Assembly (NCBI GenBank): GCA_963588055.1 | Contig: CAVAGB010000008.1 | Span: 11,622 to 75,621 of the forward strand | Reading direction: 5' to 3' | Length of the DNA stretch: 64,000 nt | Source of the DNA: Erysipelotrichaceae bacterium | GTDB taxonomy: Bacteria > Bacillota_I > Bacilli_A > RFN20 > CAG-826 | Shown here: piece after piece, positions 1 to 64,000 of the stretch | Layout of the letters: each line of letters starts with the position of its first letter | Numbering within the stretch: position 1 is the first letter of the stretch | Made by a program: the position numbers and the translations under genes | The notes under the pieces: model-generated | Databases searched by the model: none | What the model saw: the letters and a program-made list of their open reading frames with translations, nothing else | What the model was told of the DNA's origin: nothing

Positions 1-228
1 CTTCAGCTGGGGGAGGATCATGGCGTCCTCGACGAAGCCCCCTTTCCGATAGACCGAGACCACCCAGAATTCGTGGGCGAAGATCGAGATGGCCAAGATG
101 AGGTAGAAGAGGATGCATTTGATCCCGACGGGGATCACCCCGCATCCGCCTAGGATCGCTAGGGGGATCCCATAGATCGCTAGGACGATGAGGATGTCGA
201 TGATGAATAGGCGGTTTTTGAGTTTCAT
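1..228 (-). CDS. small hydrophobic membrane protein, 3' end cut by window edge
   Basis: ATG at 228 lies 2 nt after the stop of the SPFH gene, suggesting an operon. Translation MKLKNRLFIIDILIVLAIYGIPLAILGGCGVIPVGIKCILFYLILAISIF... is TM-like. It is absent from the ORF track because no stop falls in the window. Confidence 0.4.
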   Translation of the reverse strand, partial: MKLKNRLFIIDILIVLAIYGIPLAILGGCGVIPVGIKCILFYLILAISIFAHEFWVVSVYRKGGFVEDAMILPQLK

Positions 229-230
229 GT

Positions 231-1262
231 TCACTTAAGCCTCCCACCGCAGTTCATGCAGAAATTGGCGTTCGGGTCGACTTTGGCTCCGCAGTTGGGG
301 CAGAATTTGGCCCCTTGAGCAGGAGACTCTCCCCCACCGGCGTTCATGCCGTTAGCGACCGCGCCGGCGATCGCGCCTTGCTGAACGCTTTGCTGGACGT
401 TCTGCTGGCCCATCTGGGGATTGCCGTTTCCGGTCATACCGTTAAGGGCGTTGAAGCCTAAGCCGATGCCCATCATCCCCACGGCCATCCCTCCGGCGGT
501 CCCCTGGTTCTTCGACCAGGACTCGCCGATGTTGAGCTGCCTCTCGGTGATGTGGCTTGTGCCCAATACCGCGTAGTCCCTAGCTTTCTTCAAAGCCTCG
601 AAGTCCTCTTCGGGGATGTTGATCGAGGCGGTGTTGAAATCGGTGATCTCGAAGCCGTACTTCCTGAAAAAGTCGTCGATGTCCTGAGCGACCCTTTCGG
701 AGAAGACGTCGGTCTGGGTGGCGATCTCCAAAGCAGGGATCTTCTCGACGCGGCAAAGCGTCCCCAGGGTTTTGACGGCGCTTTGCTGGATGCGGTCGTC
801 GAACTTGTTGCGGAAATAGTCGAAGCTGACGATGTCCCCGCTCTCCATGTTCCCAAGCACCATCTGCAGCAGGAACTGAGGGTCCCTCAGCCTAAATACA
901 TAGGATCCATAGGCGCGCAGGTGCACGAGGAGATGGGTCTCGGGGTCATCGACTCTGACCGCTTGGGTCGTGGCCCATTCAGTCCGCGCGTTCACGGTCG
1001 TGTTGACGAAGTAGATCTGGAAAGGATAAGCGTTCCCTCCGTTGAAATCGTTGACGAATTTCTTGAGGAAGGGATAGTTCTCCGTGGAGAGGATGGTGAC
1101 CCCCGGCTTGAACTCCCCTTCGATCTGACCGAGGTGGACGCAGATGGCCTTTTGCCCTGGTCCGACGATCAGCTTGCTTCTCGAGTTGATGTCGCTGTCA
1201 GGAAAACGATAGACGAGCCAATCGTCGTTGTGGTTCGCCTGAAACGATACGACTTCCAGCAT
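231..1262 (-). CDS. SPFH/Band-7 (Band_7_1-type) protein with C-terminal zinc ribbon (YdjI/COG4260-like)
   Basis: 343-aa ORF with AAGGAGG SD upstream. The N-terminal ~230 aa follow the SPFH pattern (LIVGPGQKAICV...FKPG...IYFVN...EWATT). A Gly/Gln/Asn-rich linker follows, then the C-terminal CPNCG-x10-CMNCG. Confidence 0.75.
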   Translation of the reverse strand: MLEVVSFQANHNDDWLVYRFPDSDINSRSKLIVGPGQKAICVHLGQIEGEFKPGVTILSTENYPFLKKFVNDFNGGNAYPFQIYFVNTTVNARTEWATTQAVRVDDPETHLLVHLRAYGSYVFRLRDPQFLLQMVLGNMESGDIVSFDYFRNKFDDRIQQSAVKTLGTLCRVEKIPALEIATQTDVFSERVAQDIDDFFRKYGFEITDFNTASINIPEEDFEALKKARDYAVLGTSHITERQLNIGESWSKNQGTAGGMAVGMMGIGLGFNALNGMTGNGNPQMGQQNVQQSVQQGAIAGAVANGMNAGGGESPAQGAKFCPNCGAKVDPNANFCMNCGGRLK

Positions 1263-1790
1263 GTTTTACCTCCTTTTTCTTTTGGTGGTTCTCCCTTTTC
1301 AGGAAAGGTTGGCGCGAAGGAAGAAGGAAAGGAAAGCATTCGCTTCTAGCGATGCTTTTCCTGTTTTCAAAGCGTTCTTCTCTTTCATCGCGCTTCCTCT
1401 CCTTTTCGGGAAAATTGAATGAATGTTAGAACAGGGCGCGCTAAAGAAGTGCTAAAGAGGGGATAGGAGATTTATAAGGGGTTGAATGGCCAGGTTTTGG
1501 TTCTACGTCCAAAGAAAAAATGCGGGCATAGCATTATGTTTTTCGAGTTTATACTTTAGATAACGCTTTATGAAGGCCTTTATTTTTGGCCTCGGCCATC
1601 TGCAAATTCCATAACTTAAGACTTGGGGAATTGGGGAAGCGGCATCAATTCTTCGCCTTCTGGCCATAAAGAGGCAATCCAGGTCCATGAGCGCAAAGCA
1701 AAAACAAGAATCGAACGAAAGTCATATAAACGGCTCTCTTCTATGCGCGGATAGAAACCAAACGATTAAGGTCAGGAAGGGACAAAATTA

Positions 1791-3131
1791 TTAAAGAATT
1801 TCCCAGTAGCCTTTCTTTTTGCTGCCGATTCGAGATATTTTCCCAGCCTCGGAAAGCTTTTCTAGTGCCCTAGCAACAGTGCTTTTGCTCAGTTTGACGC
1901 TGGATGCTATTTCCTCACGCGTTTGATTTGGATTCTCTTTTAGACAATTCAGGACCCTATGATCACCAGTCGACAGAACTACATCAGAAAGCTGGGCCGC
2001 TACGTCCTTAGCGACGGCCTGCCTGCGGTAGAAAACGAACGAGAATCCATCGTCGTTGGAAACATAGCTGAATTTGACCCCATTCGTTTTACAAGAAGCG
2101 AAAACCTTGCGGAATCCACTGCCGAACATCTCCACGTCTTTGCATTTGAAAAGAGTGTTGAGGATGACTCTGTTTCGTGGCTGGCTCTTTCTTTCTGAAT
2201 CCACGAACATCTTAGGATCCAAATTGATCGGAAATTCGCCGGGATTATAAATCTCTATTTCCGTCGGAGTAATATCGATCTCGTTTTCGGTAACACCACG
2301 ATAATTGGCGTGAGCAAAGGAATTGACGATGATTTCGCGCAAGGCTTCAACAGGAACCTCCGGAATTTCCAATCGCGATGTACCAGGTCCTGATTCAACT
2401 CTCCAATTCATGTGATCCTTCACGTACCCGTTCGCGTACCGGATGAGGTTGAAGATGTTGTCCTCAACCCTCCGGATGTCAGAAAAATAGATTCTTTCAT
2501 CCGTCACATACGTTGCGATTTTAAGAACAACGGGCTTCTTGTTGGAAAACAAATAAAGGCCGGCGTTCGTCAAGCGACCGTCTTCCATAAGACCAAGCCC
2601 TATGAGTAGTTTCTCTTCGTCATAGACAGGCAAGGGATCGAGTCTGCCGCAGGCAAGCGATGCATCATAGAAAGCGCGTAGGGCCGCCTTATCGACGCAA
2701 TCAACGCCGAAAGAGGTTAGGCAATTCTCCCATTTCGAAGTGTAATCGGTTGATGCCATGACGCTTTTTATCTCGTCTGAAGTCATCCTTTCCGAGCGAT
2801 CCACCACCCTTTTATAGTAGATGCCATAGGAAGAATAAGGCCTCTCGCGGCCGGCAAAATCCACTTGGATGCACGGAGCCCCTCCATAATCAACTTCTTT
2901 TATCGACGGATAGATCATCGGGCTGATTGCCTCTTTGCAAACCCTGGCAATATCATCCAAAGTTAGATTTCCAATCTCCTGCCCCTCAGCCTCGCCATTC
3001 GGCCAAACACCAAAAATCACCCTACCAGAGCCATGTTTGTTGAGCATCGCGCAGATATCATCTACAGCATCTTTGAGCTCCCCGGTCGTCTTTTTGAATT
3101 CCAATTGCTCATTTTCCCTGCCCAAATTCAT
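1791..3131 (-). CDS. AlbA_2 (Schlafen-like) / HATPase_c_4 / wHTH putative regulator (COG2865 type)
   Basis: ORF-track ORF 1791..3155 trimmed to ATG 3131, which has AGGAGGG 8 nt upstream and aligns with the start of the paralog at 63203. N-terminus GRENEQLEFKK...VIFGV. C-terminal wHTH NQTREEIASSVKLSKSTVARALEKL. Confidence 0.7.
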   Translation of the reverse strand: MNLGRENEQLEFKKTTGELKDAVDDICAMLNKHGSGRVIFGVWPNGEAEGQEIGNLTLDDIARVCKEAISPMIYPSIKEVDYGGAPCIQVDFAGRERPYSSYGIYYKRVVDRSERMTSDEIKSVMASTDYTSKWENCLTSFGVDCVDKAALRAFYDASLACGRLDPLPVYDEEKLLIGLGLMEDGRLTNAGLYLFSNKKPVVLKIATYVTDERIYFSDIRRVEDNIFNLIRYANGYVKDHMNWRVESGPGTSRLEIPEVPVEALREIIVNSFAHANYRGVTENEIDITPTEIEIYNPGEFPINLDPKMFVDSERKSQPRNRVILNTLFKCKDVEMFGSGFRKVFASCKTNGVKFSYVSNDDGFSFVFYRRQAVAKDVAAQLSDVVLSTGDHRVLNCLKENPNQTREEIASSVKLSKSTVARALEKLSEAGKISRIGSKKKGYWEIL

Positions 3132-3180
3132 GGATTCATCCCTCCTAAAGCACAACTATTAGAAAGGGTTTCCCATCAAA

Positions 3181-3216
3181 ATGAGTCTTTAAATGAATCT
3201 TTAAATGAATCTTTAA
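3181..3216. repeat. 3 x 12-bp tandem repeat ATGA(G/A)TCTTTAA (degenerate 4th unit to 3228)
   Basis: Read directly: atgagtctttaa atgaatctttaa atgaatctttaa. Lies 50-85 nt upstream of ATG 3131. Confidence 0.9.
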
Positions 3217-3383
3217 ATTTGAGTCAATGCCTTCGTCATAAACCATTACAGGCAAACAATTCTTCTTTAAAATGATCCAAAATCTAAAGTCTATATCATA
3301 ACTTTTTATATAGAATCGCCTTTATTACCGTTTTGCTTATACTCAAGGCAAAGATGTAGTTGTACATTGAAGCTAATCTTCAC

Positions 3384-3419
3384 GCGAATCTTAAAATGAG
3401 TCTTTAAATGAGTCTTTAT
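3384..3419. repeat. second cluster of the same 12-bp unit (2 good copies plus 1 degenerate)
   Basis: gcgaatcttaaa atgagtctttaa atgagtctttat. Lies about 40 nt downstream of the response-regulator stop. Confidence 0.85.
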
Positions 3420-3457
3420 CTTTGGACTAAACAAGCCCAATGGCTTAGTCTCAATCC

Positions 3458-4249
3458 CTAACGGATCTGCTGTTTCTTCTCCGCGATGATGTCGAGCTCC
3501 ATCTGGTAATCGAAAGCCCAGTCGTAGCTCTTGCAGAAGCTCCCGTTGTAATTCCCCTCTCCCGTCTTCAGGAAATCCCAATAATCGCAGACGACTTTGC
3601 TTTTGTTGATCCTCAGCTGCGCCCTGGAGAAATAGACGCAGTCGATCTTGTATTCCTCTAAGGTCTTCCTAAGCCGCCAAACCGCGTCGCGATAGAGCCT
3701 TTTGGCGTTTTCCAACGGAGCATCAGGCCAAAGCTGGGAGATCGCATCGCTCATCTCCAGGGCCTTGCCGTTATAGGCAAGGAGCAAAGCCAAAAGCTCT
3801 TTGCTCTTCGCGCTGGAGAAGCGGATGGGCCTAGAGTCGATGAAGCAGTCGAAGCTATTGAACATCTTCGCCTCCAACAGGGTGCAGTTGTTTGCTATCT
3901 CATCCACGTAGCGCTTCACCTCGGCGAAGGAATAGGGCTTGTAGATGAAGCCGGCTACGTTGTCCCTAATCTCACAAGGCAGGTCGTCCATGCCGACTTT
4001 CACCCCGGTCACGAAGACGATCCGGATATCCTTGTTGAGCGTGGCAAGCTTCTTGGCTAGGGATATCCCATTGATGCCAGGCATATTGACGTCGATGAAG
4101 GCGGCGGTGACGTCGTTATGCTTCACATAGTCGAGTATTTGCTTGGCTTCGTCCTTGAAGAAGCGGCATTCGAGGTTGTCCAAAGAGACGATCTCCTTGA
4201 GGAAGATCTGCAGCGAGGATATCTCGTCGTCAATCGCGATTACTTTCAT
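3458..4249 (-). CDS. two-component response regulator, REC + SARP/OmpR-type winged-helix output
   Basis: REC motifs (MKVIAIDDE, DVNMPGINGI, VFVTG). C-terminus KSKELLALLLAYNGKALEMSDAISQLWPD...WRLRKTL. GGAGGGG SD. Start overlaps the kinase stop by 20 nt. Confidence 0.8.
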   Translation of the reverse strand: MKVIAIDDEISSLQIFLKEIVSLDNLECRFFKDEAKQILDYVKHNDVTAAFIDVNMPGINGISLAKKLATLNKDIRIVFVTGVKVGMDDLPCEIRDNVAGFIYKPYSFAEVKRYVDEIANNCTLLEAKMFNSFDCFIDSRPIRFSSAKSKELLALLLAYNGKALEMSDAISQLWPDAPLENAKRLYRDAVWRLRKTLEEYKIDCVYFSRAQLRINKSKVVCDYWDFLKTGEGNYNGSFCKSYDWAFDYQMELDIIAEKKQQIR

Positions 4250-6116
4250 CTTGCCCCTCCTTCTCCTTGGGGATGGTTATCTTGATCCTGGTCCCGAAGC
4301 CGAGCATGGAGCTCACCTTGACCTCGGCCCCAAGGAGCATCTGATATCTTTCCTTCACGTTGCGGATGCCTTGGGAGTCCTCCTTAATGAGGCTGGGGTC
4401 GAAGCCCATTCCGTTATCGTCTATCTCTATATAGATATAGGAATCGTCCTGGCGGGTGGAGATCTCTATCCTCCCGCCTTCTTTCTCATTCACCTTGCTG
4501 TATTTGATCGCGTTCTCGACGAAGGGCTGGATGGACAAGACGGGGACTTGGAAATCCTGGACGTCGATGTCGTAGATCAGATTGAATTTCCTCTCGGTGC
4601 GGAGGTTCTTGAGCTCGACGTAGTTGTAAACGTTGTCCAATTCCTTCTCGAAGGCGATGAGGTTCGAGGTGACGGCGTCGACGTTGTAGCGGAGATGATC
4701 GGCCAGCATGGTGACCGCCTTATCCCCCGTCTCCTCGTCCTCATGGTAGAGCGCCTTGATGGCGCTTAAGCAGTTGAAGACGAAATGGGGCTTGATTTGG
4801 TTGCGCAGGACGAGCAGCTTCAGGTCTTTGTTCTGCAGCTCGGTCTTCAGCTCATTCATCGCGTGGCGGTAGGTCCTGACGATGAAGGCGACGTAGATCG
4901 CGATGAAGAGGGCGATGATGAGGAAAAGATAGACCAAAGCGGGGACGATCGGCGAGGAAGAGAACCCTCTTAAGGAGGAAGAGGCAAAGCAAAGCTCCAT
5001 CCCCATGATGGAATAGAAGACGCATTTGGTGAAGATCCCCGTGATGTCGAACTTGTTCTTCAAATGCGAGAAATAGGTGATCTTGACCATGATGGAGACG
5101 TAGACGATGAGATAGGCGGAGAAGGCGATGATCTCTAGCCTCAAGGGAAGGAGGCAAGCGAGAAGAATGGGCGCAAGGGCGATGGAAATCGCCCCAATGG
5201 CCTTGCCCTTCTTCTTCAGTTGGGAGAGGTAGGTGAACTGGTAGAACTGCAAGACGGAGAAAAGGAACAAAGCGAAGAAAGCAAAGCCCAAGACGGAGAA
5301 TATCCAAGGAGGCAAGAAGCAGCCGAAGCCCAAGAGGATGTTGTTGAACAATGGCGAGAAGAGGGCCATGAAGAAGATCGAACCCGCCATGTTGACCGTG
5401 TAGATTGTCGAGTCGTAGATCCTTAGATAGGAAACGAGCTCGACGACGAAGAGGACCAAATAGCAGACGAGGGCGATGTAGGTGAAGGAAGAAGAGACGC
5501 TGCTGTCCAAATCGTGATAGGAGACGTTGGTGAACTCCGGAGAGAAGGAAAGCCCGCCGACGAAGTTGTATCCGACCTCGATCATCACTTCCGCTTCACC
5601 CGTCGATTGGGCTTGATAGACCTCATCTAGCTCATAAACATGCGGCAAGGAGCATTCCGAAAGGGTTCTGCCCACTTTGCCGGCGCTGGCGATCTTGCTG
5701 CCATTGACGTAGACGGACAGGCTCACGTTGGAGGCCTCTTTCCTGAAGGTGATCTTGGTTCCGCCAGAAAGGCTGATTGTCGTTCGATAAGTGGCGCAGC
5801 CATCCAAAGGGAGGGAATCCCCGCTTCTTGTCTTCACGTTGAACCAGGAACGAGGCAAACTCATCTCCGCGTCGGGCTCAGAGGAAGAGGCGGGGACGCC
5901 CTCGCTCACCAACAGTTTGCCGTAATAAAGTTCCCAAACGCCCGAGGAGCTTTTCAGGACCGTCTCCTCGTCGCTAGGGCGGCTAGCCTCGCTTAGCGAG
6001 GTGAGAAAACATGTAAGGACCCCCCCGCAAAAAGCAGGACGTAGAGGGTGATTTGCAGAGCTTTGAGCAGATGCTTTTTCATCTTCAACCCTCCCGCATC
6101 TTTCCTTGCTAGCCAT
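4230..6116 (-). CDS. sensor histidine kinase, LytS/YesM-type (His_kinase + HATPase_c), multi-TM with extracytoplasmic N-domain; N-terminus apparently frameshifted
   Basis: QIKPHFVFNCLSAI, IQPFVENAIKYS, DDNGMGF and GIRNV motifs, with about 7 hydrophobic segments. ATG 6116 has no SD. A GGAGGG-preceded ATG at 6082 encodes a signal/TM peptide in another frame and is separated from the main frame by a G7 run (6020-6026). Confidence 0.8.
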   Translation of the reverse strand: MASKERCGRVEDEKASAQSSANHPLRPAFCGGVLTCFLTSLSEASRPSDEETVLKSSSGVWELYYGKLLVSEGVPASSSEPDAEMSLPRSWFNVKTRSGDSLPLDGCATYRTTISLSGGTKITFRKEASNVSLSVYVNGSKIASAGKVGRTLSECSLPHVYELDEVYQAQSTGEAEVMIEVGYNFVGGLSFSPEFTNVSYHDLDSSVSSSFTYIALVCYLVLFVVELVSYLRIYDSTIYTVNMAGSIFFMALFSPLFNNILLGFGCFLPPWIFSVLGFAFFALFLFSVLQFYQFTYLSQLKKKGKAIGAISIALAPILLACLLPLRLEIIAFSAYLIVYVSIMVKITYFSHLKNKFDITGIFTKCVFYSIMGMELCFASSSLRGFSSSPIVPALVYLFLIIALFIAIYVAFIVRTYRHAMNELKTELQNKDLKLLVLRNQIKPHFVFNCLSAIKALYHEDEETGDKAVTMLADHLRYNVDAVTSNLIAFEKELDNVYNYVELKNLRTERKFNLIYDIDVQDFQVPVLSIQPFVENAIKYSKVNEKEGGRIEISTRQDDSYIYIEIDDNGMGFDPSLIKEDSQGIRNVKERYQMLLGAEVKVSSMLGFGTRIKITIPKEKEGQDESNRD

Positions 6117-6393
6117 TATACACGCGCATTGGGCTGCTCGGTCCTCGGGGAATGAAAAGGGCGGCCCATTGCGTGGAAACGATTAACCCAATAACGAGGC
6201 AAAACGGAAGCTCAGACTTGTGCGTAATACGTAGCCTTTATACCTTCACATCTTTTACAGTTACGTTTATCACAAAATTAAAAAAGCGCGATGCCACAGG
6301 ATCTTTTAACGTATCACGCAAGTTCAAAAATGTAGCATAATTGCCCTATTCCGAGATTTTTCATCTGCCTCAACTTATTTTTACGACTTTGCC

Positions 6394-6445
6394 TTCATCT
6401 AGAAAATGCAACTAAACTAGGTATTTTTCATTTAGAAAATGCAAC
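6394..6445 (+). repeat. 19-bp direct repeat x2 (TTCAT[C/T]TAGAAAATGCAAC), second copy contains the ATPase start codon
   Basis: Copies at 6394-6412 and 6427-6445 with 1 mismatch and a 33-bp period. ATG 6439 lies inside copy 2. Copy 1 opens a 4-codon mini-ORF (ATG CAA CTA AAC TAG). Confidence 0.85.
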
Positions 6446-7803
6446 GGAGACGTGCTACGCCATTCAAAAGAAAGATCTATCAAAAACTTCTCGACTGGAA
6501 AAAGAATCCCCACAAGAACAGCGCCCTTCTCATTGAAGGCGCCAGGCGCGTCGGCAAAACGACCATTGTCCAGGAGTTCGGTGAGAAAGAGTACAACGAT
6601 CACATCTACATCGACTTCACTTACGCGAGGGATGAGGCCAAAGACCTCTTCAAAAGGGTCCGCCCCTGCGATAAGAAATCCATGGATCTTTTCTTCTCCG
6701 ATCTTTTCCTGATGTATGGGAAAGAGCTTCACGAAGGAGACCTCATCATCTTCGATGAGATTGAGCACTGCCCTTTGGCAAGGCAAGCCATCAAAGCATT
6801 GGTCCAAGACGGGAGATTCGACTACATAGAGACCGGTTCTCTCATCAGCATAAGGGAAAATGTGGCGGGGATTCAGATCCCGTCCGAAGAGAGGCGCATC
6901 GAGATGCATCCGATGGATTTCGAGGAATTCCGTTGGGCCATGGGGGATGAGACCTCCTGCGAATTGCTCCGCAAAGCGTTTCTAGAAGGCGCCCCCATCA
7001 GCTTTGCGGTCCATCAAAAGATGATGGACGATTACCGCCTCTATCTTTCCTTAGGCGGGATGCCCCTTGTCGTCGCGACATATCTAGAAAGCAACTCTTT
7101 CTCCTCCGCTTCCGAGATCAAGAAGGATATCTGCAAGCTCTACGTCGACGATTTGAGGAAGCACGACAACCAATGCGGCACTTCGTGCCTATCCATCTAT
7201 CAGTCGATGCTTGCTTCCCTCCGCTCCTGGTCGAAGAGGGTGAAGACCGGTATCCGCAGCGAGGGGGAGAAACGGAAATACATCCGTTCCCTAAGCGATC
7301 TGAAGGACTCGCGCATCGTTAACTCCGTCCACCAGTGCAAAGATCTGAGCTTTGGGAACCTCGTCGAAGAGGAGACCGCCTTCAAGCTCTATCCCTTGGA
7401 CGCCGGGCTCATGCTTGAGGAGCTGCTTGGCGAAAAAGGAGTTTCAAGCGAGGAGGCCTATCGAAAAATACGTTTCGGAAAACTAAGCGGGGCAAATCTA
7501 GGCTTGCTTTACGAATGCGCGGCTTTGGAGGCTTTATCGGCCAATGGGCACACCCTTTATTACCACACCTTCCTTTATGGCGAGGAGGGGAAACGATATG
7601 AGCTCGACTTTGTCGGCTATCTGAAGGGGAGGCTGACCGCGATTGAGGTCAAAAGCACGAACCGCTTCACCACTTCTTCCTTGGACGCGCTGCCTTTGAA
7701 ATACCCTCAGCAAACCATAGACCGCGTCGTGATCAGCCCAAAGCCTTTTTCTAAAGCAAACAGCATCCTCAACTTGCCTCTTTATCTGACTTATCTGCTT
7801 TAG
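6439..7803 (+). CDS. AAA+ ATPase with C-terminal DUF4143/PD-(D/E)xK-like domain (COG1373 type), paralog 1
   Basis: Walker A GARRVGKTT, Walker B LIIFDEIE, C-terminal YELDFVGYLKGRLTAIEVKS. No obvious SD. Confidence 0.75.
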   Translation: MQRRRATPFKRKIYQKLLDWKKNPHKNSALLIEGARRVGKTTIVQEFGEKEYNDHIYIDFTYARDEAKDLFKRVRPCDKKSMDLFFSDLFLMYGKELHEGDLIIFDEIEHCPLARQAIKALVQDGRFDYIETGSLISIRENVAGIQIPSEERRIEMHPMDFEEFRWAMGDETSCELLRKAFLEGAPISFAVHQKMMDDYRLYLSLGGMPLVVATYLESNSFSSASEIKKDICKLYVDDLRKHDNQCGTSCLSIYQSMLASLRSWSKRVKTGIRSEGEKRKYIRSLSDLKDSRIVNSVHQCKDLSFGNLVEEETAFKLYPLDAGLMLEELLGEKGVSSEEAYRKIRFGKLSGANLGLLYECAALEALSANGHTLYYHTFLYGEEGKRYELDFVGYLKGRLTAIEVKSTNRFTTSSLDALPLKYPQQTIDRVVISPKPFSKANSILNLPLYLTYLL

Positions 7804-7920
7804 CCAAGAAAAAGAAGTCCATCACCCCCGGCTTGTAGTTCCCTTTGATATCGGCATCTTCCGCGGTTGCGACCTCGAGGCTTTCACTCTATTTCGAAGC
7901 ACTCCCATTGTTCTTACGGA

Positions 7921-8001
7921 TTCGCTATAGAAATTGCTAAATCATTTAATTATTCGCTTGATTTTTTGCATTTTTAATCAAACTTTCGCTATGGAAATTG
8001 C
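7921..8001 (+). repeat. 17-bp direct repeat x2 (TTCGCTAT[A/G]GAAATTGC), 64 bp apart, plus three TTGCAT motifs
   Basis: Copies at 7921-7937 and 7985-8001. TTGCAT at 7966, 7998 and 8008. Upstream of ATG 8064. Confidence 0.8.
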
Positions 8002-8063
8002 ATTCTTTTGCATGTGAAGATATACTTTTTATCGATGCTGTCGAACTTTCGGAGGTTCTACTT

Positions 8064-9419
8064 ATGCTGGAGAGAAAAATCAGTCAAAAATTGTTTGAAT
8101 GGAAGCAGTCTCAAGAGAATTCGAAAGAGAAAAAAGCCTTGATTGTCAAAGGGCTTAGACAGGTTGGCAAAACCTACATCATCGAACGTTTCGCGAAAGA
8201 GAATTACAAGAACTTTATCAAGTTGGACTTCAAAGCCAACCGTTCTTTGAAGGACGCTTTTTCAGGCGACTTAGACGTAGACACCATCCTTTTGAACCTG
8301 TCAGTTAAGATCAAGACGAAACCCATTCCTGGAAAGACGTTGATCTTCATGGATGAGATCCAGGAATGCTCCTCCGCGAGGGCTTCTCTTAAATCCTTTT
8401 GCGTAGACGGCAGATACGACGTCATCGCCTCAGGCTCGCTCCTTGGGCTGAACGGCTATAACCGCAAATCGAGCGAAGGGCCTTCGGTTGGATACGAGAT
8501 CTTCTTGGAGATGCAAGGAATGGACTTCGAGGAGTTCCTTTGGGCAAAGGGGGTCAGCAAGGAGATCCTCGCCAGAATAAAAACCCGTTTCAATAAGAGG
8601 CAGCCGATTGACCTAGCCATTCACGAGACGTTGCTTCGTTATTTCAAAGAGTACCTCATCGTCGGAGGGATGCCGGGCGTAGTCAACGCGTTCATCAGAA
8701 ACAACAGCTTCGCCGACGCGAGGCTCCTTCAGAAGTCTTTGCTGACTTCTTATAAAGACGACTTCGGACGTTTTTTGGACAAAAAAGAGGAGGAGCAAAT
8801 CAATCTGACTTTGAAAACGAAACTGACCCAGATCCTTGACTCCATCCCAAAGCAGCTAGCCAAAGACAACAAGAAGTTCATGTACGCCTCAGTGGCTGAG
8901 ATGGCCAGAAGGGAGACCTACGAGGAGGCACTGCAATGGCTCATCGATTATGGGCTGCTTCTGCCTTGCTGCAACCTGAAGAAAATCGAGTTGCCCTTAT
9001 CCGCCTATAAGGACCAGGATTTCTTCAAAATCTATTTCGCGGATACCGGGCTGCTGGTCTCAATGTTGGAAGAAGGGAGCGCCAGCGACATCCTCAACGA
9101 CAATCTAGGCATCTACAAGGGAGCCTTGTTCGAGGAGCTAGTCGCCTGCGCGTTCTCGAAGATGGGTAGGCCGCTTTATTTCTTCCAAAAGCCCAGTGGG
9201 CTGGAGATCGACTTCGTGACCCGCTATAACGGCAAGGCGACCCTAGTCGAGGTGAAGGCGAAAGGGGGCAAAACCAAATCGGCCGCGACGGTGATGCGCG
9301 ACAAAGTCCATTACGACGTCTCTGATCTGATCCGCCTAACCGCGCAGAACATCAGCTCCGGGGAAGGGGTGCTGACCCTCCCCTACTACCTGGTTTATCT
9401 CCTCGAAGAGGAAATTTGA
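8064..9419 (+). CDS. AAA+ ATPase with DUF4143/PD-(D/E)xK-like domain, paralog 2
   Basis: ORF-track TTG start 7998 replaced by ATG 8064, which has GGAGG 8 nt upstream. Walker A GLRQVGKTY, Walker B LIFMDEIQ, C-terminal LEIDFVTRYNGKATLVEVKA. Confidence 0.75.
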   Translation: MLERKISQKLFEWKQSQENSKEKKALIVKGLRQVGKTYIIERFAKENYKNFIKLDFKANRSLKDAFSGDLDVDTILLNLSVKIKTKPIPGKTLIFMDEIQECSSARASLKSFCVDGRYDVIASGSLLGLNGYNRKSSEGPSVGYEIFLEMQGMDFEEFLWAKGVSKEILARIKTRFNKRQPIDLAIHETLLRYFKEYLIVGGMPGVVNAFIRNNSFADARLLQKSLLTSYKDDFGRFLDKKEEEQINLTLKTKLTQILDSIPKQLAKDNKKFMYASVAEMARRETYEEALQWLIDYGLLLPCCNLKKIELPLSAYKDQDFFKIYFADTGLLVSMLEEGSASDILNDNLGIYKGALFEELVACAFSKMGRPLYFFQKPSGLEIDFVTRYNGKATLVEVKAKGGKTKSAATVMRDKVHYDVSDLIRLTAQNISSGEGVLTLPYYLVYLLEEEI

Positions 9420-9513
9420 CCTTGCGCACACGCGCGTGGCCTTTATAATTCTCCTCGTCAAAAGCAAAGCTAGGGCGACCTAGCGACGCAAAGCTAAAGG
9501 GTCTTAACAAGAC

Positions 9514-9562
9514 AGCCAGCTGCCTCCCGCAAGGGTTTCTAGCAGTTGGCTGGATTTTCTTT
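9514..9562 (+). terminator. putative rho-independent terminator
   Basis: AGCCAGCTGC (9514-9523) pairs with GCAGTTGGCT (9542-9551) at 9/10 positions, followed by GGATTTTCTTT. Confidence 0.4.
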
Positions 9563-9609
9563 GGTCAGCTAGAAACTTAAGCAGGGATTTCTAGTGTAGA
9601 ATTAGACCT

Positions 9610-10629
9610 ATGAGCAAGCTCTTCAAAAGAAAAGGATTCCGCCTCGCAAGCGTGGCTTATTTCCTTTCTTTGGGCACGCTTGCAGTCTCTTTGTTCGCCT
9701 GGTTCAGCACCTCCTCCACCTTCTCTTGGTTCGCCTCGAACAAGGAGGCGAATGCGAATGGCATGGCCATCAAGGTGAAATCAGACGATGACGTCGACAT
9801 CGAAATGGACGTCTTCAAATACGTCGAAGAAGGATCATACGACTCAAGCAGCTCGTGGGTCGGCAAAAACGAATACCACGTGCAGCAGTTCAACGATAGC
9901 GATTCGGACTGGAACCGCAAAATCGCCATGAACCGTTACGATACCGTCTTCCAGGAGGATAACCAGTACACGCCCATCTTGTTCAGATTGAAGCTTTCGG
10001 GCGGCACTCATGACAGCAATACAAAAATCCCCTTGAAGATTGCCCACGATGAAAGCAAAGACAAACTCATAACCACCTCGAAAACTAGCGAAGGGACCGC
10101 AGCCACCTGCGCGGATTACCCTCTCTCCAGTTACATCTCCTCCGTCGTCTCGGTGAAGGCCGTGGTCTACGACGGGACGAACACAAGCGATTCGACGAGC
10201 TGGGACACCGCTTCTTATACAAGCGAAGCCTATCCGGAAGCGACGGCGATTTTCGAGTACATGAGGACGGTCTTCAATGGTGAGGTATCGAGCGTCACCC
10301 CCGAGACGCAATATTTCGTCACGAGCATGACTGGGGGCAAAGACAAGGACGATGCCACAACAGCGGCCGCAAAGACCGAAACGACCTCTTTTACTAGCCT
10401 TACATTCCCCTCGGCAGGTGACTGTACCCTATATATCTGGATCGACTACGACACGGAGAAAGATTTGACGAGTTATACGAAAGGCAGCTCAACAACAGAA
10501 AATTGGGGCACCGGACTTATCAACGCCTACATCAGCCAGATGGAAGCCTACAGCACGCAATCAATCAACGTCAGCTATCCCATTCTCTGCGACCTCACCG
10601 AGATCTCGGTTGTGAGCGACAGCAAATAA
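9610..10629 (+). CDS. secreted/surface Ser/Thr-rich protein with TasA/camelysin-like (SipW-type) N-terminal region
   Basis: N-terminal anchor FRLASVAYFLSLGTLAVSLFAWF, then TFSWFASNKEANANGMAIKV, which resembles the T-x-A-x-F-S/T-D signal class. The rest is beta-rich and S/T/D-rich. The family call is tentative. Confidence 0.4.
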   Translation: MSKLFKRKGFRLASVAYFLSLGTLAVSLFAWFSTSSTFSWFASNKEANANGMAIKVKSDDDVDIEMDVFKYVEEGSYDSSSSWVGKNEYHVQQFNDSDSDWNRKIAMNRYDTVFQEDNQYTPILFRLKLSGGTHDSNTKIPLKIAHDESKDKLITTSKTSEGTAATCADYPLSSYISSVVSVKAVVYDGTNTSDSTSWDTASYTSEAYPEATAIFEYMRTVFNGEVSSVTPETQYFVTSMTGGKDKDDATTAAAKTETTSFTSLTFPSAGDCTLYIWIDYDTEKDLTSYTKGSSTTENWGTGLINAYISQMEAYSTQSINVSYPILCDLTEISVVSDSK

Positions 10630-10630
10630 G

Positions 10631-11938
10631 CTATTTAATTAACCTCAGCAAGAAATCCACCACGCCTATAACGGTGAAATTGTTCGAATCAAGATTCTCC
10701 TTTATTGGGCGATTCACCACGATTATCTTTTGAATCTGATCATTGAGCGCGATGTAAGGCTTTATCTCCCTAGCCCTCGTCTCCGGGCTTGCCATGTCGC
10801 TGCACACCTGGATGTAGAATTGCCTTGGCCCTCTTCTAGCCAAAAAGTCAATCTCATAGGTCTTTTTCACGCTCAACCTTTCCGCGTTCTTCTCAACACC
10901 GTCGAAGCATCCGACATTGACGTTGTATCCGTTGTAGATGAGCTCGTTATAAACCATGTTCTCAAGCATCTGCCCCTCATCGTCGAAAGCGAAATTAAGC
11001 TTGGCGTTTCTCAATCCGTTGTCGGTGAAATAGTACTTCCTTTGCGCGCCGATTTCGCGGTTGCCTTTTACATCGAACCGTTTCGCCTCCTCCAAAATGA
11101 AAGCATCGACGAAGTAAGAGATATAATTCGAGACAAGGTCCCTGCCCACCTTTGATTTGGTGGCGCTTTCGTAGATGCGCGTTAGCTTTTCTGCGTTGAG
11201 GAGCTGTCCGCAACTGCAGCTTAAGGCGTTAGTCAGGCCTTCAAGCGCCTCGCTTTTTGCCAAACGGTGGCGCTCAATGATGTCTTTGAAATAGGTGGTG
11301 TAGAAAAGTTCTTTGAGGTAAGTTTGCTTATCCGCCCCTTCCTTCAGCACCGCCAAAGGCATTCCTCCATATTGCAGATACTCATAAACGGTTTCAACGG
11401 ATGTGCTGTCTTTGTAGTTGCAGAACTCCTCAAAGGATAGGGGACGGAGTTGTATAATCGTCGCTTTGTCGCGGAATTCGGTGACGATGTCGCTTGAAAG
11501 CATCTTTGAATTCGATCCCGTGACATAGAGATCGATGAATTTCTCGCGAGAAAGCCCTAAGACAAGATCGACGAAGCTGATCGCGTTCTCATCGCCTTCT
11601 TTCGCAAGTACGACCTTACCATCTGTATAAACGGGGTTGATCACTCTGTCGAGCAACTGGATTTCGTCAAGGATGACGTAATTCTTCTTATTCGGATTGC
11701 AAAGGGCCCTGACGCGTTTGTCCAATTCGAAGGGGTTCCGGTACTTGGCATTGCGCAGATCATCAAGCTCGATGATGATGATGTTCTCTTCCTGGACGCC
11801 ATTATCGAGGAGATATTGTTTGTACATCTCCTTAAGCAAGAACGATTTGCCGCAGCGTCGGATGCCGGTAATAACCTTTGGGAATCCATTGTCTCTCGCT
11901 TGAATGAGCTTTTTCAGATGATAAGGCCTTGCAATCAT
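10631..11938 (-). CDS. AAA_14 ATPase with DUF4143 domain, paralog 3
   Basis: AAGGAGG SD. Walker A GIRRCGKSF, Walker B YVILDEIQ. C-terminal YEIDFLARRGPRQFYIQVCS, in which the E-V-K triad is replaced by Q-V-C. Confidence 0.8.
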   Translation of the reverse strand: MIARPYHLKKLIQARDNGFPKVITGIRRCGKSFLLKEMYKQYLLDNGVQEENIIIIELDDLRNAKYRNPFELDKRVRALCNPNKKNYVILDEIQLLDRVINPVYTDGKVVLAKEGDENAISFVDLVLGLSREKFIDLYVTGSNSKMLSSDIVTEFRDKATIIQLRPLSFEEFCNYKDSTSVETVYEYLQYGGMPLAVLKEGADKQTYLKELFYTTYFKDIIERHRLAKSEALEGLTNALSCSCGQLLNAEKLTRIYESATKSKVGRDLVSNYISYFVDAFILEEAKRFDVKGNREIGAQRKYYFTDNGLRNAKLNFAFDDEGQMLENMVYNELIYNGYNVNVGCFDGVEKNAERLSVKKTYEIDFLARRGPRQFYIQVCSDMASPETRAREIKPYIALNDQIQKIIVVNRPIKENLDSNNFTVIGVVDFLLRLIK

Positions 11939-11952
11939 AGAACCTCCTTTTC

Positions 11953-12052
11953 GGTAGATGTCTACCTTTTTTGCGGTTAGATTTTAACATATTTAGGCTT
12001 TTTTACAAAAAAAGAACCGCAAATTTGGTAGACTTCTACCTTTTTTGCGGTT
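11953..12052. repeat. 26-nt direct repeat x2 (GGTAGAnnTCTACCTTTTTTGCGGTT), each with an internal palindrome
   Basis: Copies at 11953-11978 (in the 5' leader of paralog 3, abutting its SD) and 12027-12052 (inside the terminator hairpin of the upstream gene). They differ at 2 nt. Confidence 0.85.
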
Positions 12053-12053
12053 C
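12005..12053 (-). terminator. rho-independent terminator of the 12077..12538 gene
   Basis: GAACCGCAAA (12014-23) pairs with TTTGCGGTTC (12044-53). Inner stem GGTAGA/TCTACC. Followed on the minus strand by U7 (A-run 12007-12013). Confidence 0.7.
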
Positions 12054-12076
12054 TGTTTGCCTAGCTCTATTTGGGT

Positions 12077-12538
12077 TTATGCCCTGAAGAGGACGAGGAT
12101 GCTATCGACGATGAGCATCGCCCCGGCGACGTAGAAGAAGACGTTCATGAAGTCCCAGGCGGCCGCGCTGCCCGCGCCCATGAAGACGATGACCAAGCCC
12201 ACGAGGATGTTCACGACGTTGCTGAAGATCCCCTGCCTTCTGATGAGCCCGGAGATGCCATAGGCGATCATCATGACCCCGTTGACGAGGAAGGCGACCC
12301 AAGCGATCGTCCAAGCGAAGGAGATCATCAGGATGCCGAAGATGATCTCGACGATGCCGTAGAGGACGTTGTGGGTGAAGATGGACATCACCCCGAGGAC
12401 GACGGTGATCGCGCCGATCACCGTGACGATGATCCCCATGATCGTCTCCGCGCCATTGACTCCTCCGACGATCAGCATGATGCCGGCGACGAGCAGGGCA
12501 AGCGCATACCATACCCGTCCCATTGTAGATTTAGCCAT
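12077..12538 (-). CDS. small polytopic membrane protein (DUF308/HdeD-like, tentative)
   Basis: 153 aa with 5-6 hydrophobic helices. AAGGAGG SD 9 nt upstream. The overlapping plus-strand D/E/H-rich ORF is judged a shadow. Confidence 0.5.
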   Translation of the reverse strand: MAKSTMGRVWYALALLVAGIMLIVGGVNGAETIMGIIVTVIGAITVVLGVMSIFTHNVLYGIVEIIFGILMISFAWTIAWVAFLVNGVMMIAYGISGLIRRQGIFSNVVNILVGLVIVFMGAGSAAAWDFMNVFFYVAGAMLIVDSILVLFRA

Positions 12539-12622
12539 AGATATAAGGCCTCCTTAAAACGAGGGTATTCTAGACCAATTGGGGATGGATGGCTTCCCGA
12601 AATGCAAACAAGGTTGGACTAA

Positions 12623-13873
12623 TCAAAAACGCTTCCCTTCTTTTATGAAATCCATCAGGTTCGCGTGGATGATGCCGTTTCTTTTCTGCGTGATTGAGTC
12701 AGTGGTCAGCAGATAGCGGGGATAACTATCCCAGGTGATGCTTTCAAGGCTGCGATACTCCCTCTCTTCCGTCTCCTCGGAGGAGAAAATCGTGTAGGCG
12801 ACTTGGACGTAAGAGTAATCGTTCTCTTTGCTGCGCATGATGAAGTCGCATTCGAATTGTCCGACTTTGCCAATGCTTATTGAATATCCTAGCCCAGCGG
12901 CATAGGTGAAAACGATGTTTTCCAAGGCCGGCCCGAAATTCACGCGATTATCCGTGCTGGTTGCGTAGTAGAAAGAGAGATCGGAAAGATAATATTTCCT
13001 CTCGCTGCCGATTGCTCGGCGCGTTTTAAGATCGAACCAGCGGCACGGCATAACGATTTTCGCGCTTTCCAAGGCGTCGATGTAGCGCCTTACCGTGACC
13101 GCTTTGGTAGCGATGCCTTTGCTTTTGAGGGCATCCACGATGTTGGATACGCTGATCGCTTTCCCGAAATTGCCGACTAGATAATTCATGACGGAGTCGA
13201 AAACCTCGCGGTTTCTGATCTGGATTCTCCTTTTGATGTCCTTTTCGTAGATTTCCGAGATCAGATTTCTCACGTATTCCCTTTTGGGTGCGAAATCATC
13301 GAGCTTGACCGCATAAGGGAAGCCTCCCTCCAGGATAAAGTTCTTCAGTTCTGTCAGATTATCCTGCGAAACAGGCTTGTGGAAGTGCTCCTTGGCGAGC
13401 AGGTATTCATCGAAGGACAGGGGCAAAACGCTGAATTCAATGTATCTTCCCGTGAGTTTGGTGATCAACTCCCCGGAAAGCAAATAAGAGTTGGAGCCTG
13501 TCACGAAAATGGAGAAGTCCCCTTCCTCTCTCCATCCGTTGATCACCTGCTCAAAACCTTCGACGTTCTGCACCTCGTCGATGAATAGGTATTTGACCCC
13601 TTCAGCCGTGGCGTGTTCTTCGATTAGCTTGTCAAGCTTGTCGGGAGTGTCTATCCCGCGATAGGGCCTTTTGTCCAAATTGAAGAAGAGGATGTTGCTT
13701 TCGTTCACGCCCGAGGCGAGAAGTTCCCTAGCGATTAAAGTCAAAATGGAGGATTTTCCAGAACGCCTTACTCCGGATAAGACTTTGATGATCTCGCATT
13801 CATGGTAAAAGCTTCGTATTTCCGATAAGTATTTTTCACGCGCGAATAAATCAGTAGAAAGGTCAATTAGCAT
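12623..13873 (-). CDS. AAA_14 ATPase with DUF4143 domain, paralog 4
   Basis: TTG 13879 replaced by ATG 13873, which has GGGAGGAAG 7 nt upstream. Walker A GVRRSGKSS, Walker B YLFIDEVQ. C-terminal FECDFIMRSKENDYSYVQVAY, a degenerate nuclease-like triad. Confidence 0.8.
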   Translation of the reverse strand: MLIDLSTDLFAREKYLSEIRSFYHECEIIKVLSGVRRSGKSSILTLIARELLASGVNESNILFFNLDKRPYRGIDTPDKLDKLIEEHATAEGVKYLFIDEVQNVEGFEQVINGWREEGDFSIFVTGSNSYLLSGELITKLTGRYIEFSVLPLSFDEYLLAKEHFHKPVSQDNLTELKNFILEGGFPYAVKLDDFAPKREYVRNLISEIYEKDIKRRIQIRNREVFDSVMNYLVGNFGKAISVSNIVDALKSKGIATKAVTVRRYIDALESAKIVMPCRWFDLKTRRAIGSERKYYLSDLSFYYATSTDNRVNFGPALENIVFTYAAGLGYSISIGKVGQFECDFIMRSKENDYSYVQVAYTIFSSEETEEREYRSLESITWDSYPRYLLTTDSITQKRNGIIHANLMDFIKEGKRF

Positions 13874-13911
13874 TTCCAACTTCCTCCCTAGGAAGTATAC
13901 ATCAAAAAGGT

Positions 13912-13978
13912 GAAAATGCCATTTTAGGGTACTTTTTCTACCGGAAAATGAAATTTAGTACCCTAAAACGCCATTTTC
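13912..13978. repeat. 21-bp inverted repeat (long hairpin) between recN stop and ATPase paralog 4 start
   Basis: GAAAATGCCATTTTAGGGTAC (13912-32) against GTACCCTAAAACGCCATTTTC (13958-78), with 1 mismatch, 1 wobble and a 25-nt loop. U5 follows on the minus strand, so this may be the recN terminator and/or a leader element. Confidence 0.75.
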
Positions 13979-14024
13979 GCATCTTCAAGGCGCCCCGATG
14001 GAACAAAGAAAAAGGCGTATCGGA

Positions 14025-15689
14025 CTACCGGCCCTTCTCCATGACCATCTCTTTCGCGTATTCCCTTTGCTTCTCGGTGATCTTGCCGTTGGAGATGAGG
14101 TTGGCCACCGCGTCGATCTTCTCTTCCAAGCCCAGCTCATGGATGGAGGTGCTCGTCCTGCCGTCTTTGACGCTTTTCTCTATGAGGAGGGCGTGGTCAG
14201 AAAGGCAGGCGACCTGCGGGGCGTGGGTGATCGCGATGACCTGGGTGGATAAGGAGATCTCGTAAATCTTGTTCGCGACGGCTTTGCTGGCTTCGCCTGA
14301 GATCCCCGTGTCGATCTCGTCGAAGATGGCCGTGCCGACTTTGTTGGAAGAGAGGAAGATCGAATGGAAGGCAAGCATGATGCGGCTGGTCTCCCCTCCG
14401 GAGATGATCTTCTCCATCGGTTTGAGCCCCTCCCCCACATTGGTCTCCAAAAGGAACTGGACCTCGTCTATCCCGTCTTCTTTCAAAGAAACCGGATCCT
14501 TCTCTCCGAGGGAGAAAGAGATTTTGAACTCGTCGCGGAGCAAGAGGTCCTTGAGGTTCTTCTTCATGCTCTTCTCGATGAGGGAGGCCACTTGCTGCCT
14601 GATTTTGGAAAGATCAACCCCTCTTTCGTAAGCTTCCTCGAAAGTATTGTCGGCTTGAAGCCTTGCTTCCTCTAGATCCTCTTCGAAGGTCGAGCCTTTC
14701 CCTAGCATCGACTCGAGCTCCGCCTGATAGGAAATGAGCTCAGGGATGGATTTGCGGTACTTCCTCTCCAAAGAGGAGAGCTCGCTGTCCCTTTGCTCGA
14801 GCTCCTCTAGCCTCGCGGGATCGTAATCCAAGGAGGAGAAGAGGCCTTTCAAAGAGGAGAAGATGTCCTCCAATTCGTAATAGGCATCGTCTAAACGCTT
14901 GCTTGATTCCTGGTATTGGGATTGGAAAGAGACGAGTTTTGCGACGTTTTTGTTGAGATCGTAGAGTTTTTCGATGGCGTCCCCATGGACGATCGAAGAA
15001 GAATCCTGCACGAGGGAATAGATGGAGTCGTAGTTCCTGAGGAGGGAGATCTCGTTTTCGATCCTCTCTTGCTCCCCTTCCTCTAGCCCCATCCCTTTGA
15101 GCTCGTTGTATTGGTATTCGTAGAAGTCCCTTTCGGATTCAAGCTTCTCTTTCTTCGCCTTCAGTTCCTCGTAATGGGCTTGCTTCTGCCTGTAGGAAGA
15201 AAGGGACGTGCGGTAGCTCTCAAAATAAGACGCCACCATGGAGGGGCGGTAGGAATCGATGAGGGAGAGATAGTTCTCGGGATTGAGCAGTTTCATCGCG
15301 TCGAACTGCGAATGGATATTCGCCAGAAGAGGGGCAAGGCGAGAGAGGTCGCCCAAGGAGATCATCGTCCCATTGGCTTTGATGTAGCTTTTGGTTTTGC
15401 CGATGACCCTCTCGATGGTCAAAGATCCATCGAAGGGAACGTTAAGTGAGGATAAGAGGGCTTCCAACTTAGGGGAAGAGGCTTCGAATTCCCCGCGGAT
15501 CGTGGCTTTGCTCTCCCCTTGGCGGATGAGTTCGCTTGAAGCTCGCTGCCCCAAAAGCAAAGACAAGGAATCAATGACGAGGCTTTTGCCAGCGCCGGTC
15601 CCGCCCATCAAGACTGTAAAGCCGTTTTTGAAAACGATGTCTACGTTTTCTAGGATGGCAAGATTAACGATGGAAAGGCGTTTGAGCAT
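14025..15689 (-). CDS. recN: DNA repair protein RecN
   Basis: 554 aa. N-terminal GGTGAGKSLVIDSLSLLLGQRA, long coiled-coil middle, C-terminal ISGGETSRIMLA and FDEIDTGISG. Confidence 0.9.
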   Translation of the reverse strand: MLKRLSIVNLAILENVDIVFKNGFTVLMGGTGAGKSLVIDSLSLLLGQRASSELIRQGESKATIRGEFEASSPKLEALLSSLNVPFDGSLTIERVIGKTKSYIKANGTMISLGDLSRLAPLLANIHSQFDAMKLLNPENYLSLIDSYRPSMVASYFESYRTSLSSYRQKQAHYEELKAKKEKLESERDFYEYQYNELKGMGLEEGEQERIENEISLLRNYDSIYSLVQDSSSIVHGDAIEKLYDLNKNVAKLVSFQSQYQESSKRLDDAYYELEDIFSSLKGLFSSLDYDPARLEELEQRDSELSSLERKYRKSIPELISYQAELESMLGKGSTFEEDLEEARLQADNTFEEAYERGVDLSKIRQQVASLIEKSMKKNLKDLLLRDEFKISFSLGEKDPVSLKEDGIDEVQFLLETNVGEGLKPMEKIISGGETSRIMLAFHSIFLSSNKVGTAIFDEIDTGISGEASKAVANKIYEISLSTQVIAITHAPQVACLSDHALLIEKSVKDGRTSTSIHELGLEEKIDAVANLISNGKITEKQREYAKEMVMEKGR

Positions 15690-15894
15690 AGCGAGATCAT
15701 TATACGAGGGTTAGGAAACTCTTTGCTTCGAATTGGCCTGGTTTTCGGTATCAGCATTTCAAGGAAATCGTTCTTCTCTTTGTAAGATTTTTGCAGATAA
15801 AAACGGTTTTGCTGTTTTTATTTTTACTTCAAGTGTTATCTTTGCTATATTTAAGGTAATTAAACGCGCTTAATGTGGGTTTAAGACAAAATAT

Positions 15895-17061
15895 ATGAAA
15901 TTATTAAGAACCGTCGTCTCCGGATTGCCCTTATTTGAGAAGAGCTGCTGCATTGATTTCTTCGCTTCGCAGCGCGTCAGCGAAGAAAACGAGGAGCATA
16001 TGGGCCTTTTGCTAGCAAACGGAGGGGCGAAGTTCTATCAGAACAACGTCCTCTCTTTCGCCGGCATAAACGCGTCTGGGAAAACAACCGTCCTGAAGTT
16101 GATCTCATTCGTATGCTCCTTGCTTGCGAACGAGCCGTTAAACGGCAATGCCTATCCCGAGGTTTTCGATGGATTGAAAGACGACGAGGAGGCCGTTTTC
16201 GAGTCTTCTTTCCTAAGCGGGGCTTCCGTCTATCTGCTGCGAAGCGCCATAGCCAAAGAAAACGGCCGCTTGGTCATCAAAAGCGAATCCCTCAGAGAGA
16301 AAAACGCCAACAGGATAAAAACGAAGAAGGATCTTTTGGAATTGTCCGATTGCAAAATTGTGTTAGCAAGAGACGCGGACGAACCTTTCTTACTGGATGA
16401 TGTGAGCATCATGGTTGCGTTCAACAAAGCGAGCAAAGACGTCGTTTCCTTCTGCGATTTGCTCCATTACACGAATGCCAACGAGCTCAGCATCTCCTCG
16501 GATTGCCCAGGGGAATTGATCGCCTTCTTCGATCCGAGCATCGAGCATCTTCGCATCCGCCAGGAAGGCAAAGAAAGCCGCATCGGCTTGAAATTCAAAG
16601 GGAAAGAGGAAATCGTTTTGAGCCGACTTGCCGAATTGAATCGTTATCTCTCTTCCGGGACCATCAAAGGCATCAACGTCTTCTTAGCCGCCATAAGGAC
16701 TTTTCAAACCGGAGGATACCTCATCATCGATGAGCTTGAGAATCACTTCAATCACGAAATTGTGTCCACTTTGGTCAAGTTCTACATGGATAAGAAGGTG
16801 AACCCCCGCGGCGCGACTTTGCTTTTCTCCACCCATTACGCCGAACTGTTGGATGAGATGGCCAGGAACGACAACATCTACATCACTAAAAACGACGGAG
16901 GCATCAACGTTACGAAGCTCACATCCCTCCTAAAAAGGAACGACATCAAGAAAAGCGATGCTTACGAAAGCGGATATCTTGATGGCACCGCCCCTCAATA
17001 TGAGGCTTATATGGCCCTAAAAAAGGCCTTTGTGAAACAGGCCAAGGAAGGTGAGAGATGA
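15895..17061 (+). CDS. ABC-type ATPase of the AAA_15/AAA_21 class (AbiLi/RloA/AriA-like)
   Basis: Walker A GINASGKTT, signature-like LSSGTIKG, Walker B YLIIDELENHFNH, H-loop LLFSTHY. Stop overlaps the next ATG (ATGA). Confidence 0.7.
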   Translation: MKLLRTVVSGLPLFEKSCCIDFFASQRVSEENEEHMGLLLANGGAKFYQNNVLSFAGINASGKTTVLKLISFVCSLLANEPLNGNAYPEVFDGLKDDEEAVFESSFLSGASVYLLRSAIAKENGRLVIKSESLREKNANRIKTKKDLLELSDCKIVLARDADEPFLLDDVSIMVAFNKASKDVVSFCDLLHYTNANELSISSDCPGELIAFFDPSIEHLRIRQEGKESRIGLKFKGKEEIVLSRLAELNRYLSSGTIKGINVFLAAIRTFQTGGYLIIDELENHFNHEIVSTLVKFYMDKKVNPRGATLLFSTHYAELLDEMARNDNIYITKNDGGINVTKLTSLLKRNDIKKSDAYESGYLDGTAPQYEAYMALKKAFVKQAKEGER

Positions 17062-17580
17062 AGCTTACCAAATATGTCGCCTGCATCTACGAAGGCTCGG
17101 CGGAAAGGGCCATCCTCGAGCTGCTTTTAGAGGCGAATAAGCTGATTTTCACCTGGGACGATCTTCTTGAAGGTGGAGTTGATCAAATGCCGAAGCGCGA
17201 AGAACTTCGAAGCGCAATACCTGCGCAAAGGGTTTCGCGACAAAATTACCGTCGTACGAGTGCTCGACTCAAGGAACGAGGTCTTCAAATTGAGCAAAGC
17301 CTATGAGCACAAAGTCGGGGTGATAAACATCGTCACCGCCCCGGAGATAGAGATGCTGATCATCCTCAGCGAAGGAAAATACGCGGAATACAAAAAATCA
17401 GGGAAGAAGCCAAGCGATTTCTGTAAAGAAAGCCTGAGGTTAGGAGCGGTCAAAAATTACGCTTTCGTGAAAGGCTATTTCTCGAATATCGAACGTTTGA
17501 TGTTCTCAATCAACGAGTACCAACGAATTTCTAAGATCCCCCAAGGGGAATATACGCTCAAAGACATCATCAGGAAATAG
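17058..17580 (+). pseudogene. RloB/AbiLii-like small Toprim-type partner, split by a +1 frameshift near 17160-17175
   Basis: Frame A (17058-) gives MKLTKYVACIYEGSAERAILELLL...TWDDLLEG and then junk. Frame B (open from 17146) gives ELIKCRSAKNFEAQYL...VRVLDSRNE...IVTAPEIEMLIILSEGKY, where EG-x2-E and PEIEML resemble RloB motifs. Removing one G in GGTGGAG restores a roughly 174-aa protein. Confidence 0.55.
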
Positions 17581-17605
17581 ATTCGACCGTGCGGAAACGC
17601 ACCGA

Positions 17606-19396
17606 TCAAAGGCGCTTCAAGTATTCGGATACGTTGAGATACTGCACCCCATTCCTAATTGTCGTATCTTCGCCGCGATACAAAACGAACTTGCCGACGA
17701 TTCTGCCGAATGACCTCTCCACCTCTCGGCAGCGCTTCTCGTTGACGATGTGCCGATACTGATTGGGGTCCTGCGCTTTGCTGTGCTTAATCTCATAGAT
17801 ATTGCACTCATATGTGGACTTATCCATGGTGACCATATCGAACTCCCCATCAATGAACTCTAGTTTGAACACCTCGTGAGTCTTTTTCAGTTTTCGCATC
17901 GTCTCGTATAAAACAATCTCCTCCAGCATGCCACCTTTCACCCCATCTAAGATCTTCTCGCAGACATAATCCTTCTCTTTTTCGCTCAGGGTCGAAAAAA
18001 GCCTGTCTTTCTTCAAAGAGAAGACCAAAGCTTCGGCTTGGCAGTACCTCATGCCGGGTTGAGTAAAAAGGACGTTCTCATCGCCTTCGCTTTCTTTCGC
18101 CCCCAAATACCGCACAGGGCATTTTTTAATCAGCTCAAGCGCTTGGAGGTATTCTTTGATCTCCCGAACGTGCTCTTCGCTTAAAGGAACGCTTAGCCCG
18201 CTTTCGTTTTTGATTTCAAGAATCTCCATCAAACGCTTGACCACGGCCTCTTCGTCGATGCTCTCCAAGGCTTTCGATCTCAGATTTGGGTCTCTCTCCT
18301 TAAGGAGGTTTTTCTTCGCCAAGCCTAGGTCATGCGACCTGAAATCCTCCTCCAGCACGCTGACGAGGAAACGGTGATTAAGGTCTTCAATGATGCGGTT
18401 TATCGCGCTAGTGAGCTCCCCGGCCTCATAAAGCTCGGAAAGCTTTCTGAAATGCGAGCCTCCCTCAAAGCACTTGAGGCTGTGCTGGATGTTACCGCAG
18501 ATTGAAGTATCGATGTATCTCCGCGTGCTTTCGTCGTCGCGGAAAGAAATGGATTCGTCCTTCAGCTCCTCATCGTCGAAGTCGTTTTCTCCTGCCCTTA
18601 AAGTTCCCCCGTAACGAATGTAGGCATCGATGTCATCGGTCCCTAGAAGACGGGAATGCTCCGCGAAGGGAATCCAAGTCGTATGGATGAGGCAAGAACG
18701 GTCATAGAGCTCGTTTCTGCTCGCGAGATAAATGCCCAAGGAGTCAGTGCTGGAAAGGACGATTCTCATTCCCATCGCCGCGTAGATGTCAGAAAGGAGT
18801 GAGGAGGTGTCGATGAAATCATCCATCAAAGTGGCTTCGTCAATGAAGACGTATCTATATCCAAGCTGACTCAGCTTCTGAAGGTCGGAGTCGAGCATCG
18901 CCATCCTTTCTCCTCTTCTCATCTTGATATAGGCCGACTTGGCGAAATCAGAAGGTTTCATGTCCGCGATCGCCTGCAAAAGCAAAGTGGTCTTGCCCGT
19001 TCTACGGAGGCCATAGACGGAGCAGACCCTTGGCGAAGAGGGGCCGAAGATAAACTCTTGCAAGGCTTTGTAGCAATCGCGCTTTTGAAACGTTTTGGTA
19101 GGAAGGACCAATTGTTTCAGCGCAGCGCCGCGGATGACCTTCGTCTCAAACGTTTCCGAAAGTTCGACGGCGCAAGTTAATTTCAAGGCCTTCAATTCCT
19201 TTTCCAATTCCCTCCTCTTTTTCACATCCTTCTCAATCTGTTCGAAATCTTCGTCTGGGATGTAGCGGCTCTTCGTTTTCCCTTGCTCGCTCCATTGCAG
19301 ATAATGGCGAACCTTCCCGCTTATCTTCTTCTCCGAAATGCAGCCTTTCGGAAGGACCGCTATCTGCTTTCTCAGTTCCTCAATCGTTTTCTTCAT
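17606..19396 (-). CDS. large AAA-type ATPase, paralog 5 (N-terminal extension, C-terminal D..E-x-K-like motif)
   Basis: TTG 19423 replaced by ATG 19396 (MKKTIEEL). Walker A GLRRTGKTT, Walker B YVFIDEAT, C-terminal GEFDMVTMDKSTYECNIYEIKHS. Confidence 0.65.
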   Translation of the reverse strand: MKKTIEELRKQIAVLPKGCISEKKISGKVRHYLQWSEQGKTKSRYIPDEDFEQIEKDVKKRRELEKELKALKLTCAVELSETFETKVIRGAALKQLVLPTKTFQKRDCYKALQEFIFGPSSPRVCSVYGLRRTGKTTLLLQAIADMKPSDFAKSAYIKMRRGERMAMLDSDLQKLSQLGYRYVFIDEATLMDDFIDTSSLLSDIYAAMGMRIVLSSTDSLGIYLASRNELYDRSCLIHTTWIPFAEHSRLLGTDDIDAYIRYGGTLRAGENDFDDEELKDESISFRDDESTRRYIDTSICGNIQHSLKCFEGGSHFRKLSELYEAGELTSAINRIIEDLNHRFLVSVLEEDFRSHDLGLAKKNLLKERDPNLRSKALESIDEEAVVKRLMEILEIKNESGLSVPLSEEHVREIKEYLQALELIKKCPVRYLGAKESEGDENVLFTQPGMRYCQAEALVFSLKKDRLFSTLSEKEKDYVCEKILDGVKGGMLEEIVLYETMRKLKKTHEVFKLEFIDGEFDMVTMDKSTYECNIYEIKHSKAQDPNQYRHIVNEKRCREVERSFGRIVGKFVLYRGEDTTIRNGVQYLNVSEYLKRL

Positions 19397-19414
19397 TGCG
19401 TTCGTTATCTTTCT

Positions 19415-19444
19415 TATAACCAATTATAACCAATTATAACCAAT
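19415..19444. repeat. perfect 3 x 10-bp tandem repeat TATAACCAAT
   Basis: Read directly. Lies 19-48 nt upstream of ATG 19396 on the minus strand. Confidence 0.95.
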
Positions 19445-19642
19445 TTCCTATATGAGGGACTTAAACCGTTTCGGAAGAGGAGCTTACGATGGCATAGATT
19501 CGGCGCAAAACAAAGGCGATTCCTAATTAGAAGATATTCCAGCGGCCTTTTGCGGGTTTTTCTCAAAAAGCAGCGCCGACACGCAGGGAAGATACCAAAA
19601 AAACGATATTCAAAAACCGCTTCTATGCAATAATAAAGCAAT

Positions 19643-20404
19643 ATGAAAGAGAAGCGGATCATCGCCATAGGAGACTCATTCCTCTATCTCGACTCCCACC
19701 CAGAGGAAACCGGCTACCGCCTTTCCCGCGGGCTCCCAACTCGTCTGGGCTACCATCTGCCTGGCTATAGCATCGTAAACCTAGGCATTAAAGACGCGAC
19801 GACCTCCACTTGGCTAGAGGCCTCGCTAGAAAAAGGGGACGCCTATCTCATCTTGCTTGGAGGCAACGACTGGGAAGCCCCCCTTCCAATTGGATCTAAA
19901 CAAGATTACCTCTCCCGCGCCCAAGGCACGATCCTTGGTAACCTAGGATATCTGATCGGGCGGATCAAGGCCTTATCTCCGAAATCCCTCATCTTCCTTT
20001 GCAATCCTTTGGAAAGAGGCGACTATGTGTCGATCAATGACCCCTCAGAATACTCCAAAGGAAGCTACGAACCCAGGAACGGGCGCACGATGAGCGACAT
20101 CGCAAACGCGATCTTCTTCGAAGCCAGGGAGAGTGGGGTCATCAACATCAACACCCACGACAAAGCCGGCTTCACCTGCCTCAACGCGGTCAAGTTCAAA
20201 CGCTGCTACCTCCATGGCAAATTGGTCGACCTCCCCTACCCCAACTACCGTCAAGGACTCTACGATCCGGAGGCGAGCGTTTACCCCTACCCGAAAGAAG
20301 CCGCCTACATGACTTACGACGGTTTGCACCCCAGCGATTTAGGCGCGGAAAAACTCGCCGAATTGATCGCTGAGGAAATGAAGCCGTATCTCAAGAAAGA
20401 CTAG
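19643..20404 (+). CDS. SGNH/GDSL-family hydrolase
   Basis: IIAIGDSFLY (GDS block), LLGGNDW, YDGLHPSDLG (DxxH block). Confidence 0.7.
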   Translation: MKEKRIIAIGDSFLYLDSHPEETGYRLSRGLPTRLGYHLPGYSIVNLGIKDATTSTWLEASLEKGDAYLILLGGNDWEAPLPIGSKQDYLSRAQGTILGNLGYLIGRIKALSPKSLIFLCNPLERGDYVSINDPSEYSKGSYEPRNGRTMSDIANAIFFEARESGVININTHDKAGFTCLNAVKFKRCYLHGKLVDLPYPNYRQGLYDPEASVYPYPKEAAYMTYDGLHPSDLGAEKLAELIAEEMKPYLKKD

Positions 20405-20413
20405 AAGGGATTC

Positions 20414-21238
20414 TTATTCGAAGATCAGAACGTCGTGGTAACTCGCGACGTCTTTTGCTTTCTGGCAGGAATCCCTGTCCCCCAGTTCAAGCGGCATGCC
20501 TTTATAAGGGGAAAGCCCATACCACGATTCAAGGCAAAAGAAGTCGTTTTTGCGGGGTTTTTGAGGCGTCCATAAAGCAAAATAGGGGCAAGAAGAGAGC
20601 AGGGTGATCCTTCTGCCTTTGCCATTTCTTAGGCTCACTTTTCCTTTGGGGTTAGTGACAACCAAGGTATCTCTTTTCTCGATGAAGGGGCGGTCGATCT
20701 TCCAATGGTTAGGATGAGGCCATGCAATGCGCCTTTCTACGATGCCATCCTCTAACTCAAGAAGGATCGTTCCCTCTTCGATGTCTAAGCAAGCATCGGA
20801 GAAGTCGCAGACGAAAGCGGGGTGCAACCCGTATTGGAAAGGCATCTCCTTATGGCTTAGGGAAAACACCTCCGCGTCACGGACGATCTTGTTCTCTTCC
20901 AAACGCGTGGTAACGCGAATCTCGCAGTCGAATGGATAGGCTTTGTCCGCAGGATGGCTCAAAGATAGGGTGATGCTTTCAGGGGTTTGTTCAAGGCGAA
21001 CGAACTCGGCGTAGCGAGCGAAGCCATGATGCCCTTCTATGTAATGGGAATGGCCGTCGATAGAGAAGGCGCGGTTGTCTCCGATGATGGGGAAAAGGAC
21101 GTGGTCGCTATACCCCCATTCGCCCTTCCCGTCGTAGAGGACGTCTTGATTCGCCTTTTTGAGATAGACCCGCTTAAGTTCGCAGCCGGTCGAGGCAATG
21201 TCCACTGCAAGGTCATCGTTTTCTATATGGAACATCAT
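20414..21238 (-). CDS. aldose 1-epimerase (galactose mutarotase) family protein
   Basis: ORF-track ORF trimmed to ATGATG at 21238, with GGAGTGA SD. Motifs LFPIIG...HGFAR...YGLHPAF. Confidence 0.65.
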   Translation of the reverse strand: MMFHIENDDLAVDIASTGCELKRVYLKKANQDVLYDGKGEWGYSDHVLFPIIGDNRAFSIDGHSHYIEGHHGFARYAEFVRLEQTPESITLSLSHPADKAYPFDCEIRVTTRLEENKIVRDAEVFSLSHKEMPFQYGLHPAFVCDFSDACLDIEEGTILLELEDGIVERRIAWPHPNHWKIDRPFIEKRDTLVVTNPKGKVSLRNGKGRRITLLSSCPYFALWTPQKPRKNDFFCLESWYGLSPYKGMPLELGDRDSCQKAKDVASYHDVLIFE

Positions 21239-21243
21239 GGGGC

Positions 21244-21948
21244 TCACTCCTTTTTGAAATCCTCTTGGACCTTCTTCTCCACTTCCGAGCATATCACCTG
21301 CAAGGAGCAGGAATGGCAGTCCATCTTCACCTTGTTCGTGAGGTGGTCGAGGGCTTTGGTGATGTTCTCGCATTTTGTGACAATCTCCCTTAGCCCGGCG
21401 TAATCGTAATCGTCAAGGGTCGCGAAGATGACCTTCACGTTCTTGACGAAAGGCAGCTCCTTATGCTTCTTGATGACGTAGCTGCCCAGTTTGGAGAAAT
21501 CGAATCCGTCTTTCTTCAATGCGTCTTTGGAAACCAAAAGGCTCTCTTTCTTGTTGAAGACGGATTCTCTCACCATCACCCCGCTGTAGGCGAAATGGTA
21601 TTTCACGTAATCGAATTTGCGGATGGAATTATAGAGGGCGTTGCCGGAGCCTATTTGAGTGGTATCCACGCTAGCGAGGGTGATTCGCGCGTAATTTGCG
21701 GGCTTTTTGATGGAAGGGATATCCTCTCCAAGCAAAACGATCCCATCCTCGAAAGGCGCGTCCAAAAGCAAATCAAGGGCGATTCCTTGATAAGGATTCG
21801 CCCCTAATTCGAAGGCCTTGTCGCTAGCGAAGATGAATTGGTTCGGGTTCTCTAGGAACTCACTCTTCAGCTCGACATCGAGCCTTTTTGCTTCGTATTT
21901 CTTGTTGATCTCGTCCACTCTCGCGGCGAGGTCATCGAAGATGAACAT
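21244..21948 (-). CDS. uncharacterised protein with C-terminal 4-Cys motif; possible acetyl-CoA-synthase-beta-like fragment
   Basis: 234 aa. The block FAYSGVMVRES...LLVSKDALKKDGFDF...VKNVKVIFAT recalls, from memory, the GVMH-GQR...SK-A-KGF block of CdhC/AcsB. C-terminus is C-x19-C-x2-C-x6-C (MDCHSCSLQVIC). Needs an HMM check. Confidence 0.35.
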   Translation of the reverse strand: MFIFDDLAARVDEINKKYEAKRLDVELKSEFLENPNQFIFASDKAFELGANPYQGIALDLLLDAPFEDGIVLLGEDIPSIKKPANYARITLASVDTTQIGSGNALYNSIRKFDYVKYHFAYSGVMVRESVFNKKESLLVSKDALKKDGFDFSKLGSYVIKKHKELPFVKNVKVIFATLDDYDYAGLREIVTKCENITKALDHLTNKVKMDCHSCSLQVICSEVEKKVQEDFKKE

Positions 21949-21950
21949 AC

Positions 21951-22169
21951 CTAGATCTTGCGGTTTCTCTCAATCTTGTCGTAATGCTTCTGCAGCACCC
22001 CTTCCAGCGAAGAGGTGAGCTTCATGTCGAGGTTGAAGAAATAGACGATGAAGAGAAGGCCGAAGAGGGCGATGATGGCCCCGACGACCGTGCAGACGAT
22101 GCTGACCCAAAGCCAAACCCCGAGAGAGGGGAAGAGGGTCCAACTGAGAACAATCAAAGCGGTGCCCAT
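21951..22169 (-). CDS. 72-aa two-TM membrane peptide
   Basis: Abuts both neighbours with 0-2 nt gaps. Hydrophobic MGTALIVLSWTLFPSLGVWLWVSIVCTVVGAIIALFGLLFIVYFF. Confidence 0.5.
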   Translation of the reverse strand: MGTALIVLSWTLFPSLGVWLWVSIVCTVVGAIIALFGLLFIVYFFNLDMKLTSSLEGVLQKHYDKIERNRKI

Positions 22170-22970
22170 TTATCTGCCCTCCGCGAGGCCTTTTTGCCTG
22201 GCAAACTCAGCAGCGCCCAAAGCGCCCATCAGCTGCGGATCGATAGAGAGGTTGACTACCTTAAGGTGCAAGACCTTCTCGATCGCGTCTTTTAAGCCCG
22301 CGTTCTTCGCGCAGCCGCCCGTGAGGGTGATGCTGTCGGTCGCGCCGGCTTTCTTGGCCATGACGAAGCAGCGTTTGGCCACCGAGAACTCGATGCCCGC
22401 GGCGATCTCGTCCATCGGCTTGCCTTCTCCGACGAGGGAGATGACCTCCGATTCGGCGAAGACGGTGCACTGAGCGGTGATCGGGATGATGTTCTTCGCG
22501 CTGAGGGAGAGATTGGAGAAGGTATCAAGATCCATCTCGAAGGCTCTGGCCATCGCCTCGAAGAACCTGCCGGTTCCAGCGGCGCATTTGTCGTTCATCG
22601 CGAAGTTGAGGACGGTGCCGTCTTTATCCACGGCGATCCCTTTGACGTCCTGCCCGCCGATGTCGATGATGGCTTTGACGCTAGGGTCGGTGACGTGGAC
22701 GCCCATCGCGTGGCAAGAGATCTCCGAGATGTTCTCGTCCGCGAAGGGGACTTTGTTCCTGCCATACCCCGTGCCGACGAGGTAGGAAAGGTCTTTGGGG
22801 TCCTTGAGCTCAGGGACCTGGGCGATCGCCTGGTCCAAGGACTCTTGGGCGCTTAAGACGGAGTTGATGCGGCTTCTGAGGGTCACGTTGGCGACCATCT
22901 TGCCGTTTTCGTCGATAATCACGCACTTCGTGTAAGTGCTGCCGGAATCGCATCCACCAAAATACTTCAT
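22170..22970 (-). CDS. HgdC/BcrAD_BadFG-type ATP-dependent activase (CoA-substrate-specific enzyme activase)
   Basis: GCDSGSTYTKCVII, NDKCAAGTGRF, TAQCTVFAESEV, LTGGCAKN. Confidence 0.85.
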   Translation of the reverse strand: MKYFGGCDSGSTYTKCVIIDENGKMVANVTLRSRINSVLSAQESLDQAIAQVPELKDPKDLSYLVGTGYGRNKVPFADENISEISCHAMGVHVTDPSVKAIIDIGGQDVKGIAVDKDGTVLNFAMNDKCAAGTGRFFEAMARAFEMDLDTFSNLSLSAKNIIPITAQCTVFAESEVISLVGEGKPMDEIAAGIEFSVAKRCFVMAKKAGATDSITLTGGCAKNAGLKDAIEKVLHLKVVNLSIDPQLMGALGAAEFARQKGLAEGR

Positions 22971-22985
22971 AATTCTTTTATCTCC

Positions 22986-24533
22986 TTACCATGATTTGGC
23001 ATCATCAATCACTTCTAGGCTCGGGTCGACGGGCTCTTCCCGCATGACCGAGCGCATATATCTATTCACGTCGTCTCTGATTGATTGCTTGGAGATGACG
23101 CGGGGATCCATCAGGTCGTGGTTGACCCAGATGAGCTTGATTCCATGCTCCCTGGCCCTTTCCTCGAACATACCGTGCATGCCGGCGAGGGCTTTGCAGG
23201 AGATATGCTCCCAAAGGATGACGATGTCGGCGTGGTATTCCTCGCAGAACCTCCAGAGGTCATCAAGGAGGACTTCGTAACCGCCGTGGGTCCTATTCCT
23301 CATGATCATCTCCTGGTAGAGCTTGGCGATGTCGTAGATCGCCTGCTCTGGATCATCCTCTGAGATCTCATCGAAATAGACGAGGGAGAGCATATCCACG
23401 AGAGGGAGGATTCCCCAGCAGTTCTGCAGCCAGGGGAGGAAATCGGTGTAGAACTGCGACTGAACGCCCCAGATGATGGCCCTGTGGCGGGTCTCTTTGC
23501 AGACTTTGGCCTTCCTCTTGAAGGCTTTCTCGGCGAGTTTGGTGATCTTCCTGTCGGCTTTGACGAAGTCGTCGCTTCTTCCGGCGACGGCCATGTAGGT
23601 GGTCTCGGCGTAGAGGGCGAGGTTCGCGCCGAAGACCTGGGGATTGTCGGTCTTCGACATCTCCATCCAGGATTTGCGGAGCCTATTCTCCTCATTGAAG
23701 CGCTTGGCGCACTTGAAGTAATGGTCCCAGTCCCATTTCTGGCCGGTCTTCTCTTCGATGAATTTGATGGCGTTCCTGACTTCCTGGGCCGCGTAATCCT
23801 GCACGCCTTCTTCGGTGTGCCTAAGCGGAGCGGCGATTTGGAAGGTCGGGATGCCGAATTCCTCGTATTTCTTGCTCATGATGCCGTTGCCCATCAGCGA
23901 GCCGTCGCAAGTGGTGTTGCATTGGATCGCGCAGGCTCCATAAATCGGCATGTCCTCATCCACGGCCGCGCCGGCTTCGGCGGCAGGCATTGGGCAGACA
24001 TCTCCCGGAATGCCCATCTCCTGAAGGACGTCGAGGTAATGGGTGACCGCGCCGCCGTTAAGAAGGACGGAGACGTAGATGGCCGCGGTTTCCCAGCTGA
24101 CCGCGTAAAGATTGGGGAAGCCGCACATGATGTGGAACATCTCGTTCTCGTCCAGCACGACGACTTTCTTGGAGAATTTCTTGTTGTTGCCGCATCTTTT
24201 GTCCGCTTTGAAGACCCTGCCGAGGAGCTGAGCGACGTCCAAAGCGACGAGGTCGTATTCGGTGTGGGCGATGCGGAGGGCCTCTTTCCTAAGCCCCGTG
24301 GTGTGCTTATCGATCATCATCGGGACGGCGAGGTAGTTGCACATCCAGCGGTAGCGGAAGAATCCTTTGAGATTGGTGGGCTTGACGATGAACTTCGCAA
24401 GCATCCACATGATCTTGAGCCAGCAGCGGAAATCGTAGAGGGTGTCGATCAGACCCCTCCATTCCCTTCTCTTCCTGACCCTTTTGCCGTTATAGAGCTT
24501 GCCTAACGGCTCGGAACCGACTTTGCTTCCCAT
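22986..24533 (-). CDS. 2-hydroxyacyl-CoA dehydratase / benzoyl-CoA reductase family subunit (large)
   Basis: 515 aa, Cys-rich (CPMPAAEAG, ACAIQCNTTCDG), C-terminal HISCKALAG block. Start overlaps the upstream stop by 1 nt. Confidence 0.7.
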   Translation of the reverse strand: MGSKVGSEPLGKLYNGKRVRKRREWRGLIDTLYDFRCWLKIMWMLAKFIVKPTNLKGFFRYRWMCNYLAVPMMIDKHTTGLRKEALRIAHTEYDLVALDVAQLLGRVFKADKRCGNNKKFSKKVVVLDENEMFHIMCGFPNLYAVSWETAAIYVSVLLNGGAVTHYLDVLQEMGIPGDVCPMPAAEAGAAVDEDMPIYGACAIQCNTTCDGSLMGNGIMSKKYEEFGIPTFQIAAPLRHTEEGVQDYAAQEVRNAIKFIEEKTGQKWDWDHYFKCAKRFNEENRLRKSWMEMSKTDNPQVFGANLALYAETTYMAVAGRSDDFVKADRKITKLAEKAFKRKAKVCKETRHRAIIWGVQSQFYTDFLPWLQNCWGILPLVDMLSLVYFDEISEDDPEQAIYDIAKLYQEMIMRNRTHGGYEVLLDDLWRFCEEYHADIVILWEHISCKALAGMHGMFEERAREHGIKLIWVNHDLMDPRVISKQSIRDDVNRYMRSVMREEPVDPSLEVIDDAKSW

Positions 24534-25723
24534 TATTTGTTGCCTCCTTGGATCTTCTTGATCTCGATGCTCTCGACGAAGGCCTGGACCCTGGTGCGGA
24601 TCTGGCCTGAGGTGCCCACCGCGTAGGGGCGGTCGATCGAGAGGACGGGGTAATCGTAATCGTCCCTCAGCATATGGGTGCCGGTCATGCGCTCATAGGC
24701 CCAGGGGTCGCAGAACTTCATCTGCTCGTAGATGATGCCGTCGGCCTTGTACTCTTTCGCCAAAGCGTTCACGTATTCCTTCCTCCTCTTGAATTTGGGG
24801 AGGTTCATGTGGCGAGGGCACATGCACGAATGCATGTATTGGGCGCAGATCTGGGTGAGGACGTCTTCCTTGTCGTTGAGGACGATCTCCTGCCTGCCGG
24901 GCAAAGAGCCGAAGCAATAGCGATCGGCGACGACCCTCGCGCCGCTCTCCTCGATGAGCTTGATCATGTCGACGTCGTCGACCTCCGATCCCACGACGAG
25001 GACCCTCGCGCGGAATTTCTTCTTCTCATCGGGCACCCTGTTCTTCACTTCCTCGAGGGTCTCCTCGAGCTTGTCTAGCAATAGGTGATGGGGGCAGACG
25101 TAGGTGCACATCGTGATGATGTGGAACTCGTATCCGGTGATGCGGGGGTTGTCCTCTTTCCTGAATTCGCCTAACTCGGTGATGAGGCGGCAGAGCTTGT
25201 TGTGCTCCTCCACCGCTTCTTTGATGGCTTTGTCGGAGGTATCGATGCCGAAGTGCTCATGCAGGGGATCGAGGATCTTCTTACGGCATTCCCTCACGTA
25301 GAGGTCAAGCCCGTTGTCGTCGTCTTTCATCGGGACCTCAAGGTACTGGTAGAAGAAGCCTTCGTTAGGGATGGTCTTGAGCAGTTCCATGTTCTCGACG
25401 CAGCGGTTGATCATCGTGCAGCCATCGGGGGTGAGGAGGCAATCGAGGAACTGATAGCCGCCTTCGATGGCCCTTTCTAGCAATGCGCGTGAATACTCGC
25501 AAAGGAAGGAGGTCATGTAATAGGTGCCCATTTCCATCGAGCCGGTGCGGGGCGCCCTTAGGCGCGCGGAGAAGCAGCCTTTGAGGTTGCAAAGGACCTC
25601 GGGGATCTGGTAGCAGGTGCTGCCGACGCACTTAAGCCCGTCTTCCCTGGCCTTCCTTACTAGCTCGTTGTTGGCGTCTTCTAGTAATTTCTCGAAGTAG
25701 TACAAATGCTTTAGGTCTTTCAT
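24533..25723 (-). CDS. 2-hydroxyacyl-CoA dehydratase family subunit (small)
   Basis: 396 aa. CVGSTCYQIPE, TPDGCTMINRC, RYCFGS, MKFCDPWAYE. Confidence 0.7.
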   Translation of the reverse strand: MKDLKHLYYFEKLLEDANNELVRKAREDGLKCVGSTCYQIPEVLCNLKGCFSARLRAPRTGSMEMGTYYMTSFLCEYSRALLERAIEGGYQFLDCLLTPDGCTMINRCVENMELLKTIPNEGFFYQYLEVPMKDDDNGLDLYVRECRKKILDPLHEHFGIDTSDKAIKEAVEEHNKLCRLITELGEFRKEDNPRITGYEFHIITMCTYVCPHHLLLDKLEETLEEVKNRVPDEKKKFRARVLVVGSEVDDVDMIKLIEESGARVVADRYCFGSLPGRQEIVLNDKEDVLTQICAQYMHSCMCPRHMNLPKFKRRKEYVNALAKEYKADGIIYEQMKFCDPWAYERMTGTHMLRDDYDYPVLSIDRPYAVGTSGQIRTRVQAFVESIEIKKIQGGNK

Positions 25724-25735
25724 GAAGCCTCCTTT

Positions 25736-26497
25736 TTATAGAATTCCTAATTTGGTTAACGCTTGCTTGGTCCCTTCTACGACGCTCGCGCTTGGGTCGA
25801 GGGCAAACACCGATTTGCCTTCGACGTCGGAGAGCATCATCTCCTTGTCGTCAGGGATCACGCTTAAGAGGTTAAGCGAAGCAAGGTCGAGTTTGCTGAC
25901 GTCCACGTTCTCGTTCACGCGGTTGAGGATCAAGCCGTCGGTCTCATACATCACGAGCTCTCCGGCGACTTTCTTGATGGTCTTCGTGACTTCGATGCCT
26001 TTCTTCGAGGCGTCGCTAACCAAGACCAGATGGGTCACTTTCTCCATCACCCTGCGGTTCACCTGCTCGATTCCCGCTTCCCCGTCGATGACGACGTAGT
26101 CGAAGCTGTTCGCGAGGAGGCTGATGACTTCCTTGAGGTAGGCGTTCACTTTGCAGTAGCATCCGCTGGCCTCCGGGCGCCCGATCGCGAGGAAGGAGAT
26201 GTTCTCTATCTCCACTAAGGCGTCGAATATCTGGTATTTGGCCTCGGAGAGGATCTCCAGGGCGGCTTTGGATTCTCCGCTTTCTACGTGCTCTATGAAG
26301 AGCTTGCGGATGTCGTCGACCGTCGAGCCCGAATCCACCCCCAATGCGGTGGCTAGCCCAATGGCTGGGTCGGCGTCGATCGCTAGGATCTTTTTGTCCG
26401 GGTGCGCTTCATGGAGAAGACGCACGCTCAAGGCGGAGATTGAGGTTTTGCCCACGCCCCCTTTTCCGCAGAAGGCGAGGATGATTGGCTTTCCCAT
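25736..26497 (-). CDS. cooC: CooC-type Ni-insertion ATPase (MinD/ParA class)
   Basis: ILAFCGKGGVGKTSIS deviant Walker A, AIDADP, and GRPEASGCYCKVNAYL carrying the CooC-type C-x-C metal motif. Confidence 0.75.
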   Translation of the reverse strand: MGKPIILAFCGKGGVGKTSISALSVRLLHEAHPDKKILAIDADPAIGLATALGVDSGSTVDDIRKLFIEHVESGESKAALEILSEAKYQIFDALVEIENISFLAIGRPEASGCYCKVNAYLKEVISLLANSFDYVVIDGEAGIEQVNRRVMEKVTHLVLVSDASKKGIEVTKTIKKVAGELVMYETDGLILNRVNENVDVSKLDLASLNLLSVIPDDKEMMLSDVEGKSVFALDPSASVVEGTKQALTKLGIL

Positions 26498-26498
26498 C

Positions 26499-26693
26499 TT
26501 ATTTCCCTTCCGTGTCGACGATCACGAACCCATCGACTAGGTTCGCCTGGGCGAGTCTGCCTTTGACTTCCATTTTCCTCTCCATGAGGTCGGTCAAAGT
26601 CAAAAGGCCTTCGCTGGATTCGATGCGCATCACGTTGCGCATGAGGACGTTCTTCTCGTCCTTCTTGTTTTTATAGACGATGGATAGGCACAT
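26499..26693 (-). CDS. cooT: CooT-family Ni-binding protein
   Basis: 64 aa starting MC (Cys2). Pattern MCLSIVYKNKKDEKNVLMRNVMRIE..G.LTLTDLMERKMEVKGRLAQANLVDGFVIV matches the CooT fold family as remembered. Confidence 0.7.
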   Translation of the reverse strand: MCLSIVYKNKKDEKNVLMRNVMRIESSEGLLTLTDLMERKMEVKGRLAQANLVDGFVIVDTEGK

Positions 26694-26697
26694 AAGG

Positions 26698-26904
26698 TTA
26701 TTTGGATAGCTCCTTAAGGGCCTCGCTTAAGGCGGCGTTGCCTTTCTCGAAGTCGCTTATCGCGTCTTTGACTTTCTTATAAGCGGCTTCGTCTACCCCT
26801 TTCAAAGAGGAGGCGAGCTCCTCGAGTTCCCCGTTATGGTGCTCGTTGTGGTGGATCATGTAGTTTATGAGAGCAGTCAGCTCCTTGATGTCGTGGGCTT
26901 CCAT
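26698..26904 (-). CDS. 68-aa helical protein with His cluster (HHNEHH), putative metal binder
   Basis: MEAHDIKELTALINYMIHHNEHHNGELEEL... No SD seen. First gene of the operon. A CooJ-like role is inference only. Confidence 0.45.
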   Translation of the reverse strand: MEAHDIKELTALINYMIHHNEHHNGELEELASSLKGVDEAAYKKVKDAISDFEKGNAALSEALKELSK

Positions 26905-26911
26905 ATCGGTA

Positions 26912-26931
26912 ATCGATAAATATTTATTGAT
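26912..26931. promoter_or_regulatory. 20-bp near-perfect palindrome ATCGATAAATATTTATTGAT, candidate operator
   Basis: 9/10 symmetric half-sites, 8-27 nt upstream of ATG 26904. A TetR gene lies immediately upstream on the same strand. Confidence 0.5.
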
Positions 26932-27072
26932 ATAAAATACACCAAAGTGCCCATCATATCAATCAAATCTTGCCGAATTTACATGCAGGGAGGCGCTTTT
27001 CGCGGAGGAATTCCCGAAACGGCGCAAGCAAAGGCGGAGAGGCAAAAGAAAAGAGGGTTCACGCCCCTCTCT

Positions 27073-27678
27073 TCAATTGCCCTTCTTCGCGTCCGTTTGC
27101 CATTTCGGATAAACGAGCTGCAGAATGAGCGAGGATATCTGCTCTGCCTCTTCCTTGCATCCCCCTCCCACCCAATTTCCGACCAAGGCGACGATGCCGT
27201 TTAGGTAGTAGGACGCCACATAGGCCCTCTCCCATTCGGGGAGGCCGTAGATCTCCATGATTGGAGATAGGTAGTTATGGAAGATGAAGTCGTATTCTTC
27301 TTTGGAGCGGAAGAGCTCAGGCTTGCTCTTGGCGAGGACAAAGACCTTCCTGTTCTCCTTGACGAAGGAGAGGTAGGGCTTCATGTAACGCTCGGAGATG
27401 AGAGACACGCCGTTCCTCTCCCCTTTGGATATCGCCTTGTCGAGCTCCCCGTTATCCCCAAAGGACATATAGAAACCCTTGAGGACGCGGTTAACCGTCT
27501 CCTTTAATAGATCGTCCATGCTCTCGTAATGGAGATAGAAGGTCGAGCGGTTCACCCCGGCCTTCTTGCAGAGCTCTTTGACGGAGATATAGGCGTAGCC
27601 TTTCTTGTCCAGCAATTCGATGAGGGCCTCGTCCGTCAGCTCCGCGGTGTGGAAGTATTTACTCTCGTGTTTGTCCAT
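27073..27678 (-). CDS. TetR/AcrR-family transcriptional regulator
   Basis: HTH ISVKELCKKAGVNRSTFYLHYESMDDLL. ATG 27678 preferred to TTG 27699. Confidence 0.8.
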   Translation of the reverse strand: MDKHESKYFHTAELTDEALIELLDKKGYAYISVKELCKKAGVNRSTFYLHYESMDDLLKETVNRVLKGFYMSFGDNGELDKAISKGERNGVSLISERYMKPYLSFVKENRKVFVLAKSKPELFRSKEEYDFIFHNYLSPIMEIYGLPEWERAYVASYYLNGIVALVGNWVGGGCKEEAEQISSLILQLVYPKWQTDAKKGN

Positions 27679-28027
27679 CGCTGGCGATTTCGTTGGCAAG
27701 GGTGATTATATCAAAAGCGTACTTCTCTTTTCCTTTGGCGAGCATCTTCTTATATATAAGGTAATTGAGCCCCATCAAGGCGATGGCGATGACGCCGATC
27801 GCGATGCCGACGATTTTCCAGACGACTCCGATATCCCCAAAGACCTCCATCGAAAGGCACATGCTGAAGCCTAAGGCCAAGGCGGCGAACGAACCGAAAC
27901 TATAGGCGAAGACGATCGCGGGTAATTTGGCTTTGCGGTCGAGCTTTCTCAAAGCGATCACTTTCGAATCGTCTTTCTTCGCATACTCCTTGGCGATTGA
28001 TTCAGCGTAGATTTTGTCGGTATCCAT
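27659..28027 (-). CDS. small membrane protein (2 TM), co-transcribed with TetR
   Basis: ATG 28027 with AGGAGG SD replaces the track start 28141. MDTDKIYAESIAKEYAKKDD... followed by two hydrophobic helices. Overlaps the TetR start by 20 nt. Confidence 0.5.
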   Translation of the reverse strand: MDTDKIYAESIAKEYAKKDDSKVIALRKLDRKAKLPAIVFAYSFGSFAALALGFSMCLSMEVFGDIGVVWKIVGIAIGVIAIALMGLNYLIYKKMLAKGKEKYAFDIITLANEIASDGQTRE

Positions 28028-28182
28028 TCTCTTTTTCCTCCTGGATTGAACGCCAAAATCATAAAAAGAAGAGGAAACGCGTCGAACGACACGGGTTATA
28101 GAAAAAGTTGATTTGTGAATAATCGCGATGAGATGCAGCAAAAATAACCGCCTCCCTATATAAAGTAACGCTTTTTTATTTT

Positions 28183-28225
28183 TTGTAAACTTTTTTGTTT
28201 ACAAAGAAATTCTTTTTGTTACAAT
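28183..28225 (+). promoter_or_regulatory. sigmaA-type promoter (-35 TTTACA 28198-203, 16-nt spacer, -10 TACAAT 28220-225) overlapped by inverted repeat TTGTAAAC-N6-GTTTACAA
   Basis: Read directly. A third half-site-like TTGTTACAA lies at 28216-28224. Sits in the divergent region between the TetR operon and the YugP-like gene. Confidence 0.55.
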
Positions 28226-28254
28226 TTAACCGTCCTGAAAAGGAAGGTAGGTTT

Positions 28255-29067
28255 ATGGATAAAATCGTTTCGGCAATCAGGCAGGGGCTCAATATGCCAG
28301 CGGGCACTTCCGACTTCGTGATCATCGCGATGTTCATCGTCGGCTGCCTGCTCGTCGTCGCTTCCATCGTTGCCTTAGGCATCTCGATCTTCCTCGCGAT
28401 CTCGTATGTGCGTTACAACAGAAAGCAAAACAGCGCGGGTAAGACGGGTGAGCAAATCGCGAGGGGCATCCTCGACAAGAACGGCTTAGACAACATCAAG
28501 GTCTCCAAAAACGGATCGATCCTCTTCGGGAACAGCTACAGCCACTACTTCAAGAAGGTCCGCCTAAGAAGACTCACTTGGAAGAAAACGAGCGTGAGCT
28601 CATTGGCGATGGCGACCCAAAAATCCTCCTTGGCCGTGATGGACAAGGAAAACGATCCCGCGATGAAGCTTCAAATTCGCCTCACCCCCTTCATCTACTT
28701 CGGCCCTCTGGCCTTCGTTCCTCTTGTCCTCGTCGGCATCTTGATCGACTTCTTCCTCATCCACTCCTCCAATTACATCCTCACCTTCGTCCTTACGGGC
28801 GTCGGACTAGCCTTCTATATCCTCTCCTTCATCTTCTCCATCCTTGTCTTGAAGACGGAGAAGAAAGCCCAGGAGAAAGCCTTGGTCCTAATGAAGGAAG
28901 AGAATCTAGCGACGGAAGAGGAAATCGGGATGTGTAAAAAGCTCTTCCGCCTCTACAACATCGAGTACATCAACAACATGGTCATCGCCTTGCTGGAGGC
29001 CATCTACAGGGTCCTCCAAATCGTGGGATACGCCCAAGGCGCATCGGCATCAAGCTCAAGCGACTAA
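28255..29067 (+). CDS. YugP/Zn_peptidase_2-like membrane protein lacking the HExxH motif
   Basis: ATG 28255 with AAGGAAGG SD. GEQIARGILDKNGLDNIKV and VRLRRL align with the YugP family, but the position of AAHEVGHAIQ reads LAMATQKSSLAV. C-terminal TM helices. Confidence 0.55.
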   Translation: MDKIVSAIRQGLNMPAGTSDFVIIAMFIVGCLLVVASIVALGISIFLAISYVRYNRKQNSAGKTGEQIARGILDKNGLDNIKVSKNGSILFGNSYSHYFKKVRLRRLTWKKTSVSSLAMATQKSSLAVMDKENDPAMKLQIRLTPFIYFGPLAFVPLVLVGILIDFFLIHSSNYILTFVLTGVGLAFYILSFIFSILVLKTEKKAQEKALVLMKEENLATEEEIGMCKKLFRLYNIEYINNMVIALLEAIYRVLQIVGYAQGASASSSSD

Positions 29068-29073
29068 AGCCAA

Positions 29074-29103
29074 AGAAGCGTCAAAAACCGCTTCTTTTTT
29101 TGT
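29074..29103 (+). terminator. rho-independent terminator
   Basis: AGAAGCG (29074-80) pairs with CGCTTCT (29089-95), followed by a T8 run. Confidence 0.75.
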
Positions 29104-29197
29104 TGATAATGGGTTTTTGCGGAGATTTTAAAAACGCCTTCCCCTTAAAGTGGGCTTCAAGGTTACAATGTTTCTAACTAGAAAAAGGAGCAACGCC

Positions 29198-30307
29198 ATG
29201 GACAGAATCAAAAAGAACTTCGGCTTCGGCTGCATGCGCCTGCCGATGAAGGGCGACAAAGTCGATTTAGAAGAAACGAAAAGGATGGTCGATGCCTTCT
29301 TGGATGCTGGCTTCAATTATTTCGACACGGCCCATGGCTACATCTCCGGCCAAAGCGAGACCGCCTTGAAGGAATGCCTCACCTCAAGGTATCCTCGTGA
29401 CCGTTATATTTTGACCAACAAACTCTCCTCCCCTTATTTCCACAAGGAGGAAGACATCCGACCCTTCTTCGAGGAACAGCTGAAGGCCTGCGGGGTGGAC
29501 TATTTCGATTTCTACCTCATGCACGCGCAGGGGTCTTCAAACTATGAGCAATACCAATCCTGCCACGCTTACGAGGTCGGGAAGAAACTGAAGGAAGAGG
29601 GGAAGATCCGCCACCTAGGCATCTCCTTCCACGACACCGCCGAATTCCTTGAGAGGATTCTCCTCGATCATCCCGAGGTGGAGGTCGTGCAGATCCAGTT
29701 CAACTACCTCGATTACGACGACCCGTCCGTCCAAAGCAAAAAGGTCTATGAGGTTTGCCGCAAATACAACAAACCCGTCATCGTGATGGAACCCGTCAAA
29801 GGAGGCAATCTCGTCAACTTGCCAGAGGAAGCAAAAGCAATCTTTGATGGTCTCCATGGTGGTAGCCCCGCCTCCTATGCCCTTCGCTTCGCCGCAGGCT
29901 TCCCCGGGATGATGATGGTGCTATCAGGTATGAGCAACCTCACCCAGATGGAAGACAACATCTCCTTCATGAAGGATTTCAAGAAGCTAGACCAGAAAGA
30001 AGAGGAAGCCATAGAAACGGTCCGCAAGATCTTCCTCTCAAAGCACTTGATCCCCTGCACCGCCTGCCGCTATTGCGTCGAAGGCTGCCCCAAGCACATC
30101 TCGATTCCCGATCTTTTCGCCACCATGAACGCGAAAGAGGCCTATCACGACTGGAACGCGGACTATTACTACCATTACGTCCACACGAAGGGCAAAGGGA
30201 AAGCCTCCGAGTGCCTCAAATGCGGGAAGTGCGAGAAGATATGCCCTCAGCACCTGCCTATCCGCGAGCTTTTGGTGAAAGTGGCGGAGACCTTCGAAAG
30301 CAAATAA
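29198..30307 (+). CDS. aldo/keto reductase with C-terminal 4Fe-4S ferredoxin-type domain (COG1453 type)
   Basis: ATG 29198 with AAAGGAG SD. FGFGCMRLP, FDTAHGY and C-terminal CTACRYCVEGCP...CLKCGKCEKICP. Confidence 0.8.
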   Translation: MDRIKKNFGFGCMRLPMKGDKVDLEETKRMVDAFLDAGFNYFDTAHGYISGQSETALKECLTSRYPRDRYILTNKLSSPYFHKEEDIRPFFEEQLKACGVDYFDFYLMHAQGSSNYEQYQSCHAYEVGKKLKEEGKIRHLGISFHDTAEFLERILLDHPEVEVVQIQFNYLDYDDPSVQSKKVYEVCRKYNKPVIVMEPVKGGNLVNLPEEAKAIFDGLHGGSPASYALRFAAGFPGMMMVLSGMSNLTQMEDNISFMKDFKKLDQKEEEAIETVRKIFLSKHLIPCTACRYCVEGCPKHISIPDLFATMNAKEAYHDWNADYYYHYVHTKGKGKASECLKCGKCEKICPQHLPIRELLVKVAETFESK

Positions 30308-30511
30308 GCGCATTGCCCTTTCGTTCCGTTCAAACTGCCCGCTTTAAGTTGTGCCCTTCTTGTTTCACTTTCTTTTGGTTCTAGCCATTAGATTCAAAAA
30401 ATCTGCAAAACCCAACTGATTTGCCCTTTGTTATGCAAATATGAGAGCAATCGCCACATCTTTTTCGGCCCCTGTAAAGGAAACGAAAAGAGACACCAAA
30501 CGCTGCGTATA

Positions 30512-30545
30512 TCAATATTTCGGTAAAACTTCACCGAAATATTGA
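30512..30545. promoter_or_regulatory. perfect 13-bp inverted repeat TCAATATTTCGGT-N8-ACCGAAATATTGA, candidate TetR operator
   Basis: Read directly. Lies 58-91 nt upstream of the TetR start at 30603. Confidence 0.6.
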
Positions 30546-30602
30546 AGCATGTTGATGCCTGACTATAATCTTCGTGAACGTGTTCATTAAGAAAGGATGA
30601 AT

Positions 30603-31148
30603 ATGCCGAAGATCTTCAAGGACGCCAAAAAGCACATCTTGGACGTTTCTAGGGGAATCATTGCGGAGAAGGGTTTTAATGCCCTTACGATGCGCGACGT
30701 CGCCGCGCAAAGTGGGTATGGCGTTGGGACTATCTACAATTACTTTCCGAACAAGCTCTCCATCTTAGTCGCCCTGCTTCTTGAGGAATGGCAAAACGAC
30801 GAGAAAGAATTGAAGAAGAAGATCGAGAGTTCTTCTTGCTTCCGCGAGGCGATTCAAGCGATCTACGAGGAGATATCCTCTTTCTTCGCCGCCCATCGCG
30901 AGCTTTTCTTTTCCATCAACATCCCCTCTTCCATCAGAGGCAAACTGCAGAACGGCCACGAGATTTTCCTTCGCACGATCGAAGGATACGTCTCCTCCAG
31001 CCAATCTCGCTTCGGCCTCTCTTGCAAGGAGAACCCTAGGCGAGCCGCCTGCATCTTGCTGATTCAGGCCCCGAGCATCTACGGGACTCCTTTTGAAGAC
31101 GTTTACGCTTCGTTAGAGAAATTGCTTACAGGAGGAAATAACAGATGA
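30603..31148 (+). CDS. TetR-family transcriptional regulator
   Basis: HTH FNALTMRDVAAQSGYGVGTIYNYFPNK. ATG 30603 has better SD spacing than 30597. Confidence 0.8.
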   Translation: MPKIFKDAKKHILDVSRGIIAEKGFNALTMRDVAAQSGYGVGTIYNYFPNKLSILVALLLEEWQNDEKELKKKIESSSCFREAIQAIYEEISSFFAAHRELFFSINIPSSIRGKLQNGHEIFLRTIEGYVSSSQSRFGLSCKENPRRAACILLIQAPSIYGTPFEDVYASLEKLLTGGNNR

Positions 31149-32077
31149 GCAGTTTTAAGACTTTGGAACCAAAGGACAACTTCTATCAAACGTCCCTTTT
31201 CTTCCCCATGCCGGTCGTGATGATCGGCACCTTGGCCGATAACGGTCAGACGAGTTTGGGTCCCTATTCCCTTCTCGCCCCTTATTACATCGCCGGCAAA
31301 GGCTATTACGCGATGATCCTCGAGTGCCGCAACTCCTCGAACACCGCGCAGAACATCCTCAAAACGGGCAAGTGCTCCATCAACTTCTTCCCCGACGACA
31401 AGAAACTCTTCAAGGAAGCGGTCCGCATGGGCTGGCCGGGCGACACAACCGAAGAGAAGATGAAGAACTGCATCTTCGAGCTTGAAGATGGCGAGATGGC
31501 TAAAGAACATCCCGATCAGAAATTCCCGAAGGTCGTGAAGCAGTCCTTCCAAGTCATCGAATGCACTTGGATGAAGGAACTCGACAACGCCCAAGACGAC
31601 AAGCCCGGCGAGCTCAACGGCTATCCCGAGCCCTATCATGATTTCAACGGCATCACCTCGAAATTCGGGGCCCACTTCATCCTCAGAATCGACAAGATCC
31701 TGATGAAAGAGAAGTATTACAACACCATCGTCAACGGCGTCACCGCGAGCGGCTTCCCGCGCGTACCCGTGGATTATGGTTACCGGGATTCGAAGAATTT
31801 CTGGTGCTCCAAATTCAAGAAGCCTCGTCCGGAATTGCTTCCGATGAGGGAGACCTCCGTCTCCAGCGTCCGCTATGCCGCCGACCGAATCCAGACCGAT
31901 GTCAAATTCACCGACGACGCGCTTGCTTGCCTCGTCAAAGTCCCGCGCATCTTCCTCCCAACCGCCTTGAAGGGCTGCATCAAGTGGGCCGAGGAGCATA
32001 ACGTCAAGCTCCTCACCGCGAAGGAAATGGCGATCATCAACGACAAGCGCGCGAAAGAGAAAGGCAAGGACAAATAA
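31145..32077 (+). CDS. flavin-reductase-like (FMN-binding split-barrel) protein, tentative
   Basis: FFPMPVVMIGTLADNGQTSLGPYSL...SINFFPDD pattern. ATGA overlap with the TetR stop. Confidence 0.45.
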   Translation: MSSFKTLEPKDNFYQTSLFFPMPVVMIGTLADNGQTSLGPYSLLAPYYIAGKGYYAMILECRNSSNTAQNILKTGKCSINFFPDDKKLFKEAVRMGWPGDTTEEKMKNCIFELEDGEMAKEHPDQKFPKVVKQSFQVIECTWMKELDNAQDDKPGELNGYPEPYHDFNGITSKFGAHFILRIDKILMKEKYYNTIVNGVTASGFPRVPVDYGYRDSKNFWCSKFKKPRPELLPMRETSVSSVRYAADRIQTDVKFTDDALACLVKVPRIFLPTALKGCIKWAEEHNVKLLTAKEMAIINDKRAKEKGKDK

Positions 32078-32078
32078 G

Positions 32079-32936
32079 ATGAAAGTCGTCTTAGCAGGCG
32101 CTTTCGGGAACCTTGGAAGCGACATCCTCCGCCAGCTCATCGCCAATGGCAACGAAGTCGTCGCCCTCGATATGGCGGAGAAAGACATCCCCGAGTGCAA
32201 GGGGAAATACGAATTCCACTCCATCGACGTCACGAAGAAAGAGACTTTGGAAGGAACATGCGAGGGCGCAGACGTCGTCATAACGACCGTCGGCTTGGTC
32301 AGAGCCTCCCAAACCCTCACGAACTACGACATCGACCTCAACGGCAATCTCAATCTCCTCGAGGAAGCCAAGAAGGCCGGGGTCAAGAAGTTCGTCTACG
32401 TTTCCGTCATCAAATGCGATACGGACCCCTCCGTCCCGATGCTTGAAGCGAAGCATCAATTCGAAGAGAAGCTCAAAGAGAGCGGACTCGATTACATCAT
32501 CGTCCGCCCCACCGGCTATTTCTACGACATCGCCAAGGTCTTCATGCCGATGATCGAGAAGGGCAAAGTCACCCTCCTTGGGAGGAAAGACTATCCCTGC
32601 AACGTCATCGACACGACCGACCTCGCCGATTTCATCATCGCCCACCTAAACGAGCAGAACAAAACCTACAACGTCGGAGGGCAAGAGACCTATACCTACA
32701 AGGAGATCGCGGGCATGTTCTTCGCTGCCGCGGGCAAAAAAGCCAAGGTCTCGCGCGCGCCCGTCTTCCTTTTCGATCTGATCATCAAGAAAGCCGAGAA
32801 GGCGAATAACGGCAAAGCCTCGATCATCCGCTTCTCCAAATGGACGCTCACCCATGACCTCGTGGGGAACGACAAATGGGGCAAACTTTCCTTCAAGGAA
32901 TACATCGGCAAGCTTTACGCGAAGGAGGGCAAATGA
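32079..32936 (+). CDS. NAD(P)H-binding NmrA/atypical-SDR protein
   Basis: MKVVLAGAFGNLGSDILRQL Rossmann motif. VRPTGYF. Confidence 0.7.
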   Translation: MKVVLAGAFGNLGSDILRQLIANGNEVVALDMAEKDIPECKGKYEFHSIDVTKKETLEGTCEGADVVITTVGLVRASQTLTNYDIDLNGNLNLLEEAKKAGVKKFVYVSVIKCDTDPSVPMLEAKHQFEEKLKESGLDYIIVRPTGYFYDIAKVFMPMIEKGKVTLLGRKDYPCNVIDTTDLADFIIAHLNEQNKTYNVGGQETYTYKEIAGMFFAAAGKKAKVSRAPVFLFDLIIKKAEKANNGKASIIRFSKWTLTHDLVGNDKWGKLSFKEYIGKLYAKEGK

Positions 32937-33787
32937 TGGATCCCGTGGCACTCATCTGGATCGTCACGGGCATCTTGGCCGGCGTGGCCGCCCTCCTCAG
33001 CGCGGTCGGCTTCTATAAGTTCGTCTACTTCCTTAACGTGGGCTATGGCTTTGCCGTTGCAGGCATCGCCATTGCCACCGCGGTGATGTCCTTAGTTGGC
33101 TTCATTCCATCTATTGGCATCTGCGAGTACGTTCTTCTTGTCTTGCTCCTTCTTTATGGGGCTAGGCTCTCGGGCTTTTTGCTCTACCGCGACATAAAAA
33201 GCGCCTCCTACAAAAAGGCGGTCAGCAACGCCAACGCCGCCACGGACAAGAAGATGCCCATCTTCGTCAAAATCACCATCTGGCTTTCCGTCGTCGTCCT
33301 TTACGTCGCCGAGACTTCTCCAGTCGCCTATCGCGCGATTCAAGGAAGCGTCTATTCCTCAACGAACAGCGTCTTGGATTTGATCTTTCCAATCGTTGGC
33401 GCCGTCATCATGGCGACCGCGCTCACCATCGAAACCTTGGCCGACCATCAGAAGTCCCAAGCAAAGAAGGTGAACCCCCGCCGCTTCGTGGACACCGGGC
33501 TATATCGCTACGTCCGCTGCCCGAATTACCTGGGCGAGATCCTGTTTTGGACCGGCGTCTTCGTTTCCGGGATCAACGTCTACACCTATTGGTGGCAATG
33601 GGTCATCGCGATCTTCGGCTATCTTTGCCTGATTTACGTCATGCTCTCCGGAGCAAAGCGCCTAGATAAAAGGCAAACGAAAAATTACGGCGAGGACCCC
33701 GAGTTCCAGGCTTACGTCAAGAAGACGCCAATCTTGATGCGCCTTATCCCCGTCAAATCCTTGAAGGATTGGAAATGGATCGTCTGA
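32933..33787 (+). CDS. DUF1295 / steroid-5-alpha-reductase-like membrane protein
   Basis: ATG 32933 with GGAGGG SD and ATGA overlap. FVDTGLYRYVRCPNYLGEILFWTGVF. Confidence 0.65.
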   Translation: MMDPVALIWIVTGILAGVAALLSAVGFYKFVYFLNVGYGFAVAGIAIATAVMSLVGFIPSIGICEYVLLVLLLLYGARLSGFLLYRDIKSASYKKAVSNANAATDKKMPIFVKITIWLSVVVLYVAETSPVAYRAIQGSVYSSTNSVLDLIFPIVGAVIMATALTIETLADHQKSQAKKVNPRRFVDTGLYRYVRCPNYLGEILFWTGVFVSGINVYTYWWQWVIAIFGYLCLIYVMLSGAKRLDKRQTKNYGEDPEFQAYVKKTPILMRLIPVKSLKDWKWIV

Positions 33788-33788
33788 T

Positions 33789-34520
33789 ATGAGCATCCAC
33801 GCCTTATCCGTCAGCGAATCCACTTACGCAGAGCTTTACGAAAGCGCCCCTTGGGCCATCGTCCTGCAATCCCTCTACGACCTCATCCCGATCGCTTTGT
33901 TCATGGTCGGGGCAGTCGTCCTCCTCCGCTGCCTTTACAACAAGATGGTGAAGGGGAATTACGCCCTTCTAGCGGCGGGATCGATCATGGTCTTCGCCGC
34001 AGGCTTCCTGAAGGCGATGCAGAAATTCATCATCGGCGTTTCTGGATACAACTACAACATCCTAGACCGCCAATTCACCTCCACGCAGTCCATCGGCTTC
34101 GCCCTCATGTTCGTCGCCTTGATCGGCATGTTCACCTCTTACAACAAGAAGTACACGAAGGTCTCCATCAGCGTCCTGGTTCCTCTTGCCATCATCTCCG
34201 CCTTGGCCGAGACCCCAACGCTTAAGGAGTTCACGAACACCCTTCCCTTCATCATCCTAATGATCCTCGGGGCGGCGGGGACGCTGGTCATGCTGATGAT
34301 CATCGCGATCAAAAGGAAGGACATCCTCTCCGCGATGTTGTTTGGCTTAGCGATCGTCTTCATGATCGGGATGGGCTACCTTTCCACCAAAGCGAGCTGG
34401 ATCGGCAACTGGATCGCCATCTCGGTGAACATCGTCTATCAAGGGCTCTTCATGGCCGCCTGCCTGCGCCTGCAAAAGAAGGGATTCGGGGCGGAAGATT
34501 CCCTGCAAAAGTCCAACTAA
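33789..34520 (+). CDS. polytopic membrane protein, unknown function
   Basis: 243 aa with about 7 hydrophobic helices. Starts 1 nt after the previous stop. Confidence 0.5.
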   Translation: MSIHALSVSESTYAELYESAPWAIVLQSLYDLIPIALFMVGAVVLLRCLYNKMVKGNYALLAAGSIMVFAAGFLKAMQKFIIGVSGYNYNILDRQFTSTQSIGFALMFVALIGMFTSYNKKYTKVSISVLVPLAIISALAETPTLKEFTNTLPFIILMILGAAGTLVMLMIIAIKRKDILSAMLFGLAIVFMIGMGYLSTKASWIGNWIAISVNIVYQGLFMAACLRLQKKGFGAEDSLQKSN

Positions 34521-34537
34521 TTCATCATCCAATCAAG

Positions 34538-34568
34538 AAATAACGGCGCAAAAGCCCGTTATTTTTTG
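34538..34568 (+). terminator. rho-independent terminator
   Basis: AAATAACGG (34538-46) pairs with CCGTTATTT (34556-64), followed by a T-run. Confidence 0.7.
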
Positions 34569-34637
34569 TTTTGGAGGCAATCATCATCTCTTAACACGCG
34601 TCTAAAAAGAAGGCACAATATCGCGTGAGGAAACCTT

Positions 34638-35174
34638 ATGAACTTCTTGATTGGATCTGACATCCACGGCTCGAAAAAATACGCGGAGATATTCTTCGCG
34701 AAAGAAAGAATCTACAACCCTGAGCGGATCATCGTGCTCGGTGACTTCTTCTATAACGGAGCCAGGAACGAGCCTCCGGAGGAATATAGCCCGCGCGAGG
34801 TCGTCACGCTTGTGAACGCCTACGCCTCCAAGCTCATCGCCATCAAAGGCAACTGCGACTCGGAAGTCGATCAGATGGTCGCTGACTTCCTTTTCAATGA
34901 GAGCGCCTGCTTATGCGCCTTTATGAAAACGATGACTTTCACCCATGGCCATCACGCGAGCTTCGATAACCTCCCGAAGAACGTCGGGGATGTCTTCTTC
35001 CAAGGGCATACCCATGTATCCGTCCTCGAAAGGAAGGGCGGGCTTATCCTAGCCAATCCAGGCTCCATCTCTCTCCCGAAGGACGAGCACCACTCCTATA
35101 TGGTGATGAATGAAAAAGGCATCGTCCTTTATGATTTGCTGGACGATGCCGTGTTGAAGAGTTTGGCCTTCTGA
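34638..35174 (+). CDS. YfcE/MJ0936-type metallophosphoesterase
   Basis: SDIHGS, VLGDFFYNG, IKGNCD and THGH motifs. Confidence 0.75.
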   Translation: MNFLIGSDIHGSKKYAEIFFAKERIYNPERIIVLGDFFYNGARNEPPEEYSPREVVTLVNAYASKLIAIKGNCDSEVDQMVADFLFNESACLCAFMKTMTFTHGHHASFDNLPKNVGDVFFQGHTHVSVLERKGGLILANPGSISLPKDEHHSYMVMNEKGIVLYDLLDDAVLKSLAF

Positions 35175-35180
35175 AGTTGA

Positions 35181-37901
35181 TTAGGCGATCTTCGTCTCAT
35201 TGCCTTCTTCGGAAGGCTTTTTCTTCAGCTTCTTTGAAATCCAAAGGATGAAGACGACGATCTCATGGACGACGACGGGGGTGATCATGAGCAAGCCGAC
35301 CCAGAGGAAATCCCATCCCTGCAAAGCGACGACCTGCAAAACGTTGTTGAGCCCAGGGGTGAAGATGAAGAGGACCTGCAAGGCGAGGCCGAGGAAGAAA
35401 GCTCCCCAGAGGACGAAGTTCCTGTCGCGGAAGACATGGATGAAGCTCTTCTTCGCATCGACCATGCCGAGCATATGGAAGAGCTCGCTCAAAGAGAGGA
35501 CGCAAAAGGCCATGGACTGAGCCTCCTCAAGCTTCAAGGGATCGGCGAAGTATTCCGAGATCGCATTGAGGTCGAAGGAGAAGCCGTGGCTCATCCAGAA
35601 GGTTGAAAGGAAGGCAACGAGGGTGGCGACGCCTACAAGCGCCCCATAGCCAAATACCAAGCCGTATCCGCCGTGGGCGAATAAGGAGTCCTTGGGGTCG
35701 CGAGGCTTTTCCTGCATGACGGTCTTGCTCTTCTTGTCGACGCCAAGGGCGATGCCGGGCAAGGAATCGGTCACTAGGTTCACTAGGAGCAAGTGGATCG
35801 CGATGAGGGGGCTAGGCAAGCCAAGCAAAGCGGCGATGAACATGCAGACGATCTCGCCGATATTGGAAGAAAGGAGGAAGAGGATCGTCTTCTGGATGTT
35901 CTTGTAGATGCCTCTGCCCTCTTCGACCGCCTTGACGATTGAGGAGAAATCATCGTCCATCAGAATCATGTCGGCGGCGTCTTTTGCGACGTCGGTGCCG
36001 GTGATTCCCATCGCGATGCCGCAATGGGCGGCTTTAAGAGAAGGAGCGTCGTTGACTCCATCTCCCGTCATCGCGACGATCTCGCCATTGCGCTGCAAGG
36101 CCGCGACGATGGATTGCTTATTCTCAGGGGAGACGCGGGCAAACACGCACACGTCCTTCACCTTTTCTGCGAGTTCCTCCTCGCTGCAGGCATCGATCTG
36201 GCTGCCGGTCATGACCTGCGAGGCGTCGGAAGCGATTGTGAGTTGCTTGGCGATTGCAAAGGCGGTGACGGGGTGGTCGCCAGTGATCATGATGGTGCGC
36301 ACACCCGCGCCACGAAGCTCCTCGACGGAAGCGCGCGCGTTTTCTCTAGGCGGGTCGATCATCCCGGTGAGTCCAACGAAAGCAAAGCCGTCTTTGTCAG
36401 GATAAAGCGCGACGAGGCCAAGCACGCGGAGGCCTTGCTCCGACATCGATTTGACCTGATTTTCGATGGTTTTCGTCTCCGCGGGGGTCAACGGTTCGAA
36501 TTTGCCGTTCTTATAGATGTATTTGGTTTCGGGAAGGAGCCTTTCGATGGCGCCTTTTTTGTAATGCACGACCCCTGTTTCGGTTTGGTGCATCGTCGTC
36601 ATCGTCTTGGAGGTCGAATCGAAGGGGATCTCATCGATGCGAGGCAAAGAGGAATCGATGGAGGTTTTGCTGAGCCCAAGGGCGGAGGCGAAATCAAGCA
36701 AAGCGATCTCCGTCGGATCGCCCGTCCTCACCTCTTCGTTGCGGGCGTCGTTGCAAAGGGCCATGCCGAGGGCAAGCTCCTTGAAGGATTGATCGAAATG
36801 CTGCACATCGGCGCGCATTCCATTGCTATAAGCCTCGACGACCTTCATTTTGTTTTGGGTGAGGGTACCCGTCTTATCAGAGCAAACGACGGTCACCGCG
36901 CCCAAGGTCTCGACGGAAGCAAGCTTCCTAACGACGACGTTGTTCTTCGCCATTTTGGTGACGCCGTTTGCCAAGACGATCGTAACGACCGCGGTAAGCC
37001 CTTCAGGAATCGCCGCCACGGCAAGGGCGATTGAATCAAGCAAGGCACTTTGCCAGATGGTGGGCAGGTTGCCATCCACCACGCCCCAGATGATCTTCGC
37101 GACCATCATGAGCACGACGACGATGGCGGCGAGAATCCCTAGGAATTTGGAGAGTTTCCCGAGGTTTTTCTCAAGAGGGGTGACTTCCTCCTCCTCTTTC
37201 TGCAACAAGGTCGCGATCTTGCCGATCTCAGTCTTCATCCCGGTGGCTACCACGATGCCGGTGCCTCTGCCATGGACGACAAAGGTAGAAAGGAAGGCCT
37301 CATTCACCCTTTCGGCAAGAGGAGTGTCTTCTTTAAGAGTTAAGGAAGGGTCTTTCTCGACGGGGACGCTTTCGCCCGTCAAAGAGGATTCATCGGCTTT
37401 GAGCCCGGAAGCCGAAAGCAAACGCAAATCGGCGGGGATGATGTCCCCTTCTTTCAAGATAACGATGTCGCCGGGGACAAGTTCCCTAGAAGGGATTACC
37501 TTACTTTGCCCGTCGCGGATGACGTTGGAGGTGGGCGAACTCATCTTCTTCAAGGCATCAAGGGCCTTCTCCGCCTTCGCCTCTTGGATGGTGCCGATGA
37601 TGGCGTTCAGGATGACAACCCCGAAGATGATGAACACATCGATAAGCCCTTTGGCCCCCTCTTCCTTCCAATTGATGATCGCTAGCACCAAGGAAAGGAT
37701 GGCGGCCAGGCAAAGGATCAAGGTCATCGGGTCGACGAAATTGCCGAAGAACATCCCCAATATGGTTTTCTTTTTCTTTTCCTGAAGCTCGTTAGGGCCG
37801 TATTGAGCAAGCCGCTTCGCAGCCTCCTCTTCGCTTAGGCCCTTCTCCTCATCGCTTCCAAAAGAGCCAATTACTTCCAAAGCATCCTTGTTTTCGAACA
37901 T
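35181..37901 (-). CDS. P-type cation-transporting ATPase, PMCA/SERCA (type IIA/B) class; Ca2+/Mn2+
   Basis: 906 aa. TGES, CSDKTGTLTQNKM, MITGDH, GDGVNDAPSLK. Preceded by a Mn2+ riboswitch. Confidence 0.9.
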   Translation of the reverse strand: MFENKDALEVIGSFGSDEEKGLSEEEAAKRLAQYGPNELQEKKKKTILGMFFGNFVDPMTLILCLAAILSLVLAIINWKEEGAKGLIDVFIIFGVVILNAIIGTIQEAKAEKALDALKKMSSPTSNVIRDGQSKVIPSRELVPGDIVILKEGDIIPADLRLLSASGLKADESSLTGESVPVEKDPSLTLKEDTPLAERVNEAFLSTFVVHGRGTGIVVATGMKTEIGKIATLLQKEEEEVTPLEKNLGKLSKFLGILAAIVVVLMMVAKIIWGVVDGNLPTIWQSALLDSIALAVAAIPEGLTAVVTIVLANGVTKMAKNNVVVRKLASVETLGAVTVVCSDKTGTLTQNKMKVVEAYSNGMRADVQHFDQSFKELALGMALCNDARNEEVRTGDPTEIALLDFASALGLSKTSIDSSLPRIDEIPFDSTSKTMTTMHQTETGVVHYKKGAIERLLPETKYIYKNGKFEPLTPAETKTIENQVKSMSEQGLRVLGLVALYPDKDGFAFVGLTGMIDPPRENARASVEELRGAGVRTIMITGDHPVTAFAIAKQLTIASDASQVMTGSQIDACSEEELAEKVKDVCVFARVSPENKQSIVAALQRNGEIVAMTGDGVNDAPSLKAAHCGIAMGITGTDVAKDAADMILMDDDFSSIVKAVEEGRGIYKNIQKTILFLLSSNIGEIVCMFIAALLGLPSPLIAIHLLLVNLVTDSLPGIALGVDKKSKTVMQEKPRDPKDSLFAHGGYGLVFGYGALVGVATLVAFLSTFWMSHGFSFDLNAISEYFADPLKLEEAQSMAFCVLSLSELFHMLGMVDAKKSFIHVFRDRNFVLWGAFFLGLALQVLFIFTPGLNNVLQVVALQGWDFLWVGLLMITPVVVHEIVVFILWISKKLKKKPSEEGNETKIA

Positions 37902-37919
37902 ATGTCCTCCTTATCGAAA

Positions 37920-38015
37920 AATCGGTAAGGTCTTGCGAGGCATCCGCCGCTTCCTCCCGGCTTCTTACGAAGCGTGCTGACGAGTGGGAAGCTTAACGCT
38001 ACTCTCCTTAACGGG
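37920..38015 (-). ncRNA. yybP-ykoY (Mn2+) riboswitch
   Basis: The minus strand reads UAAGGAGAGUAGCGUUAAGC...GCCUCGCAAGACCUUACCG. This matches the conserved GGAGAGUAGCG 5' and GCAAGACCUU 3' blocks with P1 UAAGG/CCUUA. The SD UAAGGAGG lies just downstream. Confidence 0.75.
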
Positions 38016-38243
38016 GATTAGATTAACAAAAAGCCCTAGGCTTTGGAAGAAAGATTTTGAGAAAAATAAACGCCATGAAAGGCCTATTGCCATACATTGT
38101 TTAACCAATTATCCCCGCAAAAGTTGAATATCTTTTGGATTTGCTAGGTTTTTCATGCCTGTGAAGATGATTCCAAACGCTCTCCCCAGAGTGGAAATGC
38201 GCACTAATGCAACTCATCATCGTTTGAACTAAAATTCCTTCAA

Positions 38244-39353
38244 ATGAAGATCCTAGTGACCGGAGCCAACGGCTTCATCGGCAAAAACCTCGCCTGCCAC
38301 CTGAAAGAGAGGGGGCATCAAATCCTTCCTTTCGTCAGGGGGAACGCGATTGAGGATCTCCGCGCGTATCTCAAAGAGGCGGATTTCGTCGCCCACCTCG
38401 CCGGGGTGAACCGCCCCCTAAGGGAAGAGGAATTCGCCGAGGGGAACGTGGGGCTCACGAGGACCCTCGTCGAGGAGATGGGAAAAGCCGGAAGGAAGAC
38501 GCCGATCTTCTTCTCGAGCTCTACGCAAGCGGAGCTCGATAACCCCTATGGCCGCTCCAAGAAGGCGGCCGAGGATCTGATTCTTTCCTATGGGAGGGAG
38601 ACCGGGGCGCCGGTTTACGTCCGCCGACTCTGCAACGTCTACGGCAAATGGTGCCGCCCGAACTACAATTCCGCCATAGCGACCTGGTGCTTCAACCTGA
38701 CGCACGGAATGCCGATCGAGGTCAACGAGGCGGCCGGGGCGATCGACTTCGCCTATGTCGACGACGTCTGCGAGGGGATACTCTCCCTAATCGAGAATGG
38801 CGGGGAGACCGGCGTCAAGGCACTGAAGGCAGCGGACAAAGCCTCGCCGAAGGAAGTCGCCTCGATCCTCCGTTCCTTCGAAGAGGGCAGGAAGAGGCAT
38901 GAGGCCCCTTCGCTAGGTACCCCATTCAAAGCCAAACTGTACGCGACCTACGCCTCCTATCTGGATGAGGGCAACCTCGCCGTGGGGTTGGATGCCCACG
39001 TCGACGATAGGGGCCTCTTCGCCGAAATCCTCCGCTCGAATGGTGCCGGGCAAATCTCGGTCAACGTGATAAGGCCGGGCATCGTCAAGGGGAACCACTA
39101 CCATCATACCAAGAGCGAGAAGTTCCTAGTCGTCAGCGGGGAATGCGTGACGACGCTGAAGCCGGTCTTCGGAGGGAAGACCGTTTCTTATCAAACAAGC
39201 GGCGAAGGCCTCAAGGCGATCGACATCCCGCCCGGCTGGGCGCATTCGATAAAGAACGTCGGGAAGAAGGACGCCGTGGTCCTCATGTGGGCGAGCGAGC
39301 CCTTCGATCCGAATAGGCCGGACACCTACCCCATGGGCGCGGAGGATGAATGA
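38244..39353 (+). CDS. capF: CapF-like bifunctional SDR + cupin enzyme (UDP-L-FucNAc pathway)
   Basis: 369 aa, the same length as S. aureus Cap5F. VTGANGFIGKNL, FGKWCRPNYNSAIATWCF, DDRGLFAE...KGNHYHHTKSEKFLVVSG, DPNRPDTY. Confidence 0.85.
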   Translation: MKILVTGANGFIGKNLACHLKERGHQILPFVRGNAIEDLRAYLKEADFVAHLAGVNRPLREEEFAEGNVGLTRTLVEEMGKAGRKTPIFFSSSTQAELDNPYGRSKKAAEDLILSYGRETGAPVYVRRLCNVYGKWCRPNYNSAIATWCFNLTHGMPIEVNEAAGAIDFAYVDDVCEGILSLIENGGETGVKALKAADKASPKEVASILRSFEEGRKRHEAPSLGTPFKAKLYATYASYLDEGNLAVGLDAHVDDRGLFAEILRSNGAGQISVNVIRPGIVKGNHYHHTKSEKFLVVSGECVTTLKPVFGGKTVSYQTSGEGLKAIDIPPGWAHSIKNVGKKDAVVLMWASEPFDPNRPDTYPMGAEDE

Positions 39354-39354
39354 G

Positions 39355-40503
39355 ATGAAGAAACTGAAACTGATGACGATCCTCGGCACGAGGCCGGAAA
39401 TCATCCGCCTGAGCGAGGTCATCAAGGCCTGCGATAGGGAATTCGATCACGTTTTGGTCCACACCGGGCAGAACTACGACTACGAGCTCGACGGGGTGTT
39501 CTTCGAGCAACTCGGCCTCAGAGCGCCCGATTTCCGCCTGAGCGTCGCGGGGAAAACCCTCGGCGAGACGATGGGTCAGGTCGTATCGAAAACATACGAC
39601 CTGATATCAAGCGAAAAGCCCGACGCGGTGCTGATCCTCGGGGACACGAACAGCGCGCTCTCCGCGATCTCCGCCAAAAGGCTGAAGTGCCCAATCTTCC
39701 ACATGGAAGCAGGCAACCGCTGCTGGGACTGGAACGTGGCCGAGATGACCAACCGCACGATCGTCGACCACATAAGCGACGTCAACATGCCCTATTCCTC
39801 CTTCGCCCGTGGGAATCTCCTCAGGGAGGGGCTTCCCGATGAGCGTATCGTCGTCACCGGTTCCCCGATGAAGGAGGTCATAGACGCCCACATGGATGAA
39901 ATCATCTCCTCGAAGATTCTGGAGGAGAGGGGATTGAAGAAAGGCGGCTATCTCGTCGTCTCCGCGCATCGCGAGGAGAACGTCGACATAGAGGAGAAAT
40001 TCAAGAGGCTCTTCCCTTCGCTCAACAGAATCGCCGACCAATTCGCGATGCCCGTCATCTTCTCCGCCCACCCACGGACGAGGAAGAGGCTGGAGTCCAT
40101 GGGATTCGAATTGTCCCCTTATATAAAGGAAGAGAGACCCTTCGGCTTCTTCGACTACTGCGCGCTGCAAATGAACGCCTTCGCCACCCTAAGCGACTCG
40201 GGCACTCTCTCTGAGGAGAGCTCGATCCTCGACTTCCCCGCGGTGCTCATCCGCACCTCGACCGAGAGGCAGGAAGCAAATGAGCATGGGTCCATCGTCC
40301 TAGGAGGGGCGGACTACGAGACCATCCTCCCGGCGATTGAGAAGGCTAGGGAAATACACAAACCCGGCAATTCCCTGCCTATCGTCCCCGATTATGACGT
40401 GGTCGACGTCTCAAAGAAGGTCGTCGAAATCGTCAAGAAATACGTAGATATCGTCAACAAAGAGACCTGGCTTAAAGGAATCAAGGACGAGCCTCATATC
40501 TGA
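39355..40503 (+). CDS. capG: UDP-N-acetylglucosamine 2-epimerase (Cap5G/FnlC-like, non-hydrolysing)
   Basis: MKKLKLMTILGTRPEIIRLS, HTGQNYDY, HMEAGNRC, SAHREEN. ATG 39355 has a 9-nt spacing from GGAGG. Confidence 0.85.
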   Translation: MKKLKLMTILGTRPEIIRLSEVIKACDREFDHVLVHTGQNYDYELDGVFFEQLGLRAPDFRLSVAGKTLGETMGQVVSKTYDLISSEKPDAVLILGDTNSALSAISAKRLKCPIFHMEAGNRCWDWNVAEMTNRTIVDHISDVNMPYSSFARGNLLREGLPDERIVVTGSPMKEVIDAHMDEIISSKILEERGLKKGGYLVVSAHREENVDIEEKFKRLFPSLNRIADQFAMPVIFSAHPRTRKRLESMGFELSPYIKEERPFGFFDYCALQMNAFATLSDSGTLSEESSILDFPAVLIRTSTERQEANEHGSIVLGGADYETILPAIEKAREIHKPGNSLPIVPDYDVVDVSKKVVEIVKKYVDIVNKETWLKGIKDEPHI

Positions 40504-40652
40504 AGCAAGAAAACCGTGGCTACGAGATCAGCCACATAAACCGGATATATCCACCACATAAGAACCCTCCGTTGAAACTTTCAAAATTTCTTCCTTTCAT
40601 GTGCCCAGGTCAAGAAAATATAGATAAATCGGTATCTGGATAGGACGGGTTT

Positions 40653-40680
40653 AAAAAAGCTCAGCGACGAAGCTGAGCGG
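40653..40680 (-). terminator. rho-independent terminator after tRNA-Leu(CAA)
   Basis: GCTCAGC (40659-65) pairs with GCTGAGC (40672-78). U6 on the minus strand (A-run 40653-58). Confidence 0.75.
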
Positions 40681-40688
40681 AGATTCAA

Positions 40689-40776
40689 TGGTGCCCGAAG
40701 CCGGACTCGAACCGGCACGTCCTCATCAGACATTGGATTTTGAGTCCAACGCGTCTACCGATTCCACCATTCGGGC
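40689..40776 (-). tRNA. tRNA-Leu (anticodon CAA), type II, CCA encoded
   Basis: GCCCGAATGGTGGAATCGGTAGACGCGTTGGACTCAAAATCCAA...GGTTCGAGTCCGGCTTCGGGCACCA. Acceptor GCCCGAA/TTCGGGC. Anticodon loop CTCAAAA. Long variable arm. Confidence 0.92.
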
Positions 40777-40949
40777 GTGGTGCTTTCGTTGCTCGCAAAA
40801 GCGTATGAATTATAAGAACAAGGCAAAAGGCTTTCAATAAGCAAAACAGGCGAAACTAAGCCCACACGGGGGACGGAAATCGAGAAATAGAAATATCAAG
40901 ATATAGCGCTTTTGCGGGGTTCAAAAACGAAAAACTCCGCAAAAGTCTT

Positions 40950-40975
40950 ATAAAAAGACGCCGCGATGGCGTCTT
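40950..40975 (-). terminator. rho-independent terminator after the cytidylate-kinase-like gene
   Basis: AAGACGCC (40955-62) pairs with GGCGTCTT (40968-75). On the minus strand the stem runs into UUUUUAU. Confidence 0.6.
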
Positions 40976-40986
40976 GCAGATAACCT

Positions 40987-41604
40987 TTACTTATCAAGCT
41001 GCGGGCGGATGGTCTCAACCAAAGCGTGGGCGATGTCTTTAATCGAATGGTTGGAAGTGTTCACCATGAAGTCGTAATTGACTTTGTCGCCCCACCTCTT
41101 GCCGGTGTAGAACTCGTAATATTTGGAACGGTTCTTATCGATCTTCTTAATTTTCTTGGCAAGCGATTTATCGTCAGGTCTAGGGCTTTCTTCAGCCCTT
41201 TCCTTGCAGCGGGCGATCTTGCTTGGCAGATCGGCATAGACGAAGATGCGAATCGGATTGAATTCCTTCAGGATCTCGTCCGCGCAACGTCCGATGATGA
41301 CGCAAGATGACTTAAGCGCAAGCTCCCTCAGGATTTTGGTTTGGGCAGCGTAGATGTCGATGGATTGATCTAGATGCGGATCCCCCGCCGTGGAGAAGGA
41401 CATCCCGTAATGAATGGGAAGAAGAGGCACAGGCTTCTTTTCCGTGACCTGTTCGATGTACTCGAGGCAATAAGGAGTCTGCTTCTCAATCTCAAGAAGG
41501 ATCTCCCTGTCGTAATAAGCGATTCCGAGTTCGTCGGCGATGCGCCTTCCAAGCTCCCTTCCACCGCTTCCAAACTCGCGTCCAACAGTAATAACAAGGC
41601 TCAT
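40987..41604 (-). CDS. cytidylate-kinase-like family protein (Cytidylate_kin2)
   Basis: MSLVITVGREFGSGGRELGRRIADELGIAYYDREIL. Confidence 0.7.
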   Translation of the reverse strand: MSLVITVGREFGSGGRELGRRIADELGIAYYDREILLEIEKQTPYCLEYIEQVTEKKPVPLLPIHYGMSFSTAGDPHLDQSIDIYAAQTKILRELALKSSCVIIGRCADEILKEFNPIRIFVYADLPSKIARCKERAEESPRPDDKSLAKKIKKIDKNRSKYYEFYTGKRWGDKVNYDFMVNTSNHSIKDIAHALVETIRPQLDK

Positions 41605-41643
41605 AAATATCCCGTCCTTCGTGCCTTAATTATATATTTTCCG

Positions 41644-41668
41644 TCAAAAAAAGGCGCTGGAAGCACCT
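41644..41668 (-). terminator. rho-independent terminator after the tRNA-Leu/Arg pair
   Basis: On the minus strand AGGUGCU-UCC-AGCGCCU is followed by U7. Confidence 0.6.
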
Positions 41669-41686
41669 GAATTTTTTTGTCGAGTT

Positions 41687-41763
41687 TGGCGCGCCCGAGC
41701 GGATTCGAACCGCTGACCCCAAGCTTCGGAGGCTTGTACTCTATCCAGCTGAGCTACGAGCGC
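41687..41763 (-). tRNA. tRNA-Arg (anticodon CCG), CCA encoded
   Basis: GCGCTCGTAGCTCAGCTGGATAGAGTACAAGCCTCCGAAGCTTGGGGTCAGCGGTTCGAATCCGCTCGGGCGCGCCA. Anticodon loop CTCCGAA. Confidence 0.92.
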
Positions 41764-41766
41764 AAA

Positions 41767-41853
41767 TGGTGCACTGGATGGGAGTCGAACCCACACCGGT
41801 TGCCCGACTAGCTCCTGAAACTAGCGCGTATACCAATTCCGCCACCAGTGCAC
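41767..41853 (-). tRNA. tRNA-Leu (anticodon CAG), type II, CCA encoded
   Basis: GTGCACTGGTGGCGGAATTGGTATACGCGCTAGTTTCAGGAGCTAGTCGGGCAACCGGTGTGGGTTCGACTCCCATCCAGTGCACCA. Stem CTAGT/GCTAG. Loop TTCAGGA. Confidence 0.88.
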
Positions 41854-42143
41854 GCCGACTTAATATACTCTTAACAACTTTAAATGTCGAAGGGCGAAAT
41901 TGTTTTATCCTTAGGCTTGCGAAAGCGAAAGAAAATGCCATGGCTTGGGCTTTTCAACGGAAGACGCGACGCCTTAGCGGCCTGAAGGAAACGGCACACT
42001 TGCCCCTTTTCGACAGATCCTCTTTTCCCCATAGAACAAGGGGGTTTAAAACCACAAAGGGGCAACTCATAGAAACTGCTGACTTCTAGGCGCGCGTACA
42101 AAAAGAAAGGCAAAGAGAAGAAGAATGGTCTAAAATCGCCTTT

Positions 42144-43238
42144 ATGAAGCCTCTTTCGAGAACCGAGTTACTGCAAGCCATCACCGCTTTTGAATTTCAA
42201 GGCAAACTAGAAAGTATAGAAGAAAATCATGTCGGGCACGTCAACGAGACCTACATCCTTACCTTCCGCGATGGTGAGCAAAGTCATCGCTATATATTCC
42301 AAAGGATAAACGCGACCGTCTTTCCAAACGTGGAGGAGGTCATGTCGAACATCTCACTCGTCCTTTCTTATATGAAAAAGAAGGTGAAGGAGAGAGGAGG
42401 CGAACCCGAAACGGAAACCCTCTCGCTCATCACCAGCTCGAGCGGCGATCTTTATTATAAGGATAAGGAAGGCAACTACTTCAGAGCCTCCCTCTTCGTG
42501 GAAGGGTCCCTCTCTTACGACCAAGCGACACCTGAGATCTTCGGAAAGTCAGGATATGCTTTCGGCAAGTTTCAACGTGACTTAGACGGCTTCCCAGCCG
42601 AGATGCTATATGAGGTCATTCCTCATTTTCACGACACCGTTAAACGCTATGCCGATTTGGAAGAAACCATTGCAAAAGCCCCGCAAAACCGCCTTGAAAT
42701 CGCAAAAGACGAGGTTCTTTGGGCAAAAGAAAACAAAAGTGTCTCCGCACTTCTTCTAGGCAAGAGACTTCCTCTTCGCGTCACCCATAACGACACAAAG
42801 CTAAACAACGTCCTCTTCATAGAGAAGAGCAACTCCACCTGCGTCATCGACCTCGATACGGTCATGCCCGGACTATCCTTATACGATTACGGGGACTCCA
42901 TCCGCTATGGGGCGAACACCTGCGTTGAGGATGAAGAAGACGTCTCGAAGATCAAACTAGACCTCGAACGCTTCGAAGCCTACACGAAAGGATACCTGCA
43001 AGGCACGGAAGGAACGCTAACGGAAGAGGAGATTTCTTTGTTCCCAGAAGCCGCGATCGTCTTGACCTATGAATGTGGAATCCGCTTCTTAAAGGACTAT
43101 TTGGATGGGGACGTTTACTTCAATGTATCGAAGCCCATGCACAACCTCATCCGAGCAAGGGACCAATTCGCCTTGGTAAACGACATGAAGGAAAAGCTCT
43201 CTGACATGAGGGCTATCGTTAATCGTTTGGCAAAGTAA
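42144..43238 (+). CDS. nahK: N-acetylhexosamine 1-kinase-like APH-family phosphotransferase
   Basis: GHVNETYIL, YIFQRINATVFPN, LRVTHNDTKLNNVLF, VIDLDTVMPG, YDYGDSIRYGANT and ECGIRFLKDYLDGDVYF closely parallel Bifidobacterium NahK as remembered. Confidence 0.75.
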   Translation: MKPLSRTELLQAITAFEFQGKLESIEENHVGHVNETYILTFRDGEQSHRYIFQRINATVFPNVEEVMSNISLVLSYMKKKVKERGGEPETETLSLITSSSGDLYYKDKEGNYFRASLFVEGSLSYDQATPEIFGKSGYAFGKFQRDLDGFPAEMLYEVIPHFHDTVKRYADLEETIAKAPQNRLEIAKDEVLWAKENKSVSALLLGKRLPLRVTHNDTKLNNVLFIEKSNSTCVIDLDTVMPGLSLYDYGDSIRYGANTCVEDEEDVSKIKLDLERFEAYTKGYLQGTEGTLTEEEISLFPEAAIVLTYECGIRFLKDYLDGDVYFNVSKPMHNLIRARDQFALVNDMKEKLSDMRAIVNRLAK

Positions 43239-43250
43239 GAAAGCTTTCGC

Positions 43251-44402
43251 TTACTTCTCTTGATAAGCGATATCCCCGTTTACCACGGTCATCTTAACGT
43301 GGAAAGAAGAATCGAGAACGGCGAAGGAGGCTTTCTTGCCGATTCCGATGCTGCCGTAATCCTTCTCGATGCGGAGGTTTCTTGCAGGGTTCAAAGTCAA
43401 TAGGTTGATCAGGTCGCAATACTGATAGCCGTGTTTTGCTGCGATTGGGGCGATGTTCCGCAAACCCTGATCCAATTTCAGAATCGAAGCGGCGATGGTT
43501 CCATCGGCAAGTTTGGCCACGCCGTTGGAGACGAATACCTCTTGCGAGCCTAAATGCGCCTTCGCTCCCTCCGGAAGGTATTTCGCCTCGCAGGAGTCGC
43601 TTATCATCACTATGTCCTCTTTCTTTTTGGACTTGAACATCAAAGCCAAAGCGTCGGGGCAGACATGATAGGTATCGCAGATGATCTCTGTCTTCACGCC
43701 GTCCTGAAGGAGAGCTTCGCCAGTAATGCCGGGATCGCGGTGATGGAATCGCCTTTGCGCGTTGAAAAGATGCGTGACGCAGCGGAGGCCTTTTTCGATC
43801 CCTTGCTTGAATAACTCCGCGGAACAGTCGCTATGACCGATCGAAGGCGTGATGCCGTGTTCCAAGCAATATTCAAGGAACTTCGAGTCCTCATCGTTCT
43901 CGTAAGCGAAGGTGATGAGGCGGATCAAACCGCCGCTTTCTTTGTTGAAACGTTCAAGAAGATCGATGTCCGGCTTCAAAATGAAAGCCTCGTCTTGCGC
44001 CCCCTTATGCAAAGGCGAGATGAAGGGGCCTTCCAAGTGAAGGCCGAGGATCTCCGCGCCGGAATGAGGAGAAGTGACATATTCATTGACGGTTTTGCAG
44101 GAGGAGAGGATCTTCTCTTTGCTTTCGGTCATCGTCGTGGCCAAAAAGGCGGCGACGCCTTCTTTCGCCAAAGCATCAGCCATCGTTTGGAGAGAAGAGG
44201 CCTTTCCATCCATCACGTCGCATCCATTCGCCCCATGGATATGCTCATCGATGAAGCCAGGGCAAACATAGATTTCCTCGTCAGAATAAAAAGCCTCCTC
44301 CGGCTCGGAGAAAGCTTTGATGCGGTCCCCTTCAAAAGAAAGAGAGCCTTTGATAACTTTGTCGGGCAAGACGAGATTGACGTTCCGGAAACCTTTACTC
44401 AT
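43251..44402 (-). CDS. nagA: N-acetylglucosamine-6-phosphate deacetylase
   Basis: PGFIDEHIHGANGCDVMDG, GLHLEGPFIS, IGHSDC, THLFNA. Confidence 0.88.
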   Translation of the reverse strand: MSKGFRNVNLVLPDKVIKGSLSFEGDRIKAFSEPEEAFYSDEEIYVCPGFIDEHIHGANGCDVMDGKASSLQTMADALAKEGVAAFLATTMTESKEKILSSCKTVNEYVTSPHSGAEILGLHLEGPFISPLHKGAQDEAFILKPDIDLLERFNKESGGLIRLITFAYENDEDSKFLEYCLEHGITPSIGHSDCSAELFKQGIEKGLRCVTHLFNAQRRFHHRDPGITGEALLQDGVKTEIICDTYHVCPDALALMFKSKKKEDIVMISDSCEAKYLPEGAKAHLGSQEVFVSNGVAKLADGTIAASILKLDQGLRNIAPIAAKHGYQYCDLINLLTLNPARNLRIEKDYGSIGIGKKASFAVLDSSFHVKMTVVNGDIAYQEK

Positions 44403-44420
44403 ATCGCCCTGAATTATATA

Positions 44421-45725
44421 TCAAGAAGCAAAGCAAAGGAGGTTCCCTATGGCGGTCGCTTCTTCAGGCCCTCTGCTGACTTTAAGCCCGGTGATGGACT
44501 CGGTCAGCTCATTGAGGATCTCAGCTTTCACCCCACCTCCGAACACGCAGATGCCGGTGGCTTTCTTCCCAGTAAGCTTTTCCATATTGGCAATGGCTTT
44601 CTTATAGCCCAGGGCCAAAGAATGATAAACCGAATAGAACAACTCGCCGTTGCCATTAGGAGAGGCGAAGCCGCCCTCGTTCAGCAAAGACAAAACGCAG
44701 TCCTTCATCGAAGAGGGATTGGACAAACGGGGATCGGTGACGTCGAATGTCCCAACATAGGAAGAGCCTGTTTTCGCGGAGGAAGTGACCTCGCTAAAAG
44801 AGGCGATTCCCAGTTCGTCTTTCATCCTGTTGATGATCCACATACCCATGATGTTTTGAAGGAAACGAACCTCGCCAGGATGGCTAAGTTCATTAGTGAA
44901 TCCGGCTTCGTAAGCCTCTTTGTTAATGACGGGCTCAGAGAGGATGCAACCAAGCAAACTCCAAGTTCCGCTGGAGAGTAAAACCTCGCCTTTTTTGGCG
45001 CCTGAAGCGAAGAAAGCGGCTGCGGTATCATGCTCCAAAGTCGCGTAGACGTCGCAAGAATAACCGACTTTTGCGGAGATTTCGCTAGTCAGAGGGCCAA
45101 TTTTCGTTCCAGCGCTGACGATGGGTGCAATAAGGTTGGGATTCATATCCAAAAGAGATAAAGTTTCGGGATTCGGCTTGCCATTTCTTTCATTCAGCAA
45201 GGCGCTGGTAGAAAGGGCGGAGAGCTCGTTTTGCTTCACGCCGGTGAGCAAATAGCAAAGATAGCTAGGAAGCATCATGAAGGTCTTCGCCTTCGCTAGC
45301 TTCCCGCTCTTTTTGTCGCAATGGAGCTGGTAGACGGAATCGAAGTTCTGAGGATATACGCCATTGGCGAGGAACAAAGACAAAGGGGTCATGAACTCCT
45401 TCTTCGCCTCGAAGGTCCTGACGTCGCGATAAGACTGCACGAGCCCGATGCGTTCATCGTTCTCATCGAGCAATGCATAGTCGACTCCAAAGCAGTCTAT
45501 GCCCATCTTGCAGGGGGCTTTGCCAAGGTCTTTGGCAATCTTCATCCCTTTGATGATCTCATCGAAAAGGATATCGACATCCCAATAGCAATGTCCTTCG
45601 CCCTGCTGAATTAGAGGCGTCTTGAAACGGTGGATCTCCTCTAGTTTCATCTCCCCATCCTCAAAATGAGCGAGGATGTGTCTAGCGCTGGTCGCGCCTA
45701 TATCAACGGCCAGGAAGTACTTCAC
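44421..45725 (-). CDS. rhaB: rhamnulokinase (FGGY family)
   Basis: FLAVDIGATSARHILAHFEDGEMKLEEIHRF. C-terminal FGGGVKAE. Sits in the rhaA-rhaD-rhaB context. Confidence 0.85.
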   Translation of the reverse strand: MKYFLAVDIGATSARHILAHFEDGEMKLEEIHRFKTPLIQQGEGHCYWDVDILFDEIIKGMKIAKDLGKAPCKMGIDCFGVDYALLDENDERIGLVQSYRDVRTFEAKKEFMTPLSLFLANGVYPQNFDSVYQLHCDKKSGKLAKAKTFMMLPSYLCYLLTGVKQNELSALSTSALLNERNGKPNPETLSLLDMNPNLIAPIVSAGTKIGPLTSEISAKVGYSCDVYATLEHDTAAAFFASGAKKGEVLLSSGTWSLLGCILSEPVINKEAYEAGFTNELSHPGEVRFLQNIMGMWIINRMKDELGIASFSEVTSSAKTGSSYVGTFDVTDPRLSNPSSMKDCVLSLLNEGGFASPNGNGELFYSVYHSLALGYKKAIANMEKLTGKKATGICVFGGGVKAEILNELTESITGLKVSRGPEEATAIGNLLCFAS

Positions 45726-46543
45726 TCAAGATACCCTGCCTTCGGGGTGAGATTGAAGCCTTTCGCGATCTCTTTGAGGTTCTCGTCGGTGATGACCTGC
45801 TTCTTCTCATAAGGAAGAGCCATCAGGTAAAGCATGGCGGCTTTCTCGACGGTCTCGATGAGCCCGAAGGCCTCGTCGAGGTCGTCCCCTGCCCCATAGA
45901 TGCCGTGGAGCGTCCAGATGACGCAGCGGTATTCCTTCATCTTGTTGGCGGTGTCCACGCCGATCTTATTCGTCCCGCAGAGTTCCCAAGGAAGCACGCC
46001 GATCCCTTCGGGGAAGACGACGATCTCTTCAGTCATCGTTCTCCAAAGGTCTTTGGTGAAGCTCTTCTCGTCCAAATCATGGATGGAAGAGTAAGTGAGA
46101 AGGTTCTGAGGGTGGCAGTGCATGATGACGTGGTTCTTCGGGTTGACCTTTAGCCTCGTCGCGTGACACATCATATGGGCGAAAATCTCGCTGGTGAATT
46201 TGCTGCCATTGGCGAATCCCCAAAGGACCTCGGCGGTCTTTAGATCCTCCTTCACGCGGAAGACGCCGGTGTTCTCTTCCGGATAAGCCTTGGTGTTGCG
46301 GAAGTATTTGCCGGTCCCGGTGATCGCGAAGACTTTGCCGGAGAGGATGGGGTCGACCTCCAAAGGAAGGGGAATCTCGCGAATGACTTTCTTGCCTCCA
46401 TCGAGATATTCGTCGATGTCAGGCTGATCAAGGAGAAGGGAGATGTTCCCTCCGTTCCTCTCATCCCAGCCAAGGCGGTACATATTGTCGATGATGTCTA
46501 GATAATCCTTGAAAGTGCGGCAATCCAAAAAGTTTTTAGCCAT
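45722..46543 (-). CDS. rhaD: rhamnulose-1-phosphate aldolase (class II)
   Basis: 273 aa. MYRLGWDERNGGNISLLL and HCHPQN, LHGIYGAG. Confidence 0.88.
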   Translation of the reverse strand: MAKNFLDCRTFKDYLDIIDNMYRLGWDERNGGNISLLLDQPDIDEYLDGGKKVIREIPLPLEVDPILSGKVFAITGTGKYFRNTKAYPEENTGVFRVKEDLKTAEVLWGFANGSKFTSEIFAHMMCHATRLKVNPKNHVIMHCHPQNLLTYSSIHDLDEKSFTKDLWRTMTEEIVVFPEGIGVLPWELCGTNKIGVDTANKMKEYRCVIWTLHGIYGAGDDLDEAFGLIETVEKAAMLYLMALPYEKKQVITDENLKEIAKGFNLTPKAGYLE

Positions 46544-46547
46544 GTTG

Positions 46548-47786
46548 TTATTTCCTCAAAGCGAGAACGCTTTTTTCGTAGTCTTCTATTTCGCCATACC
46601 ATTTCCCGTCGGCGGGGACGCCTTCTCTGGCGCAGTATTCGGCGAAGACCTCGCCGAAAGGAAGGGTCTTCAGATCCTCGCTGAGCTGAAGGAGCTTGGT
46701 GTGGTCGTGGTCGTCTTGGGCTTTCTTAAGAAGATCCCAGGGGGTGAGCAAGGAATTGAGCAAGGCCTTTTGGGCGTTGCGGCTTCCGACGACCAAGGCG
46801 GCGACGCGGTTGATGGAGGCGTCAAAATAATCCAGCCCGATGTCCGTGCGGTCATAGGCATCGTTTCTAGCAAGCTCGTCGAAGACGGCTTTCAGATCGT
46901 CATTGTAGCGGATCACGTGATCGGAATCCCAACGCACGGGGCGAGAGACATGCAAAGCGATGCGGGGAAGATAGCAAAGCAAAGAGGAAATCTTGTCCGC
47001 GACGTTCTCCGTCGGGTGGAAGTGCCCCATATCGAGGAGGCAGAGGATTTGGCGGGAGACGGAGTAACCAAGATAGAACTCATTGGACCCGACCGTATAG
47101 GATTCGATGCCGATGCCGAAGACCTTGCTTTCGACGGCGACATCGACGAGGTTTTTGTCATAAGGATGAGAAAGTATCTCGTCAAGGGACTCGACTAGGC
47201 GTTTCCTTGGAGAGAAACGATCGGCGGGGTCTTCCTTCATGCCGTCAGGGATCCAGATGTTGCAAAGGCAGCGTTGCCCGGTGGCTTTGGCGAAAGCCTC
47301 GGAGACCTTGATGGAATTGACGCAGTGCTCGATCCAATATTTGCGGGTCGCCTCATCGTTAGAGGAAAGCGAGCACCCATCATGCATGTGCGCGGAAGAG
47401 AAGCAAGTGGGGTTGAAATCAAGCCCCAAATCGTTCTTCTTCGCATATTCGATCCAGCGGGCGAAATTCTTCTCGGTGATGTCTTTGCGGTCCACCACAT
47501 CGTCGGACTCATAGATCGCATGGAGATTGATTTTCTTTTTGCCCGGGATAAGAGACAAAGCCTTGTCGAGGTCTTGAATCATCTCCTCATAGTTCCTGGC
47601 GCGTCCAGGATAATCGCCGGTGGCCTGGATTCCGCCGGTCAGGCTGCCGGAATTCTCGAAGCCGATGACGTCGTCAAGCTGCCAGCATTGGATGGAGATC
47701 GGGGTCGAGGCAGCCTTCTTGAAAGCAGCTTCCACATCCACCCCATAGGCGGCGTAGGCTTGCTTCGCTTTTTCAAAGTCGTTCAT
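46548..47786 (-). CDS. rhaA: L-rhamnose isomerase
   Basis: 412 aa. PISIQCWQLDDVIGFE, NLHAIY, CNIWIPDG, LLDMGHFHPTE. Confidence 0.9.
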   Translation of the reverse strand: MNDFEKAKQAYAAYGVDVEAAFKKAASTPISIQCWQLDDVIGFENSGSLTGGIQATGDYPGRARNYEEMIQDLDKALSLIPGKKKINLHAIYESDDVVDRKDITEKNFARWIEYAKKNDLGLDFNPTCFSSAHMHDGCSLSSNDEATRKYWIEHCVNSIKVSEAFAKATGQRCLCNIWIPDGMKEDPADRFSPRKRLVESLDEILSHPYDKNLVDVAVESKVFGIGIESYTVGSNEFYLGYSVSRQILCLLDMGHFHPTENVADKISSLLCYLPRIALHVSRPVRWDSDHVIRYNDDLKAVFDELARNDAYDRTDIGLDYFDASINRVAALVVGSRNAQKALLNSLLTPWDLLKKAQDDHDHTKLLQLSEDLKTLPFGEVFAEYCAREGVPADGKWYGEIEDYEKSVLALRK

Positions 47787-47849
47787 AAAACACCTTCCTT
47801 ACCCCATCATTCTACTATTCTCCTATGGAGAATCGATTTTGCGTGCGCG

Positions 47850-47881
47850 TTTTTGCGCATATGTTGGAAGGTGCGCAAAAA
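47850..47881. promoter_or_regulatory. inverted repeat TTTTTGCGCA-N12-TGCGCAAAAA in the rhaA/deoR divergent region
   Basis: Read directly. A third related TTTTGCGTGCGC lies at 47837-47848. Confidence 0.45.
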
Positions 47882-48096
47882 AGCAAAAGCAAGGAGGCAT
47901 AAAGATTCTCTAGATGATGGAAAAAGTAAGGAGTCATCGATGCTCAACGCTTTGAAAAAAGAGAGGAACGCTCAAACGAATCGCCTCGTCAAAGAACTTA
48001 CGGCACCTATTGAAATGCGTACTCGTTAGCTTAAAAGTGCTTAAAAGGCGCCAAACTCTTTCAAAGCCGCTCAAATTGAACCATAATGAGCAAGCC

Positions 48097-48864
48097 ATGC
48101 TTGATTTAGAAAGAGATGAGCAGATCCTCGCGATTCTGCAGCAGAAGAAAGCCTGCACTGTCTATGAGCTTTCCCAAAAACTCTATGTGAGTGAATCGAC
48201 CGTCAGGAGAGACCTCACGAGGATGGAGCAAAAAGGTCTTGTGACCCGCACCTTCGGCGGGGCGATCCTCAAATCCACCCCCACAATCGAGGAGACCTCG
48301 TTCTACCTCCGCGAGAAGGAGAACCTCCAGGTGAAGCGCGCTTTGGCTAGGGCCGCTTTGCAATTCATCCAAGAGGACTCGGCCATTTTCTTGGATTCGA
48401 GTTCAACTACCCTTCAGATTGCGACGATGCTGAACGACTTCAAGAACCTCCGCATCATCACCAACGGCCTCGCGATCGCCAATGAGTTGGTCACGAAAAC
48501 AAAGCACCAAGTCACTTTGATCGGAGGCGATATTCAGCCCGCTTCGAATTCCGTCTTAGGCTCTAGGGCGGAAGCGATGATTGAGGGCTACCACGCCAAC
48601 CTCGCCATCATGTCCACCGCCGGGGTCGATCCCGAATTCGGCTTTTCGGAAGCGACCGAGCAAGGCGCCGACGTCAAAAAGACGATGGCCAAATGTTCCG
48701 AGAAGACGATCGTCCTCTTCGATGAAACCAAAGTGGGCCGCAAAAACCTCGCCCGCACCTTCTCTCTTGAGAAGGCGGACATCATCATCTCCTCGATTCC
48801 TCTTTCGGAAGCCTACAAAAAGAAAGCGCCCGAATCCACGTTCGTGATCGCTTCCGCGAACTGA
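48097..48864 (+). CDS. DeoR-family transcriptional regulator
   Basis: ILAILQQKKACTVYELSQKLYVSESTVRRDLTRMEQKGLV plus a DeoR C-terminal sugar-binding domain. The start is uncertain: the track ORF opens at 48010. Confidence 0.8.
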   Translation: MLDLERDEQILAILQQKKACTVYELSQKLYVSESTVRRDLTRMEQKGLVTRTFGGAILKSTPTIEETSFYLREKENLQVKRALARAALQFIQEDSAIFLDSSSTTLQIATMLNDFKNLRIITNGLAIANELVTKTKHQVTLIGGDIQPASNSVLGSRAEAMIEGYHANLAIMSTAGVDPEFGFSEATEQGADVKKTMAKCSEKTIVLFDETKVGRKNLARTFSLEKADIIISSIPLSEAYKKKAPESTFVIASAN

Positions 48865-48869
48865 TTGGT

Positions 48870-49706
48870 TCAGTCGAGATCCTCGACGCAGAAACTCTTG
48901 AAGAAATTGGCGCACATTTCGGTCCAATTCTTCATGTTCTTGCCCAATTGCTTGTGATCAAGATTGGGGCTGATCTCGTTTTTGGCAGTCGAAAAGCCAT
49001 GCCATCCCGTGGGGAACATATGCAATTCGAAGGGGATTTTGCGGGCTTTTAGGGCTAAAGCGTAGTGTAAAGAGTTCTCCGCGGGTACGTCCCCATCCTC
49101 GATGCTCGTCGCGATGAAGGCAGGGGTCTGGCCAGGATGAACATGCTCATCAAGGGACAGTTTTTCTTCAAGTTCTTCCTTGTTGGACAGACCATGCAGA
49201 AGATAGTCGTGCGTTTGGCGATAGCCATAAGAGGGGGAGATGACGGGATAGATGAGACCCACCGCTTTGGCTTTGCAATCAATGTCAAGACGATGATCTT
49301 TGGCGATGTCGTTCTCTTCCATGACAAGATTACCGACTAGATGTCCTCCCGCGGAGAAGCCGACGGCAAAAACCTCATCGGGATTGACCCAGTATTCGTC
49401 CGCGTGTTTCTTCACGTAATCGACCGCGCAGGCGAGTTCCATCAGCTGCTCAGGATAGACGGCCTCTGGGGAGCAGAGATAAGTCAAAACGAAAGTCTGA
49501 AATCCCCTCGCCAAAAACTGATTGGCGACGGGCAAGCCTTCCCTTTTGCTGACCATCGCATACGCCCCGCCAGGGACGACAATGAGACCAGGCCTCCTAT
49601 AAGAGACGCCAGGCCCATCGAAAGGATAAGGCAAAATGGAGGGGGTCAAGACCCCTCCCTTAAGAGAAGGATAGACTTTAGCGAGTTCGATGTCGCCCAC
49701 GTTCAC
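48870..49706 (-). CDS. alpha/beta hydrolase (acetyl-esterase/lipase type)
   Basis: LIVVPGGAY oxyanion region. Nucleophile elbow GFSAGGH. Confidence 0.7.
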   Translation of the reverse strand: MNVGDIELAKVYPSLKGGVLTPSILPYPFDGPGVSYRRPGLIVVPGGAYAMVSKREGLPVANQFLARGFQTFVLTYLCSPEAVYPEQLMELACAVDYVKKHADEYWVNPDEVFAVGFSAGGHLVGNLVMEENDIAKDHRLDIDCKAKAVGLIYPVISPSYGYRQTHDYLLHGLSNKEELEEKLSLDEHVHPGQTPAFIATSIEDGDVPAENSLHYALALKARKIPFELHMFPTGWHGFSTAKNEISPNLDHKQLGKNMKNWTEMCANFFKSFCVEDLD

Positions 49707-50668
49707 GCCCTCCTGGCTTTATACGCTAAAGCGGCCGCCCCGTAGATACCCGCGTCGCTCCCTAATTTGGAGACCAGCACATCCACTTTGGGAGAGACCG
49801 TTCCGCCATAGCCGTAGTTCCTCTCGGCTAGATAGGCTTTGACCCTATTGCCGAATTTGTCGCCTTGCTTGGTGAGGCCGCCAGAGAAGATAAGCGCCTC
49901 GGGACGGAAGATATTGATGAAATTGAGACAGCCTTCGCCAAGGTAATGGAAGTAATCTTCCAAGACTTTTTTGGCGGTGGGGTCGCCTTTTTCCTCCGCT
50001 TCGAAGATGAAACGCGCATTCATCTCATCGGGATTGGGGCAAAGCGACCAAAGCAAACTATCTTTGTGTTCCTTCATGGCTTTCGCCCCATCGCGGCAAA
50101 GCGCGCTGGCAGAAGCATAGCTCTCTAAGCATCCTTTTCTGCCGCAGGAGCATTCCCTGCCGTCGATCTCTAGCAATGAATGGCCGAGTTCGGCGCCTTT
50201 GCCTTCGTTCCCGGAGTAGATTTGTCCGTTGATGAGGATCCCTCCCCCAACGCCGGTCCCCAAGGTGATGAAGATGATGTTCTTGTAGTTCTTCCCCACG
50301 CCGAACTGCACATCGCCAAGCAAGGCGGCGTTCGCGTCGTTTTCGATGTAGGCGGGGAGGTCGATTTCCTTTTCGAAGGCTTCGACGACATGGAAATCGC
50401 GCCAATGGAGGTTATTGGAATAGTCGCAAGTCCCTTTCTCAGGGTTGATCGCGCCAGGGCAGCCGATGCCGATGCCGATGCATCCAGGGTGGTCCTTCAA
50501 AGCTTTTTTGGTTTCCTTTATGACCAAATCCAAAAGCTCTTCTTGGCTCAATTTCGCATCCACGGGTACCACGAATTGGCCATCCAGATGGCCTTCTTCG
50601 TCCACGAAGGCGGCTTTGATGCTCGTGCCTCCGATGTCGATGCCAAGCGCTTCGATCTTGTCTTTCAT
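49703..50668 (-). CDS. ROK-family glucokinase
   Basis: ATG 50668 with GGAGGA SD. GIDIGGTSIKAAF, NDANAAALGD, ROK Cys motif CSCGRKGCLE. Confidence 0.8.
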   Translation of the reverse strand: MKDKIEALGIDIGGTSIKAAFVDEEGHLDGQFVVPVDAKLSQEELLDLVIKETKKALKDHPGCIGIGIGCPGAINPEKGTCDYSNNLHWRDFHVVEAFEKEIDLPAYIENDANAALLGDVQFGVGKNYKNIIFITLGTGVGGGILINGQIYSGNEGKGAELGHSLLEIDGRECSCGRKGCLESYASASALCRDGAKAMKEHKDSLLWSLCPNPDEMNARFIFEAEEKGDPTAKKVLEDYFHYLGEGCLNFINIFRPEALIFSGGLTKQGDKFGNRVKAYLAERNYGYGGTVSPKVDVLVSKLGSDAGIYGAAALAYKARRA

Positions 50669-50726
50669 GTCGTTTCCTCCTGCTAGAAAAAGAGAGGGCC
50701 CCTCAAGAGGCCCTCCCAAAAACAAA

Positions 50727-51437
50727 TCAGAGATAGTATTTGTTGAGGACGGAGAGGTCCTTCTCGTCGAGCTCATAGACAAGCGGCTTGCCAGTGGGGA
50801 TCTCGACCTTGAGGATCTCTTCGGGGGTCAGATGCTCAAGCATCATGACGATGGCGCGCAAGGAATTGCCGTGCGCCGCGATGAGGACCTTCTTGCCCGC
50901 TTTGATCTCGGGGGCGATCTTCTCATCGAAATAGGGCTTCACGCGCTTGGCGGTGTCGATCAGGCACTCGGTGAGAGGGCAATCATCGATCGTCATCTCG
51001 CCTTTCTTGATGAGGTCCTGGTACTTCTCTTGGTTGCCAGGCCAACGGGCGTCGTCTTTGGTGAGGGATAGAGGGGGGACGTCGGCGGAACGCCTCCAGA
51101 TGTGGACCTGCTCATCGCCCCATTTCTTGGCCGACTCGGCTTTGTTGAGGCCTTGGAGGGCGCCGTAATGGCGTTCGTTGAGCCTCCAAGAATAGAACTT
51201 CGGGATGGAGGTCTCGCCCATTTCGCCCAGCGCGAAATTCATCGTGTTGTTGGCGCGCTTCAAGACGGAAGAGAAAGCGACGTCGAAGGAATAGCCGTTC
51301 GCCTTGAGGGCTTTGCCTGCTTCCTTGGCCTCTTCCACCCCTTTGGGGGAGAGCTCGACGTCGGTCCAACCGGTGAAGAGGTTGGAGAGGTTCCACTCGG
51401 ACTGTCCGTGGCGGAGCAATACTAGTTTGATCATCAA
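50727..51437 (-). CDS. gpmA: 2,3-bisphosphoglycerate-dependent phosphoglycerate mutase
   Basis: LVLLRHGQSEWNLSNLFTGWTDVELS, RLNERHYGALQG, AAHGNSLRA. Confidence 0.92.
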   Translation of the reverse strand: MMIKLVLLRHGQSEWNLSNLFTGWTDVELSPKGVEEAKEAGKALKANGYSFDVAFSSVLKRANNTMNFALGEMGETSIPKFYSWRLNERHYGALQGLNKAESAKKWGDEQVHIWRRSADVPPLSLTKDDARWPGNQEKYQDLIKKGEMTIDDCPLTECLIDTAKRVKPYFDEKIAPEIKAGKKVLIAAHGNSLRAIVMMLEHLTPEEILKVEIPTGKPLVYELDEKDLSVLNKYYL

Positions 51438-51568
51438 TTTTTACCTTCCTTTTGGTACAAGGTGAATTATAGCCACACTCGCACGCGCGGGAAAGAATCA
51501 AGCGAGAGGCGGCTCGCCAAAGAGACAAAGTTGCCAATATACCGATAAATCCGTCTGGGCGGATCTTT

Positions 51569-52252
51569 TTAGAGCTTTAAGAGCTCATCGAGGATGCGCT
51601 TCACCCTGGAAGAGGCCTCCCCAACGTTCTCGGCGTATTCGGTTTCGGGATGCTCGCAGTCGGTGATGACGCGCAAAGAGCAATATGGCACGCCGAAGAC
51701 GTAAGCCACTTGGGCAAAGCAAGCGGATTCCATATCGATCACCAATGGATGGAAGGTCTTGATGGCGTTTTCTCTCCCTTGATCGTCGTGCCTAAAGAAG
51801 GTATCGCCTGAGGAGATGCGGCCAAAAGAGCAGGGAATGACGGCTTTTTCAGCGGCTTGGGCGAGTTTTTCGCCGAGTTTGGCATCCGCGGGGAGCTCAA
51901 CAACGTTGATCCCGGAAAGCAATCCTTTGGGATCTCCGATGGCCGAGGTATCCATATCATGCTGCACAAGCGAAGAGGAAACGACGCAGGAAAGAACCGG
52001 GGCTCTCTTCGCGTCCAAGGAACCAGCCACGCCGGCATTGATTACGGAATCGACGTGATACAAAAGCAGAGCGGAGGTCAATCCCGAGCAGGCGAACCCT
52101 TTCCCTATCCCCGAAACAAGAATCAAAAATTCCGCGGATTCCTTTTTGCAGAGGTAGAGTTCGGCGAAGCCGCTTCTCTTCTCTTCGATGACCGAGCAGT
52201 CCTTCAAGAATGGCTCAGCCTCTTTCTTCATCGCGAAACAAAGGCAAATCAT
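51569..52252 (-). CDS. mtnN: 5'-methylthioadenosine/S-adenosylhomocysteine nucleosidase
   Basis: ICLCFAMKKEAEPF, SGIGKG, DMESA, ITD. Confidence 0.75.
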   Translation of the reverse strand: MICLCFAMKKEAEPFLKDCSVIEEKRSGFAELYLCKKESAEFLILVSGIGKGFACSGLTSALLLYHVDSVINAGVAGSLDAKRAPVLSCVVSSSLVQHDMDTSAIGDPKGLLSGINVVELPADAKLGEKLAQAAEKAVIPCSFGRISSGDTFFRHDDQGRENAIKTFHPLVIDMESACFAQVAYVFGVPYCSLRVITDCEHPETEYAENVGEASSRVKRILDELLKL

Positions 52253-52296
52253 GGCAATATTCTAATTTTTCCCCACTTCAAAGCATAGGCGGAATC

Positions 52297-52818
52297 TCAT
52301 TTCCTGAGGCGTTTGAAGGAAAGGAGGGAGGCTTCTTCGCTTTTCAAATCGATGAAAGCGTAGTAAGCCTGCCCATTCGCGTCTACGTAGGAGAGGCAAT
52401 AGCGGGCGCCTTTTGGAAGGGAGAAAGAATCGGGCAAAAGATAATCCACAACCGCGCTCTGCTTCTTCCCTTTCTCAACGAGGAAGCCGTAATTCCCATC
52501 CTTCTTCCTGACGAAATTCAAATCGAGCCCCCTGGCGAGGGGTTTATAGGTCATTTTGCAAACGACCTTCACCTCTTTCGAAAGGTAGTAAGAGAGACAA
52601 ATATCATCCAAGACCCAATCCTGTTTGGAGGCGTTTTCGAATTCGAGATTGAAACGCAGCTCATGGGGATCCAAGAGCCCGATGCGCTTGATGACCGCAT
52701 CGCATGAGCCACCGCGTTTGATGGATGAGGCGAGTTTGACAAGGCAAAACACAAGGACGGCCGCGGCTATCGCGGCGATCGTGAAGAGAATCCCTGTGCG
52801 AGCGGAGGCTAAAAACAT
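52297..52818 (-). CDS. hypothetical membrane-anchored protein
   Basis: 173 aa with an N-terminal TM (ILFTIAAIAAAVLVFCLV) and a beta-rich remainder. No family recognised. Confidence 0.4.
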   Translation of the reverse strand: MFLASARTGILFTIAAIAAAVLVFCLVKLASSIKRGGSCDAVIKRIGLLDPHELRFNLEFENASKQDWVLDDICLSYYLSKEVKVVCKMTYKPLARGLDLNFVRKKDGNYGFLVEKGKKQSAVVDYLLPDSFSLPKGARYCLSYVDANGQAYYAFIDLKSEEASLLSFKRLRK

Positions 52819-52883
52819 AACGGAAAAGACAATATCACCCTAATGCCCTTCGCGCATCAACAACCTGCAAGATGGAAGACGCT

Positions 52884-54770
52884 TCAGGGTTTTAGGTAAT
52901 AGAGCCTCTCGCGCCTTTCGCCCCTCTTGAACCATTTTGGGAAATCGAAGGCAATCTTGTTTTCGAAGCGTTGTTGGAAAGAGGAGAACGAAGAGAAATC
53001 CAGGCAATCTCTGAAGGAAGCTAGAAGCAAAACATAACCTATGAACACGAAGAGCGTGAACTGGGTGATGCTCGTCGCAATCTGCTCCAAAGGCAGGTAA
53101 TAAGCGATGAGGAATTCCAGCGCGGATAAGCCAAGGAAAGCAAGGCACATCGGCAGATAACCCCGCAAAAACGACTTCTTTTCCTTGCAGCAGGAGATAA
53201 TCGGGAACAAAGGAAGGAAGACGTTAGCAACGCCGAAAGCCACGATGGAATACATGACGTCCCATCCAAAGAGACGGGAAAGGTAGATCATCAAGGCGGA
53301 GGCAAGGGAAAGGAAAGCGAAGGAAGAATAAGCGAAGGTCAGCCCCTTGCTCATCGGCGTGCGCACCTTCGCGCTGGGCAATAAGCGAGGCTCGGCTTTC
53401 TTGTGGTGGTCGATGAGAAGCGGGAGGATCAGCATCAAGCAAATCAAGACCCCTTTGCCATCCGTCTCCAAGAAAGAAGTCACCTCAGAGTACCCATGGA
53501 CCAGCATGGCGCCAAAGGCGAAAAGATAAGGCAAAGTCCCTTTCCTGCGCCTGATCAAAGCGCGGACGAAGATGTAGAGGAAATAGCCGAGCAGGAAAGC
53601 GTAAACCCCCAAACGGATAGCGCCCCCAGCGCAGTACTGCAGGAAATAGCCGCTATGGATATAGCCATAGGTATCGTCGAAGAAAGCATTGCCCAAGAAC
53701 CACTGCATGTTCCCCTCGCCTAGGCCAAAGATGATGCGGAAGGGGGTGTCCATCTGTTGCACGGCGAAGACCCAGAACTCGTATCTAGCATCCATCGTCC
53801 CATGCTCGGGAGTGAATAGGCGCGTCTTGAAGAGCTCGGTCATCTTCCCGAAGAAGGAGTTGGGGATGTATTTGGTGCAAAGCGCCCAGACGAGCGCAAG
53901 CGCCCCAACCAGCACGATGAAAACGCCTAGGCACACCGAGGAGCGGATCGGATGGAAGCGGACCGTCACGATGTAACGATAGGCGATGAAACAAACCAGG
54001 TAGAAAGGTAGGATGACGAGACAGGTCTTGGAGAAGATCAGAAGCAGCTCGAAGGAGAATATCGCCATCAGAACGTAATTGACCCAGCAATGTCTGCGGC
54101 TTTGATGGATGCCGCAAACGACGACCCCCGCAAGCAAAATCGACGCAAAAGTGTTGCGGTTTCCGGTAAAGCTAGCGATTGCGACCTCATGGGGGTCCCT
54201 CGCGACGGAGGTATCGAAGAAGTCGACGTAAAGACCCCATTCAGCTATCCAGGAATAGACGATGAGGATAAGGCACATGAGGAGGAAGCCGTAGGTGTAG
54301 AGCAAAATGGATTTGGAGCTTCTGAGGCATTTTGGAGCGATCCCCCAGAAGATATAGAAATAAAAGCAAGATAGAGCGAAGGAAACCATGTAGCGGAGCC
54401 TAGTCATGCTCTCGAGCACGTAGGTTTTGCTATAGGGATCGCCGCCCCCAGGCGGGGTAAGCATGTACTCGGTGCACTTGGGGAAGAAAGTCAAAGCCAA
54501 GACATTGCCGATGCCTAACGCCAAAAACAAGCCAAAAAACACCCAGGCCGGGCGGATATGGAAATGGAGATGGGCGAAGACGCAATAGGAAAGACAAAGA
54601 AGAAGGGTGACCCCGCAAATGAGGAAATACCCAGCATCGGTGAAAAGCACGCCGTATCCTTCTAAGAAAGCGATGCCTTCGCTTAGGAAGGCGATCGAGA
54701 CGGAAACGAGGAAAAACCACCAAAAAGAAAGGGTGTACCAACGGCTGTTTTCTTTCTTTGCGAATTCCAT
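52884..54770 (-). CDS. large polytopic membrane protein, O-antigen ligase/polymerase (Wzy_C)-like
   Basis: 628 aa with more than 12 TM segments. The loop YIHSGYFLQYCAGGAIRLG resembles the Wzy_C H-x-x-(Y/F)-L...G-x-x-G motif. Confidence 0.5.
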   Translation of the reverse strand: MEFAKKENSRWYTLSFWWFFLVSVSIAFLSEGIAFLEGYGVLFTDAGYFLICGVTLLLCLSYCVFAHLHFHIRPAWVFFGLFLALGIGNVLALTFFPKCTEYMLTPPGGGDPYSKTYVLESMTRLRYMVSFALSCFYFYIFWGIAPKCLRSSKSILLYTYGFLLMCLILIVYSWIAEWGLYVDFFDTSVARDPHEVAIASFTGNRNTFASILLAGVVVCGIHQSRRHCWVNYVLMAIFSFELLLIFSKTCLVILPFYLVCFIAYRYIVTVRFHPIRSSVCLGVFIVLVGALALVWALCTKYIPNSFFGKMTELFKTRLFTPEHGTMDARYEFWVFAVQQMDTPFRIIFGLGEGNMQWFLGNAFFDDTYGYIHSGYFLQYCAGGAIRLGVYAFLLGYFLYIFVRALIRRRKGTLPYLFAFGAMLVHGYSEVTSFLETDGKGVLICLMLILPLLIDHHKKAEPRLLPSAKVRTPMSKGLTFAYSSFAFLSLASALMIYLSRLFGWDVMYSIVAFGVANVFLPLFPIISCCKEKKSFLRGYLPMCLAFLGLSALEFLIAYYLPLEQIATSITQFTLFVFIGYVLLLASFRDCLDFSSFSSFQQRFENKIAFDFPKWFKRGERRERLYYLKP

Positions 54771-54805
54771 GCTGGGCGAAATCTTACCAATAATCCTATG
54801 GATTG

Positions 54806-55675
54806 TTAATCGTTGGCGAGGTGGCTTAAGATGGTCGATCCATAGCTATTTTTCGCCATGAGGTCGCCGCGCTCTTTCGCTTTCTCCTTCGAAAGCCAAC
54901 CTTTGCGGTAAGCAATGAGCTCAGGAAAGGCGATCGGCTCCTTCTTCTCCGCGTCCTTGATGGCGAGGGAAGCCTCTAGAAGCGAATCGAAAGTCCCCGC
55001 GTCGAGCCAAAGGGTCTCTTTCCCCATCTTCTCGACTTTGACCCTGCCTTGTTTCAGATAGAGGTTATTGAGGTCGGTGATCTCATATTCGCCGCGGGCG
55101 CTGGGCTTAACTTGCTTGGCCATCGAAACGACGTCGTTAGGATAGAAATAAAGCCCCGTGACGGCGTAATTCGACTTCGGGTTCTTCGGTTTTTCCTCAA
55201 TTGAGAGGGCGTTGTTCTCATTGTCTAGCTCGACCACGCCGAAACGCTCGGGGTCGTCGACTTCATAGCCATAAAGGGTCGCGAGGCCGTCTTCGGCGCG
55301 CTTCAGCGCGTTAGGCAAAGAGGCGTTGAACTTCTCGCCATGGAAGATGTTGTCTCCGAGGACCAAGGCGCAGGGATCGTTCCCGATGAAGTCCGCCCCG
55401 ATAAGGAAGGCGGAGACGATGCCGGTGGGGACTTCCTGCACGCCATAAGAGACGTGGATCCCGAAGGCGCTGCCATCCCCGAAAAGCATCTTGAAGCGGT
55501 CCTGATCACGCTTGTTGGAGATGATCATGACATCATTGATCCCAGCTTCCATCAGAATGGAAAGGGGATAGAAAACCAATGGTTTGTCGTAGACCGGAAC
55601 GAGCAGTTTGTTCGTGACCGATGTGTTTGGGTAAAGGCGAGAGCCGTTGCCGCCGCCGAGAATGATGCCTTTCAT
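54806..55675 (-). CDS. rfbA: glucose-1-phosphate thymidylyltransferase
   Basis: ATG 55675 with AGGAGG SD. MKGIILGGGNGSRLYP, LGDNIF, YAVTGLYFY, WLDAGT. Confidence 0.9.
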   Translation of the reverse strand: MKGIILGGGNGSRLYPNTSVTNKLLVPVYDKPLVFYPLSILMEAGINDVMIISNKRDQDRFKMLFGDGSAFGIHVSYGVQEVPTGIVSAFLIGADFIGNDPCALVLGDNIFHGEKFNASLPNALKRAEDGLATLYGYEVDDPERFGVVELDNENNALSIEEKPKNPKSNYAVTGLYFYPNDVVSMAKQVKPSARGEYEITDLNNLYLKQGRVKVEKMGKETLWLDAGTFDSLLEASLAIKDAEKKEPIAFPELIAYRKGWLSKEKAKERGDLMAKNSYGSTILSHLAND

Positions 55676-55807
55676 AAAAACCTCCTGCCGTAGGGCAAGG
55701 CCATAATGATAGAACAAAACGCCTACCCAGCATAAGTCATTTGGACCATCTTTGATGGTTTCCCATTTTGTTTTTCATTTGAGGGCGAATTCAGCCATAA
55801 TATTCGC

Positions 55808-56956
55808 ATGCTTTCCTTTGAAGCCTTTTGCCACAGAAAAGACGATCCGAGTTCCGCCCTCGAGGCTTTGCTCTCCGCGGAGGGATTCGTCCAATTGCCA
55901 GAAGAATACGAGGATCTCTTTCTAAAAGGATCCTCCTGCTATGAGGGGTCGGCTTCTTTCAACGGGGTCAATTTCCTAGATCAGAAGAACAATCCCCAAG
56001 CAATCGAGGAATTCGATGGCTGCCAAATAATCGCCCCTAAACGCGAGGAGAAAGCAGAAGCAGACAACGCCTCTTTGTCGAACGCTCTTGAGGCTTATTC
56101 CAAAACGAGGGGACTTTCCTTGCCCGATACGCTCTTCCTACAGAAAGTTTGCCTGTCTTTGAACGCCAAATTGAGTCAAAAGAGCGAATACGTGTATCTG
56201 AATCTGAAGAATTGTGGGAACGCTCCGTTGCTCATCGACGTCCTCGGGCGTTTCTTCGGCGACTGCGACCTTCTCTTCTCGCTGCCTCAGAACCTGAAGT
56301 TCATCATGCCTTTCCTCTTGGAGAACGCCCCGCAAAGAAACCAGGAGCAAGAGGATAGAAACATAACCCTAGGCGACGGGTATCGGACTTTCTTCGACGA
56401 TATATGCGGAATCGCCTCGCCGGATTTCGTGACGTTCACCAAGAAAAAGAAGAAAAAGAAACCCCAGCCAAAGCAAGCGCCCGCCGTAAAATCACCCCAA
56501 AGCAAAGGGTCTAATCCAAGTGCTGACGCCAAGATGGATGAAAAAGCAAAGAAAGACGTGCTGGGGAACCTCGCTTTCTCTTTCCTTTTCGCGGCGCTTT
56601 CGATCGCCGCGCCTTATTTCTATTTCAATTTGCTCAATGAAGCGGCGAACATCTATTTCGCCATCTATATGATCTTGGACGTTTTCTTCCTGGTCATGAG
56701 CGCCGTGTCGATCTGCTATTTGAAGGAGATGAAGGCGAAGATGACGAAGGGGTGGTATTGGTTCTCGATGATGATCATGCCCATCTTCATCGTCTTAGCA
56801 AATGCCGTCTTCTTCTTGATCGCAAAGAAATGCGATTGGCTCGGAGCACAATGCTATGGCTTCTTTGGCCTAGGCTTAGGATACATAGTCATCTATCCTT
56901 TGACTCATCTGCTCTACCCGCTGATTCAGCGGCGCAAAAGAAAAGCGAAGGCTTGA
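55808..56956 (+). CDS. hypothetical protein: soluble N-domain, Lys-rich linker, 4-TM C-terminus
   Basis: 382 aa. KKKKKKKPQPKQAPAVKSPQSKG linker. No family recognised. Confidence 0.4.
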   Translation: MLSFEAFCHRKDDPSSALEALLSAEGFVQLPEEYEDLFLKGSSCYEGSASFNGVNFLDQKNNPQAIEEFDGCQIIAPKREEKAEADNASLSNALEAYSKTRGLSLPDTLFLQKVCLSLNAKLSQKSEYVYLNLKNCGNAPLLIDVLGRFFGDCDLLFSLPQNLKFIMPFLLENAPQRNQEQEDRNITLGDGYRTFFDDICGIASPDFVTFTKKKKKKKPQPKQAPAVKSPQSKGSNPSADAKMDEKAKKDVLGNLAFSFLFAALSIAAPYFYFNLLNEAANIYFAIYMILDVFFLVMSAVSICYLKEMKAKMTKGWYWFSMMIMPIFIVLANAVFFLIAKKCDWLGAQCYGFFGLGLGYIVIYPLTHLLYPLIQRRKRKAKA

Positions 56957-56976
56957 GACGGCCCTCGCTTGGTTTG

Positions 56977-57879
56977 TTAGCCTAGGATCGCGGCCATGAG
57001 GTCCTGCCAGACGATTTCTTTGTCTTTCTCGTTATGGATCTCGTGCCTCATATGGGGGTAGAGCTTAAGCTCGACTTCCTTTAAGCCTAGCTTCTTGTAG
57101 GTCTTCGCAAGCCACTTCGGACCTTCGCCGTTGCGCCCGACTGGATCCTCTTCGCCGGCGGTGATGTAGACCTTCTCGTTCTTGGAGATCTTCGCTAGTT
57201 CCTTTTTGTCCCAGATCTTGGAAAGGCCCTTCAGGAATTCGCGCCAGAAACCGCCCGAATTCTGATGTCCGCAATAGGGGTCGGCCATGTAGTTTTTGAC
57301 GTTCTCTTCGTCGTAAGAAAGCCAATCCAGGTCGGTTTTGCGGTCTTTTACGGCCTTCGTGTATGCGCCTAGCCCTAGATTATCGAGCATCTTGCAAGGC
57401 TTGTCCCAATTGGATTTATGAACCAGCATCTTGGCGATGGCGTAGCCTAATTTCATCAGGCCTTTCTGGCCGCCATTAGAGCCGATGATGATGGTCTTCT
57501 CGGTGTCTTCCGGATATCTTTCAAGCCTCGCCTGGGTCATGAACGAGCCCATGGAGTGGCCGCCTTGGATGGTCGGCAAACCGTTTTGCTTGGCGAGGAG
57601 AATCGCCTCATGGATGCCTTCGACGTTCTTAGCGAAAGCGTCTTCTCCCCAGAGCTCTTGCTCTTCTGGAGTAGCAGCGTTTCTTCCTTGGGCAAGGGCA
57701 TCGATGCCCCAGACGTTGATGCCGTTTTTGGCGAAGCGGGCGAACATCGCCTCGTAACGCGAGACGTGCTCATTCATCCCAGTGATGAAGACGAAGTTCT
57801 TCTTGGGGCTGTCGGCTTCCCAATGCCATCCTTTCATCACGGTCCCGTCTTTCAGGGTAACTTCAAATTCAGTAGCCAT
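56977..57879 (-). CDS. alpha/beta hydrolase (lysophospholipase/monoacylglycerol-lipase type)
   Basis: ATG 57879 with AAAGGGAGAG SD. FITGMNEH. Nucleophile elbow GHSMGS. Confidence 0.7.
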   Translation of the reverse strand: MATEFEVTLKDGTVMKGWHWEADSPKKNFVFITGMNEHVSRYEAMFARFAKNGINVWGIDALAQGRNAATPEEQELWGEDAFAKNVEGIHEAILLAKQNGLPTIQGGHSMGSFMTQARLERYPEDTEKTIIIGSNGGQKGLMKLGYAIAKMLVHKSNWDKPCKMLDNLGLGAYTKAVKDRKTDLDWLSYDEENVKNYMADPYCGHQNSGGFWREFLKGLSKIWDKKELAKISKNEKVYITAGEEDPVGRNGEGPKWLAKTYKKLGLKEVELKLYPHMRHEIHNEKDKEIVWQDLMAAILG

Positions 57880-57949
57880 AGTATCTCTCCCTTTTGGGAC
57901 TATGATAAAACGGCGAAACACCCAAAAGAAGGTTTTCTTTATGGGAAAA

Positions 57950-58477
57950 TCAAAATTGGTCGCTGGTAAGTCCGTCGAAATCGACGAAGAGAACGGCCTT
58001 GCCCTCTTTGCGTGAGGCAGGCACATCGATCACCCTTTGGTTGGAGGAGCCGCGGTAGCGAAGGCGGTTGAAGCCCGTGTTTTTTGCGGCGAGGTAGGGC
58101 CCGTCGACGCAGACATCGACGTATTCCATCATCGGCAAAGAGGAGATCTCTTCGTATAGATATCCCGTCCACATCCAGATCGTTTTCTCAGGATGCTTCT
58201 CCTTGATATAGCGCATCAAAACGAGACTGTCCTCGCGGTTATCGGGGAAAGTCGCTTCTCCGCCTGAGAAAGTAACGCCTGAGCAATGGGGGTTAGACAG
58301 GGCCTTGTCGATTGCGTCATATGCCCATTGGCCAAGCGGGCGGCCGAAAGAGGGGTCCTGCGCCTCTTTGTTATGGCATTCGGGGCAATGGTGGTTGCAC
58401 CCTGCGCACCAGATGACGCAGCGGAGGCCTGGGCCGTTATTGAAATCGAGGGGGTCGATGCGGATGAGGTTCATCAC
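57950..58477 (-). CDS. nrdG: anaerobic ribonucleotide reductase activating protein (radical SAM)
   Basis: NNGPGLRCVIWCAGCNHHCPECHN. SGVTFSGGE. Overlaps the nrdD stop by 4 nt. Confidence 0.9.
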   Translation of the reverse strand: MMNLIRIDPLDFNNGPGLRCVIWCAGCNHHCPECHNKEAQDPSFGRPLGQWAYDAIDKALSNPHCSGVTFSGGEATFPDNREDSLVLMRYIKEKHPEKTIWMWTGYLYEEISSLPMMEYVDVCVDGPYLAAKNTGFNRLRYRGSSNQRVIDVPASRKEGKAVLFVDFDGLTSDQF

Positions 58478-60723
58478 ATGGCCTTCCTCTCTTTGATCTC
58501 CATCAGCTTTTTGTCCGCGATGCGGGATTTCTGACGGGGGTTGTTCGATGGTTGCCTGGTGAATCCTAAATATCCGCAGACGCGCGAGATGGAGGTGATG
58601 TTCTCGCTATGGCAATGTGGGCAGGCGTCCAATTTGTCGTCGTCCCACTGCTCGCCGCAGGAATTGCAGTAGCTCTTCGCGATGTTGACCCCGAAATATA
58701 GGCCGAGCTTCATCGCGTATTTGATTTCCTCATCAATCGCCTGGAGGTTCTTGCCGGTGGGGATGCGGGTATAGCAGATGTGGCCGCCGTTAGCGATGTG
58801 GAAGAAGCTCGATTCGCGGTCCATCTTCTCGAAATGGTCGATGTCGACCCAGACGGGATTATGGAAGGAGTTGGAGAAATACTGATGCTCGCCAACGTGA
58901 TTGGTCACGCCGTATTTGCGGACGAATTGATCGCGCTGTGTATAGCAAAGCGATTCGGCAGGTGTGCCGTAAATCGCCCACAGGATGTGGTCTTCTTCCT
59001 TATGGGCATCCGCGAATTTGTTGATGTGTTGAAGGACTTCGTAAGCGAAGTCGTTGTCTTCGTCGAGGTACTTTCCGTTATAGAGCATTTGCGTCTCGTT
59101 GAGCGCGGTGAAGCCGAAGGAGAAGGTGACGTAATCCAATAAGGGCCTGACCTCCTCATCAGGCTGAAGATGCCCTTTGTAGAAGCCGCCTTGGGTGAAC
59201 ATAAGGGGGTTGCAGCTCGCCTTGATTTTGCAAAGGTACTCATAGGTGCGCTTATGGATGCCTCTGATCATCTCGAGGTAATGGTCGAGCAGCTCATAGA
59301 AGGGGAGCTTCTCAAGCTGAGCCTTGCGGAGGATCATCGGCAGATTGAGCGAGATCGCCCCGCCGTTCCAGCGTCCGGTGAAGACGGGAAGGTCATTCTC
59401 GTCCGCGGGATGGAAGCCGCCCTTGCGGTAATATAAGGATAGATAGGCGCGGCAGCCCATCGGGGAGATGACGTTATCGTGCCAATTGGGATCCTCTTCG
59501 ACCTTGTTGTCCTCTCCTAGGTACCAACGCATCACCCCGTTCTTGTATTTCTTATAGACGGAAGCGACATAGCCTTCCCCAGTTAAGGAAAGATAATCGG
59601 GGTATTGGGCCTTTGAGGAGCAGATGACCGCCTTCTTATAAAGATCCTCAAGGGCGCCTCCTTTGCCGTGCTTCTCTTCATCATAAAGGAAGACGAGCTT
59701 GGGGAAGACGGCGGGGATGCGGTTATCCTTCGCCCCTTCGCCATTTCCCCTCACGCGGAGGATGGTCTCGGAAATGCGCTTTGCTAGAGGCCTGGGATCC
59801 AGGCCGAAGGTGAAGGTGGTAAAGATGAAATCGCCTCTGCTAGAAGCGACCGTGTTCAGGTTGTATTCCAGAGCCTGAAAACCTTGCTCAAGTTCCCTAT
59901 CCAAGCGGGAATATGCGTATTTTGCGGCCTTTTCGGGGTCGACAGGATGGTCGATGTCCGCCATAAGGGAGGCGTATTCAGCAAGGTATTTCTTATAGGA
60001 TTTCTCTGCGTAGGGCTCAAGGATGGTGTCCACCTCCGGAACGGTGAATCCCCCATATTGCTGGGAGCCAGCCATCTGCATGACGTCGCACATGACATTG
60101 ATCGCCGCCCCGATCGAGGTGGGTTCGGTGTAATGCATGTTCTCCATGTCAAAGCCGCCTTGGAGGATGGCACCCATATCGCATAGGCAGCAATTCATCG
60201 TGTCGAGGCGATCGGAGATGTCGTGGACGTAGAAATAGCCTTCCTCCACAACCTGACGTTCGGCCGGGGTGAGGAAGAAACGTTTGTAGACTCCTTTGGA
60301 GAAGGCTTTGTACTTCAAGGAGCGTTTGGTGGAGATGAGCTCGGAGTCGCTATTGGCGTTGCTGTGATCGGCGTGATAGGAAAGAGAGGAGGCGGTTGCC
60401 AAAGCATCGGCGGAGATCGCCTGCATATCCGCTTTGTAATTGCGCCAGCTGCGGTATTGGTTCGCGGTGGAAGGATCGACTTCGTCCAAAGCGTTCTCCA
60501 CGTAGATATGGATGGTGGCGACGGGGATTAAGGTCTCCCCGGCATTTTGGATCTGATCTTTGACCTTGTTGACGATGGTTTGGATCTCATCGGAGGTGAA
60601 TTTGGAATCCAAACGGGCTTTGGAGGATTGGACCGCTTTCTCGATTTTCGAGGGATCGAAAGGCTCTTCTTTCCCGTTCTTTTTGCTCACTCGGACGGAA
60701 GCAAATGAAAAAGTGTTTTCCAT
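58474..60723 (-). CDS. nrdD: anaerobic ribonucleoside-triphosphate reductase (class III)
   Basis: 749 aa. N-terminal ATP-cone, C-terminal CNSCG...CPHCH Zn ribbon and glycyl-radical motif SRVCGYLG. Confidence 0.93.
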   Translation of the reverse strand: MENTFSFASVRVSKKNGKEEPFDPSKIEKAVQSSKARLDSKFTSDEIQTIVNKVKDQIQNAGETLIPVATIHIYVENALDEVDPSTANQYRSWRNYKADMQAISADALATASSLSYHADHSNANSDSELISTKRSLKYKAFSKGVYKRFFLTPAERQVVEEGYFYVHDISDRLDTMNCCLCDMGAILQGGFDMENMHYTEPTSIGAAINVMCDVMQMAGSQQYGGFTVPEVDTILEPYAEKSYKKYLAEYASLMADIDHPVDPEKAAKYAYSRLDRELEQGFQALEYNLNTVASSRGDFIFTTFTFGLDPRPLAKRISETILRVRGNGEGAKDNRIPAVFPKLVFLYDEEKHGKGGALEDLYKKAVICSSKAQYPDYLSLTGEGYVASVYKKYKNGVMRWYLGEDNKVEEDPNWHDNVISPMGCRAYLSLYYRKGGFHPADENDLPVFTGRWNGGAISLNLPMILRKAQLEKLPFYELLDHYLEMIRGIHKRTYEYLCKIKASCNPLMFTQGGFYKGHLQPDEEVRPLLDYVTFSFGFTALNETQMLYNGKYLDEDNDFAYEVLQHINKFADAHKEEDHILWAIYGTPAESLCYTQRDQFVRKYGVTNHVGEHQYFSNSFHNPVWVDIDHFEKMDRESSFFHIANGGHICYTRIPTGKNLQAIDEEIKYAMKLGLYFGVNIAKSYCNSCGEQWDDDKLDACPHCHSENITSISRVCGYLGFTRQPSNNPRQKSRIADKKLMEIKERKAM

Positions 60724-60887
60724 AAACCAAAACCTCCATTACGCGACTTCGGAGGCAATTGTTCTCCGTGCGTGCGGTGCATATTTTAGAGCAAGGGGAC
60801 GAAAAGAAAAGAGAAATGCTCAGCCAATTTAGACCGTGTATAGGAAAGGATAAATAAGGAATGCTATACCGATGTTTTTAAGAACGC

Positions 60888-61355
60888 TTATTTCTTGCCT
60901 GTGGAGCCAAATCCACCCACGCGCTCGCTCTCAAGAGGCTCATCGTCGGAAGTGATGAGATAATGCTCGAAGATGCCTTGGGCGAAGCGTTCGCCTTCTT
61001 CGATTTTGACCGCCTCGTTGCCTCGGTTATAGATGGATACGCCGATGCCCCAGACATAGTCGCTATCGATGATGCCGGTCCCATTGCTCAGGCAAAGGCC
61101 CTTTTTGATTCCCAAAGAAGAACGGATGAAGATCTTCAGCACCGCGTCCTCAGGCATATCAACGCACTTGACCCAGGCGGGGAAGAAGACGCTTTCATGG
61201 GGAGGGATCACGATCTCATAAGGCGAATAGAAATCGTATCCGGCCGAACGGGGTGTGCCTCTTCTAGGGAGGATTACTTGCTTCGGGGTTGCGTATTTGG
61301 CGTCGACCTCTTCTCTACTACAGGCGACGAAATGGGCTGAAATCACGTTGTTCAT
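60888..61355 (-). CDS. dut: dUTP diphosphatase
   Basis: ATG 61355 with AAGAGGA SD. PRSAGYDFYS, IRSSLG, GIIDSDY, RVGGFGSTG. Confidence 0.88.
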   Translation of the reverse strand: MNNVISAHFVACSREEVDAKYATPKQVILPRRGTPRSAGYDFYSPYEIVIPPHESVFFPAWVKCVDMPEDAVLKIFIRSSLGIKKGLCLSNGTGIIDSDYVWGIGVSIYNRGNEAVKIEEGERFAQGIFEHYLITSDDEPLESERVGGFGSTGKK

Positions 61356-61383
61356 GGCAAGATTATCCTCTTCTGCAGAACAC

Positions 61384-61413
61384 AAAAAAAGGAGAGTCCC
61401 CATAAAACTCTCC
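61384..61413 (-). terminator. rho-independent terminator after hsp20
   Basis: GGAGAGT (61391-97) pairs with ACTCTCC (61407-13). U7 on the minus strand. Confidence 0.75.
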
Positions 61414-61442
61414 TCGTGACGATGATTAAGGGGAAAGGAACC

Positions 61443-61880
61443 TTAATCAATCGCGATCACGCTGCCGGAATCGACTTTCTTGACGGCTTCCTTCGGGAAG
61501 CTGATCTCAAGAACGCCGTCTTTGTAAGAAGCCTTGATGTCCTTCTCCTCGACGTCTCCGACGGAATAGGAACGGGTGGCAAGGCCAGAGAAGCGCTCCC
61601 TGTGGATGAAGGCGCCTTTCTTGTTCTTGATGTCCTCGGTGCGGTTGACCTTTGCCTTGACGGTGAGATAGCCATCCTTAAGCGAAAGGTTGATGTTCTT
61701 CTTGTCCATGCCGGGCATCTCAATCGAGATGACGTAGTTGTCGCCTTCCTCGGTGATGTCGCTCTTCATATTGAGGACGCCGTAATCCTCGCTTTCATTC
61801 TCCCCGCCGAATAAGGCATCGAAGAAGGGGTCGAGGAACCCACCATTGTAACGAGACACATTGTTTTCCATAAATTTCAA
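61443..61880 (-). CDS. Hsp20/alpha-crystallin small heat-shock protein
   Basis: 145 aa. DITEEGDNYVISIEMPGMDKKNINL...GVLEISFPK. Confidence 0.88.
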   Translation of the reverse strand: MKFMENNVSRYNGGFLDPFFDALFGGENESEDYGVLNMKSDITEEGDNYVISIEMPGMDKKNINLSLKDGYLTVKAKVNRTEDIKNKKGAFIHRERFSGLATRSYSVGDVEEKDIKASYKDGVLEISFPKEAVKKVDSGSVIAID

Positions 61881-61901
61881 ACCTCCTGATTGGTTTTGTT
61901 T

Positions 61902-61928
61902 TTAGCACTCTTCGTTCTCAAGTGCTAA
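61902..61928. promoter_or_regulatory. CIRCE (HrcA operator) copy 1
   Basis: TTAGCACTC-N9-AAGTGCTAA against the consensus TTAGCACTC-N9-GAGTGCTAA (1 mismatch). Confidence 0.85.
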
Positions 61929-61947
61929 CAATAGAATAATCCGCTTT

Positions 61948-61974
61948 TTGGCACTGTCAAGGGCTGAGTGCTAA
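61948..61974. promoter_or_regulatory. CIRCE (HrcA operator) copy 2
   Basis: TTGGCACTG-N9-GAGTGCTAA (2 mismatches in the left arm), 46 bp from copy 1. Confidence 0.75.
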
Positions 61975-62046
61975 TTTTTTTGAAATTCTTTTCGATCCCA
62001 ATTTGCCACGACAGCGACGGATGTTTTTCTCTATAAATGCAGCCAT

Positions 62047-62535
62047 TCACGCCATCGCAGGCGAAAAATATGTTTCTTTTTCGCCGATATTCTCCCCTTC
62101 AATGAAAGCCGCATTTCTCCTTATCTCCTCCCTCCTTCCTCGGAAATCCGGAAGCAAAAGCCAGGAGGAAGAGCAAACCTCCCTGGCTTTCTTCTGAACC
62201 AAGGAATTGAGCTCCTCGCAGAAAGAATAGCAACGGATGCTCTCCTCGCTCTTGTTCCACCTCTGATACCAATAACAGGCATCTTGATATAAGGAAGCAA
62301 TGTCATCCCCTTTCTCTAAAAACAACCCAAGCTCTTGAATCGTGGGCTTGATGCCGTGGCTGGCGTCGAAGAAGACATAGGAATAGAGGCTGATGAGCCT
62401 TATGCATTCCTGATCGATGGGGAAGGCTTTCTTCCCGCGGTAAAAAGTCGCCGTGTCTCGGCTTACGAGATTCACCACGAAGGTGGCGAACTTCTCTCGC
62501 TCTACGCTGAACGTATCCAAACAAGTCATAAACAA
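62047..62535 (-). CDS. hypothetical protein, co-transcribed with ybaK
   Basis: 162 aa with no recognised motif. Lies 31 nt downstream of ybaK. Confidence 0.35.
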   Translation of the reverse strand: MFMTCLDTFSVEREKFATFVVNLVSRDTATFYRGKKAFPIDQECIRLISLYSYVFFDASHGIKPTIQELGLFLEKGDDIASLYQDACYWYQRWNKSEESIRCYSFCEELNSLVQKKAREVCSSSWLLLPDFRGRREEIRRNAAFIEGENIGEKETYFSPAMA

Positions 62536-62566
62536 CCTCCACCTCTTAATAAAGGCGAATTGTCGT

Positions 62567-63052
62567 TTATTCCCGTTTTGCTACATCAAAAAATGAAGCA
62601 TTTGTTATTTTCGCGAGGTCTGAGGGCGAAATCCCTACCTGGAAACCCCTCCTGCCCCCGGAAACGAACATCCTCTCGAATAGCTGCGCGGTCTCGTCAA
62701 TGAAAACCGGGAAAGGTTTTTTGAGTCCGATGGGGGAGCAGCCCCCATGGATATAACCAGTCAAAGGCAAAAGCTCTTTCTGAGGAATCATCTCGATTGA
62801 CTTTGAGCTAGCGGCTTTAGCGGCCTTTTTAAGATCAAGCTCGCAACTCACGGGCACGCAGAAAACGAAATGCTCTTTCTTTTGGTTTTGAGTCACCAAA
62901 GTTTTGAAGACGCAGTCGGGGTCTTCATTCAGGACGCGCGCGACGCTCTTCCCATCAACGACCTCTGGATCGTATTCCTTTTCTATATATAAGACATTAG
63001 CGGCGTCCAATAGACGCATCACGTTTGTCTTCTCGCTTTTTGCCATAGCCAT
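62567..63052 (-). CDS. ybaK: Cys-tRNA(Pro)/Cys-tRNA(Cys) deacylase YbaK/EbsC
   Basis: TNVMRLLDAANVLY, FKTLV, GYIHGGCSPIG. Confidence 0.8.
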   Translation of the reverse strand: MAMAKSEKTNVMRLLDAANVLYIEKEYDPEVVDGKSVARVLNEDPDCVFKTLVTQNQKKEHFVFCVPVSCELDLKKAAKAASSKSIEMIPQKELLPLTGYIHGGCSPIGLKKPFPVFIDETAQLFERMFVSGGRRGFQVGISPSDLAKITNASFFDVAKRE

Positions 63053-63100
63053 ATTCTAGACGCACGCAAACGACTTGGTTTAAAAGGAAGCGACAGCGCA

Positions 63101-63155
63101 TGTCGCATTCGTGTCGTTTTTTTGTCGTTTTTATGTCGTTTTCTTGTCGTTTTGT
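63101..63155 (+). repeat. 5 x 11-bp phased tandem repeat TGTCG(C/T)-T-rich
   Basis: TGTCG starts at 63101, 63112, 63123, 63134 and 63145, an exact 11-bp period. Preceded by the palindrome GCGACA-GCGCA-TGTCGC (63090-63106). Confidence 0.9.
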
Positions 63156-63184
63156 TTGGAAACAGTTATTTCGACGGCTATAAT
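63156..63184 (+). promoter_or_regulatory. candidate sigmaA promoter (-35 TTGGAA, 17-nt spacer, -10 TATAAT) for the AlbA_2 paralog
   Basis: Read directly. Abuts the 11-bp repeat array. ATG lies 19 nt downstream of the -10. Confidence 0.45.
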
Positions 63185-63202
63185 GGCCTTAGAGGAAAGA
63201 CA

Positions 63203-64000
63203 ATGAAACTAGGCAGAGAAAGCGAAAACGTAGAATTCAAAAAATCCACCGCGCAGCTAAGCAAATCCATGGATGATATAGCTAGCATTCTGAATAAAAG
63301 CGGCGAAGGCGTGCTTTATTTCGGCATCAAGCCCGATGGAGAAGTCTATGGGTTAGAAGTGACCGAGCACACGCTCAGCGACGTCGCCGAGAACATTAAA
63401 GCAAGCATCAAGCCGATGATCTATCCGAAGATTGAAGAGATCAAATTGGATGGCAAAAGCGTAATCAGAGTGATGTTCTCAGGGAACGAGAGGCCCTACT
63501 CCAGTTATGGGAGATATTTCAAAAGAGTCTTCGACAGGGCCGAAGAAATGAGCGCCGAGGAATTGAAAGAAACATTCGCTTCTTTGGATTACACCTCGTC
63601 CTGGGAGAACCACAAAACGAATTTCGGGATAGAGAGTGTAGATCACGACGCCCTCAAGCGCTTCTACAGCCAATCCGTCTCCTGCGGTAGATTGGAGCCT
63701 TTGCCCTCCTATGATGAGCAAGAGTTGCTCTCCGCTTTGGGCCTTCTTTCAGATGGGAAACTCACAAACGCTGGCTATTATCTCTTCTCATCGAGCCGTC
63801 CCGTTGTCTTGAAAGCGGCAATCTACGCAACCGAGGCGAGGATCAGTTTCAACGATATACAAAGATGGCACGACAACATCTTCAATTTGATTGACAAAGG
63901 CATCCTCTACATCAAAAACAACATCAGGTGGAAAGTCGAAAGCGCCGGGCTAGCCGAGCGAATCGAAATCCCGGAAGTGCCCATCGACGCGATAAGGGAA
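63203..64000 (+). CDS. AlbA_2 (Schlafen-like)/COG2865-type putative regulator, paralog of 1791..3131; 3' end cut by window
   Basis: MKLGRESENVEFKKSTAQL...YFGIKPDG...ERPYSSYGRYFKRV...IEIPEVPIDAIRE aligns colinearly with the first paralog at roughly half of the positions. Absent from the ORF track because no stop falls in the window. Confidence 0.7.
   Translation, partial: MKLGRESENVEFKKSTAQLSKSMDDIASILNKSGEGVLYFGIKPDGEVYGLEVTEHTLSDVAENIKASIKPMIYPKIEEIKLDGKSVIRVMFSGNERPYSSYGRYFKRVFDRAEEMSAEELKETFASLDYTSSWENHKTNFGIESVDHDALKRFYSQSVSCGRLEPLPSYDEQELLSALGLLSDGKLTNAGYYLFSSSRPVVLKAAIYATEARISFNDIQRWHDNIFNLIDKGILYIKNNIRWKVESAGLAERIEIPEVPIDAIRE

Follow-up and report, generated by a model that had tools for sequence, protein, structure and literature searches.

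Five diverged AAA_14-type ATPase genes with type-specific promoter repeats at a variable chromosomal locus of an uncultured gut bacterium

Introduction

Why should 13 kb of one bacterial chromosome carry five related ATPase genes, and what do their products do there? The genes lie in a contig of an uncultured gut Bacilli-like bacterium, of which we analysed a stretch of 64,000 nucleotides, referred to here as the window. They were originally noted as five AAA_14/DUF4143-type ATPases in an accessory or conflict island. The DUF4143/COG1373 group is a listed PD-(D/E)XK family (PMC3424549), and the corresponding unit PDC-S01 (AAA_14 PF13173 with DUF4143 PF13635; COG1373) has been described as an ATPase fused to a PD-(D/E)xK-superfamily domain and named as a phage-defence candidate that is not validated (PMC12988326). 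Such genes were thought to be usually single-copy, a view contradicted by a survey of 6530 rumen genomes, where PDC-S01 is the commonest single locus with 10,358 occurrences (PMC13356809).

Results

A six-frame profile search of the window identified five AAA_14-type ATPase genes at 6439-19396, all intact, and none in the remaining 51 kb. Each of the predicted open reading frames is present: P1 (6439..7803) and P2 (8064..9419) on the forward strand, and P3 (10631..11938), P4 (12623..13879) and P5 (17606..19396) on the reverse strand, with the true start of P4 probably the ATG at 13873 rather than the called start. In Pfam P1 to P4 exceed the gathering thresholds for both AAA_14 (78-112 bits) and DUF4143 (35-96 bits), the E-values for P1 being 4.7e-22 and 1.8e-08, and all four match PADLOC models of PDC-S01 at 1e-85 to 1e-137 (PDLC04786, P1 1.9e-85 and P2 5.4e-137; PDLC04787, P3 7.5e-101 and P4 2.7e-128). 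Like PDC-S01 they are single-gene units. P5 differs from PDC-S01, which it matches weakly (7e-07), in having a DUF6788 N-terminus, itself a weak match, and a PD-(D/E)xK-like C-terminus that escapes Pfam, including the DUF4143 model. Only AAA_14 passes the threshold in P5 (39 bits), with a further weak match to nSTAND_NTPase5. The five genes add new members to a family that is already known but uncharacterised.

The Walker B motif hhhhDE is found in all five translations. Walker A, predicted as GxRRxGK[ST] throughout, takes that form in P1, P3, P4 and P5, whereas P2 reads G-L-R-Q-V-GKT, with RQ in place of RR. The C-terminal motifs are exactly as first described: ELDF..IEVK in P1, EIDF..VEVK in P2, EIDF..IQVC in P3, ECDF..VQVA in P4 and FDMV..YEIK in P5. 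BLASTP identity is 30% between P1 and P2 and 27.6% between P3 and P4, with no similarity detectable for any other pair, and we found no near-identical gene copies inside the window, in keeping with the view that these are old paralogs and not a recent tandem duplication. We group them as type A (P1, P2), type B (P3, P4) and type C (P5).

Sequence similarity to PDB entries was nil. The AF2 model of P4 (pLDDT 86, pTM 0.86) gave as its top Foldseek match 2fna (E 2.6e-10, TM 0.47/0.55), the archaeal AAA+ ATPase SSO1545 (Pfam ATPase_2), followed by Orc1/Cdc6 (E 1e-7 to 1e-8), CED-4 and NLR resistosomes; SSO1545 and Orc1/Cdc6 have the same AAA+ core, lid and winged helix as P4. The C-termini of P4 and P5 (pLDDT 83.5) are both modelled as alpha-beta-beta-beta-alpha-beta, strands 2 and 3 carrying the motif residues, and hhalign relates the two (probability 90.6%, E 1.3e-6). 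This strand order, together with the family listing (PMC3424549), upholds the assignment of restriction-endonuclease-like C-termini. Each protein is an ORC/Cdc6/STAND-like AAA+ ATPase followed by a winged helix and a C-terminal PD-(D/E)xK-fold domain, which is canonical in P1, P2 and P5 and a conserved variant without the lysine in P3 and P4. We count this domain architecture, the fold class and the motif conservation as observations of this analysis.

P1 and P2 carry the canonical E...ExD...ExK arrangement. The catalytic positions are retained in P1; E357, E381, D383, E396 and K398 of P2 are each conserved in at least 99% of 118 sequences; and E498, D520, E535 and K537 of P5 are invariant in 43 homologues. 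P3 and P4 read E...ExD...QxC and E...ExD...QxA. Across 111 representatives of their clade (30-61% identity) the glutamine is present in 107 and lysine in none, Q-x-[A/C/S/T] strictly replacing (D/E)-x-K, and the helix Glu, E-x-D and Phe are retained in 88-97%. The proposed division into active and inactive versions does not fit this pattern; judged by the alignment, Q-x-small is a conserved clade signature, not decay. Nuclease activity is uncertain for this clade because the canonical catalytic Glu and Lys are missing.

The new finding is that every paralog type carries its own type-specific repeats over its own promoter. At the start of P1 (6394..6445, forward strand) are two direct 19-nt copies of TTCAT[CT]TAGAAAATGCAAC spaced by 33 nt, a count attained in 0 of 100 shuffles; these are its only two in the window, while an orthologue in the related genome L006 (60% identical) has four at a period of 33-34 nt. 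Upstream of P2 (7921..8001, forward strand) are three direct copies of TTCGCT-N7-TTGC with an exact 32-nt period; they are the only three matches in the window, and none of 100 shuffles attained three. Five P2 orthologues share the identical layout with three to four repeats each. P1-type and P2-type genes have in common two to four direct repeats with a period of 32-34 nt.

The promoter region of P3 (11953..12052, reverse strand) is built from a 27-nt unit, with one copy on each side of the core promoter: direct copies of AACCGCAAAAAAGGTAGAnnTCTACC lie at 12052-12027 and 11978-11953, and the -35/-10 pair between them at 12008-11981. One P3 orthologue has the same layout and a 14-bp palindrome with compensatory changes. 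In P4 the unit (13894..13985, reverse strand) is an inverted repeat with arms at 13985-13957 and 13933-13905 and half-sites TTTAGGGTACT at 13967 and 13923; it abuts the -35 (13922-13917), and a degenerate third half-site separates this from the -10 (13899-13894). Seventeen P4-type loci give a gap-free alignment on TTAAGGGGG-N22-ACCCCCTTAAC, which in all of them is joined to the -35 in identical register. Their arms co-vary from locus to locus, and the third half-site before the -10 is often present. Three P4-type loci (L047, L048, L050) have a second unit of ~80 nt right after the stop codon, giving a unit-gene-unit arrangement; P4 of the window has no downstream copy. Immediately upstream of P5 (19414..19443, reverse strand) are three tandem 10-nt copies of TTGGTTATAA. 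The orthologues of P5 have 2+2 half-sites, palindromic over the -35 and -10, with arms that co-vary between loci, and P5 of the window has one side of this palindrome only.

The repeats hold their position in orthologues from unrelated contexts and paired copies co-vary. Within the window the cognate repeats occur at each gene's own promoter only, with no regulon visible beyond it, and the literature we found on PDC-S01 makes no mention of promoter repeats. With arms of 11-12 nt the per-locus repeat scores are only modestly above those of shuffles, and the argument is one of position conserved across loci that are homologous to one another. A private promoter motif for each gene suggests that the encoded proteins recognise particular DNA sequences and regulate their own genes. 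The repeats may instead serve a host factor or have a DNA-level role.

The island reading is not supported by comparison with relatives, in which the inserts interleave with syntenic genes. The gene recN (14025..15689, reverse strand; TIGR00634, 430 bits against a cut-off of 407.85) is a core backbone gene outside the accessory set, and its product is 87-91% identical and syntenic in L002-L006, falling below 60% identity outside the genus. The congeneric genomes share a backbone of recN, a membrane protein, a riboswitch-controlled secreted protein and flanking metabolic genes; those with 87-91% identical RecN retain it while every slot differs. Variability of the locus itself was correctly anticipated: seven related genomes differ gene by gene, the five ATPase genes, an AbiLi-like ATPase gene and a HipA-like gene being gained or lost one by one. 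The slot between recN and the membrane protein gene in L004 holds an 86-aa fragment from a different AAA_14 gene. At the P4 slot the promoter unit persists intact in L002 and L006, by half in L003 and as a tail only in L036. The P3 and P4 inserts consist of the gene and next to no extra DNA. The five genes are separate, losable inserts among core genes, and the locus is a variable gain-and-loss hot spot inside the core chromosome, not a discrete island.

Homologues of P4 number in the thousands. For the most part they have 416 aa and 65-69% identity, against less than 60% for RecN outside the genus, and some are named Clostridia. P4 relatives occur on 271 plasmid records. This conservation of the P4 clade is unusually strong for a defence gene. 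One P4-like gene (P0120) adjoins an integrative mobilisable element and hipBA, and P5-like genes adjoin serine or tyrosine recombinases, a Mob_Pre relaxase and an IS110 transposase. Several other orthologues are solitary among housekeeping or metabolic genes, outside defence islands and in unrelated contexts. Together with the gain and loss among congeners, the mobile-element and plasmid associations point to modules that are dispensable and have spread horizontally.

Discussion

The observation behind the original prediction is confirmed and its interpretation partly supported. We incline, at somewhat better than even, to the view that the hot spot holds five autoregulated, sequence-specific DNA-binding ATPase-nuclease modules, probably serving genetic conflict. 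Every gene has a promoter of its own, overlapped by type-specific repeats. The protein would use its DNA-binding domain to bind these repeats, as a dimer or a larger oligomer, and would in this way regulate its own gene. The ATPase may be the switch through which DNA recognition or oligomerisation is coupled to the nuclease-like domain, placing the putative nuclease under the control of ATP, and the modules would probably serve to ward off mobile DNA or to maintain it. A part in defence, though plausible, is unproven. The one lone PDC-S01 gene assayed gave E. coli B no protection against T4, T5 or T7 (bioRxiv 10.1101/2024.09.26.614923). Also counted against this reading are the orthologues outside defence islands, the P4-clade conservation, P3 and P4 without the lysine, the one-sided palindrome of P5 and the two repeats only of P1 in the window.

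Several known systems offer partial parallels. Toxin-antitoxin and abortive-infection modules such as AbiE, in which a winged-helix repressor binds inverted repeats in its own promoter, would resemble these modules in being small, mobile, losable and multi-copy with sites over their own promoter. In the present case the roles of regulator and effector would fall to one protein, and no antitoxin partner was detected beside any of the five genes. Avs/AVAST proteins, the STAND NTPase-nucleases of bacterial defence, may likewise combine a switch and a PD-(D/E)xK-type effector in one polypeptide, and of the Apaf-1/CED-4/NLR switches, CED-4 and plant resistosomes are among the top fold matches of P4. 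In contrast to Avs and NLR proteins, P1 to P5 have no C-terminal repeat sensor arrays and are much smaller (416-596 aa), and unlike in Avs/AVAST their nuclease-like domain is C-terminal. McrBC-type, or type IV, restriction also couples an NTP-driven AAA+ motor to a PD-(D/E)xK DNA nuclease, but is a two-protein GTPase system of a different AAA+ clade, and the PADLOC search gave no match to McrB or McrC models.

The gene-only inserts of P3 and P4 raise the question of whether the modules could be selfish single-gene cassettes that mobilise themselves. The repeats would then be recombination sites or the ends of an element, and the ATPase-nuclease would do the mobilising, much as in IS elements that have the transposase promoter in a terminal repeat or as with homing-type nucleases. 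The unit-gene-unit loci, the lone unit at the P4 slot in L002 and L006, the solitary orthologues in unrelated surroundings and the strong conservation across taxa would all suit such elements. We nevertheless consider this unlikely. P4 of the window lacks the downstream unit, no target-site duplications were seen, near-identical copies are absent from the window and P5-type genes accompany ordinary recombinases, while the erosion of the lone unit from L002/L006 through L003 to L036 resembles a deletion remnant and not a maintained attachment site. The third half-site lies within the promoter spacer, and the repeats do not shift register relative to the -35 and -10; both features fit operators better than element ends.

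Operators would also be expected of ordinary ATP-dependent transcription factors outside any conflict, with the nuclease-like domain only binding ligand or DNA and the clustering incidental. The winged helix, the missing lysine of the P3/P4 clade, the solitary orthologues amid metabolic genes and the sole, negative, published phage test are consistent with this. Gene-by-gene presence and absence in congeners, pseudogene remnants, the association with mobile elements and plasmids, the near-complete or full conservation of catalytic residues in the P2 clade and P5 homologues, and the confinement of cognate repeats to own promoters make it less likely still. Least likely of all is that these are initiator-like or maintenance proteins left by integrated elements, whose ORC/Cdc6-like AAA+ core and winged helix would bind iteron-like repeats. 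Archaeal Orc1/Cdc6 binds repeated origin boxes beside its own gene, the fold here resembles Orc1/Cdc6 and DnaA, P1-type and P2-type genes have direct repeats of ~33-nt period, relatives occur on plasmids, and P5-type and P4-type genes lie at integrative-element edges. Orc1/Cdc6 proteins, however, are initiators without a PD-(D/E)xK domain. Other replication or mobile-element genes are absent beside the five genes and solitary orthologues, and the repeats lie over a promoter and not over an AT-rich unwinding region. Such a role leaves the conserved nuclease-like domain unexplained, and it is implausible that 13 kb of chromosome should hold five origins.

The neighbouring pair was predicted to be AbiL-like, an ABC-type ATPase with a Toprim-like partner. 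The ATPase half stands: the gene at 15895..17061 (forward strand) matches Pfam AAA_21 (5.5e-15) and PADLOC AbiLi (3.3e-36). It is present in L002, split in L003 and missing from L004, L005, L007 and L036. Its partner (17058..17580, forward strand) is frameshifted in the window into open reading frames at 17058-17306 and 17167-17580, and had no Pfam or PADLOC family matches and no detectable similarity to Toprim, RloB or AbiLii, so that the Toprim assignment is not supported; in L002 it is an intact 172-aa open reading frame. The HipA-like and AbiLi-like genes share variable slots with the ATPase genes.

Five intact genes of an abundant ATPase family

The five ATPase genes of the window, P1 to P5, are intact members of a family that is known and very abundant but uncharacterised. 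The original prediction had described five diverged AAA_14/DUF4143-type ORFs, and their coordinates, strands and C-terminal motifs were as it had read them. Against Pfam we found AAA_14 in all five (39-112 bits against a Pfam gathering cut-off of 27) and DUF4143 in P1 (6439-7803, +), P2 (8064-9419, +), P3 (10631-11938, -) and P4 (12623-13879, -), at 34.7-96.1 bits against a cut-off of 28.1. P5 (17606-19396, -), a 605-aa ORF trimmed to the called 596-aa gene, has AAA_14 alone behind a weak DUF6788 N-terminus, and gave no DUF4143 match in Pfam even at E ≤ 10. The PADLOC models of PDC-S01, a phage-defence candidate with AAA_14 and DUF4143, cover P1 to P4 over their full length (PDLC04786 for P1, 1.9e-85, and P2, 5.4e-137; PDLC04787 for P3, 7.5e-101, and P4, 2.7e-128), with a partial match to P5 (7e-07). 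Membership of the AAA_14/DUF4143 family is well supported. Neither PHROGs nor NCBIfam returned a family for any of the five, and three type-specific profiles searched against all six frames of the 64-kb window recovered these five genes and no further ones.

A Walker A GK[ST] and a Walker B hhhhDE motif are present in every paralog and invariant in the homologue alignments. The G-x-R-R-x-GK-[ST] form first ascribed to all five holds for four of them, but P2 reads GLRQVGKT, without the arginine pair. In an all-versus-all BLASTP comparison P1 and P2 are 30% identical, P3 and P4 27.6%, and every other pair is undetectable; this divergence agrees with the earlier view of the genes and rules out a recent tandem duplication.

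Variable slots in a conserved backbone

To compare the locus with its relatives we used RecN as the anchor, took 10-kb flanks and mapped the window proteins onto the resulting loci. The anchor gene (14025-15689) encodes a true RecN (TIGR00634, 430.1 bits against a curated cut-off of 407.85), which is 87-91% identical to RecN in several MAGs from the same sequencing project and 45-58% identical to that of MAGs from rumen and gut under the names Bacilli, Bacillales or Erysipelotrichaceae. The same-project records ('H07...cleanbin'; L002-L011 and L028, RecN 55-91%) carry mutually incompatible and unreliable organism names, including Parasutterella, Paludibacteraceae, Lachnospiraceae, Alistipes, Prevotella and Faecalibacterium.

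The window and the relatives' loci L002-L005, L007 and L036 contain a common backbone, running from the 2-hydroxyacyl-CoA dehydratase genes, aldose epimerase and GDSL lipase downstream, through slot A, RecN, slot B, a small membrane protein (12077-12538, -) and slot C, to a secreted protein (9610-10629). In the window slot A holds an AbiLi-like pair and P5, slot B P4 and slot C P3, with P1 and P2 before the secreted-protein gene. Slots B and C are empty in L036, L003, L002, L005 and L007. L036 retains P2 (82%), with a HipA fragment and a P5-like gene in slot A; L003 has the start of a P2-like gene, and in slot A a HipA-like gene, a split AbiLi-like gene and P5 (70%). The genes before the secreted protein are not P1 or P2 in the other four, where slot A contains a HipA-like gene and an intact AbiLi-like pair in L002, a split HipA-like gene in L005 and nothing in L004 or L007. 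In L004 slot C is also empty and slot B carries an 86-aa AAA_14 ATPase fragment (LVFLDEIQ..., 11748-12008, -) on the strand opposite to P4, which is a remnant of a different paralog in the same slot. L006 departs from the pattern, with a P1-like gene (60%) directly after the membrane gene and only a remnant of the P4 promoter unit in slot B; the secreted-protein gene was not detected there.

As the slots differ gene by gene between genomes, the locus is not invariant; invariance would have spoken against the original prediction. The five ATPase genes are inserts in a core backbone, each dispensable by itself, and their accessory status is well supported. The proposal of an accessory or conflict island thus stands for the genes, which are accessory and variable, but not for their surroundings, since the inserts sit within a core backbone common to the relatives. 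Among the genes examined between 231 and 24533 we found no transposase or integrase, and a Tn7-like or IS-like element was rejected on this ground.

The AbiL-like pair noted earlier was upheld for its ATPase (15895-17061), an AAA_21 protein matching AbiLi in PADLOC (3.3e-36), but not for its partner. The partner gene (17058-17580, +) is frameshifted in the window into ORFs 17058-17306 and 17167-17580, and its intact 172-aa form in L002 (about 3541-4059, -) matches no Pfam or PADLOC model, AbiLii, RloB and Toprim included. Either true decay or an error in the MAG assembly could explain the frameshift; in L003 it is the ATPase itself that is split. A HipA-like kinase gene, absent from the window, occupies the GDSL-RecN slot in L002 (5378-6547, -), L003 (8728-9750, -), L005 (8080-9215, -, split) and L036 (14737-15318), and falls just under the Pfam threshold for HipA_C while matching the PADLOC candidate PDC-M03A (9e-19).

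The secreted protein matches no family and has an N-terminal hydrophobic signal with FSWFAS, which we take to resemble SipW/TasA-type signals. Its gene is preceded by a c-di-GMP-I riboswitch leader (RF01051, 9453-9527, +, 57 bits), which is kept in six relatives' genomes, all of those having the gene: L002 (10157-10231), L003 (13490-13564), L004 (14118-14192), L005 (12794-12868), L036 (10666-10740) and L007, which has two copies (5074-5150 and 9244-9320), one of them preceding a 1339-aa paralog. Upstream of the locus lie a histidine kinase and response regulator, an SPFH protein and a Schlafen AlbA_2/HATPase_c_4/HTH protein. The last (1791-3155, -) combines AlbA_2, HATPase_c_4 and a winged helix in Pfam and matches PHROG 12156, 'DNA helicase' (8e-53); this family is often multi-copy. 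Synteny with the relatives ends at the secreted-protein gene.

Predicted fold and C-terminal domain

Sequence searches of the PDB with P2, P4 and P5 found no relative. The AF2 model of P4 (pLDDT 86, pTM 0.86) consists of an AAA+ core (about 1-165), a helical lid, a winged helix (about 224-298) and a C-terminal domain starting from helix 315-329. Foldseek placed this model closest to 2fna, the archaeal AAA+ protein SSO1545 (E 2.6e-10), followed by Orc1/Cdc6, CED-4, plant resistosomes, RuvB, RFC and DnaA. Together with the Walker motifs, these matches to an AAA+ core, lid and winged helix place P4 in the initiator/STAND-like class of AAA+ switches.

Whole-model Foldseek returned generic AAA+, ORC and STAND matches only and could not isolate the C-terminal domain, so we judged its PD-(D/E)xK fold from strand order, motif positions and profile-profile alignment. 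The predicted C-termini of P4 (H315-329, E333-339, E342-349, E355-361, H368-379, E388-392) and P5 (pLDDT 83.5; H472-503, E507-514, E517-525, E531-536, H553-562, E566-573) both follow the alpha-beta-beta-beta-alpha-beta order, and align with each other by profile-profile comparison only (90.6%, E 1.3e-6). DUF4143/COG1373 is family 100 in the PD-(D/E)XK catalogue, with its function given as unknown (PMC3424549). P1, P2 and P5 have the catalytic D...(D/E)-x-K, located on strands 2 and 3. In P5, E498, D520 and E535-x-K537 are invariant across 43 homologues, and at least 99% of 118 P2-clade sequences keep the helix Glu, E-x-D-F and E-V-K; P1 has them too.

A conserved clade lacking the catalytic lysine

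P3 and P4 lack the catalytic (D/E)-x-K, reading Q-V-C and Q-V-A at this position. In the P4 model the helix carries E320, strand 2 carries E343-x-D345 and strand 3 carries Q359-V-A361. Searching exhaustively with P3, we recovered 3817 cluster representatives at E ≤ 1e-10, and we aligned 111 full-length sequences of the clade, namely P3, P4 and 109 representatives at 30-61% identity. The upstream elements are retained, with the helix Glu in 108 of the 111, the two acidic positions of E-x-D in 98 and 101, and the Phe in 108. Gln replaces (D/E) in 107/111; at the lysine position 108/111 have A, T, C, S or V and none has Lys. The next strand bears one more conserved K/R. Since the fold, the upstream Glu and E-x-D are all kept, the P3/P4 motif is best described as a conserved variant, and its stability across the clade argues against decay. 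Q-x-small is a stable clade signature under selection, defining a large conserved clade. The idea of active and inactive versions is not supported, and the reading of P3 and P4 as decayed copies is rejected on this clade-wide conservation. Surveys should therefore not treat all PDC-S01 matches as equivalent nucleases.

Type-specific repeats at the promoters

Comparing the flanks of orthologues in unrelated genomes revealed that the promoter of each paralog type is overlain by repeats particular to that type. This promoter-repeat architecture is the new lead of the analysis. The layout was counted in 17 P4-type, six P2-type, two P3-type and two P1-type loci, and P5-type repeats occur in eight of nine distinct upstream sequences, L033 having none.

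The 17 P4-type loci stack without gaps as TTAAGGGGG, about 22 AT-rich nt and ACCCCCTTAAC. The last bases of the repeat run into the -35, an extended -10 follows at a fixed distance, and a third half-site often lies between the two. The arms change together among loci (TTATGGGGGTA/TACCCCCATAA, TTAACGGGGTA/TACCCCGTTAA); in the window the pair is TTTTAGGGTACT/AGTACCCTAAAA, in the copy at 13905-13985, and the palindrome differs in a subgroup about 50% identical to P4. P5-type promoters are ordered as two direct half-sites, the -35 and two inverted half-sites, the last containing the -10, again with co-varying arms (TATACCCC/GGGGTATA, ATATCCCC/GGGGATAA, GATAACCTA/TAGGTTATA, GTAACCTAT/ATAGGTTAC). 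At P5 itself three tandem copies of TTGGTTATAA (19414-19443) are present with no clear left arms.

P2-type promoters instead have three to four direct repeats of about 20 nt, with a period of 32-34 nt and ending at the -10. In the window these read TTCGCT-N7-TTGC at 7921, 7953 and 7985, and three matches arose in 0 of 100 shuffles. The P1-type repeat is found twice in the window (6394 and 6427) and four times in L006. The P3-type unit of 27 nt is present in two copies, one ahead of the -35 and the other between the -10 and the ribosome-binding site; this holds for the window and for L143 (65% identical), where its inner 14-bp palindrome shows the compensatory change GGTAGAnnTCTACC to CATAGAATTCTATG. 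Within the window each motif is found solely at its own gene.

Repeats specific to each type are thus kept in unrelated contexts, with copies that co-vary. Given their fixed register with the promoter, this co-variation and their movement together with the gene, they are most simply read as operators to which the encoded protein binds. We infer self-binding from the sequence pattern, and refer to the repeats as putative operators. As for the statistics, recurring 9-mers were too insensitive, and a local repeat score was clear for the long repeats and only marginal for the 11-12-nt arms. We had considered the hairpins after recN and the membrane gene as terminators with an insertion-site duplication, but orthologues in unrelated contexts carry them, which assigns them to the promoter units of P4 and P3.

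A scan of IMG/VR with the P4 inverted-repeat pattern TTAAGGGGG-N14-30-CCCCCTTAA gave 52 matches, none beside an AAA_14 gene; the pattern alone is unspecific, so these matches carry no weight for or against the association. The scan also brought up a recurrent 40-nt palindromic element, TTAAGGGGGTAATGACTTCCCGAAGTTGTTACCCCCTTAA, with no AAA_14 gene near, in many unrelated viral contigs (L070, L077, L082, L084, L091, L097, L104, L107, L109-L111, L113-L116 and others).

Gain and loss of the P4 unit

A P4 unit of about 80 nt, comprising the inverted repeat, -35 and third half-site without the -10 or the gene, remains in the RecN-membrane slot of relatives lacking P4. L002 and L006 have it intact, L003 has lost half of it, L036 keeps only the tail, and L004, L005 and L007 have none of it. 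These graded remnants indicate that P4 was present in the ancestor of the subgroup and has been lost repeatedly. Elsewhere a second copy directly follows the stop codon of a P4-type gene, with no gene after it, giving a unit-gene-unit arrangement in L047 (about 1441-1490), L048 (about 1645-1695) and L050 (about 2730-2780). In L047 the downstream unit is followed by a terminator and, by appearance, a putative tRNA gene. The downstream copy could promote deletions of P4.

Possible roles of the modules

PDC-S01 is a PADLOC candidate derived by 'guilt by embedding'. No other single locus is as frequent in 6530 rumen genomes, and across prokaryotes it ranks as the fourth most common call (PMC13356809, PMC12988326). 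The published description is of an ATPase joined to a PD-(D/E)xK domain, still awaiting validation (PMC12988326), and one representative, cloned in E. coli B, did not protect against T4, T5 or T7 (bioRxiv 10.1101/2024.09.26.614923). Our literature search on DUF4143, COG1373 and AAA_14 found almost nothing functional. The family is abundant yet functionally uncharacterised, and the only published test that we found is negative. If it is not defensive, censuses of defence systems that count PDC-S01 are inflated. At the present locus three architectures and five specificities occur together, and close relatives show clear gain and loss; the co-varying repeats offer a first concrete, testable mechanism for the family.

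On balance we lean towards P1 to P5 being autonomous, autoregulated modules of the PDC-S01 kind, gathered in a variable chromosomal hot spot and serving genetic conflict, each joining an ATP switch to sequence-specific DNA binding and to a nuclease or nuclease-like domain. The part of this reading that stands least firmly is the role in defence. More tentatively, and at somewhat less than an even chance, AAA_14/DUF4143 (PDC-S01) genes may be self-contained sets of a promoter, a private operator code and an ATPase-nuclease. Each protein lineage would recognise its own motif, either palindromes or iteron-like arrays at a period of about 33 nt, and would assemble there as an ORC/STAND-like oligomer. 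Sequence-specific DNA recognition, rather than the sensing of phage proteins, would then be the core of the biology, the P3/P4 clade would have swapped the catalytic E-x-K for its conserved Q-x-small, and the P4-type unit, where it lies on both sides of the gene, might in addition mediate how the cassette is gained and lost.

The downstream copy in the unit-gene-unit loci L047, L048 and L050 leaves room for cassette-like movement; that the genes are self-mobilising cassettes is unlikely in our view. We think it quite improbable that they are ordinary regulators. A role as initiator or maintenance proteins of mobile elements has a very small share of our confidence. Mobile contexts do occur among homologues: a P4-like gene (P0120) adjoins an integrative mobilisable element and hipBA, a P5-like gene (P0217) lies between integrases and an IS110, and P5-type genes on IMG/VR contigs sit beside large serine recombinases, a tyrosine integrase or a Mob_Pre relaxase. 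Other orthologues are solitary among housekeeping genes. The preferred reading remains that of autoregulated modules.

P4, P5 and P2 each have thousands of homologues. Among the matches listed, P4 relatives typically have 416 aa and an identity of 65-69%, some of them being named Clostridia, compared with less than 60% for RecN outside the genus, which suggests that P4 has probably spread horizontally. P4 relatives were found in only 18 of 50,697 phage records and, at about 30% identity, in 271 of 72,556 plasmid records, 174 of these 271 being from Acinetobacter.

Follow-up and report, generated by a model that had tools for sequence, protein, structure and literature searches.

A probable chromosomal copy of an uncatalogued ABC-ATPase and small-nuclease module with a frameshifted effector gene in an Erysipelotrichaceae genome

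Results

The window (the whole 64,000-nt stretch that was analysed, GCA_963588055.1, contig CAVAGB010000008.1, positions 11,622-75,621 of the forward strand) belongs to a MAG of an Erysipelotrichaceae bacterium in 89 contigs. It carries, adjoining recN, a two-gene module with the following features.

15823-15851, + strand: promoter-like site, TTTACT-17-TATATT, TG-extended, found by consensus scan, 44 nt upstream of the ATPase start
15895-17061, + strand: gene 1, AbiLi-like ABC ATPase, intact, 388 aa (Pfam AAA_21, PADLOC AbiLi, motifs)
16063-16089, + strand: Walker A of gene 1, GINASGKTT, aa 57-65
16648-16662, + strand: signature-like LSSGT of gene 1, aa 252-256
16717-16740, + strand: Walker B of gene 1, YLIIDELE, aa 275-282
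16828-16839, + strand: H-loop of gene 1, STHY, aa 312-315
17058-17061, + strand: ATGA stop/start overlap (gene 1 TGA 17059-17061, gene 2 ATG 17058-17060), predicted translational coupling
17058-17174, + strand: native 5' part of gene 2, codons 1-39, including the invariant E12-G13-x-x-E16 (17091-17105)
17172-17178, + strand: frameshift site GGTGGAG, one extra G relative to intact relatives (comparison with L001, L048 and L047)
17176-17580, + strand: native 3' part of gene 2 in the +1 frame, codons 40-173 plus TAG, with D70, E74, T93-E98 and the C-terminal helical region
17266-17268, + strand: D70 of the gene 2 product, from residue conservation
17335-17352, + strand: T93-x-P95-E96-I97-E98 of the gene 2 product, from residue conservation

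The product of gene 1 matched Pfam AAA_21 (PF13304) with 56.6 bits (E 5.5e-15; cut-off 27) and, best by far, the PADLOC AbiLi model PDLC02335 (123 bits, E 3.3e-36), with further matches to AriA (PDLC02980, 3.9e-15) and to the HEC-01A models (about 4e-8). This is the AbiLi/AAA_21 defence class to which a first-pass annotation made from the sequence alone had assigned it, and the Walker A, signature-like, Walker B and H-loop motifs named there were all located as described. A housekeeping ABC transporter, which that annotation had given as the contrary outcome, was ruled out, the NCBIfam transporter models scoring 11-19 bits against cut-offs of 200-700. Gene 1 has 5153 homologues, and its dN/dS against the ~95% relative L001 was 0.069.

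The overlap between the stop of gene 1 and the start of the small ORF, also noted earlier, is present, and by this layout translation of gene 2 is coupled to that of gene 1. Of 71 related loci, 70 have an ORF of at least 300 aa that ends at the partner start, the end of the ATPase ORF lying anywhere from 14 nt beyond that start to 18 nt short of it, and the order ATPase-then-partner was also found in 9/9 loci of relatives, on conjugative elements and in a diverged but intact paralogue of the module (L004) on contig C18 of the same genome. The 5' ORF of gene 2 reads MKLTKYVACIYEGSAERAILELLLEANKLIFTWDDLLEG and then unrelated sequence, frame 0 past codon 39 consisting of 43 unrelated codons up to a stop at 17304-17306. 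In the +1 frame the protein goes on as ELIKCRSAKNFE...APEIEMLIIL...KDIIRK to the TAG at 17578-17580. Removing any single base at the site gives a product of 173 aa plus stop; the repair proposed earlier, deletion of one G in GGTGGAG, thus restores the frame, with corrected values for the length (173 rather than about 174 aa) and for the position of the site (17172-17178 rather than about 17171-17177). The read-through product yielded 1033 homologues at E<=1e-3, far beyond chance, which bears out the claim that the frame is lost and convincingly resumed in +1. The best 120 of these 1033 had a coverage of 95-100% and an identity of 62-95%. Full-length homologues, more than 1000 in number, are 172-173 aa long and all read ...DDLLEGELI(K/R)CR... 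over the position of the break, none of those inspected being interrupted there, and the 3' part of gene 2 (dN/dS 0.106 against L001) contains no further stops or indels.

We compared the site with that of close relatives. In the intact ~95% relatives L001 and L048, the latter representing the same chromosomal locus as judged by its shared recN / AAA_14 / GDSL synteny, the site is GAAGGGGAACTG, with a G4 run, and the protein reads ...LLEGELIKCR across it. The window has the 16-nt form GAAGGTGGAGTTGATC, the 15-nt form being one base shorter. A near-identical contig (L047, a Logan contig from another run, retrieved via an exact-protein look-up of the ATPase) has GAAGGGGGAGTTG, that is, the same +1 length as GGGGG, and the 16-nt form spanning both variants can be written GAAGG(T/G)GGAGTTGATC. 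Possibly, L047 comes from a sample linked to that from which this genome was obtained. The two sequences were 99.65% identical, and the 12 SNPs between them included no difference in the 1167-nt ATPase gene and five in the 523-nt partner gene (P ~0.003 for all five to fall in the partner if random over both genes), among them L24I, at a conserved residue, and P95T, at an invariant proline. The site had no exact match in JGI metagenome contigs or in GTDB genome contigs when these were scanned for its pattern, and the 82-aa frameshifted product had no record elsewhere.

On sequence comparison, the partner is a shorter, undescribed large family without a name in the databases searched, as the first reading had suspected: profile searches with the pieces and with the read-through protein returned no Pfam, PADLOC, NCBIfam or PHROG annotation for these 172-173-aa proteins. 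The family forms 1085 clusters at 50% identity and was found in 381 GTDB species representatives, its hosts being mostly gut and rumen Clostridia, and it is often carried by conjugative elements, where many copies lie between coupling protein/primase genes and the relaxase. Within the genus the module is patchy (10/36 genomes) and its context varied; the adjacency to recN is not kept at other loci. Flanking repeats and RNA elements were looked for around the module and none was found. The number of promoter-like sites in the region was not above that in shuffles, so that the one at 15823-15851 is a suggestion from position only.

Five residues of the partner, four of them acidic, are invariant in the family (E12, G13, E16, D70 and E98), as is P95; E96 varies only rarely, and among the inspected sequences either E or D occupies position 74. 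With respect to the Toprim motifs (a conserved Glu after strand 1 and DxD after strand 3), E12 and E16 would supply the first, D70-S71 would take the place of DxD, with E or D at +4, and E98 and E96 follow. In the AF2 model (pLDDT 91), an N-terminal alpha/beta domain precedes a C-terminal helical bundle and the invariant acids lie where strands end or shortly after, as would be expected of a metal-dependent catalytic site.

The profile searches bore on the earlier label of a Toprim-like protein of the RloB type. The check that had been suggested with the repaired protein against RloB (PF13707), DUF4276 and DUF4435 gave no match, and neither the window partner nor its 95% relative matched Pfam RloB, DUF4276, DUF4435 or OLD-like_TOPRIM, PADLOC AbiLii, AriB or HEC-01B, NCBIfam or PHROGs at E <= 10. 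The same threshold gave no PADLOC or Pfam match for the read-through protein and P0001, and the AbiLii model PDLC02337 matched nothing anywhere in the own genome. The PADLOC check proposed earlier therefore recognised the ATPase as AbiLi but left the partner unrecognised. Among 99 family members, there were weak matches to PADLOC AbiLii in five (best 9e-5) and to OLD-like_TOPRIM in seven, and single matches to RloB (E 0.001), DUF4276 (PF14103; E 0.029) and HEC-01B (E 0.036); DUF4435 was absent from the window protein and from the 25 most-matched families of the 99 relatives. DUF4276 was dropped as a comparison family on account of its rarity (1/301 genomes of the class).

An hhalign comparison with canonical AbiLii-like proteins placed EGxxE, D and PxxE in order, at a nominal pairwise P of 0.009 and a probability of 4.5%. 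Cross-HMM scores exceeded those of composition-matched shuffles (nominal p = 9e-11 and 3e-6, values that are overstated because the within-family sequences are related), those of reversed sequences did not, and two bridging members, P0282 and P0351, aligned end to end with the AbiLii-like HMM. With Foldseek, an RloB-like protein was the highest BFVD match by probability (0.63) and TM (0.42), but at E 0.04. Against the PDB, neither the full model nor the N-terminal domain, whose separate model was of lower confidence (pLDDT 75.6), had a match below E 0.04, the top ones being flavodoxin-like folds, non-Toprim; the OLD nuclease 6nk8_A came at rank 47 with a TM of 0.38. The family profile found nothing among PDB sequences. 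Taken from these several directions, the comparisons hint at a link between the partner and the Toprim-like AbiLii/RloB proteins, and the faint sequence signals point to AbiLii, RloB and OLD-Toprim specifically, and to no other family. The Toprim-like label thus finds weak support: the motif order, the bridging members and the low-probability profile-profile alignment agree with it, while the RloB, DUF4276 and DUF4435 profiles are silent and Foldseek gave no significant Toprim match.

Discussion

[quoted passage not shown] Among the closest layouts is that of AbiL from Lactococcus lactis (AbiLi plus AbiLii, a PADLOC model), in which the ABC ATPase gene likewise precedes a coupled gene of the same orientation. 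The ATPase described here matches the AbiLi profile as given above but is shorter (388 aa against about 400-470 aa). Its partner has weak colinear similarity to AbiLii, with EGxxE, D and PxxE in register, yet it measures 172 aa against about 200-245 aa, has neither the TE..YF signature nor the basic tail at the N terminus, has D-S where AbiLii has DxD, and was recognised in the window by neither the AbiLii (PDLC02337) nor the RloB profiles. The RloA/RloB pair of Campylobacter (PF13707) has the same architecture, in which an AAA_21-type ATPase accompanies a small protein that is Toprim-like in RloB and putatively so here; however, the window partner and 98 of the 99 sampled relatives reach no RloB score. 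HEC-01, a PADLOC candidate composed of the ABC ATPase HEC-01A and the Toprim-like HEC-01B, is similarly compact, but the AbiLi model is far better for gene 1 and HEC-01B is matched by a single family member. [quoted passage not shown]

PARIS is, to our knowledge, the only relative with a worked-out mechanism. Its layout, shared by the module, is an ABC ATPase sensor (AriA) plus a separate small nuclease effector (AriB; PDB 8UX9) (PMC11464382), and the mechanistic background on PARIS and AbiL used here was drawn from PMC11464382 and PMC13064643. The likeness has its bounds: AriB is a DUF4435 Toprim protein of ~35 kDa, whereas the partner is of ~20 kDa and has no DUF4435 signal, and AriA carries insertions and forms a hexamer, features that the gene 1 product may not share. 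By analogy with PARIS, an ATPase oligomer would hold the small partner inactive and sense a phage cue; on release, which would depend on ATP, a putative metal-dependent Toprim-like nuclease would be set free to cut nucleic acid, possibly tRNA, and so abort infection.

We believe that the locus is, with reasonable probability, a chromosomal copy of a widespread and uncatalogued ABC-ATPase plus small-nuclease module of the AbiL, RloAB and PARIS class in which the effector has been inactivated. Such a module is probably anti-phage. The extra G cuts off the E-G-x-x-E motif from all that follows it in the partner, the ATPase gene staying intact; the simplest origin would be a slip from G4 to G5 at codons 39-40, followed in the window by a G-to-T change. 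With its effector broken, this copy is therefore presumably non-functional.

Three other readings were weighed against this one. It is distinctly unlikely that the extra G arose in sequencing or assembly, or stems from a minority variant that entered the MAG consensus, the module being intact and functional in the organism. The fragmentation of the genome, another apparent one-base frame break in the window (at a G7 run in a sensor-kinase gene) and the undecayed state of the out-of-frame part, with its low dN/dS and zero extra stops, would agree with such an error, but the site in the window is no homopolymer, and L047, assembled independently, has the same +1 length with a different base (GGGGG instead of GGTGG) and 11 other SNPs, so that the frameshift is common to two haplotypes. 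As L047 also has L24I and P95T in the partner beside an identical ATPase gene, a pattern that fits relaxed selection on the partner, we consider the frameshift very probably real, inherited, recent and common to this genome and a sister strain. Of the two explanations first offered, an inactivated effector is accordingly preferred over a base-calling error, given a second, non-identical assembly with the extra base and damaging substitutions. It is highly improbable that the break is instead a regulatory device, by reversible G4/G5 slippage or low-level +1 ribosomal frameshifting, that keeps a toxic effector mostly off. The G5 run of L047 beside the G4 of the intact ~95% relatives would suit slippage, and so would the repeated breakage of effector genes, nonsense codons being present in 3 of 80 species-representative copies. 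Phase-variable tracts are, however, typically longer than G4-G5 runs, the T that interrupts the run in the window would lock the gene off, P95T in L047 speaks of lost constraint, and most family members have no G run here (for example GAAGAACGT or GATGGTGAG). Slippery or stimulatory motifs are not conserved, and programmed frameshifting was rejected, the site not being conserved across the family. In the other broken copies the damage consists of nonsense mutations at differing codons, which therefore indicates decay and not a shared switch.

The remaining reading takes the pair as real but not as an anti-phage nuclease system: it might be a toxin-antitoxin that stabilises plasmids or ICEs, or a DNA-repair accessory, the partner being a non-catalytic adaptor or another enzyme. 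The non-significant Toprim structural match and the silence of the family profiles leave room for it, as do the neighbouring recN and the many copies on conjugative elements, on which addiction modules are also common. It is nevertheless unlikely: the best match of the ATPase by far is a defence profile, the invariant residues of the partner are nearly all acidic and lie at or just after predicted strand ends, its weak signals are specific to AbiLii, RloB and OLD-Toprim, the patchy distribution and variable context are typical of defence cargo, and the recN adjacency is absent at other loci.

Returning to the inactivated defence module, there are about even chances that the 172-aa proteins (about 1100 clusters when grouped at 50% identity, from no fewer than 381 species) are a distinct minimal effector family, forming with a shortened AbiLi-like ATPase an anti-phage system that catalogues have missed. 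If so, the active site (E-G-x-x-E, D-S, P-E-x-E) would be unlike the canonical Toprim DxD, and therefore the chemistry or the target may differ from those of AbiLii/AriB. A cost of self-toxicity would then explain why the effector has been lost repeatedly beside a retained ATPase, as seen here, in L047 and in the 3/80 species representatives. The locus points to a branch that is compact and very common in bacteria of the gut and rumen and on their conjugative elements, and since the effector is unnamed in Pfam, NCBIfam, PADLOC and PHROGs, censuses of defence systems would undercount the module. With ~170 residues and a confident predicted fold, the effector is tractable and may show what ATPase-gated nuclease immunity minimally requires. 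As for the genome at hand, the window copy of gene 2 should be annotated as a recent pseudogene with an intact paralogue on another contig, and that C18 module may still be working.

A frameshifted gene coupled to an AbiLi-like ATPase

Inspection of ORFs and motifs bore out the first-pass annotation of the ATPase motifs, the ATGA overlap and the split partner gene. The features of the locus are as follows (window coordinates; aa, residues of gene 1).

15895-17061, +, gene 1, ATPase ORF of 388 aa
aa 57-65, Walker A GINASGKTT
aa 252-256, ABC-signature-like LSSGT
aa 275-282, Walker B YLIIDELE
aa 312-315, H-loop STHY
17058-17061, +, ATGA overlap of gene 1 stop and gene 2 start

The second ORF opens with MKLTKYVACIYEGSAERAILELLLEANKLIFTWDDLLEG, runs on into unrelated sequence and stops at 17304-17306; the +1 frame reads ELIKCRSAKNFEAQYL...VRVLDSRNE...APEIEMLIIL... 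and ends at a TAG at 17578-17580. As proposed earlier for a protein of about 174 aa, removal of one base from GGTGGAG (17172-17178) restored a partner, here of 173 aa (the read-through protein). A search with the latter retrieved 1033 homologues at E <= 1e-3, the best 120 of which were almost all 172-176 aa long, with coverage of 95-100% and identity of 62-95%. All homologues inspected were continuous over the break (...DDLL(E/D)(G/E)E(L/I)(I/L)(K/R)CR...), confirming that the partner is frameshifted by one base. The nearest relative, P0001 (contig L001, 95% identity), reads GAA GGG GAA CTG against GAA GGT G GAG TTG in the window. L048, another relative of about 95%, carries an intact 173-aa partner gene in the same gene order as the window (AAA_14 genes, recN, ATPase, partner, AAA_14, GDSL lipase, aldose epimerase), and in a genome of the same genus (G318, locus L038) the intact pair is likewise followed by the GDSL lipase gene.

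The ATPase matched Pfam AAA_21 with 56.6 bits (cut-off 27) and PADLOC AbiLi (PDLC02335) with an E of 3.3e-36, far ahead of AriA (3.9e-15); the PADLOC models HEC-01A, PDC-M07A, PDC-M25A, GajA and PtuA gave values of about 1e-8 to 2e-3, and PHROG 5836, of unknown function, 3e-35. With scores of 11-19 bits, NCBIfam transporter and ABC-F models stayed far below their cut-offs (200-700), which excludes a housekeeping ABC role; the protein belongs, as first suggested, to the AbiLi/AAA_21 defence class. A sequence search for solved structures found none close, only SMC heads at an E of about 0.01.

Origin of the frame break

The first reading had left open whether the effector was inactivated or a base miscalled. 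Indel noise in the assembly retains some weight as the source of a one-base break, and a second apparent break of this kind, at a G7 run of a sensor-kinase gene in the same window, bears on the indel quality of the assembly. The evidence against this explanation comes from L047 (run SRR13434628), a Logan contig found by exact-sequence look-up of the ATPase, which is 99.65% identical to window 14743-18434, with 12 mismatches and one intergenic indel. At the frameshift site it reads GAAGGGGGAGTTG, with the same +1 length as the window and a G in place of the window's T. As the two sequences are not identical and both are +1, the extra base is common to two haplotypes; most simply, an ancestor with GAAGGGGAG slipped from G4 to G5, and the window's line then changed G to T. 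The two sequences agree throughout the ATPase gene (1167 nt) and differ at five positions of the partner gene (523 nt), a distribution with a chance of about 0.003 by our own arithmetic if SNPs fall at random over both genes. Two of these five are L047-specific replacements, L24I and P95T (read-through numbering): L24 is kept in at least 90% of close relatives, and P95 is invariant among close relatives and retained in at least 90% of the wider family. Both the clustering and the replacements look like relaxed selection on a dead gene. The break is young: after the shift, 134 codons of the +1 frame pass without another stop or indel, and dN/dS against L001 is 0.106 there, compared with 0.038 upstream of the shift and 0.069 in the C-terminal half of the ATPase. 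We therefore favor an inactivated effector with a retained ATPase, the window's gene 2 being very probably a real, inherited and recent pseudogene.

In the sensor-kinase gene (ORF 4230-6116, minus strand), the apparent frameshift lies within window 6020-6116. The frame with MKKHLLKALQITLYVLLFAGG (signal/TM-like) ends after 29 codons and the long ORF goes on in the adjacent frame, so that the site may be a second one-base break or a phase-variable tract.

Partner family and its relationship to AbiLii and RloB

Searches of Pfam, PADLOC, NCBIfam and PHROGs yielded no credible match for either gene 2 piece, the read-through protein or its 95% relative, and homologues are annotated at source, where at all, as 'hypothetical protein'. 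This agrees with the earlier view of a shorter, undescribed partner. At 50% identity, a profile search gave 1085 clusters, 707 of them with E <= 1e-10, and most were 165-195 aa long. Over 99 diverse members, E12, G13, E16, L23, D70 and E98 were invariant, and R67, T93, P95, E96, I97, L100, P118 and K132 at least 90% conserved. An AlphaFold2 model built with the family alignment was confident (pLDDT 91, pTM 0.87) and predicted the following elements (partner residues).

6-11, strand
14-25, helix
47-54, helix
63-69, strand
86-88, strand
96-170, helical region

E12 lies just past strand 1, D70 just past strand 63-69, and E96 and E98 open the helix behind the third strand, a modeled layout of acidic residues that would suit a metal-binding catalytic site. 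Because the frameshift at codon 39/40 separates E12/E16 from D70/E96/E98, we predict that neither fragment in the window could be active.

When the 99 members were scanned singly, five matched PADLOC AbiLii (best E 9.1e-5) and, in Pfam, seven matched OLD-like_TOPRIM (best 0.013), one RloB (0.001) and one DUF4276 (0.029); no other family recurred beyond two chance-level matches. For comparison we used 22 canonical AbiLii-like proteins of about 200-245 aa from genomes of the same class, 20 of them directly preceded by an ATPase of 377-472 aa. Although hhalign gave the two alignments a probability of only 4.5% (pairwise P 0.009), it paired three motifs in order (ciCEG-AE/i-EG--TE, RIlDS/vfD-D and T-PEIEiLiI/SnPcFEiWlLlH). 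In cross-HMM scoring, real sequences exceeded 30-fold composition-matched shuffles in both directions, with a clear direction of effect and nominal Mann-Whitney p-values (9e-11 and 3e-6) that overstate significance because sequences are related within each family; reversed sequences did not beat shuffles. Moreover, P0282 and P0351, two partner homologues, aligned full length (about 165 residues) to the AbiLii-like HMM with the three motifs and the C-terminal helices in register. In a viral structure library, 'RloB-like protein' had the top probability (0.63) and TM-score (0.42), with an E of only 0.04. Foldseek searches of the PDB with the full model and a separately predicted N-terminal domain found nothing below E 0.04, the leaders being generic flavodoxin-like folds and an OLD nuclease appearing no earlier than rank 47. 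The family does not conserve the second Asp of the Toprim DxD; in aligned N-terminal domains, position D70+4 is acidic, being E74 in the close subfamily and D in most of the distant members.

The "Toprim-like (RloB-type)" label proposed at first is thus provisional: weak matches, motif order and bridging members speak for it, and the lack of a profile match or of a Foldseek match below E 0.04 against it. The partner cannot be assigned to RloB or AbiLii as now defined, and we think it more likely than not that the family represents a compact branch of the AbiLii/RloB superfamily that has diverged strongly. By architecture and ATPase the module adjoins AbiL, but its effector is recognised by no family profile, and its size and one catalytic motif are different. 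The module is a variant of a known ATPase-effector kind, and the window copy very probably a recent pseudogene. The class is a familiar one and this copy is broken. The family of the effector is large and has no name, its proteins are short enough to be studied with ease, and current defence catalogues do not see it.

Distribution and mobility

Of the 71 loci with sufficient upstream DNA, 70 had an ORF of 300 aa or more that ended at the partner start, the spacing varying between a 14-nt overlap and an 18-nt gap, and the ATPase was directly upstream in all nine relatives' loci examined (22-84% identity). The window's own genome has a second, intact paralogous pair on contig C18 (16800-18546; locus L004, 1495-3241, minus strand), in which a 411-aa AAA_21-like ATPase overlaps a 178-aa partner about 33% identical to the window's and bearing the EGxxE, D and PExE motifs. 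A pattern scan of GTDB species representatives confirmed 381 loci of the close subfamily alone, mainly in gut and rumen Clostridia (Lachnospiraceae, Oscillospiraceae, Ruminococcaceae). Cultured isolates with the partner include Agathobacter ruminis, Dorea acetigenes, Roseburia porci and Gemmiger formicilis, and it also occurs in bins labelled Prevotella, Muribaculaceae, Selenomonadaceae and Spirochaetaceae. In one abundant variant (69% identity; L005-L009, 4838-6522), seen on at least 24 contigs of separate samples, the pair is cargo of a conjugative or mobilisable element and has a T4SS coupling protein/Toprim_2 primase on one side and a MobL relaxase on the other. Together with the patchy distribution in the genus (any family member in only 10 of 36 other genomes) and a G+C of 47-48.5% against 51% in the window, these copies give the module the signature of mobile accessory cargo.

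Copies 58-66% identical were seen in bins with the labels Prevotella, Muribaculaceae, Bacteroidaceae, Sulfurovum and even Escherichia coli (L053, L094, L097, L098, L103, L121, L122 and L127), the result either of transfer between phyla on mobile elements or of contaminated bins. On both sides of the module are AAA_14/DUF4143-type ATPase genes (window 12623-13879 and 17606-19423, both minus strand); such genes also lie within a few kb of it in an unrelated Oscillospiraceae MAG (L010/L011), which could be a recurrent association or just the commonness of these genes in gut Firmicutes.

Proposed mechanism and decay

The literature places AbiL, RloAB, PARIS, OLD and Gabija together, each an AAA15/21 ABC ATPase coupled to a Toprim nuclease (PMC11464382; PMC13064643). 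In PARIS, the AriA hexamer keeps AriB inactive until a phage trigger causes its ATP-dependent release, and the freed AriB forms dimers and cuts the tRNA-Lys of the host (PMC11464382). The 388-aa ATPase would, by analogy, be sensor and keeper and the 172-aa protein the toxic effector, with its helical C-terminal half a candidate docking or dimerisation surface; the window's lineage has retained the ATPase, with an effector that is very probably dead. Breakage of the effector would be the harmless route of decay, prior loss of the keeper being potentially lethal. Nonsense codons were present in three of 80 species-representative partner copies. Two lie in the conserved L-D-S motif, at S71 in L082 (cultured A. 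ruminis JK623) and at L69 in L124, and the third, in L070, near codon 163. The ATPase ORFs upstream of all three were still long, and a long ATPase ORF was missing in only one of 71 loci, small numbers that are consistent with effector-first decay.

Six cluster representatives (P0242, P0245, P0247, P0253, P0264 and P0267) shared an identical N-terminal partner sequence (MELAKYKACICEGSAEE...) with unrelated tails and varied divergence points, that of P0267 leading into a tyrosine-recombinase-like C-terminus. These sequences may derive from a very abundant element through truncation, insertion or the formation of chimeric contigs.

Follow-up and report, generated by a model that had tools for sequence, protein, structure and literature searches.

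The window analysed here is a 64-kb stretch of DNA (64,000 nucleotides), in which nine minus-strand open reading frames run from 26904 to 20414, all at the coordinates given in a preliminary description made from the letters alone. The recomputed intergenic gaps are 4, 1, 12, −1, 15, 0, 2 and 2 nt in gene order, matching the spacing of −1 to 15 nt claimed there. The final 2-nt gap assumes that the epimerase gene starts at Met45 (21241); with its longest-ORF start (21373) there would be a 130-nt overlap with the 234-aa gene, and the gene call for the epimerase in locus L089 is 274 aa. The features are as follows.

27073–27699, minus strand: TetR-family regulator immediately upstream of the operon (Pfam TetR_N and TetR_C_8)
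26934–26962, minus strand: promoter-like site TTGATA-17-TATTTT ahead of the operon's first gene (consensus match only)
26698–26904, minus strand: 68-aa helical His-rich protein (IHHNEHHNG), DUF8180 (PF26551; precomputed annotation)
26499–26693, minus strand: 64-aa CooT-type nickel chaperone with an N-terminal Met-Cys (Pfam PF10133)
25736–26497, minus strand: 253-aa CooC-type P-loop ATPase, core gene (best PDB match CooC1 3kje)
24533–25723, minus strand: 396-aa HGD-D beta-type subunit, BzdN-like, core gene (Pfam HGD-D, E = 3e-88, 297 bits)
22986–24533, minus strand: 515-aa HGD-D alpha-type (catalytic-type) subunit, core gene (Pfam HGD-D, E = 4e-42, 146 bits)
22170–22970, minus strand: 266-aa HgdC/BcrAD-type ATP-dependent electron activase (archerase), core gene (BcrAD_BadFG, TIGR00241)
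21951–22169, minus strand: 72-aa small membrane peptide, core gene (conserved position and motif)
21244–21948, minus strand: 234-aa stand-alone protein homologous to the middle domain of ACS, core gene (family profile, AF2 fold)
20414–21241, minus strand: aldose-1-epimerase-fold protein of ~275 aa (Pfam Aldose_epim, E = 2e-15)

The promoter-like site is flanked by inverted repeats (26912–26931 and 26923–26933/26956–26966), and a terminator-like hairpin (27074–27048) lies between it and the TetR gene. The latter is a separate transcription unit that adjoins the module in only 1 of 80 related loci and is a possible local regulator. The epimerase gene is probably co-transcribed with the operon in this genome. 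All nine genes of the proposed unit exist, but the epimerase, present in only 3/80 loci, is a local add-on outside the conserved module. Thirty ORFs outside the operon, including all of at least 330 aa in the window, were scanned, and none encoded a cooS/Prismane protein, a full ACS or a CoA-transferase, in agreement with the earlier statement that CODH and CoA-transferase are missing from the window.

The neighbourhood survey of the 80 related loci from other genomes showed that the five large core genes, encoding the CooC-type ATPase, the beta and alpha subunits, the activase and the ACS-like protein, occur in identical order and on the same strand in 64, and 13 further loci were broken off by contig ends. 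Because these five genes are ordered alike in 64/80 loci, the arrangement is far beyond chance. Together with the membrane peptide, whose motif was found in an ORF between the activase and ACS-like genes in 72 loci (68 distinct sequences), they form a conserved module of six genes. The host genomes were those of Lachnospiraceae, Acutalibacteraceae, Oscillospiraceae and spirochaetes, and the ACS-like protein is encoded in at least 405 species-level genomes. The association of a CooC–CooT pair with HGD-D genes held for CooC, which is core throughout the module, but not for CooT: CooT (26 of 80 loci) and the His-rich DUF8180 protein (24 of 80) are confined to one clade, and the remaining clades have CooC alone. 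The restriction of these two proteins to roughly one-third of the loci speaks against a nickel reading. Two MAG contigs were exceptions to the arrangement. Locus L030 carried the DUF8180–CooT–CooC–ACS-like set on its own, without HGD-D genes or activase, and in L029 the HGD-D genes were absent and the activase adjoined the ACS-like gene. Since both lack HGD-D yet keep chaperones by the ACS-like gene, the chaperones track the ACS-like protein, although the evidence is confined to these two MAG contigs.

No cooS, ACS or CoA-transferase gene recurred near the module in the 80 loci, nor did any CODH-sized gene within 10 kb of it. The possibility raised beforehand that an adjacent cooS/acs locus explains the chaperones was therefore not borne out, either in the 64-kb window or in these loci. 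No nickel transporter or NiCo riboswitch was linked to the module, which is also an observation against nickel.

Pfam/NCBIfam profile searches upheld the initial domain calls for CooT, both HGD-D subunits, the activase and Aldose_epim. The beta subunit carries the six-Cys [8Fe-9S] double-cubane motif (C37, C75, C102, C270, C302 and C338; 98–100% conserved in 66 orthologues), and its best PDB match was BzdN (8s02_B, E = 8e-23). All six BzdN ligands, Cys36/73/100/263/293/327 (PMC11971306), align with Cys residues of the beta subunit, so that the earlier comparison with double-cubane-cluster proteins was justified: all six BzdN/DCCP [8Fe-9S] ligands are kept. Residues C178, C293 and H201 are further family-specific invariants. 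The alpha subunit has a conserved N-terminal extension of ~120–150 aa and, in 66 orthologues, invariant C180, C209, C446, C201, C372, H77, H90 and H350, where C180/C209/C446 correspond to the three-Cys cubane of BzdO and to DCCP C3/C4/C7. Its AF2 model (pLDDT 83.5) best matched HadB 3o3m_A, BzdO 8s02_A/C and MbdO 9g87_A (E ~1e-12 to 1e-13), with weaker matches to beta-type chains (E = 5e-10 to 6e-8); as modelled, the subunit looks like HadB/BzdO. The activase (BcrAD_BadFG, E = 1e-56, 193 bits) cleared the NCBIfam cutoff for acyl-CoA dehydratase activase (TIGR00241, 213 bits against 125). It is 81–97% identical to its orthologues, and 185 of its 266 residues, C129 and C168 among them, are at least 97% conserved (75 orthologues).

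The small helical protein bearing the HHNEHH cluster heads the operon as described. It gave no match in the Pfam and NCBIfam profile searches run here, and its assignment to PF26551 rests on an identical, so annotated gene in L089; across 22 orthologues, H19, H23, E8 and E26 do not vary. The CooT call also held, with PF10133 at E = 1.2e-16 and 61 bits (cutoff 27), a start in MC and a Cys2 that is 100% conserved in 21 orthologues. No role besides nickel binding is known for CooT (PMC6006190). The CooC-type ATPase matched CooC1 3kje over its full length (residues 7–231, E = 5e-15) and has the deviant Walker A motif GKGGVGKT. In the alignment with CooC1, C113-Y-C115 of its GCYC motif falls exactly on the metal-binding Cys112/Cys114, and in 67 orthologues the P-loop is conserved and both CxC cysteines are 100% conserved, indicating that the CooC assignment is specific and not that of a generic MinD protein. 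The CxC site of CooC1 binds zinc too, a further point against a nickel reading.

The family profile of the ACS-like protein matched residues 332–484 of ACS (1mjg/1oao) and 23–174 of truncated ACS (3git) with E ~1e-5, and 11 of 20 relatives matched Pfam CdhC. Its AF2 model (pLDDT 89) gave 22 significant PDB matches, all to ACS/CdhC (TMq 0.43–0.61); the first match beyond these had E = 0.17. The predicted fold is that of the ACS middle domain, which is unique to ACS in the PDB. The similarity to ACS beta subunits, proposed beforehand, is real, but it concerns the middle domain and not the A-cluster domain. Likewise, the Cys-rich end was found, but with the spacing C193-x17-C211-x2-C214-x5-C220 instead of x19/x2/x6. 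The C-terminal D210-C211-x2-C214-x5-C220 is invariant, the last three Cys being conserved and C193 kept in only 17% of 80 orthologues. Homology between this Cys3 tail, modelled with low confidence, and ACS Cys506/509 could not be established. The family comprises 633 clusters at 50% identity, and the best 150 of these are all small stand-alone proteins, mostly of 220–260 aa. In the 72-aa hydrophobic peptide, which is also present, a TM helix precedes an invariant FNLDMK motif and a basic tail, YDK...R(D/N)(K/R)K; no family match was found in Pfam/NCBIfam searches.

Among the closest known systems, BzdNO, the catalytic dimer of Bzd-type class I benzoyl-CoA reductase (PDB 8S02; PMC11971306), is likewise a heterodimer of two HGD-D subunits, one a six-Cys [8Fe-9S] electron-storage subunit and the other a three-Cys open-iron [4Fe-4S] subunit, powered by ASKHA-type ATPases. 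By sequence, the 396-aa subunit finds its best PDB match in BzdN, and by fold the 515-aa subunit has BzdO among its best matches. However, identity is only ~14–20% (NCBIfam BzdN score 86, cutoff 454), a single HgdC-like activase gene replaces two-subunit BzdPQ, Ser212 occupies the position of BzdO His131, and the alpha subunit has the extra N-terminal region and two extra invariant Cys. The bzd clusters lack counterparts of CooC, the ACS-like subunit and the membrane peptide, and the hosts here are gut fermenters, not aromatic degraders. HadBC/HadI and HgdAB/HgdC share the alpha/beta HGD-D subunits with one homodimeric activase gene, and the fold of the alpha subunit is matched best by HadB. 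In contrast, HadC has a [4Fe-4S] cluster where the beta subunit has the double-cubane motif, the NCBIfam scores are 27 for HadB (cutoff 750) and 88 for HadC (cutoff 700), and neither CoA-transferase nor 2-hydroxyacid dehydrogenase is in the operon. DCCP with DCCP-R (PDB 6ENO, 7YYL; PMC7317905) shares the six-Cys motif, an ATP-dependent reductase partner and candidacy as a reducer of small or difficult substrates. Unlike the alpha/beta heterodimer here, in which alpha lacks the C1 and C6 ligands, DCCP is a one-gene homodimer (NCBIfam double_cubane, 146 bits for the beta subunit, cutoff 350), and CooC, CooT or ACS-like genes are not reported with DCCP loci.

ACS (AcsB/CdhC) is encoded with AcsF, its CooC-type maturase, as the ACS-like protein is with a CooC-type ATPase. 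The 234-aa protein, however, lacks the N-terminal domain and the C-terminal A-cluster domain of ACS, and therefore the Cys-Gly-Cys nickel ligands, and stops 14 residues past its C-x2-C-x5-C motif; CODH, corrinoid protein and methyltransferase are not nearby. The lack of these ligands and of the whole A-cluster domain is another observation against nickel. In the CODH operon of the Rhodospirillum rubrum type (PMC6006190), CooC with CxC and deviant Walker A, CooT with Cys2 and a small His protein also stand together. There, cooS is present and CooJ has a 16-His tail; here, cooS is absent, the His-bearing partner is a helical HxxxH protein of 68 aa (DUF8180), and the apparent client is the HGD-D enzyme or the ACS-like protein.

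We give about an even chance to the reading that the locus encodes an undescribed, activase-driven, BzdNO-type multi-subunit enzyme of the HGD-D superfamily (benzoyl-CoA reductases, 2-hydroxyacyl-CoA dehydratases and double-cubane proteins) with a nickel-matured accessory site, in which both nickel and substrate are inferred. The gene content, synteny, cluster-ligand conservation, folds and CooC/CooT signatures are observed; it is inferred that the subunits form a complex, which path the electron takes, that the metal is nickel and that the ACS-like protein is the client. The homodimer-type HgdC-like activase would spend ATP to drive a low-potential electron into the BzdN-like subunit, which would hold it on its [8Fe-9S] double cubane before transfer to the open-iron three-Cys [4Fe-4S] cluster of the HadB/BzdO-like subunit. 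There, radical chemistry might reduce or dehydrate a substrate of unknown identity; this is not ACS-type CO/acetyl-CoA chemistry, since there is no A-cluster domain. The membrane-anchoring peptide and the ACS-like protein with its invariant Cys3 end would be further conserved subunits. The dedicated CooC-type ATPase, assisted in the CooT clade by CooT and the His-rich DUF8180 protein, may mature a metal site lying most likely on the ACS-like subunit or at its interface, as AcsF serves ACS. The metal would most likely be nickel, as inferred from the chaperones without metal analysis.

A nickel-independent, all-iron BzdNO/DCCP-like reductase is a possible but unlikely alternative. The CooC-type ATPase would then, like the ACS-like Cys3 protein, be an assembly factor, scaffold or electron relay for the reductase's unusual Fe-S clusters, and CooT and DUF8180 would be clade-specific extras that serve another metal or are dispensable. 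CooC-related MinD/Mrp-type ATPases mature Fe-S proteins, CooC is universal in the module where CooT and DUF8180 are not, and the further invariant cysteines of the two HGD-D subunits (C178 and C293 in beta, C201 and C372 in alpha) with the Cys3 tail could build additional Fe-S sites; the missing linkage to a nickel transporter or riboswitch also fits. This alternative has to contend with a CxC whose alignment is specific to the metal site of CooC1 and which does not match the Mrp/Nbp35 CxxC or the NifH ligand pattern, and with nickel binding as the sole known role of CooT (PMC6006190). Moreover, BzdNO was made heterologously in E. coli (PMC11971306), and DCCP was likewise produced heterologously (PMC7317905), without a dedicated maturase.

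Less probable still is that the module is no metabolic enzyme but an ATP-driven machine for reductive activation or maturation of another metalloenzyme, adjoining or elsewhere, analogous to RACo or the MCR activation complex; an IsrA-like oxidoreductase, an AKR–ferredoxin fusion or a CODH/ACS elsewhere in the genome could be the client. In the CooT-less Lachnospiraceae clade, a ~955-aa IsrA-like gene follows ~20 nt after the ACS-like gene, often with HypA next, and for the IsrA family, co-occurrence with HypA and HypB has been reported and nickel binding proposed (PMC10134865). A lone ACS-like gene in L004 is followed by an AKR-Fer4 gene, 37% identical to one in the window (29150–30307), and in L029 the activase sits beside the ACS-like gene without HGD-D genes. 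Nevertheless, no one client is kept across clades (IsrA-like near 8/80 loci, AKR-Fer4 near 2/80), cooS/acs is not recurrent nearby, and the alpha subunit retains a HadB/BzdO catalytic-type architecture. It is highly improbable that leftover genes for CODH maturation merely happen to adjoin an ordinary 2-hydroxyacyl-CoA dehydratase from amino-acid fermentation. Pfam HGD-D, the HgdC-type activase and the database name of the orthologues, "2-hydroxyacyl-CoA dehydratase family protein", would agree with it, but every NCBIfam equivalog score is far under cutoff, the six cluster Cys of beta do not follow the HadC pattern (HadC lacks C37 and C270 equivalents), and CoA-transferase is neither in the window nor recurrent. 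That CooC and the ACS-like protein belong to the gene order retained in 64/80 loci effectively refutes it.

The initial reading of an uncharacterised ATP-dependent low-potential reductase with a Ni partner is supported, and none of the outcomes named as refuting it occurred, although nickel remains an inference only. No published description of the gene cluster was found. Hundreds of bacteria from gut and rumen keep the cluster, and the enzyme it encodes may be a new one that depends on nickel.

Nine minus-strand open reading frames were located in the operon, in accordance with the preliminary description of the window.

Genes of the operon, 5' to 3'

26904-26698, minus strand, His-rich protein gene (68 aa, contains IHHNEHHNG)
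26693-26499, minus strand, CooT gene (64 aa, starts MC)
26497-25736, minus strand, CooC-type ATPase gene (253 aa)
25723-24533, minus strand, beta subunit gene (396 aa)
24533-22986, minus strand, alpha subunit gene (515 aa)
22970-22170, minus strand, activase gene (266 aa)
22169-21951, minus strand, membrane peptide gene (72 aa, hydrophobic)
21948-21244, minus strand, ACS-like gene (234 aa)
ending at 20414, minus strand, aldose-1-epimerase-fold gene (Pfam Aldose_epim, E = 2e-15)

The intergenic gaps, from 5' to 3', are 4, 1, 12, -1, 15, 0 and 2 nt. If the longest epimerase ORF were used, with its start at 21373, 130 nt would be shared with the 234-aa gene; the junction with the ACS-like gene is 2 nt if translation starts at Met45 (21241), and the gene call in an identical public contig (L089) is 274 aa. 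The true start is almost certainly Met45 or Met46 (21241/21238), with a product of ~274 aa. A terminator-like hairpin (27074-27048) lies downstream of a TetR gene, itself upstream of the operon, and is followed by a promoter-like TTGATA-17-TATTTT at 26962-26934. Both elements are consensus matches only, and on their account the proposal that the nine genes form a single transcript is plausible. The promoter-like site is flanked by a near-perfect palindrome, ATCGATAAAT/ATTTATTGAT, at 26912-26931 and by an 11-nt inverted repeat (26923-26933/26956-26966); together (26912-26966) these repeats might serve the neighbouring TetR regulator as its operator. Rfam yielded neither a NiCo riboswitch nor any other element for the sequence ahead of the operon or for seven related loci.

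The two large subunits matched Pfam HGD-D with 297 bits (beta) and 146 bits (alpha). Among PDB sequences, the beta subunit matched BzdN best (8s02_B, E = 8e-23), with HadC and DCCP behind it. In BzdN the [8Fe-9S] is bound by Cys36/73/100/263/293/327 (PMC11971306), and C37, C75, C102, C270, C302 and C338 of the beta subunit aligned on all six and were 98-100% conserved among 66 orthologues. In HadC, the same alignment shows no counterparts of C37 and C270, and the spacing of the beta cysteines is compatible with the 7-Cys motif of DCCP (PMC7317905). On this basis, a double cubane is predicted for the beta subunit. The Bzd-type benzoyl-CoA reductase thus shares the six-Cys [8Fe-9S] ligand set with the beta subunit but has two ATPase subunits (BzdPQ/BcrAD), whereas the operon has just one activase gene (266 aa), a layout shared with dehydratases and DCCP-R and unlike the two-gene BCR type. 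DCCP is a homodimer of one gene, whereas the operon has two different subunit genes, of which only beta has the six ligand cysteines of the 7-Cys motif.

The alpha subunit was much more divergent (DCCP match, E = 1.5e-6). The best fold matches of its AF2 model (pLDDT 83.5) were HadB (3o3m_A), BzdO (8s02_A/C) and MbdO (9g87_A), with E ~1e-12 to 1e-13; matches to their partners BzdN, MbdN and HadC were weaker, at E = 5e-10 to 6e-8. Judged by this model, the alpha subunit best matches the substrate-binding subunits of the superfamily. Its invariant C180 and C209 aligned with DCCP C3 and C4, and C446 with a Cys of MbdO; by alignment, the three would be the counterparts of Cys95/128/380, the ligands of the three-Cys catalytic cubane in BzdO. 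Another invariant cysteine, C372, lies in N-C-W-G, resembling the surroundings of ligand C5 in the beta subunit, BzdN and DCCP. With respect to the DCCP 7-Cys motif, C3, C4 and C7 are kept and C5 probably is (C372), and C1 and C6 are not. Further invariant residues are C201, H77, H90 and H350, and an N-terminal extension of ~120-150 aa is conserved. The residue three after C209, which by spacing and without a BzdO alignment takes the place of His131 in the catalytic set of BzdO (His131/Glu65/Trp46), is the invariant Ser212. Two alpha-subunit relatives that appeared to be domain fusions (P0084, 690 aa; P0176, 633 aa) were rejected as assembly artefacts, since stretches of 120-170 residues are exactly duplicated within them.

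With the NCBIfam equivalog models for HadB/C, BzdN, BcrB/C and double_cubane, all scores were far under the cutoffs, for example 27 and 88 bits against 750 and 700 for HadB and HadC, 86 against 454 for BzdN (TIGR03190), and 146 and 46 against 350 for double_cubane (NF040772). TIGR03192 (BzdQ) gave 161 against 380. The alpha/beta pair is a separate branch of the HGD-D superfamily. The activase scored 193 bits with BcrAD_BadFG and 213 bits with TIGR00241 (acyl-CoA dehydratase activase; cutoff 125). These results agreed with the preliminary description, in which two dehydratase/benzoyl-CoA-reductase-family subunits and an HgdC/BcrAD-type activase were recognised and a likeness to double-cubane proteins was suggested; the last is borne out by the beta subunit, which keeps all six BzdN/DCCP [8Fe-9S] ligand cysteines.

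The CooC-type ATPase gave only generic MinD/ArsA matches in Pfam and NCBIfam. Its best PDB relative, in keeping with a SIMIBI/MinD-type fold, was Carboxydothermus CooC1 (3kje, E = 5e-15, full length), with MinD at 1e-7. The deviant Walker A GKGGVGKT (residues 11-18) is kept, and the P-loop invariant, in all 67 orthologues; C113-Y-C115 aligned column by column with C112-Y-C114 of CooC1, which binds metal at the dimer interface, and both cysteines of this CxC are 100% conserved in the same set. CooT matched PF10133 with 61.2 bits (cutoff 27) over profile positions 1-59 of 60, and had no match among PDB sequences. Its Cys2, in the MC start, is 100% conserved in 21 orthologues, and its counterpart in characterised CooT binds nickel (PMC6006190). 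The PF10133 score, together with the CooC1 best match and the CxC alignment, indicates that the CooC and CooT calls, made beforehand from the window alone, are specific. Of the five His of the 68-aa His-rich protein, only H19 and H23 are invariant, and the protein is placed in Pfam DUF8180 by precomputed annotation; nothing significant was found for it or for the membrane peptide in local Pfam and NCBIfam. CooJ was considered as an identity for the His-rich protein and rejected: R. rubrum CooJ (~12.6 kDa) has a His-rich C-terminal tail with 16 His.

The single 234-aa sequence had no match in Pfam, NCBIfam or PDB, and its relation to ACS became visible only by family profile and fold search. 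Distant relatives (33-46% identity) bear Pfam CdhC (PF03598), two of them named "carbon monoxide dehydrogenase", and 11 of 20 ACS-like family members matched PF03598 individually. A profile of these 20 members matched ACS chains with E ~1e-5, in residues 332-484 of Moorella ACS (1mjg/1oao), 23-174 of the N-terminally truncated ACS 3git and 22-176 of the archaeal CdhC 9c0s. The AF2 model of the 234-aa protein (pLDDT 89, pTM 0.85) gave 22 significant Foldseek matches against PDB, all ACS/CdhC, with probability 1.0 and query-normalised TM-scores of 0.43-0.61; the next match had E = 0.17. The matched ACS region is the middle domain, not the A-cluster-bearing C-terminal domain, with the exact domain borders taken as those of the Moorella structure. 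The three-domain organisation of ACS, with the A-cluster in the C-terminal domain, has been described (PMC5298270).

The resemblance to ACS beta noticed in the preliminary description was therefore upheld by profile and fold, whereas its C-x19-C-x2-C-x6-C spacing was not: the cysteines are C193-x17-C211-x2-C214-x5-C220. Only D210, C211, C214 and C220 of the tail are invariant, and C193 is present in 17% of 80 orthologues. The ACS A-cluster, a [4Fe-4S] bound by four cysteines with a Cys-Gly-Cys dinickel site, has no counterpart here, as the protein has no CGC and stops 14 residues past C220, leaving no room for it. By offset, C211 and C214 would come near ACS Cys506 and Cys509, which is unproven: homology of the Cys3 tail to these residues gained no support from a profile of the last 59 residues, which retrieved no ACS among PDB sequences. 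An exhaustive profile search returned 633 clusters at 50% identity with E <= 1e-3 (387 with E <= 1e-10), and the best 150 of the 633 were all small stand-alone proteins, mostly of 220-260 aa. CoA binding has been linked to the ACS middle domain, and the invariant R127 of the family aligned with ACS Trp418 in the profile alignment. Binding of a CoA-type ligand by the ACS-like protein is a further possibility, inferred without binding data.

One genome per species was scanned for relatives of the 234-aa protein, which yielded at least 405 confirmed loci, and 80 were fetched and analysed for synteny by tblastn with the window proteins. CooC, beta, alpha, activase and ACS-like genes were in the same order and strand in 64 of the 80; 13 loci were cut by contig ends and three were exceptions. 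A small ORF between the activase and ACS-like genes was present in 72 loci as 68 distinct sequences, encoding a peptide in which a TM helix is combined with an invariant FNLDMK motif and a basic tail. CooT (26/80) and the His-rich protein (24/80) were confined to the clade closest to the window, and the epimerase was found in three loci and TetR in one. As accessory genes vary by clade, the conserved unit is six genes and not nine: the arrangement first described persists in related genomes as this core, whereas CooT, the His-rich protein and the epimerase are clade-limited or rare. Across families, activase identity was 81-97%, with 185 of 266 residues at least 97% conserved, compared with values down to 34% for the ACS-like protein and 40% for alpha. 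Carriers belong to Lachnospiraceae, Acutalibacteraceae, Oscillospiraceae and other Clostridia, with a few Treponemataceae/Spirochaetales MAGs besides, and include two cultured isolates of a rumen collection (GCA_000702145.1 and GCA_900109005.1; alpha subunit SEJ00874.1).

An IsrA-like Fe-S flavoprotein gene (Fer4/Pyr_redox, ~955 aa; neighbour cluster 9) follows the ACS-like gene by ~20 nt in eight loci. The loci belong to the CooT-less Lachnospiraceae clade, and the same arrangement occurs in a very common gut species (L087/L088).

Examples of the IsrA-like gene

10766-14263 in related locus L001
13302-16166 in related locus L087

HypA follows the IsrA-like gene in four loci. The IsrA family, a putative isoprene reductase, is reported to co-occur with HypA and HypB (PMC10134865). 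HypA in L001 was rejected as direct evidence of a module chaperone, because it follows the IsrA-like gene there and that family is itself reported with HypA.

Several further features were observed around these loci. A gene for a 192-aa class I SAM-dependent methyltransferase adjoins the ACS-like gene in 24 Acutalibacteraceae loci (10591-11169 in L042); it lies on either strand, and its linkage is therefore uncertain. In the window, a gene for an aldo/keto-reductase fused to a 2x[4Fe-4S] ferredoxin (29150-30307, plus strand) lies 2.2 kb upstream of the operon on the opposite strand, and in L004 a 37%-identical gene (10756-11919) lies 15 nt behind an ACS-middle-domain gene that stands alone, without HGD-D genes. 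In the cultured rumen isolates (L085/L086), the operon lies just downstream of an oxidative-stress set of Fur, rubrerythrin and desulfoferrodoxin genes (3980-5483). Near-identical copies of the Clostridia-type operon occur in many 'cleanbin' MAGs (L007, L008, L011, L012, L020, L027 and others) titled Parasutterella, Alistipes, Sodaliphilus, Bacteroides or Slackia, and these taxonomy labels look unreliable.

Thirty window ORFs outside the operon, including all of at least 330 aa, were scanned with Pfam. No Prismane/CODH, full ACS or CoA-transferase was found among them, in keeping with the absence of CODH and CoA-transferase from the window noted earlier; the ORFs include five AAA_14/DUF4143 ATPases, sugar-metabolism genes, a P-type ATPase and NrdD. 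Likewise, no nickel transporter, CODH, ACS or CoA-transferase was found among the recurrent neighbour clusters of the 80 loci, in which singleton large ORFs were not all scanned. A cooS or acsB gene as the client of CooC was thus found neither among the 30 scanned ORFs nor recurrently in the 80 loci. The five ATPase genes are paralogous and lie beside the operon with two interleaved genes, in a region (6439-19423) that looks like a defence or mobile island.

Genes of the region beside the operon

6439-7803, plus strand, AAA_14/DUF4143
7998-9419, plus strand, AAA_14/DUF4143
10631-11938, minus strand, AAA_14/DUF4143
12623-13879, minus strand, AAA_14/DUF4143
14025-15689, minus strand, interleaved SMC_N/AAA_15
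15895-17061, plus strand, interleaved AAA_21/AbiEii-like
17606-19423, minus strand, AAA_14/DUF4143

All parts of the module are from known superfamilies, and the module is best read as an archerase-driven HGD-D enzyme with three conserved components that have no precedent: the CooC-type maturase, the ACS middle domain as a protein of its own, and the membrane peptide. The [4Fe-4S] of the activase would be reduced by a cellular electron donor, ATP hydrolysis would drive one electron at a time into the beta double cubane, and the electron would pass to the open-iron cubane of alpha, the putative site of substrate conversion. This path from activase through beta to alpha rests on homology with BzdNO, HAD and DCCP. 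By inference, the membrane peptide may tether the complex, and the ACS-middle-domain subunit may carry or complete a CooC-matured metal site via its Cys3 tail.

What this site contains can be proposed only tentatively. A new class of nickel-dependent enzyme is a realistic possibility, though less likely than not, in which CooC (with CooT and DUF8180) would build a Ni or Ni-Fe-S site on the ACS-derived Cys3 subunit or in an alpha pocket, charged by ATP-energised electrons via the [8Fe-9S] double cubane. Under the same tentative proposal, the pocket would be the one left by a lost second cubane (C372, C201, His77/90/350), and the enzyme would be a gut-bacterial ATP-driven nickel reductase with an unknown, probably hard-to-reduce substrate. 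The nickel link is supported by the invariant CxC and P-loop, CooT Cys2 and the two informative exceptions to the synteny, with nickel binding and insertion inferred in the absence of metal data. In L030 (Ruminococcaceae UBA3751), DUF8180-CooT-CooC-ACS-like genes lie between PTS enzyme I and histidine kinase genes, without HGD-D genes or activase; L029 has DUF8180-CooT-CooC-activase-ACS-like and no HGD-D genes. These exceptions, both MAG contigs, indicate that the chaperones track the ACS-like protein. AcsF pairs with ACS, and the pairing of chaperones with the ACS-like protein would, by analogy, parallel it. The AcsF-ACS relation is cited in PMC10134865.

Against nickel, CooT is missing from two thirds of the loci and neither a nickel transporter nor a NiCo riboswitch is linked, and CooC and the ACS-like protein might act in assembly or as a relay without any nickel; we consider this unlikely. 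The module might instead serve to activate another enzyme reductively, either a neighbour or a distant CODH/ACS. The IsrA-like gene, one such neighbour, is the only large gene recurring near the module in the 80 loci, and the other, AKR-Fer4, is present in two of them; this role seems to us decidedly improbable. A plain 2-hydroxyacyl-CoA dehydratase beside stray coo genes would account for the two HGD-D subunits and the HgdC-type activator, which are shared with HadBC/HgdAB, but the three-Cys [4Fe-4S] beta and the equivalog similarity are lacking and no CoA-transferase is among the scanned window ORFs. Synteny speaks against this explanation, as do the six cysteines of beta, and hardly any room is left for it.

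To our knowledge, nickel enzymes form a short, closed-looking list, with CooC and CooT tied only to CODH/ACS. In full-text literature searches, neither the operon nor DUF8180 was found described, nor was any association of CooC/CooT with HGD-D. Recent surveys of CODH contexts mention CooT and CooC only beside CODH, and in an earlier survey 26 of 111 CooT-bearing proteomes were without CODH. The module would provide a new client for CooC-type chaperones, would establish the ACS middle domain as a widespread family of proteins in its own right (633 clusters at 50% identity) and would add a third double-cubane enzyme architecture, after DCCP and BzdNO. As cultured carriers exist (GCA_000702145.1 and GCA_900109005.1), the question is directly testable. 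Among Clostridia of the human gut and the rumen the module is common, and the unusual conservation of the activase points to an important, as yet unassigned redox reaction in gut anaerobes.
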